From an uncultured Eubacteriales bacterium (GTDB lineage Bacteria > Actinomycetota > Coriobacteriia > Anaerosomatales > JAAXUF01): DNA of 64,000 nucleotides. Made by a program: the position numbers and the translations under genes. Below, piece by piece: positions 1-64,000 of this stretch; position 1 is the stretch's first letter; the number at the start of each line of letters is the position of its first letter. The stretch lies in contig CAZIPN010000001.1 in assembly GCA_964541225.1 (NCBI GenBank), positions 39,863-103,862 on the forward strand. Direction: 5' to 3'. The notes under the pieces were generated by a model. That model ran no database searches. It saw nothing but the letters and a program-made list of their open reading frames with translations, and was not told where the DNA came from.

Positions 1-1
1 G

Positions 2-793
2 TCACACGACATGTATTTCTGGGGCTACACCCTGGGAAGCGAACTCATGTGGGCTCTGTTTCCTTTGGCCGCTGCGGTTGCCGCTGCGGGCGTATGGGTG
101 ATGGCCGCCAAGCGAGAGCCCGGAGACCGCTTCGTACTCACATTCGTCGTGCTCTACCTCGGCTACTACATTGGCTTCCACAAGCACTCCTACTATCTGC
201 TCCCCCTCCTGCCATTCTTGGCGCTGACTATCGCCAGAGCATGCACGGGCGCGTTCTCCGAGAAGGACGCCGCCCCGGCAGTCCGAGTAGCACGCATCGC
301 AGTCGTGTCGGTCCTACTTGCGGCGATGACACTCGGCAGCGTCGTGACGATGACGGGCCAGAAGTGGGGACGCTGGTCGCCAATGGAGCTCCAGATACGG
401 CCTGATCCCGGCTACCAGAGCGTGCATCTCTACTACAATTCATGGCTCGACGGCATGTACTCGTCGCTGAAATGGGCGGTGAACCCTCAGTATTCGCCGA
501 CGCTCGCGACCGCAGAGCAGTTCAATGCAGCTCCAGCGGAACCTGGGGTTGAGAAGCTCTATCTTGTGCCTCGCCTGTTCGGACCGAATGGACAACGACT
601 GCCGGCGCGCGAAGACCTCACCGAATCCCGAGTGAGAATCGTCTTGTTCGGCTTCGCTATCGGGCAGAGGTGGGACTTCTCGACCCGGACTCAGGTCTTC
701 ACCAACGAACCATGGACTGCCGAGAAGGTCGGAGCTCCGTGGCAATTCGGCATGCAATCCATGCGGGTGGTCAAGGACTACTCCCTGTATTGA
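2..793 (+). CDS. Integral membrane protein, 3' part of a gene running off the left edge; possibly the C-terminal part of a GT-C (ArnT/PMT-like) glycosyltransferase
   Basis: The frame is open to the window edge. N-terminal hydrophobic helices (LFPLAAAVAAAGVWVMA, LLPLLPFLALTIARA, VVSVLLAAMTLGSVV) are followed by a soluble domain. The family assignment is only a guess. Confidence 0.4.
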   Translation, partial: SHDMYFWGYTLGSELMWALFPLAAAVAAAGVWVMAAKREPGDRFVLTFVVLYLGYYIGFHKHSYYLLPLLPFLALTIARACTGAFSEKDAAPAVRVARIAVVSVLLAAMTLGSVVTMTGQKWGRWSPMELQIRPDPGYQSVHLYYNSWLDGMYSSLKWAVNPQYSPTLATAEQFNAAPAEPGVEKLYLVPRLFGPNGQRLPAREDLTESRVRIVLFGFAIGQRWDFSTRTQVFTNEPWTAEKVGAPWQFGMQSMRVVKDYSLY

Positions 794-811
794 CGAGCGC
801 TCGAAGAGACC

Positions 812-830
812 GTCTGCTGCGGAAGCAGAC
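812..830. terminator. Hairpin between convergent genes (GTCTGCT-gcgga-AGCAGAC)
   Basis: A 7-bp perfect stem with a 5-nt loop lies between the stop of the + strand membrane gene (793) and the stop of the sigma factor gene (850). There is no U-tract. Confidence 0.4.
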
Positions 831-849
831 CTCGCCACCTGGCCAGCGC

Positions 850-1506
850 TCAGGAGGCCCGGCAGAGCAGAACTTGCGACTCGGCCTTGCGTTTGGCGCG
901 TTGCAAGGCGTTGTCCACCGTCTTCGTGTGGCAGCCGAGACGCTCGGCGATTTCCCGGTACGAGCGGCCATCGCAATGAAGCGCGAGCACTTTGGACTCG
1001 AGGCTCGACATTGACTCGGCCATCCCAGAGCGAATGAAGTCACTCTCCCACGCGGCCACGACCATCTCAGCGGGATCGACAATGCCTCGCTCGGCCAGGA
1101 CGTCGGCCATCGACTGATGACTCGCCTCGTCATCGGGCGCTGGGGAGAGCGAGACATATCCGTTGAGCGGCGCGTGCTTGCGGCGTGTGGCCGCCTTGAC
1201 CGCGGTGATCATCTGCCGAGTCACGCACATGTCGGCGAACGACCGGAAGCTGGCTTGCCGAGAGAAATCGTAGTCTCGAATCGCCTTGAACAAGCCAATA
1301 AGACCCTCTTGGACGATGTCCTCCCGATCGGCACCGGCCAGATAGTACGAGCGGGCCTTCCAGCTGATCATCCCGCGGTACCTGCGGCAGATTTCCGCAG
1401 ACGCGGCCTCATCCCCGCCCTTGGCGGCCGCCACGAGCACACGCTCCCCATCCCCCAGACCTGCCGGACGCATGCGCCGTGCTGCTGTCCCGCGTTGTTG
1501 TGACAT
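850..1506 (-). CDS. sigH: RNA polymerase sigma-70 family factor, SigH-like
   Basis: The region 2 motif is DREDIVQEGLIGLFKAIRDYD and there is a C-terminal HTH (SYREIAERLGCHTKTVDNALQRAKRK). It occupies the same position as B. subtilis sigH, downstream of rlmB-yacP. Confidence 0.7.
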   Translation of the reverse strand: MSQQRGTAARRMRPAGLGDGERVLVAAAKGGDEAASAEICRRYRGMISWKARSYYLAGADREDIVQEGLIGLFKAIRDYDFSRQASFRSFADMCVTRQMITAVKAATRRKHAPLNGYVSLSPAPDDEASHQSMADVLAERGIVDPAEMVVAAWESDFIRSGMAESMSSLESKVLALHCDGRSYREIAERLGCHTKTVDNALQRAKRKAESQVLLCRAS

Positions 1507-1700
1507 CGGTGAGACTTTCGGTATCAGGTGCCCATGATCCGCTCGAGGCAGAATCGCACGCCGCGAAAGGACTGCAGGGCTACAACATCGTCATGTCCTG
1601 ACGATAGGTCCGCCCTTGTCGCGTGTCAACGAAAACATCACTATGTTTCCGTGGTTTCTTCCAAACGGCGGTTTGCGCGAGGCCCTCGAATGACGTTGCG

Positions 1701-2207
1701 CTACTCGAGTCCTCGAGCCCAGCGCCACAAACGCTCCTTCGTCTCGGTCGCGATGCGATCCTCGAGACGTCCTTTGGTCTCCCCCACGGGTGCATGCTCT
1801 TCCCACTCGCGACTACCCGCCTCAAGCTCACCGTGAAACTCCGCGGATGACATCCGCGAGACCGTGCCGCCGAGCACCGTCCACTGAGTCTGTGCATCGG
1901 AGGTCACCACCGTGACCTGCTCACCACGCTCTCGCGCGCCATGCGCGAGCTTCTCGATGACCGTGTCGGCGTCTACTCCAAACCGGGAGAAGACCACCGT
2001 CACGCCGTCGACGTCATGCGGTGACCCCGTCGACAGCACGTTGTTGTGCCCATCAAAGACGATCGTGGCGGCCCACTCGCCGTGAGCAAACGCCGACACG
2101 TCGGAAACGAGGGCTGCGCGCGCAGCGTCGAGGTCCTCCTCGGCCAGCACGCTGTAGGACGCTGTCTGCTTGATCACGTTGTAGCCGTCAACGACAAGCG
2201 CGCGCAC
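1701..2207 (-). CDS. yacP: NYN/YacP-like (Rae1-type) ribonuclease domain protein
   Basis: Sequence runs VRALVVDGYNVIK...IVFDGH...VVFS...DADTVIEKL...VVTSD. I trimmed the tracked 234-aa ORF to the GTG at 2207, 3 nt after the rlmB stop. The longer ORF overlaps rlmB. Confidence 0.7.
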   Translation of the reverse strand: MRALVVDGYNVIKQTASYSVLAEEDLDAARAALVSDVSAFAHGEWAATIVFDGHNNVLSTGSPHDVDGVTVVFSRFGVDADTVIEKLAHGARERGEQVTVVTSDAQTQWTVLGGTVSRMSSAEFHGELEAGSREWEEHAPVGETKGRLEDRIATETKERLWRWARGLE

Positions 2208-2209
2208 GA

Positions 2210-2947
2210 CTATTCGCCGCCCGATCCGCGACGAAGCCACTCGTAAGCGATCGCCGTTGTCGCTTGAGCGACGTTCAGCGAGCCGATCTTGCCGACCTGC
2301 GGAAGCCTCGCGAGGAAGTCGCACGTCTCGCGCGTGAGCCGCGCCAGCCCTTCGCCTTCCGAGCCAACCACGAGCACAATCCGCCCGTCGAGCGGTGCAT
2401 CCCACACCGACTGGTTCGCGTGCTCTGAGGCACCTGCGATCCAGAAGCCGGCTTTCTTGCAGCGCTCGAGCGCGCGAACCACATTGGGTTCTTGGGCGAG
2501 CGCCACATGGGCGAGCGCGCCGGCTGACGCCTTGTAGGCAGCGGGAGTCACAGCTGCCGCGCGGCGTTTGGCGACGATCACTCCGTCGGCACCAACGACC
2601 TCGGCAGTTCTCACGATCGCGCCGAGATTTCCGGGGTCGGTAACGTGGTCAAGCGCGATGATGAGCGAGCGTTCTTTCGCCGCTGCGCGGGCCAACACAT
2701 CATCTAGGGATGCGTATGCGTACGGCGCGGCCTCAGCAAGCACGCCCTGGTGCGAGCCGCGCTCACTCTTGGCGTCGAGCTCACGCCTGCCAACGCGCTC
2801 CACCGCGACTCCAGCATCGGCCGCGCGGCGCTCGATTTCGTCGAGAGCGCGGTCGGGCTTGGTCCCGTGGGCCACGAGCACCCGCCGCACGGGGACTCCC
2901 GCCCGAAGCGCTTCGATCACTGCGTTGCGGCCCTCGACAATCTGCAC
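2210..2947 (-). CDS. rlmB: 23S rRNA (guanosine-2'-O)-methyltransferase, SpoU/TrmH family (RlmB)
   Basis: N-terminal L30e-like EGRNAVIEAL, and SpoU motifs LDHVTDPGNLGAIVRTA, LVVGSEGEGL, IPQVGKIGSLNVAQA. Confidence 0.85.
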   Translation of the reverse strand: MQIVEGRNAVIEALRAGVPVRRVLVAHGTKPDRALDEIERRAADAGVAVERVGRRELDAKSERGSHQGVLAEAAPYAYASLDDVLARAAAKERSLIIALDHVTDPGNLGAIVRTAEVVGADGVIVAKRRAAAVTPAAYKASAGALAHVALAQEPNVVRALERCKKAGFWIAGASEHANQSVWDAPLDGRIVLVVGSEGEGLARLTRETCDFLARLPQVGKIGSLNVAQATTAIAYEWLRRGSGGE

Positions 2948-2961
2948 GTCTCGACCCGCCG

Positions 2962-4446
2962 CTACCGGTTGTAGACGACGCGCGCACCTTGCGGCGTGTC
3001 TTCAATCTGAAAGCCGAGTCGGGTCAGTCCGTCGCGCACGACATCGGCGAGCTCCCAGTTCTTCTCAGCACGCGCAACTGAACGCGTCTTGAGGAGCGCA
3101 TCGACTGCGGCCTGCGCGTCGGCACCGTTATAGCCCGCAACGCTCTTCGCCAGCTCGAAGACGGCCGGCGGGTACGTCGCCTTCTCGTTCTCGCCAATCT
3201 GGACGCCGAGCACCCCCAGGAGGTCAATCACGACATCTTCGGCATGACACAACACCTGGCGATCCTCCTCGCATAGATCCATCTGGTGCTCGGCAAGGAA
3301 GGTGTTGGCCGCACGCGCGAGTTCGAAGACGGAAGCAAGCGCTCCCGCTGTGTTGAAGTCATCGTCCATGTCGGCGTCGAACTTCTTCTGCGTCGCCGAG
3401 ATGGACGACCGCAATCCGTCCAGTGCGTCCGCAGAAACCCCAAGCCCGCATACGGCCAGGTCGCGGGCCCACCGCAGATTGCGGACGAGGTTCGCCAGAC
3501 GCGCGAAGGCGTGCGTGGTCTCTTCAAGTCGCGAATCTGAGAAGTCGAGAGAGCTGCGGTAGTGAGTCTGCAGCATCAGCAGCCGGACGACGTTCTTGTC
3601 GTAGGACGCGAGCACATCTTTGAGGAGCAAGAAATTGCCGAGCGACTTGCTCATCTTCTCCTGGTTGATCTGCAGCATGCCGCCGTGCAGCCAATAGCGC
3701 GCGAACTGCTTGCCGGTCGCGGCCTCGGACTGGGCGATCTCGTTCTCGTGGTGCGGAAAGATCAGGTCGCTTCCACCGCCGTGGATGTCGAACGGCAGCC
3801 CCAGTTCCATCTCCGACATCGCCGAGCACTCGATATGCCACCCAGGCCGTCCTTCACCCCACGGACTGGGCCAGTGCGGCTCCCCCGGTTTCGCCGCCTT
3901 CCAGAGCGCGAAGTCCAGTGGATCGCGCTTGCGGTCGTCGGCTTCCACGCGTGCTTGCGTGTGCATCTCGTCGATATCTCGGCCGGAGAGCTTGCCGTAC
4001 TCGGGAAAGCTGCGTACCGAGAAGTACACGTCGCCGTCGACCACGTACGCGTGATTGGTGGAGACGAGACGCTCGATCAGGTCGATCATCTCCGGGATCG
4101 TCTCCGTGGCCTTCGGACGAACCGTCGGATCCTCAACACCCAGTTCGTGCATCTGAGCGATGAACGCTGTCGTGTACTCCTTCGCAACCTCGGAGGCGGA
4201 GCGCCCCTCTTCGTTTGCGCGATTGATGATCTTGTCGTCCACGTCGGTCACGTTCTGGACGAACGTGACCTCATAGCCCCGGTGCACAAGGTAGCGCCGT
4301 ATGACATCAAAAGAGAGGAACGTCCGTGCGTTGCCAATGTGGATGAAGTTGTAGACTGTTGGCCCGCACACGTACATCGCCACTTTGCCCGGTTCGCGTG
4401 GTGCGAACTCCTCTTTCGACCGGCTCAACGTGTTGTAGACGCGCAT
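2962..4446 (-). CDS. cysS: Cysteinyl-tRNA synthetase
   Basis: MRVYNTLSR..., a HIGH-type motif (FIHIGNARTF) and KMSKS. The start was trimmed to the ATG at 4446, since the tracked ORF has a 19-aa improbable extension. Confidence 0.95.
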   Translation of the reverse strand: MRVYNTLSRSKEEFAPREPGKVAMYVCGPTVYNFIHIGNARTFLSFDVIRRYLVHRGYEVTFVQNVTDVDDKIINRANEEGRSASEVAKEYTTAFIAQMHELGVEDPTVRPKATETIPEMIDLIERLVSTNHAYVVDGDVYFSVRSFPEYGKLSGRDIDEMHTQARVEADDRKRDPLDFALWKAAKPGEPHWPSPWGEGRPGWHIECSAMSEMELGLPFDIHGGGSDLIFPHHENEIAQSEAATGKQFARYWLHGGMLQINQEKMSKSLGNFLLLKDVLASYDKNVVRLLMLQTHYRSSLDFSDSRLEETTHAFARLANLVRNLRWARDLAVCGLGVSADALDGLRSSISATQKKFDADMDDDFNTAGALASVFELARAANTFLAEHQMDLCEEDRQVLCHAEDVVIDLLGVLGVQIGENEKATYPPAVFELAKSVAGYNGADAQAAVDALLKTRSVARAEKNWELADVVRDGLTRLGFQIEDTPQGARVVYNR

Positions 4447-4515
4447 GCGTATCCTCCGATGCAGCGCGCGGGCGCTACACAATGGTCGATGGAGCGCCCT
4501 CAAGCGCCGCCGAGT

Positions 4516-5268
4516 CTATACCTGCCAGCGCCCGTCTTCAAAGTCCAGCGACAACGAGCCATCCTCGGCCTCAGTGATCGACTCTGGTGCCTCTTCTTCG
4601 GGCGGGAGCGCGCCGCCCGGACAACACTCTTCGATGCGGTCTATCCGACGCTGCAAGGCCCGGAACATCTGCACGACCGGATCAGGCAGGTCCTCATGGT
4701 GCAGATCGATCACATCAACGCGACTTCCCTCTTGTCGTACCACGCGCCCAGGCACGCCCACAACCGTGCAATGCGGCGGGACATCATTGATGACCACTGC
4801 GCCGCCACCAACCCTGCTGCCATGGCCGATCGTGATGTTGCCGAGAACCGTCGCACCCACGCCGACGACCACACAATCTTGAAGCGTGGGGTGGCGCTTG
4901 CCGTGCTCCTTGCCAGTGCCCCCCAATGTGACCCCCTGATAGAGAGTGACATCGTCACCGATCACCGTGGTCTCGCCAACAACGACTCCCATGCCGTGGT
5001 CGATGAAGAAACGGCGGCCAATGGTCGCCCCGGGGTGGATCTCAATGCCCGTGAAGAAGCGAGCGTTCTGAGAACCCCATCGCGCAAGTCCGTGGCGGCC
5101 GTGCGACCACAGCCAATGGTTGATTCGATGAGCCCACAACGCGTGGATTCCCGGGTAGTTGAACAGAACGCTGACCGCGGACGTGGCTGCAGGGTCACGA
5201 TCCTTCACGCTCCTGATATCTTCGCGCAGTCGGTCGAACATCGCACCGCCCGGTGTAGATCCGGTCAT
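4516..5268 (-). CDS. cysE: Serine O-acetyltransferase
   Basis: Hexapeptide-repeat region [44 protein letters not shown], with the typical CysE N-terminus DPAA...YPG.HA. Confidence 0.9.
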
Positions 5269-5316
5269 CCGTGCTGGTCCCTCGGCAGATCGTGCTGAAC
5301 CAGTCTAGCAGTGCAC

Positions 5317-5808
5317 TCACGCGTCGTGGGTCGGCCACATCCGTTCCATGAGCACCACTGCCTGCGCCCCGACGCCCTCTCGGCGACCTTCAAAACCCAG
5401 GCCTTCGGTAGTGGTGGCCTTGAGCCCGACGCACTCAACGTCGACATCGAGTGCCCGCGCCATGTTCTCGCGCATGCGATCGCGATAGGGCGAGATCGTG
5501 GGCTGCTCGAGAACGAGCACGCAGTCCGCGTCAACAACGCGCCATCCCTGATCTGTGGCAAGCCTCCCGACCCGAGCAAGCAGATCCATCGAATTCGCGC
5601 CGAGGAACTGCGGATCCGTGTCGGGAAACAGCTTGCCGATGTCACCAGCTCTCAGTGCGCCGAGTACCGCGTCGGCCAGAGCATGCGCCAACACGTCGGC
5701 GTCCGAATGGCCGAGCAACCCTCGGTCGTGATCGACCTCGACACCCCCGAGGATCAACCTGCGGCCCTCGGCGAATGCGTGCACGTCGTACCCGAGCCCG
5801 ATCCGCAT
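5317..5808 (-). CDS. ispF: 2-C-methyl-D-erythritol 2,4-cyclodiphosphate synthase
   Basis: MRIGLGYDVHAF...GHSDADVLAHALADAVLGA...DIG..FP. Confidence 0.95.
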   Translation of the reverse strand: MRIGLGYDVHAFAEGRRLILGGVEVDHDRGLLGHSDADVLAHALADAVLGALRAGDIGKLFPDTDPQFLGANSMDLLARVGRLATDQGWRVVDADCVLVLEQPTISPYRDRMRENMARALDVDVECVGLKATTTEGLGFEGRREGVGAQAVVLMERMWPTHDA

Positions 5809-5810
5809 GG

Positions 5811-6524
5811 CTACGGCTCCCTACTCTCCCGATACCTTAGCGCCGCCTCCACGAAGAGCAGGTCTTCGGCGACGGTCACCTTGATGTTATCCCGCGGACC
5901 CAGAAAGGCGGCGACTACGCCGCCATTGCGCTCCACAAGTGACGCGTCATCAGTCCCCGCCCACCCGCTCGCCGCTGCCGCAGAATATGCCGCGCGCAAC
6001 ACATCTGGCGCAAAGACTTGGGGGGTCTGTACGGTCCAGAATCGCGAACGGTCTGGCGTTTCGACAACTACGCCGCCATCGACGATCTTGAGCGTGTCAA
6101 TTGCGGGATGGCCAACGAACAAGCCGTCGGCGCGACTAGCTCGAAAGGCCGCCAGCGCCTCGCTGACGAGTTCCGGGGTCACGAGCGGACGCGCGCCATC
6201 GTGCACGAGCACGACGTCGATGTCATCAGGCAGGGTCTCCAGCCCGCTTGCCACCGATTCCTGCCGAGTGTTGCCACTTGCCGCGAAGCGCACAGCCGTG
6301 ACTGGATCGATGGGCTTCACCGCCTGCTCGGCAAACTCATCTGCCCGATTCGGATCGCAAACGATCACGACGAGGTCGATGGCAGGCACCCTATCGAAAG
6401 CAGCAAGCGCCCAGGACAGCACCGGCTTGCCATGCACCGGTGCAAGCTGTTTTCCGCCCGGTCGCCCAAGACGCTCGCCAGTTCCGCCGGCGACGATGAT
6501 GACAGCAGCGCGCGTCGGACTCAC
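5811..6524 (-). CDS. ispD: 2-C-methyl-D-erythritol 4-phosphate cytidylyltransferase
   Basis: AVIIVAGGTGERLG...KQL motif, VLVHDGARPLV, and it is adjacent to ispF. Confidence 0.9.
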   Translation of the reverse strand: MSPTRAAVIIVAGGTGERLGRPGGKQLAPVHGKPVLSWALAAFDRVPAIDLVVIVCDPNRADEFAEQAVKPIDPVTAVRFAASGNTRQESVASGLETLPDDIDVVLVHDGARPLVTPELVSEALAAFRASRADGLFVGHPAIDTLKIVDGGVVVETPDRSRFWTVQTPQVFAPDVLRAAYSAAAASGWAGTDDASLVERNGGVVAAFLGPRDNIKVTVAEDLLFVEAALRYRESREP

Positions 6525-7639
6525 GCCGTCGCACTCGCAGCTATGCTCTCGGTTGCAACGCGAGCGAACACCATGCGGCCAGCGGACGTCTGTAGCACGC
6601 TCGTGACCTCCACCTCAGTCTCAGAACCGACGTTTCTACGGCCGCCCTGAACGACGACCATCGTTCCGTCGTCTAGGTAGCCAACGCCTTGTTCGGCTTC
6701 CTTGCCGGGCTTGACGATCTTGAGATGAATCGATTCGCCTGGCAAGAAGTTCGGCCTGAGTGCCCCTGCCGCATCGTTGAGATTGAGCACGTCGATGCCA
6801 CGCACACGAGCCACCTTGGCTAGATTGTAGTCGACGGTCACCATCATGCTCTTCGAGTCTGCCGAGAGGCGTAGGAGCTTGTCGTCAACTGCGGCAGTGT
6901 CGTCGTAGTCAGCTTCAAAGACCGTGACCCGCTCGTCGTCGGGAAGCGACGCCAGCAAGTCGAGCCCTCGGCGTCCCCGAGCTCGACGGGTGTCGTCGCC
7001 AGAGTCGGCCAGTGTCTGCAGTTCGGCAAGGACGAAGCGCGGCACCCGCAGCTCACCCGGCATGAAGCCGAGCTTGTGCAGGTCCACGAAACGTCCGTCG
7101 ATTACCGCGCTCGTGTCAAGCAGCAGCGAGCGCTCCTCGGCAGCTGCGAGTTCTGTCGGAGCCAGCCGAGGAAACGCAGCAGCGAAATCTCGGCGTTTGA
7201 GCAGGGCGATATTCACGCACACGTAGACGCTCACGACCATAAGAAGAGCGGTCGTTGCCAGCGACAACCACTGTGGAGTGATGAGCCTCAAAGGCTGGGA
7301 CGCGAGGAGTGCGACAAGCAATCCAACAACGAGTCCGCTTGTTCCCAGAATGAGATCGGCGGGTGCAGTTGCGTGAATCGATTGCTCGGCGCGCTGCCAC
7401 TGAATAGTCAACTCTCGGCCGATGATTCCGCCGAACACGTACCCTATGGAGCCCCCGAGAATGATTAGAAGGAAGATGACGTAGTACTGGGGAACACCAA
7501 GGTCGCTTTCCCAGTCGACCAGTCGCGTGACCGCGTACCCTCCCAGGAGACCGCCCGTTACAAACGAAAACCGGGTGATGGCCTGGATCATGATGACCGG
7601 CAGTGCGGCTGCGCAAAGCCGCGCGCCCTCACCTCCCAC
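6521..7639 (-). CDS. yacL: PIN/TRAM domain membrane protein (YacL-like)
   Basis: Four N-terminal TM helices, a PIN-like core (LLLDTSAVIDGR) and a C-terminal TRAM-like beta domain. Its position between disA and ispD matches Bacillus. The start is uncertain: GTG 7639 or ATG 7591. Confidence 0.7.
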   Translation of the reverse strand: MGGEGARLCAAALPVIMIQAITRFSFVTGGLLGGYAVTRLVDWESDLGVPQYYVIFLLIILGGSIGYVFGGIIGRELTIQWQRAEQSIHATAPADLILGTSGLVVGLLVALLASQPLRLITPQWLSLATTALLMVVSVYVCVNIALLKRRDFAAAFPRLAPTELAAAEERSLLLDTSAVIDGRFVDLHKLGFMPGELRVPRFVLAELQTLADSGDDTRRARGRRGLDLLASLPDDERVTVFEADYDDTAAVDDKLLRLSADSKSMMVTVDYNLAKVARVRGIDVLNLNDAAGALRPNFLPGESIHLKIVKPGKEAEQGVGYLDDGTMVVVQGGRRNVGSETEVEVTSVLQTSAGRMVFARVATESIAASATA

Positions 7640-7749
7640 CTACTGTTCTGGGCTCTCGCCAAGCTCGCGAACCGCCCGATGCCAACACAGGGTTTATCGG
7701 CAGGAACCAGGGCTTTCTTCAGCTCAACAGATTGCGGCGCGCCCCAGCC

Positions 7750-8925
7750 CTACAGCGACGCGTGAGATCGAATCCGCGAGAGCCCGTTCACGATCGCTCG
7801 GGCGCGCCGAGTTCCCACCCCGTCAACCTCATCGAGATCGCCGACGGACGCGGCAACAAGGTTGGGAAGCGAGCCGAAACGCTCAACGATCCGGCCAACC
7901 ACGGTCGAGGGAAGCGCCGGTATTTGCGCCAAGATCCTATAGCCGCGGGTGCGCACATGATGCTCGGCGCGATCGGAAGCGGCGAGTCCGAGCTCGTGCG
8001 CAACGGCATCTGCCTCGAGGAGCCGCTCGAGGGGCAGATCCCGCAGACGCGACATTACCGTCAGGCAGAAGCGAGGTGAGGGATCGGCAGCATAGTCTCG
8101 AATCAGCAACTGATACTGATCGTTGACGTTGGCCGACAGCTCATCGGCCTGCATCTGCACGAGGCGCCCCTCCGTACCCAGTTGAACGATGTAGCGGTCA
8201 ACTTCCGCCGCAACCCGCCGAACCATTTCGAAGCGGCCTATGGCTGCAGCGATGTCGCCGAGCGTGACAATGTCGTCGAACTCGAGATGCGTCAGGTGAT
8301 CGAGTACCTCGTCGAGACGAACCCGGTAGTTCTGCAACGTTGAGAGCGCTTGATTCGCCTTGGTGAGCACGACCTCCGTGTTCTCAAGCGTCAGACGGCG
8401 ACCGCGAAGATACAGGCTCACGACTTCTCTTCGCTGAGAGACCGAAATGACCAGGGCCTTAGTCTGCCGACTCACGCGCTCGGCCGTACGATGCCGCATC
8501 CCCGTCTCGGACGTGGGCAATGAGGCATCAGGAACGAGGTGCACGTTCGCACGCAGTATGCGCTCAACATCCTGGTCAAGGATGATGGCGCCGTCCATCT
8601 TCGCGAGTTCGAAGAGCCGCTGCGGGGTGAACGGCGTATCGATGTGGAAGCCGCCATTGCACAGATCGTTCATGGCCGCCTCATCACCGATAACGACAAG
8701 TGCTCCGGTGCCCGCCGCAAGGATCATGTCAAGACCTTCGCGCAGGCGCATGCCGGGCGCGACCTTCCTCAGTTCTTCTCGAAGCAGTTCCCTCGTCCGT
8801 TGGTCCACCAAGGGGACTCCTGTCTGATCGGCGGGGGCGTCAGGTTGATTTTGCCACGACCTGGCGTCAACGATAAGCCGGTTCTCGGTCTTGAGCGGCA
8901 CGAGAGGAGCCGCAGGCGTGTTCAT
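7750..8925 (-). CDS. disA: DNA integrity scanning protein DisA (diadenylate cyclase)
   Basis: DAC domain (GALVVIGD...DGAIILD...TGMRHRTAERV) and a C-terminal HhH (VDGVGTRRARAI). The ATG overlaps the radA stop (ATGA). Confidence 0.9.
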   Translation of the reverse strand: MNTPAAPLVPLKTENRLIVDARSWQNQPDAPADQTGVPLVDQRTRELLREELRKVAPGMRLREGLDMILAAGTGALVVIGDEAAMNDLCNGGFHIDTPFTPQRLFELAKMDGAIILDQDVERILRANVHLVPDASLPTSETGMRHRTAERVSRQTKALVISVSQRREVVSLYLRGRRLTLENTEVVLTKANQALSTLQNYRVRLDEVLDHLTHLEFDDIVTLGDIAAAIGRFEMVRRVAAEVDRYIVQLGTEGRLVQMQADELSANVNDQYQLLIRDYAADPSPRFCLTVMSRLRDLPLERLLEADAVAHELGLAASDRAEHHVRTRGYRILAQIPALPSTVVGRIVERFGSLPNLVAASVGDLDEVDGVGTRRARAIVNGLSRIRSHASL

Positions 8926-10271
8926 TGCAGAGTCTCCAAAGCGTCGGCCACGGTCGCAACGGACGTAAGTGCGTGAGCCTCTGAGGGATCCAGCGAGGCT
9001 GGCGCTCGGCCCACCACCCTCTTCATTCCCAGCCGAGCCGCTTCACGCAACCGAGCAGTCGCCTGTGCAACCGGACGAACCTGGCCCGTCAGTCCGAGCT
9101 CGCCAAAGACCGCAACATCGGGGGCCAGCGGCCGATCCGACAGCGCAGACGCCAGAGCCGCCGCCAGCGGAAGATCGACGGCTGGCTCGGCCACGCGCAG
9201 TCCTCCAGCGACTGACACGTACACGTCATGTGTGGCGAATGACAGCCTCGCGCGTCGCTCGAGCACGGCGAGCACCTGAAGCAGCCGCGACGTCTCGATC
9301 CCGTTCGCAAGCCGACGCGGTGCAGGCAGATTGCTGGGCGCGACGAGCGCTTGGATTTCGACCAGGAGCGGACGTGTTCCTTCCATCGCGGCCATCACGG
9401 CAGAGCCAGTCACGCCATCCGCGCGCTCCGCGAGAAGCATCGCACTCGGGGACCCGACCCCCACAAGCCCACGCTCTCCCATCTCGAATATCCCGATCTC
9501 GCTGGCCGAACCGAAGCGGTTCTTCACGGCTCGGACGATCCGAAATGCATGGTCCCGGTCGCCTTCGAAGTACAGCACCGCATCCACCATGTGCTCGAGG
9601 ACACGCGGACCCGCGATGGCGCCATCCTTGGTCACGTGGCCAACGAGCAGTGTCGTGACACCAAGATCCTTAGCAAGTCGCATCAGCCGTGCAGTGCACG
9701 CGCGTACCTGCCCGACGCTTCCGGGCGCACCCGTGAGTTCGGCGTCGAATGCGGTCTGAATCGAGTCGACGACAAGCACATGTGGCGTGTGTTCGCGAAC
9801 GGCCGCCTCGACGGCTCCAATCTCGAGTTCCGGCAGGAGGGCGACCCTGCCGGATGCTGTCCCGAGCCGCTTCGCGCGCAACCCAACCTGTTGTGGCGAC
9901 TCCTCGCCACACACGTACAGCACGTCCGCGCCCGAAGCTCCGAGTGCGTCGGCCGCCTGCAGAAGCAGTGTTGACTTCCCGATACCGGGCTCACCACCAA
10001 GCAGCACGAGGGAGCCGCCGACAAGCCCACCGCCGAGAACCCGGTCCAGCTCATCGATCCCAACGGGTGTGCGCTGAGCTGCCGCATCGCCTACAGCGTC
10101 TAGCCTGATCATCTCGGCAGGCAAGAAAGGAGCCTGCCGACGTGCGCCGACAGGCTGCTCGATCTCTTCAACGAGGCTTCCGAATTCGCCACACTCGCTA
10201 CATCGGCCCATCCAGCGCGGAGCCGCCGCGCCGCATGTTTGACATCGCCAGACGCTGTGCGCCTTCGCCAT
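8922..10271 (-). CDS. radA: DNA repair protein RadA/Sms
   Basis: Zinc ribbon CQTCGAAAPRWMGRCSECG, Walker A GEPGIGKSTLLLQ, KNRFG motif and a Lon-like C-terminus. Confidence 0.95.
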   Translation of the reverse strand: MAKAHSVWRCQTCGAAAPRWMGRCSECGEFGSLVEEIEQPVGARRQAPFLPAEMIRLDAVGDAAAQRTPVGIDELDRVLGGGLVGGSLVLLGGEPGIGKSTLLLQAADALGASGADVLYVCGEESPQQVGLRAKRLGTASGRVALLPELEIGAVEAAVREHTPHVLVVDSIQTAFDAELTGAPGSVGQVRACTARLMRLAKDLGVTTLLVGHVTKDGAIAGPRVLEHMVDAVLYFEGDRDHAFRIVRAVKNRFGSASEIGIFEMGERGLVGVGSPSAMLLAERADGVTGSAVMAAMEGTRPLLVEIQALVAPSNLPAPRRLANGIETSRLLQVLAVLERRARLSFATHDVYVSVAGGLRVAEPAVDLPLAAALASALSDRPLAPDVAVFGELGLTGQVRPVAQATARLREAARLGMKRVVGRAPASLDPSEAHALTSVATVADALETLQ

Positions 10272-10277
10272 CCTCGA

Positions 10278-12839
10278 CTACTGGCTTGCCGCGCCGCCGG
10301 AAACGGCGTCGCCGCGCGACGAGCCGCCTTCGACGATGCTCGTGACCGATGTGTCAAGAACGCTCTCGGGCGCTCGCCGAGTCGGCACGGGGACCGAACC
10401 CTCGCCTTTGCGGAAGGCAAGATGATCATCTTCGCCAAAGACCTCGATGATGTCGCCGGCCTGCCAGTTGCCCGCGAGGATCTGCTCCGACAGCGGATCC
10501 TCCAGACTGCGCTGGATTGCCCTGCGCAGCGGCCGAGCGCCGAGGGTCGAGTCGAAGCCCTCACTGGCAAGAAGTGTGCGCGCCTCTTCCGTAAGCGCGA
10601 TGCCGAAGCCCTGCAGGAGCAGCTGATCGCGCAGGCGGTCGACCATGAGGTCCACGATCTGCTCGATTTCCTCATTGCTCAGATCGTGGAAGACAATGAC
10701 TTCATCCACACGGTTGAGGAACTCCGGACGAAACGCCTTCTTCAGCTCGCCCGTGACGCGCTCTTTGACCATCTCATAGCCGATGCCACCCTCAGCACCC
10801 TGAGGAGCGAAACCGAGCGTTGTCGTCTTGACGATGTCACGAGCCCCGATGTTGCTCGTCATGATCACGATCGCGCTTTTGAAATCGACTCGGCGACCCT
10901 GGGCATCCGTCAACCGGCCCTCTTCGAGAATCTGCAGAAGGATGTTGAAGACGTCCGGATGTGCTTTCTCGATCTCGTCGAACAAGATCACCGAATATGG
11001 GCGGCGGCGGACCTGTTCGGTCAGTTGACCGCCCTCGTCAAATCCAACGTAGCCTGGAGGCGAGCCTATCAGCCGCGACACGGTGTGCTTCTCCATGTAC
11101 TCCGACATGTCGAGACTGATGAGCGCATCTTCGCTGCCAAACAGAAACGCGGCCAGCGCCTTGGACAGCTCGGTCTTGCCGACACCTGACGGGCCCAGGA
11201 AGATGAACGAACCACTTGGGCGCCGCGGGTCCTTGAGCCCAGCGCGAGCACGGCGAATGGCCTTGCTCACGGCCACGACAGCTTCGTCCTGGCCGACAAT
11301 CCGCTCGTGCAGCACGGTCTCCATACGCAGCAGCTTGGCTGTCTCCTCCTCGGTCAGTGCCGTGACAGGAACACCCGTCCACATCGACACGACCTCGGCA
11401 ATTTCGTGCTCGGTGACTTCCACGACGCGCCGCGCGTCCGGCTTGAGCCACTCTTCTTCCATCTGACGCTTCTCGCCGAGAATCTGCTTCTCACGATCAC
11501 GCAGCGAAGCCGCCTTCTCGAACTCCTGAGCCTCAATGGCCGCTTCCTTCTCCGTGCGCACCTGACGCAGACGATCGTCGACCTCTTTGACGCCCGGAGG
11601 GGCGGTCATCATCTTGATCCGCATCTTGGCGCCCGCCTCGTCCATCAGGTCGATGGCCTTGTCCGGCAAGAAGCGGTCTGAGATGTAGCGGTCCGCCAAC
11701 GTGGCAGCCGCCTCTATGGCGTCGTCGGTGATGGTCACTCGGTGGTGTGCCTCGTAGCGATCCCGAAGACCCTTGAGTATCTGAATCGTCTCCTCGACGC
11801 TGGGCTCGCCAACCGTAATAGGCTGGAACCGGCGCTCGAGCGCAGGATCCTTCTCCACGTACTTGCGGTATTCATCCAACGTCGTTGCGCCGATCGTCTG
11901 CAGTTCACCGCGCGCCAACGCGGGCTTGATGATGCTGGCCGCGTCAATGGCACCCTCCGCAGCCCCCGCACCGACAAGCGTATGCATCTCATCGACGAAC
12001 AGAATGATGTCGCCACGCTCGCGAATCTCCTTCATGACCTTCTTCAAGCGATCCTCAAACTCGCCGCGATACTTGCTGCCGGCCACCAACGCTGCCAAGT
12101 CCAGCGTGTAGAGCTGCTTGTCCTTGATGGTTTCGGGCACCTCGTCGGCAGCGATGCGCTGTGCGAGGCCCTCGGCAACCGCCGTCTTGCCAACACCCGG
12201 CTCACCAATGAGCACAGGGTTGTTCTTGGTGCGGCGCGACAGGATCTGCATGACGCGCTCGATCTCACCGGCACGACCAATGACCGGATCGAGCTTGCCA
12301 TCGCGCGCCTGCTTCGTGAGGTTGCGACCAAACTCATCGAGTAGCTGATTGCTGCTGCTGCCACCGCCCCTACGCTCCTCGCCGGCCTCCGCCGGCTTCC
12401 CGTAGTGGCCTGAGAGCAGCTGGATGACCGCCGAGCGAACCTTCTCCAGGTCCGCCCCCAAGTTGAGGAGCACCTGCGCAGCCACGCCTTCGCCCTCGCG
12501 GATCAGACCGAGCAGAATGTGCTCGGTGCCAATGTAGTTGTGGCCAAGCTGCAGCGCTTCGCGCAACGAAAGCTCAAGCACCTTCTTCGCGCGCGGGGTG
12601 AACGGGATGTGGCCGGTCGGCACGAACGTGCCTCGGCCGATAAGGTCCTCCACCTGCGCATGCACGTCCTCAAGCGAGATGCTGAGAGATTCCAGCGCCT
12701 TGGCGGCAATGCCGTCCTGCTCGCGGATGAGGCCGAGAAGCAGGTGCTCGGTGCCGATGTAGTTCTGGTTGAGCATGCGCGCTTCCTCCTGCGCGTACAC
12801 AACCACTCGGCGCGCCTTCTCCGTGAATCGCTCGAACAT
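10278..12839 (-). CDS. clpC: ATP-dependent Clp protease ATP-binding subunit ClpC
   Basis: The N-domain starts [12 protein letters not shown]. There are two AAA modules ([20 protein letters not shown]) and a UVR-like linker. I trimmed the tracked 917-aa ORF to the ATG at 12839. Confidence 0.95.
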
Positions 12840-13129
12840 GAGCGGCCTCCCTATCTTCTCGGCGAGACTGTGTCGCCGCCAGATGCTTCTGAATGCATGT
12901 ATCGGAAGTATACCCGCCGCGCCTGACATGAAAGGTGCGACACGCGTGGAAAAGCAATTCGGATGCCAGCGACTTGAGCGCTCGACACTTAGATTTGCGC
13001 GCGACAGTCTTTGAGTATCAGATTCTGCCACCCTCGCACAAACCCGCTGGTTACAGGCTCGGGGAGCGGCGGGGAACCCGTGCGTCCGCTCCCAAGGATC
13101 CGCCTAGGTCTCCCGATCCGCTCGCAGCC

Positions 13130-14644
13130 CTAGCCTTCGGTGCGCAGCTGCGGGAACAGCAAGACGTCACGAATGGACGGCGAATCCGTCAGAAGCATGA
13201 CAAGCCGATCCACGCCCAGCCCCATCCCACCAGCAGGCGGCATTCCGTATTCCTGGGCTCGGAGGTAGTCTTCATCGACCCACATGGCTTCATCATCCCC
13301 GGCCTCTTTCGCGGCCGCCTGAGCTTCGAACCTGGCCCGCTGATCGACCGGGTCGATGAGCTCGGAGAATGCGTTCGCGAATTCCCGCCCGGTGATGATG
13401 AGCTCGAATCGGTCGACGAGGTTGGGGTCCTCGTCGTTTCGCCGAGCAAGCGGAGATGTCTCGGCGGGATACATCGTGACGAACGTCGGCTCGACGAGCG
13501 TGTGCTCGACCAGCTTCTCGAACAGCTCAGTGATGAGCTTGCCTTTGCCGTGATCTTCCTCGTATTCGACGTCATGCTTGTCACACGTCGTTCGAAGTTC
13601 CTCGAGCGTGCGCTCGAAACTCACGTCCTCGCCAGCAGCAGCACTCGTCAGGTCGATCATCGTCGCCCGGCGCCAGGGAGGCGCGAGCGACACCCGAACA
13701 CCTTGGTACTCAATGTCGAGCGTGCCGAGCACTTCAAGAGCCACGCTCGTGACGATCCCCTCGGTCAGGTCCATCATCGATTCCATGTTGCCAAACGCCT
13801 CATACGCCTCAAGCATCGTGAACTCGGGGTTGTGGCGAACGCTGATGCCTTCGTTGCGAAACGACCGATTGATCTCGAAGACGCGCTCGAACCCTCCGAC
13901 AAGCAGTCGCTTCAAGTACAGCTCGGGGGCGATTCGCAAGTACAGCGACATGTCGAGTGCATTGTGATGGGTCACGAACGGCCGAGCGGTCGCCCCACCG
14001 GGGATCGGGTGAAGCATCGGCGTTTCGACTTCGATGTAGCCCTGCGAGTTCATGTAGTGCCGAATTGCGGCCACTATTTTGAAGCGTGACGCGAAGACCT
14101 CGCGAACATCTGGATTCACGATGAGATCCACGTATCGTTGGCGGTAGCGAGTCTCGGTGTCAGAGAGTCCGTGATACTTCTCTGGCAGTGGGCGCAGCGA
14201 TTTCGAGAGCAACACGACCTCGCTCGGCGCAACCGATAGCTCGCCCCGCCGAGTGCGCATCACTGTTCCGACGGCGCCAATCCAGTCACCGACATCGAAT
14301 TCTCTCGCGCTCTCGAACATCTGCTCACCCAGCGCGTTCACACGCGTGAACAGCTGCAAATCCCCGGTGGCATCGCGAATGACGAGGAAGATGACTTTGC
14401 CCTGGTCGCGCTTGGCTACAAGCCGCCCAGCAACGCTGACGACGTCTTGCGTCTCAGAGCCCGCCTCGAGTTGCGCGTAGTCTTCGTCCAGCTGCGCAGC
14501 GTGCGCGGTCACGTCCCAGCGATCGCGATAGGGCTGCACCCCTCGCCCGCGCAGCGCCTCGAGTCTGGCTCGGCGCGTCGCGAATGGATCGTCGGGCGAA
14601 GCGACGGAGGGGTTCTCGGCAAGGCTGCGTTCCTCGTCGGCCAT
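13130..14644 (-). CDS. lysS: Lysyl-tRNA synthetase, class II
   Basis: OB-fold N-domain and class II motifs (FRNEG, GGMGLGVDRLVMLLT). Confidence 0.95.
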   Translation of the reverse strand: MADEERSLAENPSVASPDDPFATRRARLEALRGRGVQPYRDRWDVTAHAAQLDEDYAQLEAGSETQDVVSVAGRLVAKRDQGKVIFLVIRDATGDLQLFTRVNALGEQMFESAREFDVGDWIGAVGTVMRTRRGELSVAPSEVVLLSKSLRPLPEKYHGLSDTETRYRQRYVDLIVNPDVREVFASRFKIVAAIRHYMNSQGYIEVETPMLHPIPGGATARPFVTHHNALDMSLYLRIAPELYLKRLLVGGFERVFEINRSFRNEGISVRHNPEFTMLEAYEAFGNMESMMDLTEGIVTSVALEVLGTLDIEYQGVRVSLAPPWRRATMIDLTSAAAGEDVSFERTLEELRTTCDKHDVEYEEDHGKGKLITELFEKLVEHTLVEPTFVTMYPAETSPLARRNDEDPNLVDRFELIITGREFANAFSELIDPVDQRARFEAQAAAKEAGDDEAMWVDEDYLRAQEYGMPPAGGMGLGVDRLVMLLTDSPSIRDVLLFPQLRTEG

Positions 14645-14648
14645 CGCG

Positions 14649-15119
14649 CTAGCGAGTGATCGAGCGAATGGTGTACTCGATGACCTTGCCGGATGGGGTC
14701 GTCACCGAAACGGTGTCACCCTTCTTGTGGCCGAGGATCGCCGAGCCAACCGGCGACTCGTTCGAGATCTTGTCGGCGGCGGGATCTGCCTCAGCCGAGC
14801 CAACAACCTGGTAGACCCGCTTGCTGCCGGCGTTGGATTCGAGCTGCACCTTGCTCCCCAGAGTGACCTTGTCGCTCTTCCTAGGCACGTCGATGATCGT
14901 TGCGTGCGCGAGGATCTGTGTGATCTCGATGATGCGACTCTCCACCCACGCCTGCTCGTTCTTGGCGTCGTCATACTCGGAGTTCTCAGAGATGTCGCCG
15001 AATTCCTTGGCTTCCTTGATGCGCTCGCCGACCTCTCGGCGGCGGACTGTCTCCAGATGCTTGAGTTCATCCTCGAGCTTCGACTGGCCTTCAGGCGTCA
15101 GAGCAGTCTCTTTGTTCAT
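14649..15119 (-). CDS. greA: Transcription elongation factor GreA
   Basis: LTPEGQSKLEDELKHLETVRRREVGERIKEAKEFGDISENSEYDDAK. Start set at ATG 15119, with GGAG 5-6 nt upstream. Confidence 0.9.
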   Translation of the reverse strand: MNKETALTPEGQSKLEDELKHLETVRRREVGERIKEAKEFGDISENSEYDDAKNEQAWVESRIIEITQILAHATIIDVPRKSDKVTLGSKVQLESNAGSKRVYQVVGSAEADPAADKISNESPVGSAILGHKKGDTVSVTTPSGKVIEYTIRSITR

Positions 15120-15267
15120 GCGAGGCTCCGTATCTGTCACGCTCGCACTCCCGGCGCGCGCATAGCGGGTAACGTGAGGGCTGCCCGATCCTTCAAGGCA
15201 GCCCAGCAGAATGTCCACGCGAGTATATACGAACGTCAGCCGCTTTCAAGGCTCATCTCGGCGAGGA

Positions 15268-15483
15268 TCACCTCTGTGCTCGCGAGCGGTCCTCTTTGGC
15301 CTCATCGATCGGTGCCCCGCTTGTCCCCGTCGCAGCCGCGGAGGATTGCGGCTCCTCTTCGTCGAAAGCGCGCATCGGCTTGCCGAGACGTCGCACAGAA
15401 TCGGGCATTCGCCTCGGAAGAAAGACAACCGCCGCGAGCAGCGCCACGACGGCCAGGCCGACCGGTGAGAAGACGAGCTTCAC
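15268..15483 (-). CDS. TatA/TatB-family protein, divergent paralog
   Basis: A single TM (LAVVALLAAVVFLP) is followed by RRMPDSVRRLGKPMRAF, resembling the FGPKKLP..GRSLG hinge and amphipathic helix. GTG 15483 is preceded by GGAGG. Confidence 0.6.
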   Translation of the reverse strand: MKLVFSPVGLAVVALLAAVVFLPRRMPDSVRRLGKPMRAFDEEEPQSSAAATGTSGAPIDEAKEDRSRAQR

Positions 15484-15568
15484 GACACTCCTCCGGAATC
15501 GACATCTACCCAGAGAGCGCAACGCGCGCCCACCAAGGACGCGCGCTTGATCGCTGACCAACCGGCGG

Positions 15569-15796
15569 CTACGACTTGGCGGCCGGCTCCTTCTCCTCGG
15601 GCTTGTCTGCCTCGGCCTTCGCGGCCTCGGCGTTCGTGGCCTCAGGGAGTTCCTCGTCCTTGCCCTCCGCGCCTTCGCGGATCGACTTCATCGTCTTTCC
15701 GAGCGACTTGCCTAGTTGCGGCAGCTGCTTCGGACCGAAAATGATCAGAACGATGATCAAGATGATGATCAAGACCTGTGGCTCGAAAAGCTTCAT
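15569..15796 (-). CDS. tatA: Twin-arginine translocase subunit TatA
   Basis: MKLFEPQVLIIILIIVLIIFGPKQLPQLGKSLGKTMKSIREG. The tracked ORF was trimmed to ATG 15796. Confidence 0.9.
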   Translation of the reverse strand: MKLFEPQVLIIILIIVLIIFGPKQLPQLGKSLGKTMKSIREGAEGKDEELPEATNAEAAKAEADKPEEKEPAAKS

Positions 15797-15872
15797 CAGT
15801 GCCTCCGCACATGTTTGGTATCGATCGATGCCGGTCGACCGTTTGTACGCCGCAAGTAGCGTACCACCTGAC

Positions 15873-16529
15873 TCATACCCCTGCCATGCTTTCGGTGCGC
15901 GACAAGTAGTACAGCGTATGCAGCAATTCCCGCACCGGATCCGTGTTGTGCAGCGCAACGCCCTCAGGCACGCGGACGAACGCCGTGGAATAGTTCACGA
16001 TCACTCGCACACCCGCTCGGCACAGCCGATCGACAACACGCTGCGCCTCCGACGCTGGCACCGTGATGACGCCGAATTGAACGCCCTGCTCGGCCACCAC
16101 GGACTCAATCTCGTCAACGTCGCGCACAACAAGATCAGCGACTGGCAGGCCGACCTTGCCCGGATCGCTGTCAAAGAGCCCGGACACCACAAAACCTCGC
16201 GTACGCAGACCGTCATAACGTGCAAGCGCCAACCCAAGATTCCCCGCGCCCACAATCGCAATGCATTGCGCACGATCTGAACCAAGAATGTGCTGGAGAT
16301 GGTCGGCGAGCGAGACGATTCCGTAGCCGACGCCACGCGTCCCAAAGTGCCCGAAATACGCAAGGTCACGCCGGATCTGAGCCGCATTGACTTCGGTCAG
16401 CTCGGACAAGCGCGCGGACGAAACCGTCTGACGTCCCTCAGCCTGCAAATGGAGCAATGCATTCAGGTAGGATGGCAGCCGTTCGATCACGCCTGAGGGA
16501 ACGCTGTGCGTCGCTCGAACAGTTGGCAT
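15873..16529 (-). CDS. rex: Redox-sensing transcriptional repressor Rex
   Basis: Winged-helix N-terminus (RLPSYLNALLHL...SSARLSE...QIRRDLAYFG.FGTRGVGY) plus a Rossmann domain (IAIVGAGNLGLALA). ATG 16529 has GAGGAG upstream. Confidence 0.9.
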   Translation of the reverse strand: MPTVRATHSVPSGVIERLPSYLNALLHLQAEGRQTVSSARLSELTEVNAAQIRRDLAYFGHFGTRGVGYGIVSLADHLQHILGSDRAQCIAIVGAGNLGLALARYDGLRTRGFVVSGLFDSDPGKVGLPVADLVVRDVDEIESVVAEQGVQFGVITVPASEAQRVVDRLCRAGVRVIVNYSTAFVRVPEGVALHNTDPVRELLHTLYYLSRTESMAGV

Positions 16530-16569
16530 GAATCTCCTCAGGTCAGCCAGGAACCGATCGACACCCGTA

Positions 16570-16587
16570 TCGTAACAACTGTTACAA
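16570..16587 (-). promoter_or_regulatory. Rex-type operator candidate upstream of rex (gene-strand sequence TTGTAACAGTTGTTACGA)
   Basis: A 6-N4-6 palindrome GTAAC(A)-N4-GTTAC lies 41-58 nt upstream of the rex ATG. It shares architecture and outer TTGT...ACAA bases with the known Rex box TTGTGAA-N4-TTCACAA. Two more copies are at 47509 and 55840. Confidence 0.55.
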
Positions 16588-16658
16588 ACCCAAACAAGCT
16601 GCGCCGTTGTTGGATTCGAACGCCCCATCTCGGACTCCACAAGGCCAACATCGGGCTT

Positions 16659-17786
16659 TCACGTCAGCGGCTGCTCGTTCAGTACGTTGATGATGTCGGA
16701 CCGCGTCACAATGCCTGCAAGATGACCATCTCGAACGACAAGAAGCGCGCCGGGCCGATCTGCGGCGAGACGTGGAAGAAGAAGCGTGACCTGCGCTGAT
16801 GCATCCACACTGATCTTGTCGAGGCCTCGATCCGTGATGTCTGCTACCCGCACCTTCGGCCACTCATCGCGTGGCAACGCCTTCACGTCGGCAAAGGACA
16901 CCATGCCGACAATGGCTCCGTTCTCCATCACGGGATAGCGACTGTGCTGACGGCCGAGAAGGTGCTCGTGCACCAGAGTATCGACTGACATCTCACCGTC
17001 CAGATACTCAGGGTGGAGCGTCATGATGCGCTCCACAGTCAGCCCCGCCAAACGCGATTGGACCTGCTGCTGCCGATAGGACGTTCCCGCAAGCCACGCT
17101 ATGAACCAGCCGACAAGCCCAACCCAGATCCACGACGTGTCACCCGTCGACACGCCGACAAACAACGCGATGGCGACTATTCCCCAGCCAATAACCTGTC
17201 CCGATCGCGCCGCCCAGCGAGTCGATCGCGAGTTGTCGCCAGAAATCGCCCAGAGAATCGAATGCAGAACGCGACCACCATCGAGAGGAAACCCGGGGAG
17301 CAGATTGAAGAGGCCGACGAACAAGTTGATTTGCGCGAGGTAGTCAAGCGGAGAAGAGAACCACCAGGGCGCCGAGGCAACTGTTCGCGCCCACACGAGG
17401 AAGGCAGCGCCAGCAATCAGAATGCTCATCCCGGGACCCGCAGACGCCATCAGTAACTCGCGTCCCGGGGTAGTCGGCTCCTCGGCGATCTGCGCGATGC
17501 CTCCGAAGATGAAGAGCGTGATCTTCTCGACATTGCCGCCTTCGAGTTTGGTTACCACAGCGTGCGAGACCTCGTGCGCAAGAATCGAGGCGAAGAACAG
17601 AAGTGCGGTGACAACCCCGAGAACGCCCAGCAGCCAGTAGGGAGCACCTTGCGCACCGTCAATCGCGGGGTAGTAGGAAGTCGCTAGAGTCAGTGCGACG
17701 AGAACGAAGATAACAACCCAGCTCAGGTTGACCTCGAATGGAATGCCAAGAATCTTGCCTATGCGAAACGAAGGTATGTCGAACAC
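16659..17786 (-). CDS. Site-2 (M50) family metalloprotease with tandem CBS domains
   Basis: HEVSHAVV zinc motif, multiple TM helices, NLLPGFPLDGGR, and a C-terminal CBS pair. GTG 17786 is preceded by GGAGG. Confidence 0.8.
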   Translation of the reverse strand: MFDIPSFRIGKILGIPFEVNLSWVVIFVLVALTLATSYYPAIDGAQGAPYWLLGVLGVVTALLFFASILAHEVSHAVVTKLEGGNVEKITLFIFGGIAQIAEEPTTPGRELLMASAGPGMSILIAGAAFLVWARTVASAPWWFSSPLDYLAQINLFVGLFNLLPGFPLDGGRVLHSILWAISGDNSRSTRWAARSGQVIGWGIVAIALFVGVSTGDTSWIWVGLVGWFIAWLAGTSYRQQQVQSRLAGLTVERIMTLHPEYLDGEMSVDTLVHEHLLGRQHSRYPVMENGAIVGMVSFADVKALPRDEWPKVRVADITDRGLDKISVDASAQVTLLLPRLAADRPGALLVVRDGHLAGIVTRSDIINVLNEQPLT

Positions 17787-17857
17787 GTTCGCCTCCGACC
17801 CGTGCTGACGACGATGAGCGGCCGAGAATCCAACGGACTCAGCGATCCCGAAGAACC

Positions 17858-18655
17858 CTACAAGACCGCGCCCTGCAGGGCTTGTGCACACACACACTCC
17901 CGCTTTGCTGGAAGAGCCGGAATCATCGCGTTGATCAAATCCTTGACCCGACTGTTGTTCTCGTTGAACACACGAACGACTTCTTCGTTCGACACCGGCG
18001 TTGCGCCTTCCGCCCCGACGTCATGGTCGGTAATGAGCGCAATGTTGACGTAGCAGATCTCCAGTTCGCGTGCTAGGTACGCTTCAGGGTATTGGGTCAT
18101 GTTGATGACTTCCCATCCCTGCGACGCGAACCACTTTGACTCGGACCGAGTGGAAAACCGCGGGCCCTGAACCACAACTACCGTCCCTTTCGGATGAGCC
18201 ACGATACCCAGCTCGGCGGCCTTGTCGATCGCGATCTGCCGCATGACCGGACAGTACGGATCCGCCGACGACACGTGCGTTGTGATCGGCCCATCGTAGA
18301 ACGTATCTGGACGACCCGATGTCCGGTCGACGAACTGATCGCAGATTACAAAATGCCCGGGCTCGATTTCTGGCTGCAGCGATCCGCATGCGTTTGGTCC
18401 GATGATCTGCTGCACCCCGAATTCCTTCATGGCCCACAGGTTCGCGCGATAGTTGATCTTGTGCGGCGGATACGAGTGGTCTTTCCCGTGCCGAGGCAAG
18501 AATGCAACCGCCCGGCCGCCAATCTCCCCGACCATCACAGGCGATGACGGGGCACCATAAGGCGTGTTGACCTTGAACTCATGGGGGCTGCTGAGCAGCT
18601 CGTAGAAGCCGCTCCCACCGAAGACGCCTATCTCTGCCTTCGGATACTCAGACAT
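17858..18655 (-). CDS. mtnP: S-methyl-5'-thioadenosine phosphorylase
   Basis: IGVFGGSGFY...FLPRHG..H..PPH.INYRAN...GPRFST..ES. ATG 18655 has AGGAG upstream. Confidence 0.85.
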   Translation of the reverse strand: MSEYPKAEIGVFGGSGFYELLSSPHEFKVNTPYGAPSSPVMVGEIGGRAVAFLPRHGKDHSYPPHKINYRANLWAMKEFGVQQIIGPNACGSLQPEIEPGHFVICDQFVDRTSGRPDTFYDGPITTHVSSADPYCPVMRQIAIDKAAELGIVAHPKGTVVVVQGPRFSTRSESKWFASQGWEVINMTQYPEAYLARELEICYVNIALITDHDVGAEGATPVSNEEVVRVFNENNSRVKDLINAMIPALPAKRECVCAQALQGAVL

Positions 18656-18750
18656 GGCACCACTCCTTGATTGAGAGACACGGGCTGGCAGATGCGCTGC
18701 TGCGATTCTAGTGGATACCCCGATCCAGGCGTACACCGGCACCGGCGGCG

Positions 18751-19785
18751 TCACGCCGATCGGTCGACAAACGCAAGATCTTCGATGGTTGTAGATGGCC
18801 GGTCGTCTTCGGCCGCTCGCGGTGCCCACAATGGTCTACGAAACAGATTGCCCGCATCCGTCCACCGTTCGTCGACTCGCGTCGCTCCACCAAGCAGCGT
18901 CGCGAATCCCGACGCCTTGGCATCGAGGTTGTCGGCATGGTGAAGCATCAATGCCTCGAGAGTGGATGGCCGCTTGGGCGAGCCCCATTCCAGTTCACCG
19001 TGATGCGAGAGAATCGCGTGCTCCAGAAGCATCAGGCGTTCGCGGGATACGTGTGTTCTCGCCGAAGCCAGTGCCGCGTGCAGACGACGCACCCCCAACA
19101 CCACGTGCCCCGCCAATCGCCCCTCGTCGGTGTACTCAATGGCCGTCGCGTAGGAGAGCTCCTCGCACTTGCCAACGTCATGCAGGAGCGCCGCAGCCGT
19201 CAGCATGTCGCCGTCGACGTGTGGATACACTTCCGCGAGCCTACGACACAGCCCCGCCACGGCCACCGTGTGCTCCAGAAGCCCACCTAGATAGGCGTGA
19301 TGGTAGGACTGCGATCCCGGACAGGAGTTGAACCGCTCGGCGAACGCACGATCCGAGAAGACAGCGTGAAGGACTCGCCTGAGGTCTGGATCATTGACGC
19401 TGGCCACGAGGTCAGAGAACTCAACCCGCATCTCCTCTCTGGACCTCGGGCTCGACGCGAGCATGTCCTCGGCGTCCCACTGGCCAGCAGGCCGCAGCGC
19501 CTCGACGGACACGCGTTTCGCTCCGCGATATGTCGTTGCTGTTCCGCGCACCTGCACAACGCAACCGACCGGCACGGCAAGCGCGCCCTCAGTTGGGCGA
19601 AAACACACCCCGGGAATCGTCCCTGTTCTGTCAGCAAGCTCTAGCGATAGGTACGCATTGCCGCTACGGGCAACTCGCAGTTCTTTTGACCTCAATGCAA
19701 AAGGCGCGTTGACGACAGTACCTTCGGCCAGTTCGTTGACGTAGTTGCGCTTCACAGCTCGCCGCCTTCCAGCGTTGCTCTTCAC
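18751..19785 (-). CDS. OB-fold plus HD-domain 3'-5' exoribonuclease, YhaM-like
   Basis: N-terminal OB fold (FALRSKELRVARSGNAYLSLELADRTG) and an HD domain (HHAYLGGLLEHT...LLHDVGK). Confidence 0.7.
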   Translation of the reverse strand: MKSNAGRRRAVKRNYVNELAEGTVVNAPFALRSKELRVARSGNAYLSLELADRTGTIPGVCFRPTEGALAVPVGCVVQVRGTATTYRGAKRVSVEALRPAGQWDAEDMLASSPRSREEMRVEFSDLVASVNDPDLRRVLHAVFSDRAFAERFNSCPGSQSYHHAYLGGLLEHTVAVAGLCRRLAEVYPHVDGDMLTAAALLHDVGKCEELSYATAIEYTDEGRLAGHVVLGVRRLHAALASARTHVSRERLMLLEHAILSHHGELEWGSPKRPSTLEALMLHHADNLDAKASGFATLLGGATRVDERWTDAGNLFRRPLWAPRAAEDDRPSTTIEDLAFVDRSA

Positions 19786-19816
19786 TGGAAGTCACCGTAG
19801 CGAACTGGTCTGACAC

Positions 19817-20623
19817 TCAGCCGGCCGGGCGAACCCTGACGTGCACTCCCGGACCAACGCCGTAGCGGTCCATAGCGTTGCCCATGTTCACAGCAAGCGT
19901 CAGCCAACCCGATGAGTCCACCAGCGCCACGGGTTCCCCTTCGGGCACATCTGAGAAGGTCGTGCCGAACGGGACAACTAGATTGTTGTGACCGATCCCC
20001 AGCCCCAGGGAGGGAACCCGCAACCCTAGCTCTTCGAGATCCTCGGCAGGAATGTTGAAGCGCAGCGACCCGAACCGATCGGCCTCAAGCACCTCTCCCA
20101 AGACGTAGCCACCCTCTGAAACCCAGCGCTGAAACGGAGCGGGGACGAGACTGTCCGGTTCGACCAAGTCGCCGAGAGCTGACGCGTCAACACCGCACGC
20201 CAAGGCCGCCGCTGCAGGAGCGAGCACGTCACGCGCGTGAAACGTCGGCAACGGGTCCACGTGCTCGGTCTTGATCGGATTGAGTGCGTAGGCGGCAGCT
20301 ATTCCGCCCAATCGCCAGACGGCCGGAAGCAGCACTCCGTTGTCCGGACCCACGAGCCGCGTTCCCCGGTCGGTCACAATGCACAGATCGCGACGAGGGC
20401 CTCCGACCCCGGGGTCCACAACAACCAGGTGGATCGCGTCTGGAAGCTGATAGGCGCCCGCCGCAGCCAGGGCCGCCGCCTTGCGAACGTCATACGGAGG
20501 TATCTGGTGACCGAGGTCGACAACGTGGGCCATGGGACACGCACGAAGTATGATGGCGTGGCAGACACCGACCCACGTGTCTTCAAGTCCGAAGTCGGAA
20601 GCGAACGCGATGAGTGATTGCAA
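19817..20623 (-). CDS. SAM hydrolase / SAM hydroxide adenosyltransferase family (DUF62)
   Basis: IAFASDFGLEDTWVGVCHAI...VVDPGVG. TTG 20623 is preceded by GGGGAGG. Confidence 0.7.
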   Translation of the reverse strand: MQSLIAFASDFGLEDTWVGVCHAIILRACPMAHVVDLGHQIPPYDVRKAAALAAAGAYQLPDAIHLVVVDPGVGGPRRDLCIVTDRGTRLVGPDNGVLLPAVWRLGGIAAAYALNPIKTEHVDPLPTFHARDVLAPAAAALACGVDASALGDLVEPDSLVPAPFQRWVSEGGYVLGEVLEADRFGSLRFNIPAEDLEELGLRVPSLGLGIGHNNLVVPFGTTFSDVPEGEPVALVDSSGWLTLAVNMGNAMDRYGVGPGVHVRVRPAG

Positions 20624-20700
20624 GGGACCTCCCCGTTGACGCGGCACGCGAATCGGCTTCCAGCATGCACTACTATGGTGATACCCGACGATGGAGGTCC

Positions 20701-21150
20701 ATGTTGCGTCGCAACCGAGCACTCATCGGCGTGGCGTTCAGTATCGCGATTCTCGCGCTCCTGATCACGACTGGCTGCACACCGTCCGGCCCCACTTGGG
20801 TTGACTCTGGTGCATCGTACACAACGAAGAACGTCTCCGGTGTCTTGGACAAGGTCGACATTTCCTCGTTGAAGGACACCTCCGCGGGCGACACGACCCA
20901 ACTCCGGCACAAGGCTCTCACCGATCTGCGTCGACGCGGCGGCAACGCCTCACTCGCGGCTGACCTCATTACCAAGACACTCCCGGCCAACACGCGAGGC
21001 GTCCCCGTGTACGTTGAGCGAGCAACCATGAACGGGCAATCCGCCTACCTCCTCGTTGAAGCCATAGGCCCAGCCAACGGAAACTTGACGACGAAACGTC
21101 TGTGGGTGTTGTCCAGTGCGGGTGCGGTCCTGTTCGTCGGCACGCGCTGA
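20701..21150 (+). CDS. Putative lipoprotein
   Basis: Signal peptide with a lipobox (ILALLITTGC). No recognisable domain. Confidence 0.55.
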   Translation: MLRRNRALIGVAFSIAILALLITTGCTPSGPTWVDSGASYTTKNVSGVLDKVDISSLKDTSAGDTTQLRHKALTDLRRRGGNASLAADLITKTLPANTRGVPVYVERATMNGQSAYLLVEAIGPANGNLTTKRLWVLSSAGAVLFVGTR

Positions 21151-21226
21151 AGATCACCGACGCCACATCCACGACGCGCGCTGACACCTCCCCGCGCAGT
21201 GCGCTACCGCGAAACCCCTCTCAGTT

Positions 21227-21610
21227 TCATCGGCACAGCTGTGCGCGGTACTCGTCAAGCACGTCGCTTGGAACTCGTTGCGTCCAACCTCGCTGTAGCT
21301 CATCCCAGATGTCTGCCCCGCATCGCCCGGCCGCGCGAAGATCGGCCACCACACTCTCAATGACCAGACGTGCGGTCGCTCTAGGTGGACTGCTGCGCCG
21401 CCAGAGTCGGCGTCGCACCACTGCTGAGAAATACGCAGTCGCTCGACGTCGCTCCTGCGCCGTGACCGGACCACCGCTCCCGCCCACGGCTCGCCTGGTT
21501 GCTGTTCGTGCCTCCTCAGCAACGCTGCCCGGTACGTCGCGCGACAGTGCATCGGATACGAGCGTGGCCAGGACGTCTTCGAGTGCGTCAGTGGTCGTAC
21601 TGTCGAACAT
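21227..21610 (-). CDS. Hypothetical protein
   Basis: 127-aa ORF with GGAGG 5 nt upstream of the ATG. No recognisable motif. Confidence 0.45.
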   Translation of the reverse strand: MFDSTTTDALEDVLATLVSDALSRDVPGSVAEEARTATRRAVGGSGGPVTAQERRRATAYFSAVVRRRLWRRSSPPRATARLVIESVVADLRAAGRCGADIWDELQRGWTQRVPSDVLDEYRAQLCR

Positions 21611-21690
21611 GGCTGCCTCCTACGAACGTTTGTTCGCAGAAGATAGCAAGGGGGTCTGACATCATCTCGACAGCGCAACCTCTGCACGTG

Positions 21691-22389
21691 CTAGCCGCCG
21701 AGACGCTCGACGAGCACCACCAACGCGGAACGAAGCAGCCCTGACACCCATATCTCGAAGAACGCGACCGCCATTGCGGCAAGAATGGGTGCCCACGCCT
21801 GCGTGAGCCGCTCGGCTCGACGCTCGAAGGGTGGCAGCGTGCACACCATTACCAGGTTGACCGCCGTAAGCGTGCCGACAATCGCCAGCGCAACAAGGAT
21901 CGGGTAGAGCACACCGAGCAGCGGCAAACCCCAGTACACGACGGCGTACGCAATAGGAACTGCGGCGAGCCACAGCGCGAGCTTCCACGGAGTGTTCAGG
22001 ACCCGCTCACGTGAGCTTGTTCGCCACAGTTCATCGTTGATCATCGGCGTAACAAGTGCCCCGATCGCGAAGCCCGTTAGCAGCCCGGTGATCAACCGCA
22101 GCTCGTTTGTGGTGGCCCGTATTCCAACGTATTCGGTCACACCGTCGAGTGCCATGCTCCCCACCATGAGCGCCATTGCGATCCACGCCGCCGGTGAGGG
22201 CATACCCCGAGGGCGAGAGCCCCGATGCAGGACGGAAATCAGCAGCATCGAAAGCACCACGCCAACGTAGATGCCTGTGTCGCGCGCGCACACGGGCACT
22301 TGAATGCCACCACCGAAGAACGAACGCTGTGGCATCTGGTGACAGAGGCCGTATCCCGTCCAATGCAAGAACCCCTGGAGAACTTGCAT
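21691..22389 (-). CDS. DUF2085-family membrane protein
   Basis: The N-terminal CHQMPQRSF...VCARDTGIY signature is followed by several TM helices. The start is ATG 22389 or GTG 22395. Confidence 0.65.
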   Translation of the reverse strand: MQVLQGFLHWTGYGLCHQMPQRSFFGGGIQVPVCARDTGIYVGVVLSMLLISVLHRGSRPRGMPSPAAWIAMALMVGSMALDGVTEYVGIRATTNELRLITGLLTGFAIGALVTPMINDELWRTSSRERVLNTPWKLALWLAAVPIAYAVVYWGLPLLGVLYPILVALAIVGTLTAVNLVMVCTLPPFERRAERLTQAWAPILAAMAVAFFEIWVSGLLRSALVVLVERLGG

Positions 22390-22451
22390 GCACACCGCCC
22401 TGGATAGTCAAACGACAGGCCACATGTCGGCGGCCTGTCGTTACGTCCGGA

Positions 22452-22528
<77 letters not shown>

Positions 22529-22684
22529 GCGAGGCGCTATGCTAGCACGCCGACGACAACCAGCGCAAAGAATCGGAGTTGACCGGCTGCGGTCCTGACC
22601 TGCTGCCTTGAGCGCGAAACGACTCGGAGTCACGAGGCACACGGAGGTCTGTGATCCGCAACCGCAGGGGCCAACAGCAGCGCG

Positions 22685-23953
22685 CTAGCGGATGGAGATG
22701 GAGTCGGCGAGGCGATTGAGTTCGGTGATCGCCGCTTGAATCTGCCGAGACGCCTGCGCCGCCTGAGTCGCAACGTCGGCCATCTCACGCATCGAGATGA
22801 CGACCTGCTCCGAAGCAGAGCGCTGCTGCTGGGTCGCAATCGATATCTGCTTCGCGGAGTCTGTTGTCTCCTCGACTTGGCTGACAATGGTGTCGAGCGA
22901 GTCGGCCGTGCGCTGGGCCAGATCCTTGCCTTCCTGCACCTTCTTGGAGGCTTTCTCTGTCGACATGACGAGCGCACTCGAAGAAGTCTGTATCTCTCGC
23001 ACGACTCGTCCGATCTCGCTCGTGGACTCCGTGACGGAATCTGCGAGCTTGCGGATCTCTTCGGCGACTACGGCGAACCCTTTGCCAGCCTCGCCCGCAC
23101 GTGCCGCCTCGATCGCCGCATTGAGCGCGAGTATCTTCGTCTGCTCCGCGATATCGTCGATGATCACGAGGACGCGGCCGATCTCCTGGCTCCGCTCACC
23201 AAGCGCCAGAATACGATCGGAGGCGACCTGTGTGGTCTCGCGAATCTCCTCAATCCCAACAGACGTGTCGGAGACGCTTTGCATTCCCTCCTCGGCACTT
23301 GCCAGCGTGCGCTCAGCGACGCCCGCAACAGCTTGGGAGTTGTCAGCAATCTGCTTGGACGTCTGGGCAAGCTCCTCCACCGTAGCAGAGGTCTGCGTCA
23401 CGGCAGCAGCTTGCTCCGCAGCACCTGACGCTTGCTGTTCGGTCGCAACCAGCGCCTCTGCTGTGAGCTTGCGAATCTCGTCGACGATCGATCGAACCTG
23501 CTGGATCGTGCCGCCTGCCTCTGAGAACAGCCTCTGAAGCTCGTCTTGAACTGCTCCAGTGTCGTTGGCCTGATTCACCCGCATGCCGAGACCCTCGCCA
23601 GCGCTAGCGAGGATCGCGCTAAGTCCCCGAGTGCTCGAACGATTGGCGATGAAGTAGCTGCCGAGACCAATGCCGCCGCCTGCGAGCGCGGAAAGCGCCT
23701 CAAAGAGGATGAAAGACGGGATGCTCTTGCTCACGACCAGAGGAGAGGCGACTGCGGGGAGCAATGCGCCTACAATGAGACCGAGCACGAGCAGTGTCCA
23801 GCGTAGCCGTTTGCTGGTAGCGTCGGGGCGTCGATTCAAGTGGGCACCTCGCTGCGTGTCTCTCGGATTCTGGGCAATCGTATCAGTGGGTGTCTCGGCA
23901 TGCATCCTTGTCACGGATATACCCCTTAGGGTATCATCCGTCGAGTCTTGCAC
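22685..23953 (-). CDS. Methyl-accepting chemotaxis protein with a minimal sensor (two TM helices directly joined to the signalling domain)
   Basis: Highly conserved MCP hairpin [31 protein letters not shown], with coiled-coil heptads on either side. The start is uncertain (GTG 23953 or ATG 23905). Confidence 0.85.
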
Positions 23954-24006
23954 ACTGCCATGGGCGCATCGGCTGCCCAGGTGCTTCGAGAGATCGGAAC
24001 TAAGTA

Positions 24007-24198
24007 ATGAGCAGTATGGTCATCAATCTGAGCCGTTGCGACTCTAGCCCAGTGTGTCCTGTGCGGCGAGTCTGCCCCTCAGATGCGGTATATCCTGTCC
24101 CTGGCGGCTTTGCGATCGATCCCGAGAAGTGCGACATGTGCGGCAGCTGTCTCAGGGTGTGTCCCATGGGTGCTGTCGGCCTGGCCAAAGAAGGATAG
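24007..24198 (+). CDS. Small ferredoxin-like 4Fe-4S protein
   Basis: 63 aa, with [14 protein letters not shown] and the canonical [12 protein letters not shown]. Confidence 0.7.
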
Positions 24199-24200
24199 TC

Positions 24201-24545
24201 ATGTCAGAACAGGTCCGAGTAGACGTCTTCGACATCCCCGCTCCCAGCCTGTGTTTCTCGGGCGGTTGAGGTCCATCATGGTCTCCGGAGGAGATCACAG
24301 CGATCGTGCGTGACGAAATCCAGCGGAGGTTCGCCGATCAGGTGACCGTTGATTATCACAACGTCGACGAAGAAGCGGTGCGCACCGAGTACGCAACTCT
24401 CATCGGCGAGATTGAGACGCGTGGGTTGCTCTACCCCGTGACGGTCGTCGATTCCGTCCCCGTATACGACGGAGCCGTTAGCTACCCCGCAATCATGCGC
24501 GTCGTGACCAACAAGATCGCCGAACTTCAGGCTGCGGAAGGCTGA
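24201..24545 (+). CDS. ArsD/YuzD-like thioredoxin-fold protein with an in-frame UGA at 24267-24269 (candidate selenocysteine; 114 aa if read through)
   Basis: ATG 24201 lies 2 nt after the ferredoxin stop, with GAAGGA upstream. It is in the same frame as tracked ORF 24306..24545 (GTG). The joined product is MSEQVRVDVFDIPAPSLCFSGG-U-GPSWSPEEITAIVRDEIQ... The C-x4-U-G arrangement mirrors the ArsD motif C-S-T-G-V-C-G. A hairpin follows the UGA and selC is present in the window. Confidence 0.55.
24279..24297 (+). promoter_or_regulatory. SECIS-like stem-loop downstream of the in-frame UGA
   Basis: UGGUCUCC-GGA-GGAGAUCA forms 8 bp including one G-U. It starts 9 nt after the UGA, and the G-rich apical loop lies 17 nt after it. 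Confidence 0.45.
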
Positions 24546-24581
24546 TCTCCCCATAGGCGACGGTGCGCTAAACTGCCGCGT

Positions 24582-25733
24582 ATGGACACGGTCAGCGTCG
24601 CGCGTTGCAGTACGTACGAACCTGCCGAGATTTCGGCAGCGCTTGCGCATGCACTTGCCCCAATCGGAGGCATGAAGGCGTTCGTCTCTCCCGGGCAGCG
24701 CGTGCTTCTCAAGATCAACCTCCTCTCGCGAGCAATCCCCGAGCGCGCGGTAACCACGCATCCCGAATTCGTTCGCGGCGTCATTCGAGAAGTGAAGGCT
24801 GTCGGCGGAATCGTCACCGTGGGAGACAGCCCTGGCGGCCCGAACAGCGCTGGCGCCGTCAGGAGGCTGTGGACTGAGACCGGCATAGGCGAAGTCTGCG
24901 AACAGGAAGACGTGCCCCTCGTGCTCTTCGACGATGACTGTGTTCGCGTCGCGGTCGACGAAAGCAGGCTGTACGGAGCCTTCACCCTGGGAAGAGCGGT
25001 CACAGAAACCGACGTCTTGATCACGCTGCCCAAGCTCAAGACGCATGGCTTCATGATGTTCACCGGCGCCGTCAAGAATCTGTTTGGCTGCATTCCAGGA
25101 CTCCAGAAAGCGCAGTACCACCTCAAGGTTCCTGACCGAGACGACTTCGCCAACATGCTCATCGACCTGCTCCTCGCCTGCCAGCCGAAACTCGCGCTCA
25201 TGGACGCCATTGTCGGCATGGAAGGTAAGGGGCCTGCAGGTGGCACACCCCGACATGTGGGCGCTATCCTTGCGTCCGCCGACAGCGTCGCACTTGACGT
25301 CATTGCCGCGTCGATGGCGGGGCTGGACCTCGCCGAGGTCTACACGAACCGCGCCGCCGCCCGCCGAGGACTGGGACCCAAAGAGATCTCTGAGGTCCCG
25401 ACAGCCGGAGTCGACTGGCGCGCGCTTGCGCCTGACCACTTCGCGCTTCCGGCCCGAGATGTCACAGCGGGAATGCCGCCGTGGCTCGGCAAACGGCTTC
25501 GAGGCTGGACGACTGCTCGGCCGGTCCTGGAGCGTCCAAGCGATTGCACGCGATGCCGGAAGTGTGAGGAGAGCTGCCCCGTCGGGGCCGTTCACGTCGG
25601 CGAGTCTGGGCCCGTCTTCGACTCGTCGTCGTGCATTCGCTGCTACTGCTGTCAGGAACTCTGTCCTACGCAAGCGATCGGTCTCACGGTCCCAGCACTG
25701 GCCCGTCTGGCAATGCGGAGCCGTCCTTCTTAA
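24582..25733 (+). CDS. DUF362 domain protein with a C-terminal 2x[4Fe-4S] ferredoxin domain
   Basis: The N-terminal DUF362-type sequence is VLLKINLL...THPEFVRGVIREV...VTVGDSPG. The C-terminus has CTRCRKCEESCP and CIRCYCCQELCP. Confidence 0.7.
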   Translation: MDTVSVARCSTYEPAEISAALAHALAPIGGMKAFVSPGQRVLLKINLLSRAIPERAVTTHPEFVRGVIREVKAVGGIVTVGDSPGGPNSAGAVRRLWTETGIGEVCEQEDVPLVLFDDDCVRVAVDESRLYGAFTLGRAVTETDVLITLPKLKTHGFMMFTGAVKNLFGCIPGLQKAQYHLKVPDRDDFANMLIDLLLACQPKLALMDAIVGMEGKGPAGGTPRHVGAILASADSVALDVIAASMAGLDLAEVYTNRAAARRGLGPKEISEVPTAGVDWRALAPDHFALPARDVTAGMPPWLGKRLRGWTTARPVLERPSDCTRCRKCEESCPVGAVHVGESGPVFDSSSCIRCYCCQELCPTQAIGLTVPALARLAMRSRPS

Positions 25734-26035
25734 GAAGAACCGGCCCGCGGAGCGAAGCGGTCCAAGAACAGGCCGAGCAAACCGTGCTCCCAGAAGCGAT
25801 CCCAGCCGTCCGCACCCTCAGGAGGAAGCGAGGCGTCGTACGCGCGTCGTTTCGCGGGGTCGCCGAGCACCGCGTACGCTTCGTTGAGGCGCTGCATCAG
25901 GCGCGTCGCCTCAGACCGCCGATCAGAGTGCGCCCGATCCGGATGGTACTTGAGCGACAGCGCGCGGTACGCACGCTCGATGACCTCCGGCTCGGCGTTT
26001 CTCGCGACCTGTAGGGTTCGGTAGTGGTCCACCAC
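25730..26035 (-). CDS. J-domain (DnaJ-like) small protein
   Basis: DHYRTLQVARNAEPEVIERAYRALSLKYHPDR...LNEAYAVLGDPAKRRAYD. Confidence 0.8.
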   Translation of the reverse strand: MVDHYRTLQVARNAEPEVIERAYRALSLKYHPDRAHSDRRSEATRLMQRLNEAYAVLGDPAKRRAYDASLPPEGADGWDRFWEHGLLGLFLDRFAPRAGSS

Positions 26036-26112
26036 GTCTCACGTCTCACTTGGCTACCGATCAAGTGTAGCCTTGTTTTGGCCCCTGGGGCTTGGGTTTC
26101 TCGGCCGAGGGC

Positions 26113-27078
26113 CTATGCGCTCCCGGGTGGAAGTGCCGTGCGCGCCGCGATCTCCGATGCCACAACTCCTCCCAAGACAAGCGTCGCCCCTATTGCTTGC
26201 ACCCACGACAATCGCTGACCCAGAATCATCCACGCGAGAATGATTGTGAACAGGGGCTCGAGCGTGCTGACAACTGCAGCCTGCGAAGGCCCGAGCCCGC
26301 GAATCCCCTCCAGGTACAAGATGATCGCCGCGAACGTCGGAACTAGCACAATCGCGCCGAGCAACCACCACGCCCTGAAGTCCCAGCGGACGGGGAACAG
26401 GGTCAGTCCACCGGCGAGGCTCAGGACAGCGGCGCCCACAGCTGCAATCCCGAAGGTATACGTCATCATGACGAACTGCGAACGTCCCGGAAGCCACCTA
26501 TGGGACAGGAGATTGAACAGCGTGTACCCGACAGCTGCGCCGATTCCCAAGACAATGCCAGGCCAGGATACCCTTTCCACTCCACCGAACAAGCCCACGA
26601 CAGTCGCACATCCCGCGAACGTCACAAGCACCGCGACGCCCCGCGACCAGGTCGCCTTCTCGCCGAGGACCACCCATGACGCCACGGTCACCAGAGCGGG
26701 ATACGCGTAGAGCAGAACCGCCACCACTGCGGCGTCAGCGAACTTCAGGGCGAAGAAGAAGCATACGCTTGCCGCGCCATAGCCGGTCAGAGCGAGAACG
26801 CTGAATCGCAGCAGGTCACGTCCGCCAACAGCAAGCGCCCGAGCATCCCTCACGGCGACAACACACGCGAACAGCAGTGCAGCAGAAGCGAATCTCCAGG
26901 CAAGAAGCTGAAGCGGATCCGCGCCGGCTTGATAGGCGAGCGGGGTAAGGACGGCGAGCGTGCCGAAGCAAGCTGCCGAGACCACGACCATTACAAGCGC
27001 AGCGCTGCGACTCAACCGACGGCTCCTTGCCCGCTGTGCGACCGTCACCGTCGCAGAGACCGGATTGGTCACGAGCAC
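26113..27078 (-). CDS. EamA/DMT-family transporter
   Basis: About 10 TM helices in two repeated halves, typical EamA composition. Confidence 0.7.
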   Translation of the reverse strand: MLVTNPVSATVTVAQRARSRRLSRSAALVMVVVSAACFGTLAVLTPLAYQAGADPLQLLAWRFASAALLFACVVAVRDARALAVGGRDLLRFSVLALTGYGAASVCFFFALKFADAAVVAVLLYAYPALVTVASWVVLGEKATWSRGVAVLVTFAGCATVVGLFGGVERVSWPGIVLGIGAAVGYTLFNLLSHRWLPGRSQFVMMTYTFGIAAVGAAVLSLAGGLTLFPVRWDFRAWWLLGAIVLVPTFAAIILYLEGIRGLGPSQAAVVSTLEPLFTIILAWMILGQRLSWVQAIGATLVLGGVVASEIAARTALPPGSA

Positions 27079-27135
27079 ATGGTAGACTCTCTCGGATCGT
27101 GCTGCCCCATGATGTCATCATCGCAGGAGACCCGC

Positions 27136-27561
27136 ATGAATCTCGCCACTCCCCTCGGCAAGAAGGTCAGCGCAATGGTATCTCGCGTTGTGCTGTGGAT
27201 GTGCGTCGCGGCGTGGGCCGGAGTGATCTTCTGGTTCTCATCCAAACCTGGGTCGCAAATTCCAGGACAGTTCTCGGAGGTTGGACATCTCGGCGAGTAC
27301 TTCATCTTCGGCACGTTGCTCTACTGGGCGCTCCGATCAAGCGGGCTCCGAGAGTACGCCGTCATTGCGGTCGTCGTCACCGCGTCGTTGTACGGCGTAA
27401 CCGACGAGTTCCACCAGCGCTTCGTCCCCATGCGAACACCGGACGTGGCCGATTGGGGCTTGGACACCATCGGAGCGACCGTTGCCGCAGCTATCTCACT
27501 CGCGATAGCAGTGGTGCGGCAGCGCGTGAGAGAGAACCTGACGACCCAAGAGCGTCAGTAG
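27136..27561 (+). CDS. VanZ-family membrane protein
   Basis: AGVIFWFSS...HLGEYFIFGTLL...YGVTDEFHQRFVPMRTPDVADW. ATG 27136 has GGAGA upstream. Confidence 0.7.
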   Translation: MNLATPLGKKVSAMVSRVVLWMCVAAWAGVIFWFSSKPGSQIPGQFSEVGHLGEYFIFGTLLYWALRSSGLREYAVIAVVVTASLYGVTDEFHQRFVPMRTPDVADWGLDTIGATVAAAISLAIAVVRQRVRENLTTQERQ

Positions 27562-28658
27562 ATTCCGGTTTGTGCCGCTGCGGTCGGAGTTACGCCGAGC
27601 TGCCGCACCTTGATCTTGAAGTCGTGCGCGTTGTGCGCCATCGAGATGGCGTCGTCCAACGTGATCTTGCTGTCCTGATAGAGCCGCAGCAGTGACTGGT
27701 CGAAGGTCATCATCCCGTCGTAGTCGCCTGCTTCAATCGCGTCGCGAATCAGATACGTCTTGTCTGGATCCGTGATGTACTCGCGGATCGAGCCAGTCAT
27801 GACCAGAACTTCGACAGCAGGCACCAGCCCACCCTGTATCGACGGTATCAGGCGCATCGAGATGATGCCCCTGAGCGTCGCCGCCAGCATGAGGCGTACC
27901 TGTTTCTGCTGATAGGGCGGGAAGAAATCGATAATGCGATTGATCGTCTCGGTGGAGTCAATGGTGTGCAAGGTGGAGAGCACCAGGTTGCCGATCTCAG
28001 CTGCCGTCAGAGCCGCCGAGACCGTCTCGTGATCGCGCATCTCGCCGATGAGAATGACGTCGGGATCCTGACGCACAACATGGCGCAGGGCGTCCTCATA
28101 GCTGTCGGTGTCGATGCCGATCTCGCGCTGGTTGACGATGCATTTCTTGTCCTGATGCAAGACCTCAATCGGGTCCTCAATCGTGACTATATGTCCCTCG
28201 CGAGTGGAGTTGATGTGATCGATCATCGCGGCAAGCGTCGTCGTCTTGCCCGAACCTGCGGTTCCGGTTACGAGGATCAGTCCTCGTGGCTCATCGGCAA
28301 GCTGCCGTATGACCGACGGCAGTCCCAACTCCTCAACGCTCGACCGGTCCGTGGCGACACGTCTCAGGGTCATCCCAACGCTTCCGCGCTGGTGAAAGAC
28401 GTTGACGCGAAATCGGCCAACCCCAGACAGGGAATAGGCGAAGTCGGCTTCACAGGCCTTCTCGAACGCAGCGCGCTGAGTGTCGTTCATCATCCCCACC
28501 GCAAGCGCGTGAGTCTGTTCAGGAGTTAGCTTCGGCAGCTCGTGCAGAACTACAAGCTTGCCACCAAGCCGAATTGCGGGTGGACTGCCAACCTTGACGT
28601 GGAGGTCTGAACTGCCTCGCTCCGACATGATCTGCAGAAGCCCGTCGATCTCCGCCAT
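27555..28658 (-). CDS. pilT: Type IV pilus retraction ATPase PilT family
   Basis: SDLHVKVGSPP, Walker A GTAGSGKTTT, the Asp box/Walker B ILIGEMRD and the His box LSTLHT. Confidence 0.85.
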   Translation of the reverse strand: MAEIDGLLQIMSERGSSDLHVKVGSPPAIRLGGKLVVLHELPKLTPEQTHALAVGMMNDTQRAAFEKACEADFAYSLSGVGRFRVNVFHQRGSVGMTLRRVATDRSSVEELGLPSVIRQLADEPRGLILVTGTAGSGKTTTLAAMIDHINSTREGHIVTIEDPIEVLHQDKKCIVNQREIGIDTDSYEDALRHVVRQDPDVILIGEMRDHETVSAALTAAEIGNLVLSTLHTIDSTETINRIIDFFPPYQQKQVRLMLAATLRGIISMRLIPSIQGGLVPAVEVLVMTGSIREYITDPDKTYLIRDAIEAGDYDGMMTFDQSLLRLYQDSKITLDDAISMAHNAHDFKIKVRQLGVTPTAAAQTGIY

Positions 28659-28793
28659 GCTCCTATGTCATCTCCCTGAGATTGCGGTCAGCACGCCGGG
28701 GTCCGATACACGCCACCAGGAGCGGCACAAGCAAAGCACCCCAATCGTGTATCGTCCGACCGGGGCGCCAACTTGAAGTCTATGACGATGCGT

Positions 28794-29855
28794 CTACCGT
28801 GGACGACACGCTCCAGCGTAGTCTCTGCGGAAGGCCGAGGCCCGACGCACCCGTGCGCCGGTGTAGGGCGCCTCGATCATCTCGCCGCCCCCAACGTAGA
28901 TGCCTACGTGGTGAATCGGAGAGCCGAAGAACACAAGATCACCAGGCTCAAGGTCCTTGCGTGAGACATGCTGGCCGCATCCATACTGAGCGCTTGAGGA
29001 GTGCGGCAGCGAAATCCCCACCTTGCCGTAGCACCACATGGCGAGGCCAGAACAGTCAAACGTCCTCGGCCCTGAGCCACCCCACACGTACGGGCACCCG
29101 ATCCGCGATTCAGCGTAGGCGACGACATCGCCGTGCGCTGGAATCGACGGCGTCGGATAGTTGTCACTCGCCGGAGTGCCGTAGTGCCCCTGGCTGCGGG
29201 CGGCAGCAGCCGCACGCGAGAGTTCGGCGGCGGCTTCCTGGGCCTGCAGCTGCGCCACTTCAGCCTCGACACCAACGAGCTTGCGCTTGCGCTCGGCTAG
29301 TTGAGACTCGATGTACTTCTTGTTGCTCGTCATCACCGCAAGCTGCTGAGCTGCTGCTTTCTCCTTCGAGACGAGCGCGGTGTGAGCTGCTGTTGCCTCC
29401 GCACGCGCGTCCTTCGTCTGCGCGATATAGTTGGCGTCATCGACATTGAGTTGCTTCAGGACATCCCATGTTCGCGCGAATTGATCGAATGTCTTCGAGC
29501 CCATGAGGACATCGAGGAACCCGAACGGCCCATTGCGATACATGTCGTTGGCACGCGTATCCAGGTGACGTTCCAGCTTGGCCAGGCGCTTCAAGGCCTT
29601 GTTCAGGCGCGCGGCCGCGGCTCGCCGTTGCACGACGAGCTTGCTGTGCTTGTCCCTGGCGGCCACGTATTTCTCATCGGCGATATCGACTCGAGTGTCG
29701 AGCGCAGAAATCTGGCTCTTGACAGCCCGAGCCTGCGCCATCTTCTGAGCCGCAGTAACGGCGTGGGCCGGAGTCGCAGGAACGAGAAACGCCGCTACCG
29801 CAAGTAGCAACGCAAGGTATGTCCTAAGGCGGTTGTTCAGTTCTTTCCTCCCCAA
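28794..29855 (-). CDS. Secreted NlpC/P60 (C40) peptidoglycan endopeptidase with an N-terminal coiled coil (RipA-like)
   Basis: Signal peptide, long coiled coil, and a C-terminal GCPYVWGGSGPRTFDCSGL...GDLVFF...HVGIYVG. Confidence 0.85.
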   Translation of the reverse strand: MGRKELNNRLRTYLALLLAVAAFLVPATPAHAVTAAQKMAQARAVKSQISALDTRVDIADEKYVAARDKHSKLVVQRRAAAARLNKALKRLAKLERHLDTRANDMYRNGPFGFLDVLMGSKTFDQFARTWDVLKQLNVDDANYIAQTKDARAEATAAHTALVSKEKAAAQQLAVMTSNKKYIESQLAERKRKLVGVEAEVAQLQAQEAAAELSRAAAAARSQGHYGTPASDNYPTPSIPAHGDVVAYAESRIGCPYVWGGSGPRTFDCSGLAMWCYGKVGISLPHSSSAQYGCGQHVSRKDLEPGDLVFFGSPIHHVGIYVGGGEMIEAPYTGARVRRASAFRRDYAGACRPR

Positions 29856-29900
29856 ACCGTCAGGGGACGAGCCTCTGGGATGGTATCACGAGCATGTCGG

Positions 29901-30791
29901 TCAGTCGAACGCCGAGCATATGGCATCGAGCACAAGAACTGCCGTCCGTTGCTCCATCAGCTCGTCACCCTGAATCGTCCCCCCGAGTTCGAGGACAACC
30001 TCGCGGCGCTCCCCTCCCACGATTGCCAGGGCCGTGGTCAGTCGAGCGAGCAACACGTCCGGTTCGTCCAAGCGGACGTGAGGTCGGCCCGGGATGGCGG
30101 ACTGGCACTCGGCGCCACAGAAACGGAAGAGTACCGAGCCGCCTACCAGCGCCTCATCGTCGCTCAGTACGTGAAACCGGGCGTCCTGAGTTGTCGCCAG
30201 AGCAAGATTCGCAACACGGCTTGCGATCCTGCGGCCGGACTGATCATCGCCGACCGCCACAAGCGGCACGCGCGCGAGCACCTCCGCGGCGCGAGCCGGG
30301 GCTACCTGCGCGGCAGAATGCGACCGCGAGTCCTTGCCCTCCCAAACGTGACGAAGGTTCGAAATCGTCCGCGCAGTGTCGGGCCCCACGATGCCATCGT
30401 TGGGAAGCCCGGCATTGCGTTGGAACTCGCGAACTGCACGCTCCGTGAACGCACCGAAAATGCCGTCGGCCTCCCCGCACGCGAACCCAAGCACATTGAG
30501 GGCCTGCTGGAGCACGCGCACGTCGTTGCCGTGGAAATGCGGTAGACGCAGGTACAGCGTACGATCCCCGAAAGTGAAACTCGCATCGACAAGGGCCGAC
30601 CAGGTCGTCCTGCCGACAATCCCATCTTCAGCAAGCCGGTGTTCCCGCTGAAAGGCGCGAACCGCCTCTGTGGTCAATCCAAGAAACACGCCATCGACTC
30701 CCGTCGGCCCGAGGTCATAGCCAAGGGAGAGAAGGCGTCGCTGTATGTCTTCGACGGCGGGCCCCCTAGTACCGGGGCGCACGGGTCTCAT
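29901..30791 (-). CDS. Protein with two peptidoglycan-binding (PG_binding_1) repeats and an uncharacterised C-terminal domain
   Basis: GPAVEDIQRRLLSLGY...DGVFLGLTTEAVRAFQ...DGIVG..TW, and a second copy VRVLQQALNVLGF...DGIFGAFTERAVREFQ. The start is uncertain (30791 or 30827). Confidence 0.6.
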   Translation of the reverse strand: MRPVRPGTRGPAVEDIQRRLLSLGYDLGPTGVDGVFLGLTTEAVRAFQREHRLAEDGIVGRTTWSALVDASFTFGDRTLYLRLPHFHGNDVRVLQQALNVLGFACGEADGIFGAFTERAVREFQRNAGLPNDGIVGPDTARTISNLRHVWEGKDSRSHSAAQVAPARAAEVLARVPLVAVGDDQSGRRIASRVANLALATTQDARFHVLSDDEALVGGSVLFRFCGAECQSAIPGRPHVRLDEPDVLLARLTTALAIVGGERREVVLELGGTIQGDELMEQRTAVLVLDAICSAFD

Positions 30792-31086
30792 TCTCGGCGC
30801 TTTCCTCTGAGAATCGCTTCGCGTCATTGGTCGAGCCGAAGCGCTACCGATGCCGGCCGATGCCGACACGAGCACACACGCAAAACGCTCCGGGTAGTCG
30901 CCAAACCGCTTCACTTCAGGCACAAGCAGGTCCTCCGGCTCCAGACCGGGCCGACGGAGTGTGAGTCGCCGTCGAAGTGTAGCACGCCGGAGCACGAAAA
31001 CTGGACGGCAGCACATCGCAGGCCAACGTCATCGCGACTCCCAACAGGCTTCACCGGCTCGGCATGCACCGCGGTCGCGCACCCAG

Positions 31087-32589
31087 TCACCCCTCGAAGA
31101 TCCTGACCTGATTCTTCCCCGCCTGCTTCGCATCGGCAAGTGCCTCGAACGCAGCTTCGACGAGTCGAGGTGCGGTTGCTGCTTGCTCAGGATACGTCGC
31201 AATCCCCGCGGACACTGTGAGGCTGAGAGCGCTCGCTCCATCGACGAGAACCGCGTACGACTCAACGCCGGCTCGTATTCTCTCGGCAACCTTCAGCGCC
31301 CCCTGCGCGTTGGTCTCAGGGAGCAGCACCGCGAACTCCTCTCCTCCATATCGCGCCGCGACATCCATCTCGCGCAAGCTGGAACGTATCACCGAAGACA
31401 CTGTGCGCAGAAACTCATCGCCACTCGACTGACCGTGTCCCTCATTGAGCGACCCAAGGTCATCGACATCCAACATGACCAGCGAAAGGTGGTGACCGAA
31501 ACGGCTCGACCGGTTGAACTCCTCGTCCAGACGCTCGTAGAAATGCTCACTACTGTAGAGCTGGGTAAGTCGATCGGTTACGGAGAGTCGCTCCAGCTCG
31601 CCGAGGAGGAGAGCATTCTGGAGGGACAGGGAGGCCTGATTTCCCAAAGCGATGAACCGGTCCATCTCGACATCGGACAGCTGGCGATCGGTTGTGGACG
31701 CCATCACGAGTATGCCGACGACGTCTTCCCCAGCCCGCAAGGGAATTGCTGCCTGACTTCGCACCTTCAACGCGGGATCGATCCACGCAGTTGAGGCCGA
31801 CCCATCCCCGAGTTCACTCTCCTGAACAGGTCCTTCGACGAAGGCCGATCCCAGAATCGTCTCACTTGCCGAGACTACCTCGACGAAGGCCTCGTGGCTG
31901 CGCCCTTGACTTGCTCGGAGGCGCAAGGTCCTGTCTTCGTTGTTCGCCAGGTACACACAACTGATCTCCGAGCCCAACAGCCCATTGAGTCCGTCTACTA
32001 CCAGTGAGCAGACATCATCAACCGCCGTGCAGCGAGTCAAGACCTTAAAGAACTCGTGCGCGAAGAAGATCTCTGAGAGCTGCGCCTGCAGTTCCTTGTT
32101 GGCCGACTCAAGCACGACCTTCGACTCGGCTAGCTGGCGTTCCTGCGAGCGGCTCAGGTCAAGAGCCTGTTTCAGTTCTCCTGAAAGCCGCTGCTGCTCC
32201 TCGCTCAGACGCCGAGTTGCAAACAAGTCGAGCAGCAGCTGAGACGCGGCACTTCCAAGAATCTCCGCGTCCGAATCGAGAGCACTGACGGCGTCTTGTA
32301 GCTGCGAATCCCCGCCGGAGGCGTCAATGACCAGATCCATGCCCGATTCCGACGCGAAAACTGACCTGTCCCGGGTCACGGGTATTCCCAGCTCATCCGC
32401 TGTTCTTGCGGCTGGATCTGAAGCGTCACCGGTGAGCAGGCTGACAACCGTTACCCCATCAATCCCGTGGAGCATTCCCAGTAGCAGCGCCGCGCGTGTG
32501 TCTCCGCCGACAACCCCAATCCGCGTCGGCCGCGCGAACGGCATGGACTTCTCGGACACCGGAGCGTGCAACGGATCCATCAACACCAC
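31087..32589 (-). CDS. Diguanylate cyclase: N-terminal Rossmann-like domain, coiled coil, GAF and GGDEF
   Basis: C-terminal RYGGEEFAVLLPET (GGEEF active site), DVDDLGSLNEGHGQSSGDEFL, and a central GAF-like region. Confidence 0.85.
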   Translation of the reverse strand: MVLMDPLHAPVSEKSMPFARPTRIGVVGGDTRAALLLGMLHGIDGVTVVSLLTGDASDPAARTADELGIPVTRDRSVFASESGMDLVIDASGGDSQLQDAVSALDSDAEILGSAASQLLLDLFATRRLSEEQQRLSGELKQALDLSRSQERQLAESKVVLESANKELQAQLSEIFFAHEFFKVLTRCTAVDDVCSLVVDGLNGLLGSEISCVYLANNEDRTLRLRASQGRSHEAFVEVVSASETILGSAFVEGPVQESELGDGSASTAWIDPALKVRSQAAIPLRAGEDVVGILVMASTTDRQLSDVEMDRFIALGNQASLSLQNALLLGELERLSVTDRLTQLYSSEHFYERLDEEFNRSSRFGHHLSLVMLDVDDLGSLNEGHGQSSGDEFLRTVSSVIRSSLREMDVAARYGGEEFAVLLPETNAQGALKVAERIRAGVESYAVLVDGASALSLTVSAGIATYPEQAATAPRLVEAAFEALADAKQAGKNQVRIFEG

Positions 32590-32715
32590 CCGTCATCTGT
32601 GAATGTGGACGCCTTGGCGGCCGTCGATCAATCAACCGCGAGCGAAAGCCCTGGTACTTCCCGGTTTGCACGATGCCCCAAGCACATTCCGGGCGAGACA
32701 ACTGAACGCGCTGTT

Positions 32716-33090
32716 TCAGGCGGACATTGCCCCGGCCGTGCACGAACGCACGGAGTTCAGCAGCCGCTGAGGCACGAAAGGCTTCGCGATGAAGTCCGCG
32801 GCGCCCGCGGCCAATGCTTGCTCCCGAACATCCGAGTGCAGCTGCGCCGATACGATGATGACTCGAGCCGCCGGATCTCGCTTCAGGATCTCACGCATAG
32901 CATCGAGCCCGTCCAGCTCGGGCATAGTGATGTCAAGAATCGCAACGTCTGGGCGGATCTCGGCGTATCGCTCGACCGCATCTCGGCCGTTGACCGCCTC
33001 CGAAACCGCATAGCCCTCGCTGCCAAGTATGTCCCTCAGGATCATCCTCATAAGCGCTGCGTCGTCGGCCACCAGAACAGTCCTCGACAT
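32716..33090 (-). CDS. Single-domain response regulator (CheY-like)
   Basis: MSRTVLVADDAALMR...PDVAILDITMPELDG...VIIVSA...FIAKPF. The tracked ORF was trimmed to ATG 33090. Confidence 0.85.
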   Translation of the reverse strand: MSRTVLVADDAALMRMILRDILGSEGYAVSEAVNGRDAVERYAEIRPDVAILDITMPELDGLDAMREILKRDPAARVIIVSAQLHSDVREQALAAGAADFIAKPFVPQRLLNSVRSCTAGAMSA

Positions 33091-33253
33091 ATAATCCCTC
33101 ACTCTCCAGCCCACGGACTTTGCAGCCGCAAGCTCCCTCGTGGCGGCCCCCACCGCCGTTCTTGTTATGTTACCACTGCCGTCAGTCGCCGCATAATCTG
33201 TACGGTATAGTGTTGAAGCATCGAAAACGTGCGTTCTTGGCATCAGCGAAAGG

Positions 33254-34321
33254 TTGCGAGTGAAAGCCCCGAGCACCTCAATCCGCGTTCTGTTTGTTGT
33301 TGCTGCAACGCTCATGTTGGTCCTGTCTGGGACACTCGCCTGGGCGGCAGTAAGCGACTACCAAGTACGAGGCCTCGTGCCCAAGGGCGTGACGGTCGTG
33401 GGGCAGAACCTGAGCGGCATGACTGAAGGTCAGGCCCGTTCCGCGATACTGCACGCCGTTTCGGCCCCCATGCTGAGGCCGGTGACGGTCACCGGGGACA
33501 AGAGAAGCTGGATCCTCAATCCTGCGATCATGGTCCACGTCAACGTGGACGAGATGCTCAACGAGGCCTACATGCCGCGTCGTACGGCGACGTTCGTCAC
33601 GCGCTTGTCGCATCAGATCCAGGACGAACCTCTGCCCGCGGACATCAAGCCCTCGTATTCAGTAGACGCCTCCGCAGTCGCCGCATGGGTCGCTCAAGTC
33701 TCGGACGAGATTGACCACAAGCCCAAAGACGCCGAGCGCAAGATCGTGAAGTACACGTTCAAGATCACTCCTTCGGTGTGGGGTGCTACAGTCGATCAGC
33801 AGGCCTCCACGCAGCAAATCATTGCGGCGCTCAGTGCCGACAACGCGCTAGCGAACCCGAGCCGTGTTGTTACCCTGCCAATCGCCGTGGCGAAGCCCCA
33901 CGTGGTCGAATCGAGCTTCAAGACCGCGATCATCGTGTCGCTCGATCGCTGCAAGATATACCTCTTCAATGGGGCCAAGCTCATCAAGAAATACAGTTGC
34001 GCCCCGGGTCGAGCGGCCTACCCGACCCCAACTGGCGACTTCAAGATCGACACCAAGCTCGCGAACTCATCATGGTATAACCCGCACGCGGGCTGGTCGG
34101 CGGGCATGCCCGACGTAATCGGCCCCGGTCCCAGCAATCCGATGGGCGTGCGGAAGATTGGAATCAACTACCCCGGCGTGTTCATGCACGGCGTGCCACC
34201 TGGGGAGTACGGCACCATCGGCACTCACGCAAGCCACGGCTGCATGCGGATGTTGCCGAGCCAGGTGCTCGACCTCTATGGCCGAGTGAAGGTCGGCGAC
34301 CCCGTCTTCATTCGCGACTAG
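33254..34321 (+). CDS. L,D-transpeptidase (YkuD domain) with an N-terminal membrane anchor and accessory domains
   Basis: Catalytic motif HGVPPGEYGTIGTHASHGCMRM. Confidence 0.85.
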   Translation: MRVKAPSTSIRVLFVVAATLMLVLSGTLAWAAVSDYQVRGLVPKGVTVVGQNLSGMTEGQARSAILHAVSAPMLRPVTVTGDKRSWILNPAIMVHVNVDEMLNEAYMPRRTATFVTRLSHQIQDEPLPADIKPSYSVDASAVAAWVAQVSDEIDHKPKDAERKIVKYTFKITPSVWGATVDQQASTQQIIAALSADNALANPSRVVTLPIAVAKPHVVESSFKTAIIVSLDRCKIYLFNGAKLIKKYSCAPGRAAYPTPTGDFKIDTKLANSSWYNPHAGWSAGMPDVIGPGPSNPMGVRKIGINYPGVFMHGVPPGEYGTIGTHASHGCMRMLPSQVLDLYGRVKVGDPVFIRD

Positions 34322-34439
34322 TTGCGCAACTGGGCGCCCCACCTGTATTGTCTGCCCGTTCATTCGATGTGGCGTTGAAGTTTCGTGGTACGTACAGTGC
34401 GAACGTGTTTGCTGCATTCAAGGCGGGTGGAGGGTCCCA

Positions 34440-35294
34440 ATGAGAACAAGACGATTGAGCGGTCGTGCGCTCCTCGTGGCCGCAGCCACCATGGTTTTCG
34501 CGGCAATGGCGTCCACCGCAGTGGCAGCGCCATCCCCAATTCTGAGGGTCACCGCAGGCGGAAAGACACTCACTCTGACCACCGCCGTCCCCGCGCTCAT
34601 CACAACAGCATCTGTCGTGCAGACTGCTACCGTGCAGTCCTGGGTGAACCAAGTGGGCGCCTGCGTGGACGGCGGACCCGCCAATGCGACGAGCAAGCTC
34701 GACAAGAAGCACAAGAAGATCAAGTTCACAGCCGCCAAGATCGGCTACAGATTGCAGCGCCCAGAGTCGGTCACGGCAATCATCAACGAGCTAAGGGCCG
34801 AGGCAGCCGGCGCCGCGCCGAGAACGGTTGCGCTGCCCACCGCAGCCACGAATCCTAGAGTCACAGGGTTTGGCAAGCAGATTCTCGTCGTCTTGAGCAA
34901 ACACCGAATCTACCTCTACAACAACAACAAGATCGAGAAGACGTACCGATGCGCCACCGGCCAGCGCAGATACCCGACTCCCAAGGGGACATTCCACATC
35001 GGCAAGAAGGTCAAGAATCCCTCGTGGCACAACGGGTATTCGTCCTGGTCGCGCCACATGCCATCCTACATTCGCCCGGGACCGAACAACCCGCTCGGCA
35101 CCCGCGCGATGTACGTCTACAAAGGCACTAGGGGAAAGCGAGACACGGGTGTGCGAATTCACGGCGTGCCGCGAAGTGAGAACAGCTCGATAGGGCACTC
35201 CGCCAGTCATGGTTGCTTGCGAATGAAGCGCAAGGACGTCGAGAACCTGTACCCTCGGGTTCCGGTCGGCACGATAGTCTATATCATCAAGTAG
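34440..35294 (+). CDS. L,D-transpeptidase (YkuD domain), tandem paralog
   Basis: Catalytic motif HGVPRSENSSIGHSASHGCLRM, plus a signal peptide. Confidence 0.85.
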   Translation: MRTRRLSGRALLVAAATMVFAAMASTAVAAPSPILRVTAGGKTLTLTTAVPALITTASVVQTATVQSWVNQVGACVDGGPANATSKLDKKHKKIKFTAAKIGYRLQRPESVTAIINELRAEAAGAAPRTVALPTAATNPRVTGFGKQILVVLSKHRIYLYNNNKIEKTYRCATGQRRYPTPKGTFHIGKKVKNPSWHNGYSSWSRHMPSYIRPGPNNPLGTRAMYVYKGTRGKRDTGVRIHGVPRSENSSIGHSASHGCLRMKRKDVENLYPRVPVGTIVYIIK

Positions 35295-35330
35295 CGGCCC
35301 ACTTGACGTTCTGAGTCGAGTGCCTGCACA

Positions 35331-38330
35331 TCAGCGATGGTAGGACTTGTTGGCCCCGCCGTGGCAGCCGTTAGTGCACGACCCGCCGCCCTTGCCACTT
35401 GAGTCCGCCGCCCATCCGACATCGCTGCGAAGACCAAATGGCTCGCTAGCCGACCCGTGACTCACGTGACATGACAGGCACGAGAAGCCACGCGCGACAT
35501 GCGACGAATGGAGCTTCGCGTCTGACCCGGCGTCAACGAAGCCACTGGATCGGGCCGCTTGACCGTCCGCGCTGCCATCTCCATAGATCTCGTACGAATG
35601 GCACTTGTAGCACAGAGTCCCCGCGTCGCCTGCCGACGCCCCCAACAGAGGCCTGACCAGAAGGGGCGCTGACGGAGAGGAGTGCGGCCCGTTTGGTTGG
35701 CCGACTGCCGATGTGCCCCGACCGTCTGAGTTCCCGTGGCAGTCCGTGCAGTTCACGCGCGACGACGGGCTGAGCCCACTGACGAGCGTCTGCCCAGTCG
35801 CATTGGTTGAGGGAGAGACCCCTTCGACCGGGTGAAACGACGCGTTGGTTGTGCGTAGCTCGGCATCAACGGGTCGCACTCCTGACAGCGCGGTCCATCC
35901 GTCATAGCTGGCGTGGCATTTCAGGCACACTTGATACTCGGCCGTCACACTCGTGTTCAGCGTGGGCGAAGAACCCGTCAACGACACGCCCCACGCACCG
36001 ACCAGTGCGCCAGGAAGGGCAGGAGCGGCAGCCACCGCCGACGTCGCTGCATGAACGTTATGGCAGTCCACGCAGGCGACGTGTTCGGCGAAGGGGGCGG
36101 TCTCGGTCGACACGTGCGCCTCTTGCGCAGCTTCTACAGGGTGCCGAGAAGGACCGATCGCGCCGAGATTGGCGGCGAGCACGTGTGTCGTCCCAGCAAG
36201 CTCGACGCCTCCGCCCGAGCGCTCGTCAACCACTCCGAGCCCAGTGCCGTCGACAGACGCGTGGACAATCGCCAGGCGCGGCGCCTGAGCGTCCGAGGCC
36301 AGATTCGCGCGCTGACCACCCATTCCTACAAGCAACTCAGCACGCCCATCGCCATCGACGTCTCCAACGGCAAGAGAGTCCGGATCGCTGTGCGCCGCGA
36401 AGGTGTGTGTGACCGGCGCGCCAAGTCCTGACCCGCCGAGAGGAAATACCTCGACCTTCTCTGAGCCTGAGGCCGAACCCAGCGCGACAGCGACTTCGTC
36501 GCCTAAGGTGCCTGACTCAGTTACCCCAGGCAGCACGTTGCCGACGGCCGTGGCCGTCGGGGAGGCGTCCGTGGTTGAGCCGCCGCTCGCAGTCTCGGTC
36601 CCATCGCGTGAGAAGACCGAGAGAATCGGGCTGAGTTCTCCCGCATTGGCCACCGCAACGTAGCCGTGGCCATCGCTGTCCGCTCGTCCAATCGAAGGCG
36701 AGCGTGGAAGCGCGCGCGTCGGATAAGTCCCCGCCACCGACAGTGTTGTTGGCGTTCCTTGCGTGAGTACGATCAATCGATCGGGGCCATTCGTGGTTAC
36801 GGCAATGTCAGCGTGGGAGTTGCCCAGGATGTGCCCCGCTGCCAAGCCGGTGATACTCCCAGGCAGCGCAACTGCTGTGATCGCATCGAAAGTCGCATCA
36901 CCGACATTCCACCGGTACACTCGCACGGTGCTCCCCGAGGCGGTCACAAGTTCGTCGCACCCGTAGGCGTCATCAAGCACATCAGCCACCGCTAGGTACT
37001 TCGCCGGAGCGAGCAGAGTTCGGTCACCTGGCTGCGGGGATAGACCGGCGAATTGGGACTCCGAAAACACCGTCACACGCGAAGTCCCCGCCCTCGCGAC
37101 GACGAGTTCGGTGGAGCCTGTTCCCTCGATGTCCCCTGCCGCGATCGCTCCGACGCGTCCGCTCGCGAAGCTTCGTGGCCCGGTGATCGTCGGAGATGAT
37201 GAACTGTCCCGAGTGAGTGTTTCGAGTTCGCCAAACTCATCCGTGTCAGGACCGGACCCGTACCCGACCACGGCGGACACAACCGGTGCGGGAGTGTAGC
37301 CGAGAGACTCCAGGTTCGCCGAAGCAGCCCCACCTGATCGGTGACAGTCGTAGCACAGCGCGCCCCCGACCTTCTTAGCGAGTCGAGGAATGGCTCCTCC
37401 TTTGCCATCGGAAGCGCCCATGGGTGCATGGCATGACTGGCATTCCCCCGCCGATCGCGACGTCTCCTCGCTGGCCCACTCTCCGCTGACAGAGACCGTC
37501 ACCGCCGTTGAGCCGTGAGCCGAGAGGGAATAGGTGGCGGTCCCTTCCCACGTGCGTTCAGGAGCTGCATGACAGACGACACATAGACTGCGGTCGTTGC
37601 CCGAAACCACATGGGTCGCACTCACCGATGGCGGGGCGATGGAGTGCACGATGTTGGGAGCAATCGATGATCCGTGTGGAGTGTGGCACACGGAGCACAC
37701 AACCCCCGTCCCCGACGCCGGAGGCGCGATGCTTGCGTGCGCTGTCTTGTTCCACACCGCAAGGCCCGGGAACTCATTGCCCGTCCGCGCCACGTGACAT
37801 GTTGCACAATACGCGTTGCCGCTGTAGACGAATCCGCCAGTCGCGACACGTGAGCGCAACAGCGCAGGGTAGGGTGAGTCATCGCTGCGCTTGGCACTGC
37901 CGTGCGAATCGTGGCAGTCACTGCACTCCTTGTAGTGCGGTCCGTAGGACGAGGAGTCGGGAGCGAGATGATGGCTCGACCCGGACTCAAACTGACTTTG
38001 GACGTCGTCGGTTGAGCCGAGCGAATCGACCCCATGGCATGCGTAGCAGAGCTGCACATCGCCACCGTCGGCCCCGGCCTTCCCCACAATCAACGCATTC
38101 GCACGATTCCCGCCAAAGTCCAGACCCGTCGGGATCTCAGACGCCGATGTGTGCACCCTGTGGCACATGGCGCACACATCGGTGTCCGTCCCGGTTGCAA
38201 CGTGGGGCGCGGGGACGTCGGCAAGTGCCACAGAAGGGGCCGCCAGGCTGCAGAGCACCAGCGCAACCGCTAGGAGAGCGTCGCGCAATGAAGCGACGGC
38301 CTCGTGCCTGTGCAGCCAAGTTGTGAGCAA
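35331..38330 (-). CDS. 999-aa secreted multiheme c-type cytochrome (13 CxxCH plus 1 CxxxCH) with a central FG-GAP/VCBS-type beta-propeller insertion
   Basis: Signal peptide LAVALVLCSLAAPSVALA. Eight CxxCH lie in residues about 50-340 and five, plus CTNGCH, in residues about 745-990. Between them are propeller-blade motifs (AAGDIEGTGSTELVVA, VADVLDDAYGCDELVTA, VGDVDGDGRAELLVG). Confidence 0.85.
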   Translation of the reverse strand: MLTTWLHRHEAVASLRDALLAVALVLCSLAAPSVALADVPAPHVATGTDTDVCAMCHRVHTSASEIPTGLDFGGNRANALIVGKAGADGGDVQLCYACHGVDSLGSTDDVQSQFESGSSHHLAPDSSSYGPHYKECSDCHDSHGSAKRSDDSPYPALLRSRVATGGFVYSGNAYCATCHVARTGNEFPGLAVWNKTAHASIAPPASGTGVVCSVCHTPHGSSIAPNIVHSIAPPSVSATHVVSGNDRSLCVVCHAAPERTWEGTATYSLSAHGSTAVTVSVSGEWASEETSRSAGECQSCHAPMGASDGKGGAIPRLAKKVGGALCYDCHRSGGAASANLESLGYTPAPVVSAVVGYGSGPDTDEFGELETLTRDSSSSPTITGPRSFASGRVGAIAAGDIEGTGSTELVVARAGTSRVTVFSESQFAGLSPQPGDRTLLAPAKYLAVADVLDDAYGCDELVTASGSTVRVYRWNVGDATFDAITAVALPGSITGLAAGHILGNSHADIAVTTNGPDRLIVLTQGTPTTLSVAGTYPTRALPRSPSIGRADSDGHGYVAVANAGELSPILSVFSRDGTETASGGSTTDASPTATAVGNVLPGVTESGTLGDEVAVALGSASGSEKVEVFPLGGSGLGAPVTHTFAAHSDPDSLAVGDVDGDGRAELLVGMGGQRANLASDAQAPRLAIVHASVDGTGLGVVDERSGGGVELAGTTHVLAANLGAIGPSRHPVEAAQEAHVSTETAPFAEHVACVDCHNVHAATSAVAAAPALPGALVGAWGVSLTGSSPTLNTSVTAEYQVCLKCHASYDGWTALSGVRPVDAELRTTNASFHPVEGVSPSTNATGQTLVSGLSPSSRVNCTDCHGNSDGRGTSAVGQPNGPHSSPSAPLLVRPLLGASAGDAGTLCYKCHSYEIYGDGSADGQAARSSGFVDAGSDAKLHSSHVARGFSCLSCHVSHGSASEPFGLRSDVGWAADSSGKGGGSCTNGCHGGANKSYHR

Positions 38331-38499
38331 TTGCAGTCGCCGTTCTGCTCGGATAGTGGCAGCCCCGGTTCGACCAGTCGAACCCGGATGGCCAAGATCA
38401 CTCCATTATAGTGACCGCAGACTCCAGCCATGTGCCCAACCGCAGGCCACGACCCTCACTGGTTTCCGGACTTCATACGAAGCAAGTAGTGAACCAGCG

Positions 38500-38523
38500 C
38501 TTGCGGGGAAGGTCGCCCGCAAG
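38500..38523 (-). terminator. Hairpin downstream of the FN3/DUF5648 gene
   Basis: CTTGCGGG-8 nt-CCCGCAAG, an 8-bp stem about 75 nt after the stop at 38598. No U-tract. Confidence 0.4.
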
Positions 38524-38597
38524 GCTACGCCAGGCGCGATCCACCCGCGATCCCGCTCTCCCCTTCTGAATCGCCGCAGAATCGCCTCCCCCGGCTC

Positions 38598-39020
38598 TCA
38601 CGGCGCTATCAAGTACGCGACTCCTTCGAGGGTCCATGTCTTGTAGAGCTTGGCGACGATGTTGTCCTTCTCGGCAGGGTCGGCCGAGTACAGATAGGTG
38701 CCATCCTTCAGGTTGCGGAAGCGCCACACTGGAGAACCGCTGGTTCTCGAGACGTTGTAGGCCGCTCCCTCAAGCTTGTAGGACTTGGAGAGGTTGGCAA
38801 CGATCGAGTCCTTCTCATTCGCGTCCGAGGTGTAGAGGTAGAAGCCGCTCTTGAGATTGCGGAAACGCCATAGTGGCGAGACATTGGCAAGCGTGTTGAT
38901 CCGGTAGGCCACGCCCTCGAGCTTCCACGTCTTGGACATGGTGGCCACGATGTTGTTCTTCTCGGCCTCGCTTGCCGTCCACAGGTAGTAGCCGTTCTTC
39001 AGGTTGCGGAAGCGGTAGAC
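38598..39020 (-). repeat. Three tandem coding repeats of about 130-145 bp (43-49 aa units)
   Basis: The units are VYRFRNLKNGYYLWTASEAEKNNIVATMSKTWKLEGVAYRI, LWRFRNLKSGFYLYTSDANEKDSIVANLSKSYKLEGAAYNV and VWRFRNLKDGTYLYSADPAEKDNIVAKLYKTWTLEGVAYLI. Confidence 0.8.
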
Positions 39021-39947
39021 ATTCCAGTACACGGCAGGAATACCACTCGACTCAACTGCTGGTCCCCAGTCGTCGGTGGAGACGTCCCACGGCTGCACGG
39101 CATACGTGTACGCCCTCGTAACGTCGGCCCCGGTATCCGTCATCGAGGTCGAAGTCGTGCTGGAGAGTTCCGTCCACGCATCAGCCATAGCGTCGTGGCG
39201 CCAGATGCGATAGCGGGGTGTGTCGCCGCTCGGCGAAGTGGCAGCAGTCCATGACAGCTGCACCGAGGAGAGCGAACTCGGATCACGCCCCACCACCAAG
39301 TCGCTCACTGCGGTGTACTTGTAGCCGGTGACCTTGATGTCATCGATCGTGGTCCCTTGTCCTGTGGGGCCCGTGGGATGGGACTCGAACTGGAAGCGGA
39401 AATACCCCGCAGCGGTGGGCGGGTTGCCGTAGACTCCCCGCTCGAGCTTCTGGCTGATCCAGCTCGTCGTCGGCAACAGGTCGGTGTTGGTGTAGTCATC
39501 ACCTGCCGAGGAACCCGTCGGTGTGTCACTCCAGTTCACGACGAATGGGTTGATCCCGCCCGCGTACGACTCGACGCTCGGCTCGATGTAGGAATACTGT
39601 ATCCACGACTGGGCGTATCCCGACGTGTCATCCACGTCCAACACGGCGAGTCCCCGTGTCCCTGCCGGGTAGGTCGCCCACGTTCCGTGGTATCCCGCGC
39701 ACCACAACCCCTTGGTGCCTCCTTGATGGCTCTGGCTGATGATGCCCCATGCCGCCGGCCCGGGCTCGGACCCTCCGAAGTCGTTGTATATGTCCAGCGT
39801 GTCTGAGGCACTCTCGAACCCAACGGACTGCAAGACCTTGGGATCGGTCTGCCACGGACACGCACTCGCATGCGCCACGCCCACGCCCGCGAACACCAGG
39901 AACGCCACCGCCAGGAGAATCGGGATCGCACGTGATCTCGCGCTCAT
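38598..39947 (-). CDS. Secreted protein with an N-terminal globular domain, an FN3-like domain and three C-terminal DUF5648-like repeats
   Basis: Signal peptide MSARSRAIPILLAVAFLVFAGVGVAHA. The FN3-like segment is SSVQLSWTAATSPSGDTPRYRIWRH. Three repeats follow the pattern W/YRFRNLK.G.YL.T....EK..IVA......KLEG.AY. Confidence 0.7.
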   Translation of the reverse strand: MSARSRAIPILLAVAFLVFAGVGVAHASACPWQTDPKVLQSVGFESASDTLDIYNDFGGSEPGPAAWGIISQSHQGGTKGLWCAGYHGTWATYPAGTRGLAVLDVDDTSGYAQSWIQYSYIEPSVESYAGGINPFVVNWSDTPTGSSAGDDYTNTDLLPTTSWISQKLERGVYGNPPTAAGYFRFQFESHPTGPTGQGTTIDDIKVTGYKYTAVSDLVVGRDPSSLSSVQLSWTAATSPSGDTPRYRIWRHDAMADAWTELSSTTSTSMTDTGADVTRAYTYAVQPWDVSTDDWGPAVESSGIPAVYWNVYRFRNLKNGYYLWTASEAEKNNIVATMSKTWKLEGVAYRINTLANVSPLWRFRNLKSGFYLYTSDANEKDSIVANLSKSYKLEGAAYNVSRTSGSPVWRFRNLKDGTYLYSADPAEKDNIVAKLYKTWTLEGVAYLIAP

Positions 39948-39963
39948 TGCTAGCACCTCGCAA

Positions 39964-40740
39964 TTACGGTTTCGTCGGGAAGACTGCAGCAGCTTGCTCG
40001 GCGAGACCCTTCGCCGAGGAGGGAGCATCGGTCGAAGTCAGCACGACTTCGAAGACGTAGCGGTTCCGGCTGAACGCAACACTCGCAAACCGGGTGCCGT
40101 CCGTGCCGAAATACGCACTGACACCGTTCACGGGCACAGCGGCGGCGTCCTTCGGGTAGAGCGACTTGGTGACCGACTGAAGAAAGGACGCGGACTTCGC
40201 AGGTGTCGCGCAGTCGTGCACCGACCACACCACGCTGGTCACTTTCGCTGCGGCCTTCGTGGGACTCCCGCCCACCGTCGCGTCGGGCCCATCGGCTTGT
40301 GCGCTGCCAAGCGCGTAGTCCGTGAACGCCTTTGGCAGCAGACTCCTCGGGCTCAGTGCCGTGGCCCACGGGTCCGGTCCTTGTGGGGCACCCGAGTTCG
40401 TGCTGGAGTTCTTGACGCTCTGCGTTGACGACGCCGACCCCGTCTGTTGCGACGCTTGCTGGGTCTTGGCGTCCTTCATGGCCTTCTTGGCCGAACTGTT
40501 GTGTGGATCGTACGTGACAGCCCGCTCGAAGAGCGCGATGGCCCCCGTGGTGTCCTTGGACGACAGTGCCTTCAGACCCTGCTGATACGCCTTCTTGCTT
40601 AGCTGCGATGGGGTGAGTTGTGTCGAGCTGGACGGTGCAGGATGCCGAGGCGCCGAGAACGCGTAGATGCCGCCGATCACGGCCGCGAGTATCAGGACCG
40701 TGGCAGCCCCGCTGAGCAGCGTTTTTGCACGAGGGCTCAC
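39964..40740 (-). CDS. Membrane-anchored hypothetical protein (one TM, one TPR-like motif, an S/T/Q-rich linker and an unknown C-terminal domain)
   Basis: TM helix LLSGAATVLILAAVIGGIYAF, and AYQQGLKALSSKDTTGAIALFERAVTYDP. The start overlaps the upstream stop (ATGA). Confidence 0.55.
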   Translation of the reverse strand: MSPRAKTLLSGAATVLILAAVIGGIYAFSAPRHPAPSSSTQLTPSQLSKKAYQQGLKALSSKDTTGAIALFERAVTYDPHNSSAKKAMKDAKTQQASQQTGSASSTQSVKNSSTNSGAPQGPDPWATALSPRSLLPKAFTDYALGSAQADGPDATVGGSPTKAAAKVTSVVWSVHDCATPAKSASFLQSVTKSLYPKDAAAVPVNGVSAYFGTDGTRFASVAFSRNRYVFEVVLTSTDAPSSAKGLAEQAAAVFPTKP

Positions 40741-42098
40741 GACATGTTCGCCTCGGCAGGTTGGGCAACCCTCGCCGCATTCAGCGCTTCCTCGTCGAGG
40801 GAGATCACTGCGCGATCGGCGGCATCTTCGACCGCCGTTGCCGCGCGGAATGCGAACTCACTGAAGCCTTCGGAATCTGACATGAGCGCCGAGAGCACGG
40901 GATCGTCCATGGTCAGGGGTTCGGTGCCGGGCAGGTTGGCCCTCGCCAGCCAGCTGTTGATTGCTGTGGCATCCAGAACCTGAGGGTCCTTCTCGAACGC
41001 GGCCAGGCCGCTGAAACCCCATTCGAGCCTCGTGCCCCCGCCGAATTGCTCTTCGAGTTCAGGAACCTCCCCCGACTCGAGCATGAACACCATCACTGCG
41101 TCCGACTCAAGCATCCAACGGATCTCGGAGAGAGTGCCCGCGATCAGAGAGCGTGTCTCCGCGGGCACCTGATACCACAACTCGAAGCCATCGAAGATGA
41201 GAGCCACCTTCGCGAAACGCGATCGCGCGAGCCGCACGATGGCTGCGAGGGTCTTCTTCGGGGCCTTCGTGATCTTGAGCTCCTCCGCCATCGCGGCCAG
41301 ACCGCGCTCCCGGTAGACCCTGAGCGCTCGCGCGACAACCGGGGACAGATGGGCCTTCGTGTGTTCGACTATGTAATCGACCATAGCCTGGTCGTTGCTT
41401 TCGTCTTCAGCGCGTTCTGACTCAGCCAGCAGAATCGCATTGGCTGGCGAGTCGGTGATACTCGAGTCGATCTCTGGAAGTGCCTCGTCTTCGTCGACGT
41501 CAGACTGCAGATCCGCGAAGCGTGTGTCGACGACGCGTTGGAGTTCCGGCCGGCGCTCGACGCGCGCCGAACCGAAAAGCTGGCGAACCGTCCCGGACGG
41601 CTCGGCAGCGAAACGCTCTTCGAAACGACGGTACTGCTCTTCGCCGAGTACCTGGTAGGACACCAGCCCGGTGTCCGGCTCCTGGAGCACGTCGGCGACG
41701 TAGCATTCCAGCGTCTTGTCAAAGTCACGAAACGCCAAACGCTCCGCGAGTATGGAGATGATCGACCGCACACGACCAAGTCGCATCATGAAGAGCTGCA
41801 CGTAGGCGTGCAGCACGCCTACGCCGTCGTCGCTTGCCAGCGACTGCTCGGTCTCACCGACCGCGCGAAGTGCATAGAATTGCGGGACGTCGTCAGATTT
41901 CATGACCGCGATCGGTTTTGCCTTCTCCTGCCGAGCGGCCTCAAGAATCCGCCCCAGCAGTTCGTTGGCGGCCGCCACCGTCTCCAGCTCAACCCCATCG
42001 AAATCCGTTGCATTCACGGGCGTAGCGAAAGGGTTGGCCAGCAGGCCAAGAGGCCGATAGCGCTCGACGTCGTGAACGATGCTCAGATCACGTGTCAC
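40737..42098 (-). CDS. Hypothetical 453-aa cytoplasmic protein, possibly a degenerate AAA+/ORC-like fold lacking Walker A
   Basis: It has an N-terminal ANPF motif and a Walker-B-like VALIFDGFE. No GxxxxGK[ST] is visible. There is an acidic low-complexity insert. Confidence 0.5.
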   Translation of the reverse strand: MTRDLSIVHDVERYRPLGLLANPFATPVNATDFDGVELETVAAANELLGRILEAARQEKAKPIAVMKSDDVPQFYALRAVGETEQSLASDDGVGVLHAYVQLFMMRLGRVRSIISILAERLAFRDFDKTLECYVADVLQEPDTGLVSYQVLGEEQYRRFEERFAAEPSGTVRQLFGSARVERRPELQRVVDTRFADLQSDVDEDEALPEIDSSITDSPANAILLAESERAEDESNDQAMVDYIVEHTKAHLSPVVARALRVYRERGLAAMAEELKITKAPKKTLAAIVRLARSRFAKVALIFDGFELWYQVPAETRSLIAGTLSEIRWMLESDAVMVFMLESGEVPELEEQFGGGTRLEWGFSGLAAFEKDPQVLDATAINSWLARANLPGTEPLTMDDPVLSALMSDSEGFSEFAFRAATAVEDAADRAVISLDEEALNAARVAQPAEANMS

Positions 42099-42183
42099 TC
42101 ACTGGCTCCTTTGTGTGGGCGCTCGCTGAGCCTCGGCATCAAGACGACTTAGCTCCTCGAGCACCGCCAAGTCTCAACGGTGC

Positions 42184-42213
42184 GGGGTCTCGGACCATAC
42201 GGTCCGAGACCCC
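42184..42213 (-). terminator. Strong GC hairpin after the hydrogenase/cytochrome operon
   Basis: GGGGTCTCGGACC-atac-GGTCCGAGACCCC is a perfect 13-bp stem, 53 nt after the cytochrome stop (42266). Confidence 0.65.
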
Positions 42214-42265
42214 CCGTTGACCCCCGAAGCCACGGCAGATGCGGCTCCGATGGGCTCACATGGTC

Positions 42266-43723
42266 TTACTTGTTGTGGCAACGCTCGCACACGCCGCGAT
42301 TGTCGGCACGCAAGAGAGCGCTTGAACCTTGAAGGTTCGCGCCGTTGTAGACGCCCTTGTCGGGATCGACACCGGCGATACCATCCCTAACGGGGTGATA
42401 CACCGTATCGGATCCGAGAGGAGTCGTGACGGTCGCGGTCTCAAGATGCGAAGCAGCGTAGCCAGTCATGTCGCTTGAGCTACCGTGAGCACGGTGGCAG
42501 GTCAGACAACCGATGTAGTTGTCAGTCCACGTGCTGTTGGTCGCACCGTTCTGCTCCAGGGGCACCCATGCGTCGTCCTCGCGAACCTGCTCAGTGAGCG
42601 AGCGGTTGTTCGGGTTCGGATCGGCACCAGCCGCAAGGGTCTGGTCGATCGGGTGACGATGGAAGTTCTGAGTCCCCACCTTCGGCGCAGGACCCGTGGC
42701 GGGCAGATACGGATCGTAGTTGTAGGACACCGCTGCGCCAGCCGAGGCCTGGTTGTAGTCCACGTGGCACGCCGAACACCACACTGACATCGACTTGCTG
42801 GCGGGGGTGCCAGCTGCAGCCGTGTCGGTATGCAGGATGACAGTGCCAGTCGTGTCGGTGTAGTTCGGACGGTAGTCGGCCATCTGCGCCGCTCCGTCAG
42901 CGTGCTTCAGCCAACCGCCCGTTGGGTTGCTGCCGTCCTTCACGCCGCCGCCACCGTTGGTGACGCTCGACGGGATCGGATAGCCCTGCTCATCCGAGAA
43001 GACGAACGGGTTTGGCGTCAGACCATCCACGCCTGTGTAGCCACCGACCACGGGACCGGCCGGGTTCGGCTGCGCCTTCAGAAGGCGGTAGTTCGACGAA
43101 CCATGCGGATCGTGGCAATCGGTGCACGTCAGGTTGGACTGAGTCGCAACCGCGTTGCCTGAACCCCACAGCGGACCGGAAACATCCATGCGGTGCGCGG
43201 ATGTGGTGCCCACGTAGGCAACTGTAGCGTTGGTCTGCCACTCGTAGGGATCGGGCATGCGATTGAAGCCACCGCCGTTGAGCGGTGCTCCGAACGTCGA
43301 GTCCGTCTGGTACGCGGTAGCCACATCGACTCCGCCGTCGACGGTGCCAAAGGCACCAGCCGAGACGGTGGTCACGCCACTGTTGGTCGGCGGAGTGATG
43401 CCACTTGCCGCCGAAGGACCGCTGTCAAAAACACCGCTCGCAACGTTCGTCGAAGCGCCAGGAGCGAGGTCGCCGTGGCACGCGTCACAGAAGTCCGTCA
43501 TCGTCGTGGCATTGCCGACGAGCAAGGCGCTCGCATGATCGTTGCCGTTGGAGTCTGTCCAACCGACGGTCGAGAACGACGTATGCGCGCGGTGACAGCC
43601 GGCGCACGAATCCGTGTCGTTCACGTAGCCGCCGTGCGGGCCGAAGTTCGCGTAAGCACCGCTGGCAAAGGCCAGGACGAAGCCCACACACAAGACAAGC
43701 GCGAGAGAGAATCGTTTCAACAT
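42266..43723 (-). CDS. Secreted hexaheme c-type cytochrome with an OmcS-like motif layout
   Basis: Signal peptide; six CxxCH (CAGCH, CDACH, CTDCH, CSACH, CLTCH, CERCH), the last one 2 residues from the stop. ATG 43723 has GGAGG 5 nt upstream and lies 16 nt after the hydrogenase large-subunit stop. Confidence 0.8.
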   Translation of the reverse strand: MLKRFSLALVLCVGFVLAFASGAYANFGPHGGYVNDTDSCAGCHRAHTSFSTVGWTDSNGNDHASALLVGNATTMTDFCDACHGDLAPGASTNVASGVFDSGPSAASGITPPTNSGVTTVSAGAFGTVDGGVDVATAYQTDSTFGAPLNGGGFNRMPDPYEWQTNATVAYVGTTSAHRMDVSGPLWGSGNAVATQSNLTCTDCHDPHGSSNYRLLKAQPNPAGPVVGGYTGVDGLTPNPFVFSDEQGYPIPSSVTNGGGGVKDGSNPTGGWLKHADGAAQMADYRPNYTDTTGTVILHTDTAAAGTPASKSMSVWCSACHVDYNQASAGAAVSYNYDPYLPATGPAPKVGTQNFHRHPIDQTLAAGADPNPNNRSLTEQVREDDAWVPLEQNGATNSTWTDNYIGCLTCHRAHGSSSDMTGYAASHLETATVTTPLGSDTVYHPVRDGIAGVDPDKGVYNGANLQGSSALLRADNRGVCERCHNK

Positions 43724-43739
43724 CTTCACCTCCTAATGG

Positions 43740-45791
43740 TTAGTGGATCGCACAAGCGAGACACGGGTCAAACGACTGGGCAACACGCAGAACCTCAACG
43801 CCAGCCTTCGTGGTGACATTGCCACTCTGGCCTTCGAAGGTCGTGGTGATGTCCGCAAGTGGCGTACCGATAACGGCCGCCTCGATGGCGCCTTTCTGCA
43901 GAGTCGCGCCAGAGCCAGTGGTCGGCGAGCCGTTCCACGTGGTCGGGACGATGCACTGGTACTTCGTGATCTTGCCAGCCTTGATGGTCACCTGGTGCAT
44001 GAGGGCACCCCGTGGAGCCTCGGTGCCACCCCAGCCCTGAACAGTACCGGCTGGGATGCTCTTCGTCCGCCACGTCGAGCCATCGGTGTCGTTCGCACCA
44101 CCGGTCTGGTGCTTGAGCTTACCAGTCCAGCTCGTGGTATCGCCGGGATTTTCGCACGCAAACATACCGGTGGCCTTGTCGTACGCACCAATCATCTGCT
44201 GCACAAGAACAAGCGACTCGATGCCGCGGCCACGCAAACGGTCCATGGTGGACAGACCAGCGGTCAGACCGATCACCCAGGCAGCAATGTCACCTGTGAT
44301 GACGGCGTTCGCATCGGTGTACGCAGCAACGATCGCAGCGTGCGACAAACCCGAAACCGTCGTGATCTCAGTTGGCGTGCCACCGTCATCGATGGTGAGG
44401 GTCGCGAGACCCGCATTCAGCAAGGCAACCGCGATGTCGGCCTCGATCATCGCCGGGTCAAGACCCATCGTGCTGTTGGCCGTCTTCACATACGCCGTAT
44501 AGGCGCCGCCCAAAGAAGTCGCAAGGGCCGTACCGTTGACGAACCACTCGTTAACATAGCAGCGCGCCATCGGACCGACTTCACAAGCCTTGCCGTTCCA
44601 GCGCGGGGCCTTCATGTACGAATAGCCGTTAGAGCGCTTCGGCTGCGTACGAGAGACATCGCCGGGATAGGCCGCAGTGGCGGGGTTGCTACCCGTGCCG
44701 TACACAGCGCTATCGCCCGCGTAGACCTGGTAGCGCGAGTTCTCGATGTCCTCCACAAGGTTGCTCGGGACCGAGTTGGTGCCTCCAGCCAGAAGCTTCG
44801 ACGCGACATCACCTTTGGTCTTCGCCTGGAAGTTGTCCGTTCCATCGTTGACATCGAGGAGTCCGCCCCACACGCCGAGCGGTGCAGTGCTGTCGGTCAC
44901 GTCCGAAGCCGGGAACGCACCCCAAGCCAGGAAGCGGCCGAGACCGGCGCCATAAGCGGGGCTGTCAGTGACGTTGCTCGCGTTGTCGTAGTTCGGATAC
45001 AGAACACCAAGGGCGAGGACAATCGGCACGTACTCCTTGATGATGAAGAGGCCGACCTCCTTCATGATGTCCTCGAACATCGTGACTCGGCTGGTCAGGT
45101 CCTCGGTGCCGTCGAACGTCACGCCGCCCGCACAATAGGTGGACGTCATGGGCATGCGGCCCGCGAACAGGGCGCCCGCCTCAAACGTGAGACGGCGGAT
45201 ACGCAAAGCCACGACGTAGCTGCGGATAACCGTCGACCAGACGTCAGCTGAGAAGCCCATAGTGCCGTCAATCAACGGAGCCACTCCGCGTCCGCCCACT
45301 TGCACGCCGTGCCCGGTGGACACGAGAGCGGGGCTGTAGTGCGCGTCATCGAAATACGGTGTCCAAGGCGGCATGTTCGGACCTTGAACGTAGCTCGGCG
45401 CAGCGAGGTGGTAGAAGTGGGTGATGTTCGACATCAGGAACTCTGAGCCGAGCACCAAGTTGCGAATACTGACGGCTTTGGCGGGAACGCCGTTGGTGCC
45501 GTCGTAGGCGAACGTGATGTGCCCAGCGCTATAGCCGAGCACAGTGTCGATCGCATACGTAGAGGTCATGCCGTGCGGCACTGGGCAGACCCCGCAGATA
45601 CGCTGCGTGAACGTGATGGCATCGTTAGCTTCCCGACCCAGCAAGAAGTTCTCGAAGCCGCGCCACATGTTGCCATGTGCGCTTGCGTCGGAAACGATGC
45701 CCGAGCCATCTGTGGTGACTTTGACGCCAAGGTGACCTTCAATACGTGAAATCGGGTCGACTTCGACAGTCACTCCGGTGCGATTACTCAT
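43740..45791 (-). CDS. [NiFe] hydrogenase large subunit (683 aa; no C-terminal maturation extension)
   Basis: N-terminal RIEGHLG and the L1 motif QRICGVCPVPH. The C-terminal L2 motif DPCLACAIH is followed immediately by the stop. Confidence 0.9.
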   Translation of the reverse strand: MSNRTGVTVEVDPISRIEGHLGVKVTTDGSGIVSDASAHGNMWRGFENFLLGREANDAITFTQRICGVCPVPHGMTSTYAIDTVLGYSAGHITFAYDGTNGVPAKAVSIRNLVLGSEFLMSNITHFYHLAAPSYVQGPNMPPWTPYFDDAHYSPALVSTGHGVQVGGRGVAPLIDGTMGFSADVWSTVIRSYVVALRIRRLTFEAGALFAGRMPMTSTYCAGGVTFDGTEDLTSRVTMFEDIMKEVGLFIIKEYVPIVLALGVLYPNYDNASNVTDSPAYGAGLGRFLAWGAFPASDVTDSTAPLGVWGGLLDVNDGTDNFQAKTKGDVASKLLAGGTNSVPSNLVEDIENSRYQVYAGDSAVYGTGSNPATAAYPGDVSRTQPKRSNGYSYMKAPRWNGKACEVGPMARCYVNEWFVNGTALATSLGGAYTAYVKTANSTMGLDPAMIEADIAVALLNAGLATLTIDDGGTPTEITTVSGLSHAAIVAAYTDANAVITGDIAAWVIGLTAGLSTMDRLRGRGIESLVLVQQMIGAYDKATGMFACENPGDTTSWTGKLKHQTGGANDTDGSTWRTKSIPAGTVQGWGGTEAPRGALMHQVTIKAGKITKYQCIVPTTWNGSPTTGSGATLQKGAIEAAVIGTPLADITTTFEGQSGNVTTKAGVEVLRVAQSFDPCLACAIH

Positions 45792-45813
45792 CTACTTGTC
45801 CCTCCTTCCACTA

Positions 45814-47202
45814 CTAGGAACGCACCACGAAGGGCACGTAGCTGTCCGGGTAGCCTTTCTCGGTGCAAGCCATGCATGGGTGACCGGCGCGAGTGCAGTT
45901 GCCGCCCTGATACGGAGCGCCGCCGCTCTCGGCAGTATTGGCCGTGGCGATTGCCTGCTGAGCTGTCGTGCCAACACCGACGTTCTGCGGCTGCTGCTGA
46001 TTCCAGCCGTGGACTGTACACAGGGAGTGCGCGGCAGGACCCTTGCAGCCAATCTTCTGCAGACATCCATGACCACCTGGGTGGGTGGCAAAGATACCCT
46101 TGACGTAGTAGCGATACTTCGAGCACTTCGGTCCATGCACCGTGCTCGTGTACACGGCCTTGAGACGACGCGTACCGTCAACGGCGGCACCATGGATCCC
46201 GATGCCAGTGCCGTTGGTCGAGCTCGTAGCAACACTCTCAAGGACGCCGAGCGTACCGACAGTACCGATGCTCTGGCCGTAGACACTCGGAACATCAACC
46301 ATGACCGCGACAACCGAGAGCACGAACCACCATGGGTTCGTCGGACAGCCGGGAACGTTGACTACCTTGGCAGCCGCAGCACTCGTGTGAGCGGTGAGGT
46401 AGTCGAAGGTCCCGAGAGCACCAGTTTGCGACTTGGTAGCATCGAAGCCTGCATCCGTTGACTTGATCGGAGGCTTGCAGGCCGGATAGCCGCCGAAGGT
46501 CGCACACTGGCCGATCGCAATGATTGCGACGCACTCAGGCTTCTCGCCGAGAGCCAGGACCATCTCGCCCGTGACGATATCGGCGGTGCCAGGTTCGTTC
46601 TTGGCGATCGAGCACCACGGTACGGTTGAGGAGTCGCCCCACGCGCCACCGTTGCTGGTCGCCTGAAGCGCGCCCTCTACGACGAGCACGAACGGCTTGG
46701 TGTTGTTGCTCGCAAAGTCGTCGAGCCAGCTGTACGCGAGCTCACCGCCCATACCCATGACCGTCTCGTGATAGAGCAAGTCGATCACATCGATGACGAT
46801 GTCGGCGATGTCAACCGCACCGGGATCGGGGCTCAGGTTGTTATGAGCAAGGGTGAAATCGTCTCCCGAGGTCAGACCATTCGTGATCGGCAGAGTGCCT
46901 GCGATCCCGAGCGCGTCTGCCGTGGAGATGTCTGTCCCGGTTGGATTGATGTACATGTCGAGCGCGACGCCGCTTGGGTTCTCGTAGATGCCGAGAACTG
47001 ACGTCGAGCACCCGGTGCATTCCGCGCCGTGAAGCCATACAACGCGAGGCTTGCCGAACGTGCCCTGGTAGACACTGCCCACGCCCGAGTTCGGGTCGTA
47101 GGCAACTGCCTCCATGATCTTGGAGGCTTCCACTTGGCTGAAGCCTGCGGCGGCGGCGAGTGCACCCAAACGAGTGACGAACTGTCGCCTGGTGATTGCC
47201 AT
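45814..47202 (-). CDS. [NiFe] hydrogenase small subunit with a Tat signal (462 aa)
   Basis: Tat signal MAITRRQFVTRLGALAAAAGF. Cluster ligands are HGAECTGCSTS, GQCATFGG, VPGCPTNP, GCLQKIGCKGP and AGHPCMACTEKGYPD. AGGAGG lies 8 nt upstream of the ATG. Confidence 0.9.
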   Translation of the reverse strand: MAITRRQFVTRLGALAAAAGFSQVEASKIMEAVAYDPNSGVGSVYQGTFGKPRVVWLHGAECTGCSTSVLGIYENPSGVALDMYINPTGTDISTADALGIAGTLPITNGLTSGDDFTLAHNNLSPDPGAVDIADIVIDVIDLLYHETVMGMGGELAYSWLDDFASNNTKPFVLVVEGALQATSNGGAWGDSSTVPWCSIAKNEPGTADIVTGEMVLALGEKPECVAIIAIGQCATFGGYPACKPPIKSTDAGFDATKSQTGALGTFDYLTAHTSAAAAKVVNVPGCPTNPWWFVLSVVAVMVDVPSVYGQSIGTVGTLGVLESVATSSTNGTGIGIHGAAVDGTRRLKAVYTSTVHGPKCSKYRYYVKGIFATHPGGHGCLQKIGCKGPAAHSLCTVHGWNQQQPQNVGVGTTAQQAIATANTAESGGAPYQGGNCTRAGHPCMACTEKGYPDSYVPFVVRS

Positions 47203-47289
47203 ACTCTTTCCTCCTTCACCAGATTAGACGTTGACGGAACTGGCAGATAAAGGGTTTCGGCCCCTGACGAAGATTCGGCGAATGAAAAA

Positions 47290-47333
47290 CCACCTCCCTT
47301 CAGTCCGCTCGTCAGAGGAACCGGAGGAGGTGG
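47290..47333 (-). promoter_or_regulatory. Terminator-like stem-loop followed by U5 inside the long hydrogenase 5' leader (possible attenuator)
   Basis: On the gene strand the sequence is CCACCTCC-(28 nt)-GGAGGTGG-TTTTTC. It lies about 90-130 nt upstream of the small-subunit ATG and downstream of the predicted promoter at 47532-47560. Confidence 0.35.
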
Positions 47334-47508
47334 CTCGCAAACGCGCCCCGCAAGAGTGATCAAAATCCCGCACGCCCCAGAGGCAGAACAACCAGCAGCG
47401 GCGATGGGATGTCGACCAAGCGGGCCTTCGTGCCGGCTCCAACCCGGTGGTCAAGACTGCTGTCTTGTACCTCTTCCTAGTAGATGCGTGCGACGCTCAC
47501 AGGCACGT

Positions 47509-47526
47509 ATGTAACAGATGTTACAA
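47509..47526 (-). promoter_or_regulatory. Rex-type operator candidate in the hydrogenase promoter (gene strand TTGTAACATCTGTTACAT)
   Basis: Perfect TGTAAC-N4-GTTACA palindrome, 5 nt downstream of the predicted -10. Confidence 0.55.
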
Positions 47527-47531
47527 CGTGT

Positions 47532-47560
47532 ACCTTAGTACCCCCACAACGCGTCGTCAA
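47532..47560 (-). promoter_or_regulatory. Predicted sigma-70-type promoter of the hydrogenase operon (TTGACG-17 nt-TAAGGT)
   Basis: On the gene strand, TTGACG is at 47560-47555 and TAAGGT at 47537-47532. This is a by-eye match only. Confidence 0.4.
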
Positions 47561-47667
47561 GCCTCTACTTGAGCTACGTCAAGTCGACGATTTGGCGCGG
47601 ACTTCTCGCACGCCAATCTGTCTTCACAAACGCCGAATGACCACCCACCGCAGCCGGACCATATCGC

Positions 47668-47696
47668 CTGCCGAGGACAACCCTTCCCCTCGGCAG
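47668..47696 (-). terminator. Hairpin after the NHL gene (end of the cytochrome operon)
   Basis: CTGCCGAGG-11 nt-CCTCGGCAG, a 9-bp stem about 85 nt after the stop at 47779. Confidence 0.5.
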
Positions 47697-47778
47697 AAGA
47701 CGCTCGCGCGCACTCGCGCACACCGTCCGTATGTCACCGACCGGTCTAGCCATCGGAGTCGTCTCCGACCCGATCGGT

Positions 47779-49296
47779 TCAGCTGTCGGCGTCGGGCTCC
47801 GACCCTTCGGCAGATGCTCGCTTCTCAAACCTGTTCAAGAACTCAACCCTGTTGACGACGTCAACCTGAAGCACTTTGGCCAGACGGCGATACTCGGCGT
47901 CTTCGGTGCACAGGACGGGCAGTCGCTTCGCGATCGACAAGATGATGGCAGTCGGCAGGTCGATCTCCATCTTCTCCATCAGGTCCCTGACGTCGGACTC
48001 CGAGTACGGTGTCGCCTCAAGTACCCTCGCGAGATCGACCTCTCCCTGCGTGATCTCCTTGAGGCGCTCATAGTCTTCCTCGGTCACGAACCACTTGCGG
48101 CGGTCGTGCACGAGGAGATCGAGTTCCTCGGCAGTCTCAAGCGCATGAATGAAGTCCGCTGTCGCGAAGAACTTCTTGCGCCGCAGGAACAGAAGGAGCG
48201 GAAGCAGGAGCAGTGGCAGGATGCACAGCCACCAGTTGCCACCCAGATGCGGCAGTGGAACCGGCGAGAGCTGCTCGGGCCACCCCCACACTTGGATTCG
48301 GCCGTTTGAAGTGTCGGCTATGAAGATCTTATTGTTCGAGGCGACGGAGCACCCGTTCGGATAGCTGAACTGGCCGTCAAGAATGCCCTCTTCGCCGAAG
48401 CTGACGATCTTGTCCCCCTTGGCAGACCAGATTGTTGCATCGTGAGAAAGCGTGTCGATGATCACGAAACGCTCCGGGCTGGTGGCCTTGTCTCCCGGGA
48501 AGGGATTCAGGAAGTCAATGCCGCGAGGAAGACCCTGTGTCACGATGATCTTCTTGAAGTTGCCATCCTTGTCAAAGACCTGCACACGACGGTTATTGCT
48601 GTCGGCGATGTAGACGAGCCCCTTGTGGTAGACGATGCCGTTGGGAAATTGGAACAGCCCCGGCATCTTGCCCGCATCGTTGACGATTCCCACGTTGCCC
48701 ACGGACTTCTTGAACGTGCCATCCGGCCCAAAGATCAGCAGTCTGTGCCCATTCAGTATCTCCGTGACATAGAGCGTCCCGTCCGGGGCAAACGCTAGAG
48801 CGACAGGAGCCCACTGGACGCCGTTTGTCTTGAACTTCGGCAGCTGGTTCTTGGGCAGATTCGGATTGAAGTCGCCGAGATACTTGCCGTTGAGATTGAA
48901 CCGCATGATCTTGCGCAGTCGGCGGTCTGTGACATAGAGCTCGTTGTTCACAGGATCGCGCGCGATGTTGAGCGGGATCACGGTCTGAGAGGCGCCGAAG
49001 CTCTTCTGGAAATTGCCCGCCTGGTCAAAGACGAGAATTCGGCGCCCTGCGGAGTCGCATGTGTACACCGTGTTGCCATCGACGTAGACGCCGATGGGCC
49101 GTTGGAGTTTGACCGTGCTGCCCGCAAACGAGTACAGAAACTGCGGCGGCTGAATGACGTCCGGAGAGTTCGACGCAAGCAGATTGAACTTGAGCTGGTG
49201 TGTTGCCTTGTAATAGGTGAAGTACGTGCCTATCAAGGCAAGCAGAACGACCAGGACCGCGATGACCGCGACCTTTCGTTTCTGTGAAGTGGTCAA
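47779..49296 (-). CDS. NHL-repeat beta-propeller protein flanked by two TM helices, with a C-terminal cytoplasmic domain of unknown function
   Basis: The N-terminal TM is VAVIAVLVVLLALIGTYF. Six NHL-like blades follow (P.G.....G..YV.D..N.R...F). The second TM is WWLCILPLLLLPLLLFL, then about 140 aa. The TTG start has GGAGG 5 nt upstream. Confidence 0.8.
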   Translation of the reverse strand: MTTSQKRKVAVIAVLVVLLALIGTYFTYYKATHQLKFNLLASNSPDVIQPPQFLYSFAGSTVKLQRPIGVYVDGNTVYTCDSAGRRILVFDQAGNFQKSFGASQTVIPLNIARDPVNNELYVTDRRLRKIMRFNLNGKYLGDFNPNLPKNQLPKFKTNGVQWAPVALAFAPDGTLYVTEILNGHRLLIFGPDGTFKKSVGNVGIVNDAGKMPGLFQFPNGIVYHKGLVYIADSNNRRVQVFDKDGNFKKIIVTQGLPRGIDFLNPFPGDKATSPERFVIIDTLSHDATIWSAKGDKIVSFGEEGILDGQFSYPNGCSVASNNKIFIADTSNGRIQVWGWPEQLSPVPLPHLGGNWWLCILPLLLLPLLLFLRRKKFFATADFIHALETAEELDLLVHDRRKWFVTEEDYERLKEITQGEVDLARVLEATPYSESDVRDLMEKMEIDLPTAIILSIAKRLPVLCTEDAEYRRLAKVLQVDVVNRVEFLNRFEKRASAEGSEPDADS

Positions 49297-49386
49297 CGTT
49301 GCCTCCGGAGGTGGCCGAACAAGTCGTCGCTCGGTGATGCAATCATGGTTGAACCGTCATCTTCCTTGGATCATCTCAGCCAGCTG

Positions 49387-50496
49387 CTACTTCGCCTTGG
49401 CTTTCTTCGCGGCACGACGCGCGGCGTCGTTCTTCGCTTTGGTCAGAACCGCAACCTGTTTCGTCAGTGCCGAGATCTGGGCCTGGACCTCGGCATCTTT
49501 GGGGTTGAGCTTGGCCGCCTGCTGGAACACGTCGAGCGCGTCTTTGGGATTGCCGCGCTTCACAAGGATTTGACCGTGCAGCTTCGCGGCCTCGAAGCTC
49601 TTGTCGTCCAGGTTGCGAGCAACCAAGACGTCAGTGAGTGCTCCTTCGATTTCACCGGAAGCAAGGGCCTTCTTCGCCTTGTCGATCCACTCAGAAGCCG
49701 ACCCGTAGGCGTCAAGCGCTTGCCTGGGCGGATCCGAGCCGGGTGCGAGCTTCACGGCCTGCGCAAACTGGTACGACGCGTTGACGTCGTCCTTCTTCTG
49801 TTGGTACAGCTGCCCCAGGAAATAGCGAGCCTCCGCGAAGCCAGGATCAAACTGCAACCCTATCTCCAACTGATGGATCGCATCGTCGGTGGCGCCAAGC
49901 CCTTGCAGTGCCTTGGCAAGTTGGTAGTACGAGTCTGATGAATCGCGACGCAGCTGCAAGGCCGCTTTGAAGTTGGCCGCCGCTTCGGAGTAGTTCTTGT
50001 CCCCCAAGGCCAGAACCCCGAGATTGTAGAAAGCCTGCTCGCGCACGGAGCTCAGGCCGGCATACTCCGAACCATCGGTCACGGAAATGACCTTCTGAAA
50101 GTACGTCTTGGCCGACGAGTTGTTCTTGGTCAGCATCGCGACCATTCCGAGATCGAGGTACGCACCCGAGTGATTCGGGTTGATCTTCAGAGCCGCATTG
50201 AACTGCTCGATCGCCTGCTGGTACTTGCCGAGCGCCCCGTAGGCTTCTCCCAGGCGCACCCGCAGCACGACGTCATTTGGGGACTTGCGCACCTGGCTTT
50301 CCAGCGCGGCAGCGATTCTGCCCGAAGCACTGCTGGCCTCTTGCGCCTGGCGATCGCGGTAGACGCTGTACGCGAAGACCATAGCCACGCCCAAGACGAG
50401 AACCACGAGTACTGCGACGGCGATGTTCAGCCATCGGTCCACTCGAGCTGGTTGTGGGACGTCAAGAGAGGCGGTCTCAGAGCCGGAATGAGTCAT
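49387..50496 (-). CDS. Membrane-anchored TPR-repeat protein with a Lys/Ala-rich C-terminal tail
   Basis: TM helix WLNIAVAVLVVLVLGVAMVFAY, then about 7 TPR units (e.g. LGEAYGALGKYQQAIEQFNAALKINPNHSGAYLDLGMV). The start is ATG 50496 or 50565. Confidence 0.75.
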   Translation of the reverse strand: MTHSGSETASLDVPQPARVDRWLNIAVAVLVVLVLGVAMVFAYSVYRDRQAQEASSASGRIAAALESQVRKSPNDVVLRVRLGEAYGALGKYQQAIEQFNAALKINPNHSGAYLDLGMVAMLTKNNSSAKTYFQKVISVTDGSEYAGLSSVREQAFYNLGVLALGDKNYSEAAANFKAALQLRRDSSDSYYQLAKALQGLGATDDAIHQLEIGLQFDPGFAEARYFLGQLYQQKKDDVNASYQFAQAVKLAPGSDPPRQALDAYGSASEWIDKAKKALASGEIEGALTDVLVARNLDDKSFEAAKLHGQILVKRGNPKDALDVFQQAAKLNPKDAEVQAQISALTKQVAVLTKAKNDAARRAAKKAKAK

Positions 50497-50701
50497 TCGA
50501 TGCCTTACCTCTACGTATTCCTTGAGGCGCCGAGACCCGCTCGAGACCTCAACGGGGGCGGCCAAACCAGATGCACGCTATCCATGCGCTCGGTCCGTGT
50601 CAACGGGACACCCTGGGGCGAATCACTGCCGCTGCACCTGAACGCACGAGCGAATGCCGTGCCTCCGGTTCTCACATGGCGGTCGTCAATGAGCCGTCGC
50701 A

Positions 50702-52324
50702 TCAGATTCCTAGGTTCTTGTGACATCGGAGGCACAGCTCCGCACCACGATAGGGGGCAATGGTGTTGTTCAGGGGGTCAACCGCCCCGTGACACTGGTA
50801 GCACAATCGCAGGTCATGCCCTTGCTGAAGCTCGAGTTTGCGCGCCGCTGCGCTCGTACCGAAAGACACATGGCAGTCAAAACAGTGATAGGGCCGCCCC
50901 TTCTTCTTCGCCACATTGAAGTGGACGGCATGTTCGGCGATCCCCTTGTCCTGAATGGATGTTGGTGGCTGCTGTGCCGCCTCGGGGTGGCAACCCACGC
51001 AACTCGAAGCCACGAGCTCTGCATTGGCCACCTTCTGGTGGTGGCAGTTCTGGCACGTCTGCCGGTCCGTATGACAGATGTTGCAGTCGGCGCTGCTAAC
51101 ACCCGGCTCGGGCTTGTGGTTCTCGATCCAGTTGGCCGGATGCGGCATGGTCGTCTTGTGACACCGCCGACAGGAAGCGTCGTCGTGGCACGCGCCGCAA
51201 TCCCCTTTCTTGGCGATGAAGAGCTTGCCATGCTGAGCCTGCCAATCTCCCTTCTGATGTGACTTCGGGACCACCGGCTGCTTGGGCGCGCCCGGACTCT
51301 TGCTCTTGCCTTGGTGACATTGCACGCAGAACTGAGTCTTGTGGCACATCGAGCAGTACGATGGGTCGCTGCCAGCCCTGTCCTTGTGACCGCTCGCAAT
51401 GAATCGCGCTGTGTGGTTGTTCGGTGTCAGCTTGAACCCGGGCGGATGGCACTTGTTGCACTCAGCCGTGGCGACTAGTCCCTGACTCTGGTGCTGCAGC
51501 CCATGGCAGCGATAGCACGACTGCATGTCTGGCTTGACGGGCCCGCTCGCGGTGTGACCGAACGTGGGATGGCACGTCTCGCAGGCGTAGTCGCGCTGCA
51601 GGTGCACTGCGTGTGCGAAGATCAGCCGCCCAGGCACGATGTTGTCGAGATCCGGATGACAGTACTGACATTGCGCCATGTTGGTCGGTCCACTTGGATA
51701 GATCTTGACCGACGCGGGCTGCGGACGCTGGGCAACAACCGAGACGTACGCGTCAGCCAAAGCGGCGATCTTGACGCCCTTCTTCGCGTGACAGTCGTTG
51801 CAATCCTTGCTTGCCGTGTGGCACATCATGCATTGGTTCACGCCGCCACGACGCGCCAGCTCCGCGTGCGCTTTCCCGCTGAAAGACTTCGCAGGTTGAT
51901 GGTCGGCTGGCACGAGATCGAACGACGGCGTATGACACTTGTCGCACTCGGCAGTCGCGAGCGGACCTTGGGGTCCGTGACTCACCCCGTGGCACGCGAA
52001 GCACACTTCCATCGGCACCGAGTCCGTCGCTCCGTTCTGGTGGGGTATCCGCGAGTGGCACCCATCGCACGAAATCAGAAGGTGATTGCCGTGGTTGAAC
52101 ATCAACCCCGGCTTCTTCACCGTTCCTAGGTCAAGATGGCACGGTGTGCACTGTGACGAGTCGGTGACTGGCGCCCCAGTGTCGATGACGGGGCCCGCCG
52201 ACGTTGCCGAGCCGCTGTCTGCGGCCAGAGTCCCCGTGGCCGAAACAAGCACGAAGGTCACCGCCGCAAGCGCCACGGCGACTGCAATCACCCTCCTGCT
52301 CAGTTGTCCACTTCCACGACTCAC
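50702..52324 (-). CDS. Multiheme c-type cytochrome with 20 CxxCH motifs
   Basis: 20 CxxCH were counted in the translation. There is an N-terminal anchor or signal (VIAVAVALAAVTFVLV). I trimmed the start to GTG 52324, 20 nt after the upstream stop; the tracked ORF overlaps the upstream gene by 113 nt. Confidence 0.85.
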   Translation of the reverse strand: MSRGSGQLSRRVIAVAVALAAVTFVLVSATGTLAADSGSATSAGPVIDTGAPVTDSSQCTPCHLDLGTVKKPGLMFNHGNHLLISCDGCHSRIPHQNGATDSVPMEVCFACHGVSHGPQGPLATAECDKCHTPSFDLVPADHQPAKSFSGKAHAELARRGGVNQCMMCHTASKDCNDCHAKKGVKIAALADAYVSVVAQRPQPASVKIYPSGPTNMAQCQYCHPDLDNIVPGRLIFAHAVHLQRDYACETCHPTFGHTASGPVKPDMQSCYRCHGLQHQSQGLVATAECNKCHPPGFKLTPNNHTARFIASGHKDRAGSDPSYCSMCHKTQFCVQCHQGKSKSPGAPKQPVVPKSHQKGDWQAQHGKLFIAKKGDCGACHDDASCRRCHKTTMPHPANWIENHKPEPGVSSADCNICHTDRQTCQNCHHQKVANAELVASSCVGCHPEAAQQPPTSIQDKGIAEHAVHFNVAKKKGRPYHCFDCHVSFGTSAAARKLELQQGHDLRLCYQCHGAVDPLNNTIAPYRGAELCLRCHKNLGI

Positions 52325-52343
52325 GCCAGCAGAACTCCTGTTC

Positions 52344-53672
52344 CTAAAGCCCGAGGGCTCCCTTGATCGTGGCGATCTGCCGGATCGCCCAGTTCTCCTC
52401 CTGGGCCTCCGGCTTGCGATGAATGAGTTGCTTGGCTTGGCTGGCGAATTCCTCACTCGAGCCCTTGTGACAGCCAGGCTGACCGCACGTGTTGCCCAAG
52501 TTGGCTGGATTCACCGTCGATTTGGGATCCTGGTGCGCCAAGGACAGGTGCGAGCCGTGGCACTGCCAGCACGCTGGGGCGTCCGGCGCACCATCCTTGT
52601 AGGGCTGCCCATGGTAGTAGTCGTCGAAGGAGTTGTATTTGTCGAGGTGGCAGCGAGCGCACACCCGATAGGCATCGGCGTGCATTCTCGCCTTGCCGTC
52701 AGCGGTGTCGAGCGAGTAAATGAAATGCCCCCCGTGGCACGAACCACACGTGGCCGCGTTGTAGTCACCGCTTCGTATCTTCTGCGCGTGAGTCGATCCC
52801 TCGTAGTCGGCAACCGGCTGCGACAGCTTCCTGTCCTTGAGACTCTGGTGGCACGTGGCGCACTGAAGCCCGGCGTTCACGTTCCAGAGCTTGGTCGCTG
52901 CAGGAATCGAGTCGTATCGAAAGTCCGGGTGACACTGCTGGCACGTGATCTGGTAGTGAACCGACTCGTCAACCCCGGTGACCTGAAACGACTGGTCCGT
53001 GCCTCCCACGGGGGCGATCAGAGTCGAGTCCCCATGGCACGCATAGCAACCCGATCTCGCGTCCGGCTCGCCTGGATCGTAGGACCACCCGGACGCAGGC
53101 GTCCACGAGACCTTCGCACGCTCATGACACGTGGTGCAATCGGACTGCTGATGGCACATCATGCAGTCCTTGGTGACGTCGCTTCTCGCCTGTCCGGCGT
53201 GGCCGCGCCCTGCCCAGTCGGCAGTCCCCCCGTAGGGACACGATAGTTGCGCCTTGGGGGTGTTGTGGCATGCGCCACAGTCCGACTTCGCGATCACTCC
53301 CTGGGGTCCGTGATGCAGCCCATGGCAGTTCATGCACACCTTCATGGTGGGGCGCTGCGTTCCGCTCTTCTGATGCGGAAACTTCGTGTGGCAGTCGCTG
53401 CACTGCATCTTCACGTGGTAGCCGTGGGAGAACTTGATGTCGATCGCGAAGCTTGGGGCGGGATCGTAGTTCGCGTGGCACTTCGCGCACACGTCCTCTT
53501 CCACCTGCATGTTCTGGAGCTGGTCAAGCTGATTGAGAATGTCGGCCACCGGAATTCGGGGGCCGCTCGACTCCTCTGCCAGCGCGGGTGTTGCACTGAA
53601 CACGATCCCCGCCAGCATTGCGGCAACTACTGCCACCGCAAGAAGCCATGGAAACCTCAATCGAGCGTACAT
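52344..53672 (-). CDS. Multiheme c-type cytochrome with 12 CxxCH plus 1 CxxxxCH
   Basis: Signal peptide MYARLRFPWLLAVAVVAAMLAGIVFSATPALA. 12 canonical motifs, plus CGQPGCH at the position where the paralog upstream has CSQCH. Confidence 0.85.
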   Translation of the reverse strand: MYARLRFPWLLAVAVVAAMLAGIVFSATPALAEESSGPRIPVADILNQLDQLQNMQVEEDVCAKCHANYDPAPSFAIDIKFSHGYHVKMQCSDCHTKFPHQKSGTQRPTMKVCMNCHGLHHGPQGVIAKSDCGACHNTPKAQLSCPYGGTADWAGRGHAGQARSDVTKDCMMCHQQSDCTTCHERAKVSWTPASGWSYDPGEPDARSGCYACHGDSTLIAPVGGTDQSFQVTGVDESVHYQITCQQCHPDFRYDSIPAATKLWNVNAGLQCATCHQSLKDRKLSQPVADYEGSTHAQKIRSGDYNAATCGSCHGGHFIYSLDTADGKARMHADAYRVCARCHLDKYNSFDDYYHGQPYKDGAPDAPACWQCHGSHLSLAHQDPKSTVNPANLGNTCGQPGCHKGSSEEFASQAKQLIHRKPEAQEENWAIRQIATIKGALGL

Positions 53673-53718
53673 CGTGCGCTTGCCCTTCCTTCCGCCAGCA
53701 TCACAGACGAAGTCGGCC

Positions 53719-54792
53719 CTACGATCCGCCTATGCGGAATGCCGACAAGACACCACGAAACGCTCCCTGGATGGCGGCCGTGGCCGTGTCGACTGCCGAG
53801 ACAATCGGATTCTGCTGATAGAGAGCCTTCTGTGAGTGGATCAGCTGAGCGTATTGCACGAATCCCTGCCCCGCGTCCTTGTGGCACTGCGAACACGTTG
53901 CGACGAGATTCTCGGAGCTGGTCATTGAGTCGCGGTTGCTCGAGGGCAAGACGAGATGCGCGTTGTGACACTGCCAACAGGCGGGCGCGTCCGGCGCCCC
54001 GCGCTGGTAGGCTGCCCCGTGGTAGTAGTCGCTGTAATCCGCAGACGCCCGAGCGTGGCACTTTCCGCACATCGTCATCGCCGAGGCGCGCAGAGCCTCG
54101 CGGCCCGCTGCATCATTCTTCGCAGGAATGGAATGTCCCTGGTGGCAGTCCCCGCACACAGGCTTCGGCTTGCCGGGCGCAGACGAGTTCGCCGAACCAG
54201 CAGTTGCAGAAGCGCTTGTACTTCCAACGGTGGAATGGACGCTCCGTGCCCACTCCTGGAACTCGGCCGTGTGACAGCTCTTACACGAGCTCTTCGCGAT
54301 GGCCCGCCAATTCTGACCATCCGTCGCGTTGGCATGGGGGGTCTTGTACGTGAAGTCAACATGACAGTCCGTGCACAGCAGCTTCGCGTGCGCCGACCCC
54401 TGAAGAGCAAGCGTGTTGACGTACATGCTCACGACTTTCCCGCCGATGACCCTCACAAGGTTCCTGTTGCCGTGGCACACAAGACATCCGGACTTGCCGG
54501 CGCTTCCGATGCTCCAGTCCAGGCTGTATGCGGCGCGTGCGCTCTTCGATCCGGGAGTGACGGGTGTGGTGTACACCCCGCTCTCGTTCACGCCGGGGGG
54601 AACGTAGGTCGGGGCAACTAGGCCAAACGTGTTGTGTTTGGGAACCGTCGGCGTCTGTGACGCACTCTGAGCGAGCGCGGGATTCGGCGTGTAGACGGGT
54701 GCTTCCGGATATTGGAACGCCGCGAACGCAGGACTCGGCAACAGAAGAACCACCAAGAGCGAGAGCGTTGCGAGTATGTCGCGGACGAACAT
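53719..54792 (-). CDS. Multiheme c-type cytochrome with 7 CxxCH
   Basis: Signal peptide MFVRDILATLSLLVVLLLPSPAFA. The seven motifs are CLVCH, CTDCH, CKSCH, CGDCH, CGKCH, CWQCH and CSQCH. The C-terminal half is paralogous to the 12-heme protein (SDYYHGAAYQRGAPDAPACWQCHNAH). Confidence 0.85.
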   Translation of the reverse strand: MFVRDILATLSLLVVLLLPSPAFAAFQYPEAPVYTPNPALAQSASQTPTVPKHNTFGLVAPTYVPPGVNESGVYTTPVTPGSKSARAAYSLDWSIGSAGKSGCLVCHGNRNLVRVIGGKVVSMYVNTLALQGSAHAKLLCTDCHVDFTYKTPHANATDGQNWRAIAKSSCKSCHTAEFQEWARSVHSTVGSTSASATAGSANSSAPGKPKPVCGDCHQGHSIPAKNDAAGREALRASAMTMCGKCHARASADYSDYYHGAAYQRGAPDAPACWQCHNAHLVLPSSNRDSMTSSENLVATCSQCHKDAGQGFVQYAQLIHSQKALYQQNPIVSAVDTATAAIQGAFRGVLSAFRIGGS

Positions 54793-54820
54793 GCGGAGTT
54801 CTCTCTCGTATCGTGCGCTG

Positions 54821-55726
54821 CTAGACGTGTTCCGGCTCATCGAAGATTGGCGTGTCCTCGTGGCCATGCTCAAGATCGTGTGGGGTGCCCGAGTGGTGCT
54901 CGGCACCAGTGAGACCAAAGAAGTCCTGGAAGGCTGGGAAGTCCTCGCTCAGCGCAAGATAGACGTGCACGGTCGTCAAGATGATGAACAGCCAGCAGAT
55001 CACGTAGTGCGCGGTACGTGCGTACCAGCCGGCAAGATCGGTTGATCCGACTATCCCGCCAAGCCACCAGCCGAGAAGGAGATCTCGAGGCGTCACCCCG
55101 GAATGCCCAAAGGTCGTGATGGCGCCGGTAAACGGGATCGTGTACGTCAGCAGTGCCAGTCCGGTGAACGCCTGTAGCACAAGCAGTGGAACGAACGTCG
55201 TGTACGTCATCTTCTGCATGACGTTGTACTTGCCGAAATGTGGCTTCTTCTCAGGGGGGATCAGGAAGAGGTAGTAGGCAATGACCTTAGGGGCGGTGGT
55301 GATGTCGCGACGCGTGATCGCGAACTCCTTGTAGTCACGCCGCTTGGACCCAAAGGCGTACCACAGCCGAACGATCAGGTTGATGATGACAATGACCATC
55401 GCGACGTAGTGGACCCAGCGCATACCCCAACGCGCGTACGGACCCTTCACAAACGGAAGCAGCCCAGGAAACCTGATGTACATGCCCGAAACCACCAGTG
55501 CGATCATGGCTGCAACATGCTGAAAGTGAAGGAGCTTGGGGGTTGCCGGGATCGGACCGCCCTCGTGATGCGGCCATTCCTTCTTGATGAAGCGGCGTTT
55601 CGCTCGGCCGCTTATGACGTTGCCGATGAGATGCAGCAGCAGACCGACAACCAAACAGGCGTACAACGCCGTGAATATGACGTCGAACCACACATTCAGT
55701 TGGGTCATCAGCACGGCCGCCGGCAC
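54821..55726 (-). CDS. Integral membrane cytochrome b-type subunit (FdnI/HydC Ni_hydr_CYTB-like), putative quinol-interacting subunit
   Basis: About 5 TM helices with conserved His in TM segments (LHLIGN, LHFQHVAAM, WVHYVAMV, HYVICW). It is the first gene of the cytochrome operon. GTG 55726 has AGGAG 7 nt upstream. Confidence 0.65.
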   Translation of the reverse strand: MPAAVLMTQLNVWFDVIFTALYACLVVGLLLHLIGNVISGRAKRRFIKKEWPHHEGGPIPATPKLLHFQHVAAMIALVVSGMYIRFPGLLPFVKGPYARWGMRWVHYVAMVIVIINLIVRLWYAFGSKRRDYKEFAITRRDITTAPKVIAYYLFLIPPEKKPHFGKYNVMQKMTYTTFVPLLVLQAFTGLALLTYTIPFTGAITTFGHSGVTPRDLLLGWWLGGIVGSTDLAGWYARTAHYVICWLFIILTTVHVYLALSEDFPAFQDFFGLTGAEHHSGTPHDLEHGHEDTPIFDEPEHV

Positions 55727-55839
55727 CCCCTTACTCCTGGGTTGCTAGACCAATTCGAGGAAAGGCTGGTCTCGCGGGACGGCAAGCCTGACCTGGAAGC
55801 CCGCATCCATGCCGGTGGCGTGCGGCACCGTCCGCGCGT

Positions 55840-55857
55840 TTGTAACAGTAGTTACAG
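55840..55857 (-). promoter_or_regulatory. Rex-type operator candidate in the cyt b/multiheme operon promoter (gene strand CTGTAACTACTGTTACAA)
   Basis: TGTAAC-N4-GTTACA palindrome, 5 nt downstream of the predicted -10 and 114-131 nt upstream of the GTG start. Confidence 0.55.
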
Positions 55858-55862
55858 ACACC

Positions 55863-55892
55863 AGTCTACGGAGCGCCAGGGCGCAGTGTCAA
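55863..55892 (-). promoter_or_regulatory. Predicted promoter of the cyt b/multiheme operon (TTGACA-18 nt-TAGACT)
   Basis: On the gene strand, TTGACA is at 55892-55887 and TAGACT at 55868-55863. By eye only. Confidence 0.4.
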
Positions 55893-55906
55893 CGAGGCAC
55901 GATCGC

Positions 55907-56812
55907 TCACCGCGCCGAGTTCCGGCTACCGTACTCGGACACATGCTCGACGAACGCGGTTGCGGCACTCGTCGGCGTGCCCTTCGGGAGAACGGCAAAG
56001 AGCGGCCGCTGGACAGGCATCCCTTCCACGCGCATCTCGGCAACCGTTCCCAGCGCCAGTGCTTTCTCGGCGACGAAGCGCGACACCATCGCGACGCCGA
56101 GCCCACCCTCAACCGCGCACACCACGGCCTCGCCGGTGCCGAGCCGAGCGAGCATCCGCAGCTCCTGCGGATCGACGCCGTGGGCAAGCAGCGTATGCTC
56201 GGCAACGCGACCGGTTCCCGACCCAAGTTCCCTTGCGACCCAATCGACGTCGGCCAGCTCGGCAAAGGTGACGTGCTTGGCCGAGGCAAGCGGCCCGTCC
56301 GGAGGACAGATCGCAACGATCTCATCGCGCGCAACTTCCTCAAACAACGCCTTCGCGCTGTTGTCGGCGATTCCGGACAGCCCCACGTCGGCCGTTCCCT
56401 CTTCCACACACCTGATGACTTGCTCGCTGTCGTTGACAGCGAGGGCCACCCGCACCTCAGGATACTTCGTGAGAAAGCCGCCGAGCACCCGGGGCACGAT
56501 GTAGTCCCCGGGAGTCGTGCTGGCGGAAATGGCTAGACGCCCAGTCACCTTGCCTGAGAGCGAGGCGATCTCATGCCGAGCTTCCTCAACGCCGTCGAGC
56601 AGGCTTCTGGCATGTAGAACCAGCGCTGAGCCCGCTTCGGTCAAGTCCACGCCTCGGTATCGACGGTCCAGAAGTGTCACTCCGATGTCGGCTTCAAGGG
56701 CTTGCATCTGCATCGTCACAGCCGGTTGAGAGATGCCAAGCGTGCGCGCTGCCTCGGAGAAGGAGCCCTTGTCGACCACGGTCACAAACGTACGCAGTTG
56801 CGAGAAATTCAT
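55907..56812 (-). CDS. LysR-family transcriptional regulator
   Basis: MNFSQLRTFVTVVDKGSFSEAARTLGISQPAVTMQMQALE plus a substrate-binding domain. Trimmed to ATG 56812. Confidence 0.9.
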   Translation of the reverse strand: MNFSQLRTFVTVVDKGSFSEAARTLGISQPAVTMQMQALEADIGVTLLDRRYRGVDLTEAGSALVLHARSLLDGVEEARHEIASLSGKVTGRLAISASTTPGDYIVPRVLGGFLTKYPEVRVALAVNDSEQVIRCVEEGTADVGLSGIADNSAKALFEEVARDEIVAICPPDGPLASAKHVTFAELADVDWVARELGSGTGRVAEHTLLAHGVDPQELRMLARLGTGEAVVCAVEGGLGVAMVSRFVAEKALALGTVAEMRVEGMPVQRPLFAVLPKGTPTSAATAFVEHVSEYGSRNSAR

Positions 56813-57002
56813 CTTGATCGCGTCCCTTCTTGAGAGCGGCCTCCGGTGTCCATCAATCCGCAAGGCTTCTCTCGCATGACCCTGTCTCCCCAATCACTGC
56901 CCACACGTAGGGCCATGATCGGTCCAATGATAGAGCACCGGGCCACGCCCAGAGCATGGTGTGCCCGTCGCACCGGCGCTCGCTCTCTTGCGACGCAACA
57001 GC

Positions 57003-58211
57003 CTAGCGATTCGGCGGCGCCTTCTCTTTCACGCGCTCGCCGAACCGTGTGCCCCACTCTCTGGCGGCCTGAAGATCCGCCGGCAGCGGGCGATACTTGC
57101 ACGTTAGTTCGTTCTCCGGTAGTTCCATGCCGATCTCCCCGAGCCGAGTTGCCATCTCCTTGGTAGCACCACTCGACCAGCCGTAGCTGCCAAAGACCCC
57201 GGCGATCTTGTCTTTGGGCTTCAATCCATTGATGTACTGCAGGAATCCGGCTACCCGATAGAGCATGCCGCGGTGCAACGCCGGACTGCCGAGAAGTAGC
57301 GCGCGCGAGTCCATGATGTGGCGAGTAACGAGCGCGTAGGACGCTTCGGCAAGATCGAATGTCTTGACATCAACGCCGGTGCTCGAGGCGCCATCGGCAA
57401 TCTCGCGCGCGAGAACATCCGTAGATCCCCACATCGTCGAGTACGCAACGACCAACTTCTCTTCGGTCTCTCCCGCGGTAAGTCGATCGTAGATGTCGAA
57501 CGCAGCCGGAACCGTGTCTCTTCGCCAGATCACTCCGTGGGACGGAGCTATCGTGTCGCACGCCCAACCGAGTTCGACAACCTTCGATGCCGCTTTGGCG
57601 ACTTGCGCAGAGACCGGCATCAGGATGTTGGCGTAGTACGTGACGAGCTCCTCGATGGCGAGGTCAAGCCCAACTTCGTCGGCGAACCGCTCGGAACTCG
57701 CGAGATGCTGCCCCCACGCGTCGTTGGGCATCAGCGTCTGGGACTCGGGGCAGTACGTGAACATCGAGTCCGGCCAGTGAACCATCGGCATGGGCAGGAA
57801 GTGGAGCGTCTTGCCGCCAAGATCGATCACATCGTCGGCGCCGACGGCAGTGACTTCGAGATCGGGACCGTGGTATTCGGCGATTCCGCGAACACCAGCC
57901 GTGGTAGCGACCACTTTCGCCTGCGGGATAGCCTCCATCACGAGGCGTAGCCCACTGTTGTGATCGGGCTCAATGTGGTTCACGACGATGTAGTCGATCG
58001 TATCCAGCGCGGTGACCTGAGCTACGTGTTCGAGCAGTTCAGGAACGAACGGCGTCTTGACGGTGTCGATGAGCGCTGTCTTGTCGGCGCCTTGCACAAG
58101 ATAGGCGTTGTACGTCGTGCCATTCGGAGTCTCGAAGCCGTGGAAGTCGCGCAAGTTCCAGTCGACAGCTCCAACCCAGTTGATGCCGTCGGAAACGGGG
58201 GTAGCAGGCAT
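57003..58211 (-). CDS. Flavodiiron protein (FprA-type O2/NO reductase): metallo-beta-lactamase-like plus flavodoxin domains
   Basis: The diiron motif VNHIEPDHNSG is followed by a flavodoxin-like C-terminal half (VVAYSTMWGSTDVLA...). Confidence 0.85.
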   Translation of the reverse strand: MPATPVSDGINWVGAVDWNLRDFHGFETPNGTTYNAYLVQGADKTALIDTVKTPFVPELLEHVAQVTALDTIDYIVVNHIEPDHNSGLRLVMEAIPQAKVVATTAGVRGIAEYHGPDLEVTAVGADDVIDLGGKTLHFLPMPMVHWPDSMFTYCPESQTLMPNDAWGQHLASSERFADEVGLDLAIEELVTYYANILMPVSAQVAKAASKVVELGWACDTIAPSHGVIWRRDTVPAAFDIYDRLTAGETEEKLVVAYSTMWGSTDVLAREIADGASSTGVDVKTFDLAEASYALVTRHIMDSRALLLGSPALHRGMLYRVAGFLQYINGLKPKDKIAGVFGSYGWSSGATKEMATRLGEIGMELPENELTCKYRPLPADLQAAREWGTRFGERVKEKAPPNR

Positions 58212-58307
58212 GCGCCCTCCTCGGAAGCGTCCCGGTGGTCACAGCATACCCAATTGGTGGCCGAGGAGACCGGCCGGCAAGACGGCTCCGGAAGCGTCGA
58301 TTTGTGG

Positions 58308-59315
58308 CTAGGAATTCCTCTTCACGAAGAAGTCCGCCATGGAGGCAAGAAGATCTCGCGCTTTCGTGGGTGGAAGCTCCAATTCCAGCGCCTCTTTCGC
58401 GTCCATGACGAGCCTCTCCGCGAAGCTGCTGGCAAACTCCAGCGAACCGGCCTCGCGCATGATCTCGACGGCTTCATCAAGCACGGCTCGATCGCGCTCC
58501 GTCGCCGAGAGGATCGCAAGCAACCGCTCGCGTCTCGGCGAATGCGCCAAGGCGTGCACTGCCACCAGCGTCCGCTTGCCTTCCGTGATGTCGCTTCGGA
58601 AGTCCTTCTTCGTTGCCTCGCGAGTGCCGACCAGGTTGAGGACGTCATCTTGTATTTGAAACGCCAACCCACTTGCGAGCCCAAATGCCCGCAACGTCGC
58701 CGTCTGCGTCTCCGATCCATTGCCGATAATGGATCCGATCGCGAGCGGCACAGCGCCCGAGTAGTAGGCAGTCTTGTGGTTGGCCATGGCCAGGTAGTCC
58801 TCGACCGTGAGATCAAAACGATCGTCACGCGCCCATCCAATGTCGAGCGCCTGCCCTTCGATCGTGCGCGTCGTCATGTCCACCAGCTCCTTGAGGACAC
58901 GCAACTTCATCGCATCTTCGAGACCTGGGTCCTCAACCACCGTGCCGGTGACGAGCGACAATGCCAGGTCACCGGCGTTGATCGCCAATCCCAGGCCCTC
59001 GCGCACATGGAGGCAGGCCTTTCCTCGGCGAGTCTGCGACGCATCTTCGATGTCGTCATGGATGAGGGCCGCCGTATGGAAGTGCTCGATGGCGGCGGCC
59101 GCAGCGCGTGCCTTCTCCGGCGAACCGCCCACGGCCTCGCACGCGAGCATACATATGAGGGGGCGATGGCGCTTGCCAGCGTTGGACGTGTATTCCGAGA
59201 GAGGCCCGTACAAGTACCGGTTCATGTCACTGTGAGTTCCATCAGTGAAGAACGTTGCAAGGTAGTCGTCGAACTTCTTGGAGTTGCGCTTGAGATAGAG
59301 CTCGAAGCCGATCAT
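58308..59315 (-). CDS. Polyprenyl (geranylgeranyl) diphosphate synthase
   Basis: The first Asp-rich motif is LIHDDIEDAS and the second FQIQDDVLNL. The tracked 453-aa ORF was trimmed to ATG 59315. Confidence 0.85.
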   Translation of the reverse strand: MIGFELYLKRNSKKFDDYLATFFTDGTHSDMNRYLYGPLSEYTSNAGKRHRPLICMLACEAVGGSPEKARAAAAAIEHFHTAALIHDDIEDASQTRRGKACLHVREGLGLAINAGDLALSLVTGTVVEDPGLEDAMKLRVLKELVDMTTRTIEGQALDIGWARDDRFDLTVEDYLAMANHKTAYYSGAVPLAIGSIIGNGSETQTATLRAFGLASGLAFQIQDDVLNLVGTREATKKDFRSDITEGKRTLVAVHALAHSPRRERLLAILSATERDRAVLDEAVEIMREAGSLEFASSFAERLVMDAKEALELELPPTKARDLLASMADFFVKRNS

Positions 59316-59516
59316 GACCCTCCAGACAGGCGCGTATGAACGCTTCCCTGAGCGGTGCGACGAACGCATCCCGCTGAAAGCCGAGCATTCGCACGTAATC
59401 GTAACAAAGGGGTGTCCAAAGGGAACCAATAAAGCGGTACACTTTGCAACTGGAAAGGCGTACCAACAAGGGAAGTGTGTGCCGCTGAGCGCGGCCGTTA
59501 CGAAGGGGTGGGTCAG

Positions 59517-60188
59517 ATGTATTCCTATGGCAACGTGCCAAGCGATGCAGCGAGTGGAGGTGCGATGGCCGCCCTCTTTGCGTTTATGGGGGTTGTCTGG
59601 CTGGTCGCTCTCGTGCTCGCGGTTCTGGCAATCGCCGGAATGTGGAAGGTCTTCGTCAAGGCTGGTCAACCCGGCTGGGCCGCGATCATCCCGATCTACA
59701 ACCTGTACGTGCTGCTGCAGGTCGTCGGTAGGCCGACCTGGTGGCTCGCGTTCCTCTTGCTCCCGATCATCCCGTTCGTCGGCGGACTCGCGGCGCTGGT
59801 GGTCGAGATTATCATCTTGAACGACCTGTCCAAGTCCTTCGGGCAGTCAACTGGATTCACCGTGGGGCTCGTCTTGCTCGGCTTCATCTTCCTGCCGATT
59901 CTCGGATTCGGCCAAGCAAGGTACCTCGGCCCGATGGCGACTGGGTTTGGCAACCCAGCCACTCCCGGTGCGGGTGCCGCCGGCGGCTATGGCGGCGGCT
60001 ACCAGCCACCTGCTCAGCCGTACGCACCTCCAACATCGCCCACGCCTCCTCCCACGTACGCGCCACCCGCGCCGCCCGCACCTCCGGCACCGCCAGCGCC
60101 ACCAGCACCGTCGGGTCAGCCTCCAGCGAGCCCGCCAGCGCCACCCGCGCCACCCGCACCTCCGGCACCGCCTGCGCCACCCGCGTAG
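59517..60188 (+). CDS. DUF5684-family membrane protein with a Pro/Ala-rich C-terminal tail
   Basis: MWKVFVKAGQPGWAAIIPIYNLYVLLQVVGRP.WW signature, three TM helices and a PAPPAPP tail. Confidence 0.7.
   Translation: MYSYGNVPSDAASGGAMAALFAFMGVVWLVALVLAVLAIAGMWKVFVKAGQPGWAAIIPIYNLYVLLQVVGRPTWWLAFLLLPIIPFVGGLAALVVEIIILNDLSKSFGQSTGFTVGLVLLGFIFLPILGFGQARYLGPMATGFGNPATPGAGAAGGYGGGYQPPAQPYAPPTSPTPPPTYAPPAPPAPPAPPAPPAPSGQPPASPPAPPAPPAPPAPPAPPA
60001..60185 (+). repeat. Low-complexity coding repeat encoding (P-A-P)n
   Basis: Reiterated gcgccacc(c/a)gc(g/a)cc units encode PPAPPAPPAPPAPPAP...PPAPPAPPAPPAPPAPPA. Confidence 0.7.
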
Positions 60189-60267
60189 TAGCTCAACCTA
60201 TCGGCCTCCGAGAAATGCCGTCGCGCACGTGCGACGGCATTTCTTCGTCCGATGTGTCACCCAAGCA

Positions 60268-61086
60268 TCAGTGAGCCTGCCGACGAAACCCCTTCTCGAG
60301 AAAGACTCCGTCGGCGGTGAAACGTCGGCGATAGGTGAGCAGCAGCGCGACGAGACTGCCCAGCGCCGTGGCGGCAGCCACCATCAGCATGACCACGATC
60401 TGATAGCCAGTGGCAGTCACGGGGTCAGCTCCCGCGAGGATCTGCCCCGACATCATGCCAGGGATGAACACGATCCCGGCTGCAGCCATCGAATTGATTG
60501 TTGGAATCAGGCCGGCTCGCAGTGCATCCCGCATACTGCCGTGCGCGGCCTCTGGCGGTGTTGCGCCAAGAGCAGTCAGCGCCAGCAACTCATCGGCCCG
60601 GGCATCGAAGTCCGAGTACACGCGCTCGATTGCCAGCGCGATGCCCGTCATGGAGTTCCCGATCACCATTCCCGCAAGCGGAATCACGTACTGCGGGAGG
60701 TACCACGGCTTGACTTGAACGATCACACCAGTCACTGCAAACGTGACGATGAAGCCTGTCAGCGCCATTGCCACAAATGCACCGCCGAAGATGCCTCGCG
60801 GCGCGTCGGGACTTCGTTTCACGATGATCTGTGCCGCGAAGAGCACCATCAGGACGATGATCGCCACGACGAGCCACGCCTGATTGATGCCGAACACCCA
60901 GCGCAGCACGAACCCCAATGCGATGAGCTGCGCGTAGGTTCGGACAGTCGCGATCGCCAGGTCCTTCGTGATCCCGAGCGCCATGCGAATCGACACCACT
61001 CCGACGAACACTACGAACATCGTCGCAAGCGCGAGGCCCTGCCAACCAATCTGGACCACACCGCCCGCGCTCTGAGGAACCATCAC
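60268..61086 (-). CDS. fetB: ABC-type permease, FetB/YbbM (UPF0014) family
   Basis: YVIPLAGMVIGNSMTG...IPGMMSGQILAGADP..A..YQIVVM. Its start overlaps the stop of the upstream ATPase gene. Confidence 0.7.
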   Translation of the reverse strand: MMVPQSAGGVVQIGWQGLALATMFVVFVGVVSIRMALGITKDLAIATVRTYAQLIALGFVLRWVFGINQAWLVVAIIVLMVLFAAQIIVKRSPDAPRGIFGGAFVAMALTGFIVTFAVTGVIVQVKPWYLPQYVIPLAGMVIGNSMTGIALAIERVYSDFDARADELLALTALGATPPEAAHGSMRDALRAGLIPTINSMAAAGIVFIPGMMSGQILAGADPVTATGYQIVVMLMVAAATALGSLVALLLTYRRRFTADGVFLEKGFRRQAH

Positions 61087-61763
61087 GCCACCTCCTCGGC
61101 GACAAGCGAACCGTTCGCAAGACGCAGACGTCGACTCGCGATCCCGTCCGGGCGGTGGTGCCGAACGCGCACAACGGCGCCTGCTGCGTTCGCGAACTGT
61201 GCGGTCATGGCCGCCACGGCATCAGCCGACGCATCATCGAGCGCGGCATCGGGCTCGTCGAGCAACAGCACTCGAGGCTTGCCGAGAAGCGTGCGCAGGA
61301 ACGCGATCCTCGCAACTTGCCCGACCGACAGGCGCGAGCCATCTCGATCGAGCGCCGCGTCGACGCCGAGCCGCGCAAGTCCCTCGGCAAGCGACGCGTC
61401 ATCTGGCATCGGTTGCTGTCGCCGCACGCCGAAGCGCCACGACAGCACGAGATTGTCGCGCACGGTTCCATCGACGACCACCGGTTTCTGCGGGAGTAGT
61501 GCGACGGCACGACGCCACGCGGGCGGCGTGAAGTGCTCGGCGGGTGAGCCATCGAGCAGGAGCGTCCCAGTGGCGCCGGGGAGGAGCCGCGCGATGGCAC
61601 GCAGAAGCGTCGACTTCCCCGACCCAGAAGGGCCGACTACGTCAACGATCTCCCCTGCGAAGACACCCAACTCAATCCCGTCAAGCACACGAACATCGCC
61701 AGCGTCGCCGGGGAGTATGGCCGTCAGATCGCGCGCCTCAAGAAGAGCCGTCACGTCCCCCAT
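61083..61763 (-). CDS. fetA: ABC transporter ATP-binding protein, FetA/YbbL-like
   Basis: Walker A GPSGSGKSTLL, an LSVGQ signature and Walker B LLLDEPDAALD. Confidence 0.8.
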   Translation of the reverse strand: MGDVTALLEARDLTAILPGDAGDVRVLDGIELGVFAGEIVDVVGPSGSGKSTLLRAIARLLPGATGTLLLDGSPAEHFTPPAWRRAVALLPQKPVVVDGTVRDNLVLSWRFGVRRQQPMPDDASLAEGLARLGVDAALDRDGSRLSVGQVARIAFLRTLLGKPRVLLLDEPDAALDDASADAVAAMTAQFANAAGAVVRVRHHRPDGIASRRLRLANGSLVAEEVA

Positions 61764-61769
61764 CAGTCA

Positions 61770-62246
61770 TCACGACGGGCTGATCACGTAGCTGATCTGC
61801 GTCGTCTTGTCCTTCTCGGCGGCAATCGTGACCATTCCGGCGGCAGATGGCCCGGTCACTGCAAGGACGGTGGTCGAACCCTCTGTCGACGAGACATCCT
61901 GAGACTGAACTTGCCATCCCGTTCGCTGGAAGCCAACGGCCATGCCCTTCACGACATCGTCGTAGGCATCAGGCGTGGCCAGGATCGCCGACCACGACTT
62001 TCCGAGTTTCGACTTCACGACGCTGCTCTTGAGCACGCTGGCCCCCTCCCAAAGCGGCAAGTCGGAGGGCGCTCCCGACTTCAGCGTACCTTCAACCTTC
62101 GCTCCGGGTTGACCGACTTTGGCCTGCACCGTCACGTGTTTGATGATCGCCGGGGGCGTGATCGCTTTGGTGATCGCCTCGCAGCCGCTCAATGGCACAG
62201 CGGCCACTGTCACGAGAACGCACCACAGTATCCATCGAGAACGCAT
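61770..62246 (-). CDS. Putative lipoprotein
   Basis: MRSRWILWCVLVTVAAVPLSGC lipobox. The tracked ORF extension to 62414 runs into the tRNA-Sec gene and was trimmed. Confidence 0.6.
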   Translation of the reverse strand: MRSRWILWCVLVTVAAVPLSGCEAITKAITPPAIIKHVTVQAKVGQPGAKVEGTLKSGAPSDLPLWEGASVLKSSVVKSKLGKSWSAILATPDAYDDVVKGMAVGFQRTGWQVQSQDVSSTEGSTTVLAVTGPSAAGMVTIAAEKDKTTQISYVISPS

Positions 62247-62335
62247 GACGGGCCTTTCCTCCTTGCGCAGTCTATCTGACTCGCGGCAGTGCCACGCAAC
62301 ACATGATCTCACCTGCCGAGAAACCTGGACAGTGC

Positions 62336-62432
62336 TGGCGGAGGCGTGTGCGAATCGAACACACCCGGGACGCTCTTCACGCCCCACGCTGGTTTTGAAG
62401 ACCAGGGGCACCACCAGGAACCGTCCGCCTCC
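62336..62432 (-). tRNA. selC: tRNA-Sec (selC), anticodon UCA
   Basis: The reverse complement is GGAGGCGGACGGTTCCTGGTGGTGCCCCTGGTCTTCAAAACCAGCGTGGGGCGTGAAGAGCGTCCCGGGTGTGTTCGATTCGCACACGCCTCCGCCA (97 nt). It has anticodon loop CTTCAAA, a 6-bp D-stem with a 4-nt loop, a long variable arm (6-bp stem), a 5-bp T-stem and a 7-8-bp acceptor stem. It closely parallels my recollection of E. coli selC. Confidence 0.9.
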
Positions 62433-62849
62433 ATCGGCGAATTGTGGCCACCGAGAAGCGGGGTGTCAAACTCCGTCACGTAGAAGGAGCCGACACGACG
62501 CCAGCACCCGGACTGGAGCGGTCTTCCAGTATGCCGCAACTGTCGAGCCAACTCATCGCACACCACATGCGACACGTGAGAACCACACGCCAGCGCGCGG
62601 ACCGCGCGTCTGACCTTGGGAATTGGCCGTCGGCCACCATGGCACAGCCGCTCGTCAGCGAAATACGACCAAGCTCTCACCGTTTATTGCGGGTTTGGGG
62701 AGTACACTCACTGTGAGGCGGCAATTCGGCCGTTCAAAGAAGTTCTTGCGGTGGGGGCTCACAACGCGGTTCTCCGCGGTTGTGGGGGGACTATCGGAGT
62801 TCTCATCCGTGCCTCGTATCATGCGGCGGCGACTTCCCAAGGAGCGCGC

Positions 62850-63764
62850 ATGAGCAGGAAGCGGATCGCGACAAGCACGCTGCTCATTGTCCTGATCGGT
62901 TGGGTAACGATCGTGGTCATCGCCTACGGCGGCATGGTGGCGGTAACCGACCGACCACAGTTCTGCCTCTCCTGCCACGAAATGCACCCGTTCTACCAGG
63001 CGTGGGAACACGGTCCGCACAAGGACATCTGGTGTATCGACTGCCACACCGACACCGACGTCGCCAGCCGGGTCTTTCACAAAGTGCCCGTCATGAAGCA
63101 GGTTCTCTACCACGTCCTCAACAAGGGGCAGTACCCGCTGGCAGAAGAACCGGACCTGCCCAACGAGCGCTGCCTGCGATGCCACACCAACCTGGCGAAG
63201 CCCACTGCCAACGGATTTCAGCACGCTCTACACTCTGGACATCGGTGCATGGAGTGTCATGCATTCGCGGGCCACGAGATCACCGTGGCTGCTCTAGAAC
63301 AGGCCGGGGTGTATTCCGGGAACCCACTGCCAGCCAAACCCGCGGCGCACGTCGGCAACGGCGCGGCGAACGTCGTCAATCACAAACAGGTTGTCTGCAG
63401 CACCTGCCACGACATGGGATCGATGGGTTGCTCGGCGTGCCACACTCCGCGCCACAAGGTCGACGCACACTATGGCACCGATTGCACTCGATGCCATCAA
63501 GCTGGAGCGCACTTCGTGTTTGACCACCCAAAGGCAGTGCCGTGCGGCGAGTGCCACAACCCTCCGAAAGACCATGGGGCTGGCCGCGACTGTACGTCGT
63601 GCCACTATCGGCCTGGAGTCACATGGGCAGCATCCCACCCAGGAACACCCATCAAGTCCTGCGACGCGTGCCACGTTATCCCTCCCGATCATGATGAGGC
63701 GACGATGCAAGTCTGCGCCTCCTGCCACAAGCGGCCGGGAATAACCTGGGCTGTCGCGAACTGA
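62850..63764 (+). CDS. Membrane-anchored NapC/NirT/NrfH-like multiheme cytochrome with 11 CxxCH
   Basis: An N-terminal TM (LLIVLIGWVTIVVIAYGGMV) is followed directly by CLSCHEMHPFYQAWEHGPHKDIWCIDCH, the NapC/NrfH signature, then 9 further CxxCH. AAGGAG lies 5 nt upstream of ATG 62850. Confidence 0.85.
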   Translation: MSRKRIATSTLLIVLIGWVTIVVIAYGGMVAVTDRPQFCLSCHEMHPFYQAWEHGPHKDIWCIDCHTDTDVASRVFHKVPVMKQVLYHVLNKGQYPLAEEPDLPNERCLRCHTNLAKPTANGFQHALHSGHRCMECHAFAGHEITVAALEQAGVYSGNPLPAKPAAHVGNGAANVVNHKQVVCSTCHDMGSMGCSACHTPRHKVDAHYGTDCTRCHQAGAHFVFDHPKAVPCGECHNPPKDHGAGRDCTSCHYRPGVTWAASHPGTPIKSCDACHVIPPDHDEATMQVCASCHKRPGITWAVAN

Positions 63765-63868
63765 GAACCGCCGAACGGCCGTCAGTTAAGGGGCTTCTCC
63801 GAGACTGGATAAGGACTTTCTCAGCTGGTACTCATCCTGGCTTGATGTGCCGAGCTCACAATCACGGC

Positions 63869-64000
63869 ATGAGCACTCAGGCAGATCTCCCCGTCATTCC
63901 GCCCAGACGCATGCCCCGCACGACCTCCCGACGCGCCTCGGCAACACGTCGAACTCGGATGAGGGCGCTCATCGTTGCCCTTGCAATCGTTGTCGGGACT
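63869..64000 (+). CDS. 5' part of an unknown gene running off the right edge (Arg-rich N-terminus, then a TM helix)
   Basis: MSTQADLPVIPPRRMPRTTSRRASATRRTRMRALIVALAIVVGT. Only 44 codons are visible. Confidence 0.3.
   Translation, partial: MSTQADLPVIPPRRMPRTTSRRASATRRTRMRALIVALAIVVGT

What the first reader, a model, noticed from the sequence alone, without database searches (positions are those of the whole stretch)
55840..55892. Same operator and same spacing in the promoter of the cyt b/multiheme cytochrome operon
The gene strand reads TTGACA-18 nt-TAGACT-ggtgt-CTGTAACTACTGTTACAA. The distance from the -10 box to the palindrome (5 nt) is identical to the hydrogenase promoter. This argues for a shared, functional regulatory module, not a chance match. 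A LysR regulator gene sits immediately upstream (55907-56812) on the same strand and may add a second layer of control.
Basis: partly seen in the sequence, partly recalled or inferred. Interest (0 to 1): 0.55.

Follow-up and report, generated by a model that had tools for sequence, protein, structure and literature searches.

The report
Rex redox-repressor operator, lineage-specific variant
The palindrome just after the promoter of the cytochrome b/multihaem cytochrome operon is most likely the binding site of the NADH-sensing repressor Rex, in a variant form typical of this group of uncultured Coriobacteriia, so it ties the cell's electron-export and hydrogen-oxidising machinery to its internal redox state.

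Summary
On the minus strand, TTGACA-18 nt-TAGACT-ggtgt-CTGTAACTACTGTTACAA lies at 55892-55840. Only three such boxes occur in the 64 kb, all in promoters: the cyt b/multihaem operon, the [NiFe]-hydrogenase operon, and the rex gene itself (15873-16529).

The box is strongly conserved:
- It occurs upstream of 44 of 80 orthologous cyt b operons, against 1 hit in 797 kb elsewhere.
- It occurs upstream of 9 of 9 hydrogenase orthologues.
- It occurs upstream of 58 of 64 rex orthologues, against 0 hits in 291 kb elsewhere.

I read it as a lineage-specific Rex operator, TTGTAAC-N4-GTTACAA. The classical form is TTGTGAA-N4-TTCACAA. The positions that differ are the bases contacted by Lys49 in the Thermotoga Rex-DNA structure, and that residue is invariantly Arg in this clade. 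The box overlaps the transcription start, or the -10 element at rex, which implies repression relieved by NADH.

The "identical 5-nt spacing" is not conserved, since cyt b orthologues mostly have 2 nt. The LysR neighbour is unrelated to the box.

The main rival is a CRP/FNR regulator of the HcpR2 type, whose published consensus is GTAACnnnnGTTAC. I rate this a new variant of a known kind, of moderate interest. In passing, I found conserved leader hairpins and a terminator-like hairpin in the hydrogenase leader.

The parts
55887..55892 (-). -35 hexamer TTGACA of the cyt b operon promoter
   Evidence: Sequence and promoter scan. TTGACA or TTGACT is conserved at the same place in about 38 orthologous promoters.
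55863..55868 (-). -10 hexamer TAGACT, 18 nt after the -35
   Evidence: Orthologues carry TAGTAT, TATCCT, TATTCT or TAGACT.
55840..55857 (.). 18-bp Rex-type operator. It reads CTGTAACTACTGTTACAA on the gene strand and TTGTAACAGTAGTTACAG on the + strand. It starts 5 nt after the -10, so it covers the predicted transcription start.
   Evidence: PWM score is 29.1. It is conserved in 44 of 80 orthologous upstream regions, against 1 hit in 797.5 kb elsewhere.
55798..55827 (-). Leader hairpin gccgcacgcca-CCGGCAT-ggatgcgggc, about 12 nt after the operator. It is a candidate RNA element of unknown function.
   Evidence: A stem of variable sequence with a CCGG(C/A/T)(A/C) loop sits at the equivalent place in 47 of 80 orthologous leaders. 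67.8% of cells pair in register against 35-50% when slid, and covariation is 0.494 against 0.13-0.28. A covariance model was not discriminating.
54821..55726 (-). First gene of the operon: a membrane cytochrome b (Ni_hydr_CYTB / cytochrome b561 family), GTG start preceded by AGGAG
   Evidence: Pfam PF01292, E 2.8e-17. 437 homologues, mostly from Coriobacteriia MAGs.
53719..54918 (-). Multihaem cytochrome c 1. These are ORF limits; the real start is probably the ATG near 54792.
   Evidence: Pfam Cytochrome_C7, c3_2 and MtrC/MtrF domains. It follows cyt b in about 60 orthologous loci.
52344..53672 (-). Multihaem cytochrome c 2
   Evidence: Pfam; synteny.
50702..52456 (-). Multihaem cytochrome c 3 (ORF limits)
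   Evidence: Pfam; synteny.
49387..50565 (-). TPR protein with a weak CcmH/CycH-like TPR match, the last conserved gene of the operon
   Evidence: Pfam; synteny.
47509..47526 (.). Second operator copy, in the [NiFe]-hydrogenase promoter. The gene strand reads TTGTAACATCTGTTACAT, 5 nt after TAAGGT.
   Evidence: It is conserved in 9 of 9 hydS upstream regions at -276 to -337.
16570..16587 (.). Third operator copy, in the rex promoter. The gene strand reads TTGTAACAGTTGTTACGA. It fills the spacer between TTGTTT and TACGAT and overlaps the -10.
   Evidence: An exact GTAAC-N4/5-GTTAC core lies upstream of rex in 58 of 64 related loci and nowhere else in 291 kb.
15873..16529 (-). rex gene, encoding the redox-sensing repressor proposed to bind the three operators
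   Evidence: Pfam Put_DNA-bind_N + CoA_binding. E 2e-45 to Thermotoga Rex 5ZZ5 and 1e-41 to T. aquaticus Rex. The recognition helix NAAQIRRDLAYFG is invariant in the clade.
55907..56812 (-). LysR-family regulator gene, a neighbour only. It is not shown to belong to the module.
   Evidence: Pfam. It is adjacent in only about 20 of 80 loci, and box presence is independent of it.

Best explanation
The 18-bp palindrome at 55840-55857 is an operator for the redox-sensing repressor Rex, which is encoded at 15873-16529. It has a lineage-specific form, TTGTAAC-N4-GTTACAA.

Proposed mechanism. When the NADH/NAD+ ratio is low, the Rex dimer sits on the box. The box begins 5 nt after the -10 hexamer and so covers the transcription start, which blocks initiation or promoter escape of the operon (cyt b, three multihaem cytochromes, TPR protein). 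When NADH rises, NADH binding closes the Rex dimer, Rex leaves the DNA and the operon is expressed. The same repressor controls the neighbouring [NiFe]-hydrogenase operon and its own gene, so the three promoters form one small regulon.

What is shown:
- the sequence and the promoter layout;
- the conservation at three sets of orthologous promoters;
- the presence of an intact Rex with conserved NAD(H)-binding and DNA-contact residues.

What is inferred:
- that Rex is the binder;
- that it represses;
- that NADH is the signal;
- that the Lys-to-Arg change in the recognition helix explains the altered half-site.
For: (1) The geometry is that of a Rex box: 7-4-7 with TTGT...ACAA ends. The general consensus is TTGTGAANNNNTTCACAA (quoted in PMC6391272). 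A family-specific variant is already known in Clostridiaceae, TTGTTAANNNNTTAACAA (PMC8457756).

(2) A bona fide rex gene is in the window, and the best-scoring box in the window is in its promoter.

(3) Autoregulation is conserved. An exact GTAAC-N4-GTTAC core lies upstream of rex in 46 of 64 related loci, with an N5 version in 12 more. There are no hits in the other 291 kb of those loci.

(4) The box is conserved in 44 of 80 cyt b promoters, against 1 hit in 797.5 kb elsewhere, and that one hit lies where the hydrogenase promoter is expected. It is present in 9 of 9 hydS promoters.

(5) The position is that of a repressor. The box lies 0-7 nt after a conserved -10 in cyt b and hydS promoters, and inside the spacer and over the -10 in rex promoters.

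(6) Protein and DNA change together. In the Thermotoga Rex-DNA structure, Arg48 reads the G of TTG, which is kept here. Lys49 reads positions 5-6 of the half-site (PMC8836258). In this clade Lys49 is invariantly Arg (QIRRD), and the half-site differs at positions 5 and 7.

(7) The NAD(H) pocket residues are kept (GAGNLG, Asp120, Lys125, Tyr105 by alignment to 5ZZ5).

(8) Rex control of hydrogenases and of its own gene is experimentally established elsewhere (C. bescii, PMC6391272). A Rex gene next to multihaem clusters was noted in Parvivirga (PMC9686372).
Against: There is no binding or expression data, so the assignment rests on comparative genomics.

The site matches only 9 of 14 specified positions of the classical Rex consensus. 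Its core is identical to the published consensus of a different regulator family, HcpR2 of the CRP/FNR family (GTAACnnnnGTTAC; PMC1274295).

All Rex proteins sampled carry Arg at the key position, so the Lys/Arg-to-operator correlation could not be tested within my own data. It relies on literature for the Lys-type proteins.

The box has been lost from the cyt b promoter in one clade that still has rex and the hydrogenase box (L006-L008), so control of this operon is not universal.

Derepression of an uptake-type hydrogenase by high NADH is physiologically not obvious.
Confidence: 0.8

Rival explanations
1. The box is bound by a CRP/FNR-family regulator of the HcpR2 type, encoded elsewhere in the genome, which would control respiratory genes and rex in response to NO, nitrite or anaerobiosis.
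For: The published HcpR2 consensus is GTAACnnnnGTTAC (PMC1274295). This is exactly the invariant core of the box found here (PWM). CRP/FNR regulators commonly control hydrogenases and cytochromes. A flavodiiron (NO/O2-reducing) gene lies nearby at 57003-58211.
Against: No CRP/FNR homologue was found in the 64-kb window or in 1.1 Mb of related loci by tblastn with E. coli CRP and FNR, and the one weak hit turned out to be an L,D-transpeptidase. No hcp gene is associated with a box.

The boxes sit after the -10 or over the -10. That is a repressor position, not the -41.5 or -61.5 position of CRP/FNR activators.

The most conserved location of the box is the promoter of rex itself (58/64).

Conservation extends to a 7-nt half-site, TTGTAAC, as in Rex boxes.
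Confidence: 0.1
2. The box is the site of some other, unidentified dimeric repressor that happens to regulate rex as well.
For: Palindromic 18-bp sites are used by many families, and no experiment ties the site to Rex.
Against: This would require a second regulator whose site has Rex geometry and Rex-like ends, and whose best-conserved target is rex. No candidate gene is conserved next to any of the three promoter sets.
Confidence: 0.07
3. The adjacent LysR-family regulator (55907-56812) binds the palindrome.
For: Physical adjacency in this window and in about 20 of 80 related loci.
Against: The box is present in many loci without a LysR neighbour, and absent in L006-L008 and L012, which have one. 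The same box occurs at the hydrogenase and rex promoters, far from any LysR gene. The dyad gives T-N10-A and T-N14-A, not the T-N11-A typical of LysR sites (read from the sequence). The gene is co-directional, not divergent.
Confidence: 0.02
4. Chance palindrome with no function.
For: None beyond the small size of the element.
Against: Searches show enrichment of more than 1000-fold at orthologous promoters and only three high-scoring sites in 64 kb, all of them in promoters.
Confidence: 0.01

Closest known systems
Rex operator (ROP) and Rex regulon of Gram-positive bacteria and Thermotogales (S. coelicolor, B. subtilis, T. aquaticus/T. maritima, C. bescii)
   Same: It is an 18-bp inverted repeat with a 4-nt centre and TTGT...ACAA ends. 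It is placed over the core promoter. rex is autoregulated. The targets are respiratory and redox genes, including hydrogenases. The Rex protein has a conserved winged helix and NAD(H) pocket.
   Different: The half-site is TTGTAAC instead of TTGTGAA (positions 5 and 7). The base-reading Lys49 (Thermotoga numbering) is Arg, and Lys43, Ser52 and Glu34 are also changed. A subgroup uses a 5-nt centre at its own promoter. The targets include an operon of cytochrome b plus multihaem cytochromes (probable extracellular electron transfer). I found no report of such an operon as a Rex target in the library searched.
Clostridiaceae-specific Rex box TTGTTAANNNNTTAACAA
   Same: It is a precedent that a Rex lineage can shift its operator at a few half-site positions while keeping geometry and function (PMC8457756).
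   Different: Different positions and bases are involved: position 5 G->T there, against position 5 G->A plus position 7 A->C here.
HcpR2 (CRP/FNR family) sites upstream of hcp in Clostridium, Bacteroides, Thermotogales and Treponema
   Same: Identical core consensus, GTAACnnnnGTTAC (PMC1274295).
   Different: Those sites lie upstream of hcp, next to an FNR-like gene, and HcpR2 regulons mostly contain only hcp. Here there is no hcp and no FNR-like gene nearby, the sites are in repressor positions, and the main conserved target is rex.

Membership tests
Rex operator / Rex regulon | 18-bp inverted repeat, 7-nt arms around a 4-nt centre, with TTGT...ACAA ends | tested here: met
   In the PWM from 76 distinct sites, G3 T4 A5 A6 C7 are each >=96% and T1 is 79%. 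In this particular site the outer base of one arm is C (CTGTAAC).
Rex operator / Rex regulon | Match to the general consensus TTGTGAANNNNTTCACAA | tested here: not met
   The site matches 9 of 14 specified positions, and the lineage consensus differs at positions 5 and 7 of each arm. No classical box occurs in the window: the best candidates have 3 mismatches, in two places. I therefore file it as a variant, as for Clostridiaceae.
Rex operator / Rex regulon | A rex gene (winged-helix N-domain plus Rossmann NAD(H) domain) in the same genome | tested here: met
   The gene at 15873-16529 has PF06971 + PF02629 and gives E 2e-45 to 1e-38 against solved Rex structures.
Rex operator / Rex regulon | The same motif in the promoter of rex itself, conserved across relatives (autoregulation) | tested here: met
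   The window site is at 16570-16587. 58 of 64 related rex loci carry the core upstream, with 0 hits elsewhere in 291 kb.
Rex operator / Rex regulon | Site overlaps the core promoter or transcription start (repressor position) | tested here: met
   This rests on predicted promoters only. The box lies 0-7 nt after a conserved -10 in 38 cyt b promoters, 5 nt after it in most hydS promoters, and over the -10 in rex promoters. No transcription start was mapped.
Rex operator / Rex regulon | Rex binds the site and NADH releases it | not testable with these tools
   This needs EMSA, DAP-seq or genetics. Only conservation of the NAD(H)-pocket residues could be checked.
HcpR2 (CRP/FNR) site | Core GTAACnnnnGTTAC | tested here: met
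HcpR2 (CRP/FNR) site | Located upstream of hcp and/or next to an FNR-like regulator gene | tested here: not met
   No CRP/FNR homologue was found in the window or in the fetched loci by tblastn. Pfam on the one weak hit gives YkuD. The downstream genes are cyt b, hydS and rex. The rest of the genome could not be examined.
HcpR2 (CRP/FNR) site | Activator position (centred near -41.5 or further upstream) | tested here: not met
   The box is downstream of, or over, the -10 in all three promoter sets.
LysR-type regulator binding site | T-N11-A dyad near a divergently transcribed LysR gene, co-occurring with that gene | tested here: not met
   The dyad spacing is T-N10-A and T-N14-A (read from the sequence). 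The LysR gene is co-directional. Box and LysR occur independently across 80 loci.

The most novel reading that the evidence does not exclude
Two linked possibilities remain open.

(a) This Coriobacteriia Rex clade has re-tuned its DNA specificity through a Lys-to-Arg change in the recognition helix, converging on the half-site used by an unrelated CRP/FNR regulator.

(b) The Rex-controlled transcripts carry a second, RNA-level control. A hairpin presenting a CCGGCA loop recurs near the 5' ends of the cyt b, hydrogenase, tatA and (in relatives) rex mRNAs. The hydrogenase leader adds a conserved terminator-like hairpin. Together these would give a two-tier control (initiation plus attenuation) of hydrogen oxidation and extracellular electron transfer by an undescribed riboregulator or RNA-binding protein.
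Probability: 0.3. Interest if true: 0.65.

Novelty: new variant of a known kind. Interest (0 to 1): 0.45.

Why it matters
Anaerosomatales/OPB41-type Coriobacteriia are widespread subsurface hydrogen oxidisers and iron reducers, and almost nothing is known about their gene regulation. A defined Rex operator has four uses.

- It gives a usable search pattern for reconstructing their redox regulon from MAGs.
- It predicts that the conserved island (cyt b, multihaem cytochromes, hydrogenase) is switched by the NADH/NAD+ ratio.
- It offers a natural single-residue test case (Lys49 to Arg) for how Rex reads its half-site.
- It warns that GTAAC-N4-GTTAC sites cannot be assigned automatically to HcpR2-type regulators.

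Tried and rejected
- **LysR as binder:** rejected, because box and LysR occur independently.
- **CRP/FNR gene search:** tblastn with E. coli CRP and FNR found nothing convincing in the window or the loci. The weak hit at 33302-33583 is an L,D-transpeptidase.
- **Classical Rex box search in the window:** only two 3-mismatch hits, consistent with chance.
- **Helix/spacer correlation:** N5 boxes are concentrated in the NPAQIRRDLTHF subgroup (10 of 11), but that subgroup also has 15 N4 boxes, so there is no clean covariation.
- **Rfam:** no family matches in 42000-58500 at E<=1. The whole window contains only two tRNAs.
- **RNAalifold on the ungapped hairpin alignment A3:** predicted nothing, because loop lengths differ.
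- **Covariance model R1 of the cyt b leader hairpin:** no hit better than E about 1, and the hits are scattered. The element is too small to be found this way.
- **Generic CCGG-loop hairpins:** not enriched in the window (21, against 29.7 in shuffles).
- **Promoter/terminator scanner:** it calls neither the hydrogenase promoter nor the leader hairpin.
- **Ravcheev et al. 2012 (the Rex comparative-genomics paper):** could not be retrieved. Its consensus is cited second-hand.
- **Missing data:** one hydS locus returned no DNA.

Full report
**1. The observation**

The minus strand reads cgTTGACActgcgccctggcgctccgTAGACTggtgtCTGTAACTACTGTTACAAacg. The coordinates are:
- TTGACA at 55892-55887;
- an 18-nt spacer;
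- TAGACT at 55868-55863;
- 5 nt (ggtgt);
- the 18-bp palindrome at 55857-55840.

The consensus promoter scan finds this as the only sigma-70-like promoter in 55600-56000 (10/12 matches; none in shuffles). The cytochrome b gene starts 114 nt further on (GTG at 55726, preceded by AGGAG).

The core TGTAAC-N4-GTTACA is exact here and at 47510-47525, and has one mismatch at 16571-16586. That gives four hits with <=2 mismatches, against 0.57 expected. With a weight matrix built from orthologous sites, the window has exactly three high-scoring sites: 33.3 at 16570-16587, 29.1 at 55840-55857 and 22.0 at 47509-47526. The next best is 11.8, inside a gene, and the best in shuffled sequence is 14.9.

**2. 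What surrounds the three sites**

Downstream of 55840, on the minus strand, lie:
- a cytochrome b of the Ni_hydr_CYTB family (54821-55726);
- three multihaem c-type cytochromes (53719-54918, 52344-53672, 50702-52456);
- a TPR protein (49387-50565).

Next comes an NHL-repeat protein (47779-49296). After the second box come the [NiFe]-hydrogenase small and large subunits (45814-47202, 43740-45791) and another multihaem cytochrome (42266-43729).

The third box lies 41 nt upstream of a gene whose product has the Rex N-terminal DNA-binding domain and a Rossmann domain (15873-16529). That product matches solved Rex structures at E 2e-45 to 4e-27. It is the key to the interpretation.

Homologues place the window in uncultured Coriobacteriia of the Anaerosomatales/OPB41 type. 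Cultivated members of this group are hydrogen-oxidising iron or sulfur reducers rich in multihaem cytochromes (PMC9686372).

**3. Conservation at orthologous promoters**

I fetched 80 loci encoding cyt b orthologues (46-69% identity).
- The five-gene operon is conserved in about 60 of them.
- The box (<=2 mismatches to TTGTAACNNNNGTTACAA) occurs in 44 upstream regions, within 30.6 kb searched.
- It occurs once in the remaining 797.5 kb. That single hit (L040:12692) lies after the TPR/NHL genes, where the hydrogenase promoter is expected.
- Anchoring on the box shows a textbook footprint: TTGAC(A/T), 17-18 nt, TA(G/T)nnT, a few nt, then the box.

For the hydrogenase, nine orthologous hydS loci all carry the box at -276 to -337. 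Most have TTGACG-17-TA(A/G)GNT-5 nt-box.

For rex, 80 loci were fetched from metagenomes. Of the 64 with at least 80 nt of upstream sequence:
- 46 carry an exact GTAAC-N4-GTTAC core;
- 12 more carry GTAAC-N5-GTTAC;
- no core of either spacing, nor of N3 or N6, occurs elsewhere in about 291 kb.

The site is therefore functional. It is shared by three promoter families, and its best-conserved location is the promoter of rex.

**4. Who binds it**

The standard comparative-genomics criterion points to Rex: the motif sits in front of the regulator's own gene, and it resembles the family's known motif.

The general Rex consensus is TTGTGAANNNNTTCACAA (Ravcheev et al. 2012, as quoted in PMC6391272). 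A Clostridiaceae-specific variant, TTGTTAANNNNTTAACAA, is established by DAP-seq and EMSA (PMC8457756). The present motif, TTGTAAC-N4-GTTACAA, keeps the geometry and T1, T2, G3, T4 and A6. It changes positions 5 (G to A) and 7 (A to C).

In the Thermotoga maritima Rex-NAD+-DNA structure (PMC8836258):
- Arg48 hydrogen-bonds the G of TTG;
- Lys49 contacts the G at position 5 and the A/T pair at position 6;
- Arg60 and Gly61 of the wing read the two outer T's in the minor groove.

Aligned to that protein, the window's Rex keeps Arg12, Ser33, Gln46, Arg48, Gly58, Arg60, Gly61 and Tyr64. It has Arg in place of Lys49, and also Asn for Lys43, Ala for Ser52 and Ala for Glu34. QIRRD is invariant in 20 aligned relatives and in all 80 fetched loci. 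So the residue that reads the changed bases is itself changed.

This is suggestive, not proof. All my sequences are of the Arg type, so the contrast with Lys-type proteins rests on the literature.

The NAD(H) pocket is conserved (GAGNLG, Asp120, Lys125, Tyr105), so NADH sensing is plausible.

**5. How it most likely works**

In all three promoter sets the box is in a repressor position.
- At cyt b promoters it starts 0-7 nt after the -10, so it spans the start site.
- At hydS promoters it starts 5 nt after the -10.
- At rex promoters it fills the 17-nt spacer, and its right arm overlaps the -10. The layout is TTGnnn-4 nt-TTGTAACnnnnGT[TACGAT]. This also explains why rex boxes end in ACGA rather than ACAA.

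The model is the classical one. Rex occupies the box at a low NADH/NAD+ ratio. NADH closes the dimer and releases it. The cytochrome operon, the hydrogenase and rex are then derepressed together.

Rex repression of hydrogenase operons and of rex itself is experimentally documented in Caldicellulosiruptor bescii (PMC6391272). Binding, repression and the signal are all inferred here.

The physiological logic for the cytochromes is straightforward: more electron-export capacity when reducing equivalents pile up. For a Tat-exported uptake-type hydrogenase the logic is less obvious, and this remains an open point.

**6.

*Spacing.* Among orthologous cyt b promoters with clear -35/-10 elements, the -10-to-box distance is 2 nt in 25, 5 nt in 6 (including the window), and 0, 3, 4 or 7 nt in 7. 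The match with the hydrogenase promoter's 5 nt in this genome is therefore not a conserved feature of the module. In addition, the hydrogenase -10 (TAAGGT) is too weak to be called by the scanner, although it is conserved.

*LysR.* The gene is real, but it is adjacent in only about a quarter of loci. The box occurs without it. In L006-L008 and L012, which have LysR upstream, the promoter is kept but the box is gone. The dyad is also not of the T-N11-A type.

**7. Rivals**

The serious rival is a CRP/FNR regulator of the HcpR2 type, whose published consensus, GTAACnnnnGTTAC (PMC1274295), equals the invariant core here. Against it:
- the boxes are in repressor positions;
- there is no hcp gene and no FNR-like gene in the window or in 1.1 Mb of related loci;
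- conservation extends to a 7-nt arm with TT ends;
- rex is the most conserved target.

I give this rival about 0.1, an unknown repressor 0.07, LysR 0.02 and chance 0.01.

**8. Comparison with the known, and novelty**

The element works like a Rex operator and meets most membership criteria (geometry, a rex gene, autoregulation, promoter overlap). It fails the test of matching the classical consensus, so I file it as a lineage-specific variant, not a standard member.

In the searchable library:
- the string GTAACNNNNGTTAC appears only in the HcpR paper;
- the only paper combining Rex with Coriobacteriia is the Anaerosomatales description, which merely notes a Rex gene beside a multihaem cluster.

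The kind of system is well known. What appears new is the operator variant, the Lys-to-Arg recognition helix, and the operon of cytochrome b plus multihaem cytochromes as a target. Interest is moderate.

**9. Things seen on the way**

*(a) Leader hairpin.* Twelve nt after the box, the cyt b leader forms a hairpin (55827-55798) whose loop reads CCGGCAT. In 47 of 80 orthologous leaders, a stem of different sequence carries a CCGG(C/A/T)(A/C) loop at the same place. In-register pairing is 67.8%, against 35-50% when slid, and the covariation score is 0.494, against 0.13-0.28. The hairpin persists in the loci that lost the Rex box.

*(b) Hydrogenase leader.* This leader of about 305 nt is conserved in nine orthologues. 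It has a hairpin whose apical loop is again CCGGCA, and a strong terminator-like hairpin followed by a U-run about 85 nt before the start codon. Rfam has no match.

*(c) rex-tatA.* rex is followed by tatA in 75 of 80 loci. The intergenic region has a conserved GGTGGTACGCTA and then a hairpin, often with a CCGGCA or CCGGTA loop. Nineteen of 61 rex leaders in relatives also carry a CCGGCA hexaloop hairpin just before the ribosome-binding site.

The hexamer is 3.6- to 8.6-fold enriched in these leaders over the background of the same loci. That comparison is not corrected for relatedness.

A covariance model of the hairpin was not discriminating, and generic CCGG-loop hairpins are not enriched in the window. 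This remains a lead: possibly a shared RNA-level control, and a better candidate for a "second layer" than LysR.

**10. Verdict**

- Observation: confirmed.
- Interpretation: right in its core (a shared, functional Rex-type operator), wrong on spacing and on LysR.
- Best explanation: a variant Rex operator that represses the operon until NADH rises (confidence 0.8).
- Novelty: new variant of a known kind.
- Interest: 0.45.

Noticed in passing
window 47203-47508 (- strand); P1 about 47455-47419; P2 about 47325-47276: The hydrogenase 5' leader (about 305 nt) is conserved in 9 orthologues. It has a hairpin with the nearly invariant loop GGAG-CCGGCA-CGAAG, and a strong hairpin GCCAYCUCC...GGGAGGUGG followed by a U-run about 85 nt before hydS. 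It looks like a transcription attenuator or riboregulator. Rfam has no match.
   Followed up: partly
window 55798-55827 (- strand) and the equivalent positions in L001-L080: A hairpin with a covarying stem and a CCGG(C/A/T)(A/C) loop lies about 12-20 nt after the Rex box in 47 of 80 cyt b leaders. It is also present where the Rex box was lost. Its function is unknown, and a covariance model was too weak to test for recurrence.
   Followed up: partly
window 15570-15796 (tatA, -), 15270-15483 (second Tat-like gene, -), hairpin 15822-15843: rex is followed by tatA in 75 of 80 related loci. The 80-130 nt spacer has a conserved GGTGGTACGCTA (-10-like) and then a hairpin, often with a CCGGCA or CCGGTA loop (cggtcga-CCGGCA-tcgatcg in the window). 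The tatA identity is from reading the translation; Pfam was not run.
   Followed up: partly
L083-L121 (rex leaders), about 24 nt before the rex start: 19 of 61 rex leaders in relatives carry a CCGGCA hexaloop hairpin (for example gaatcgt-CCGGCA-gcgattc) directly before the ribosome-binding site. The window's own rex leader lacks it.
   Followed up: partly
L111, L130, L137, L139, L147, L149, L150, L152, L153, L156, L159 (upstream of rex): A subgroup of rex genes, mostly with the helix NPAQIRRDLTHF, has TTTGTAAC-N5-GTTACCAT. This is the same arms with a 5-nt rather than a 4-nt centre, which is unusual for a dimeric winged-helix repressor.
   Followed up: partly
L006, L007, L008, L012 (upstream of cyt b): This clade keeps the TTGACA-17-TAGTAT promoter and the leader hairpin but has lost the Rex box. 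It also has an extra small coding-like stretch between LysR and cyt b, which resembles DUF3343-type proteins from memory (not tested). The same genome as L008 keeps the box at hydS (L169).
   Followed up: partly
window 35331-50565 and L161-L169: There is a conserved gene island: cyt b, 3 multihaem cytochromes, TPR, an NHL-repeat protein, hydS, hydL and a multihaem cytochrome. In the window this is followed by two unannotated proteins, a DUF5648 protein and a 999-aa multihaem cytochrome with FG-GAP repeats (35331-38330). It is probably one module linking H2 oxidation to an extracellular electron acceptor.
   Followed up: partly
window 62340-62432 (-) and 22455-22528 (-): A selenocysteine tRNA (70.9 bits) and one ordinary tRNA are the only Rfam matches in the window. 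The hydrogenase large subunit ends in DPCLACAIH, so it is a Cys-type and not a Sec-type enzyme.
   Followed up: no
window 57003-58211 (-): A flavodiiron protein (ODP/metallo-beta-lactamase + flavodoxin domains) lies upstream of LysR. FDP-LysR synteny recurs in several related loci (L009, L016, L017), so LysR may belong with that gene and not with the cytochrome operon.
   Followed up: no
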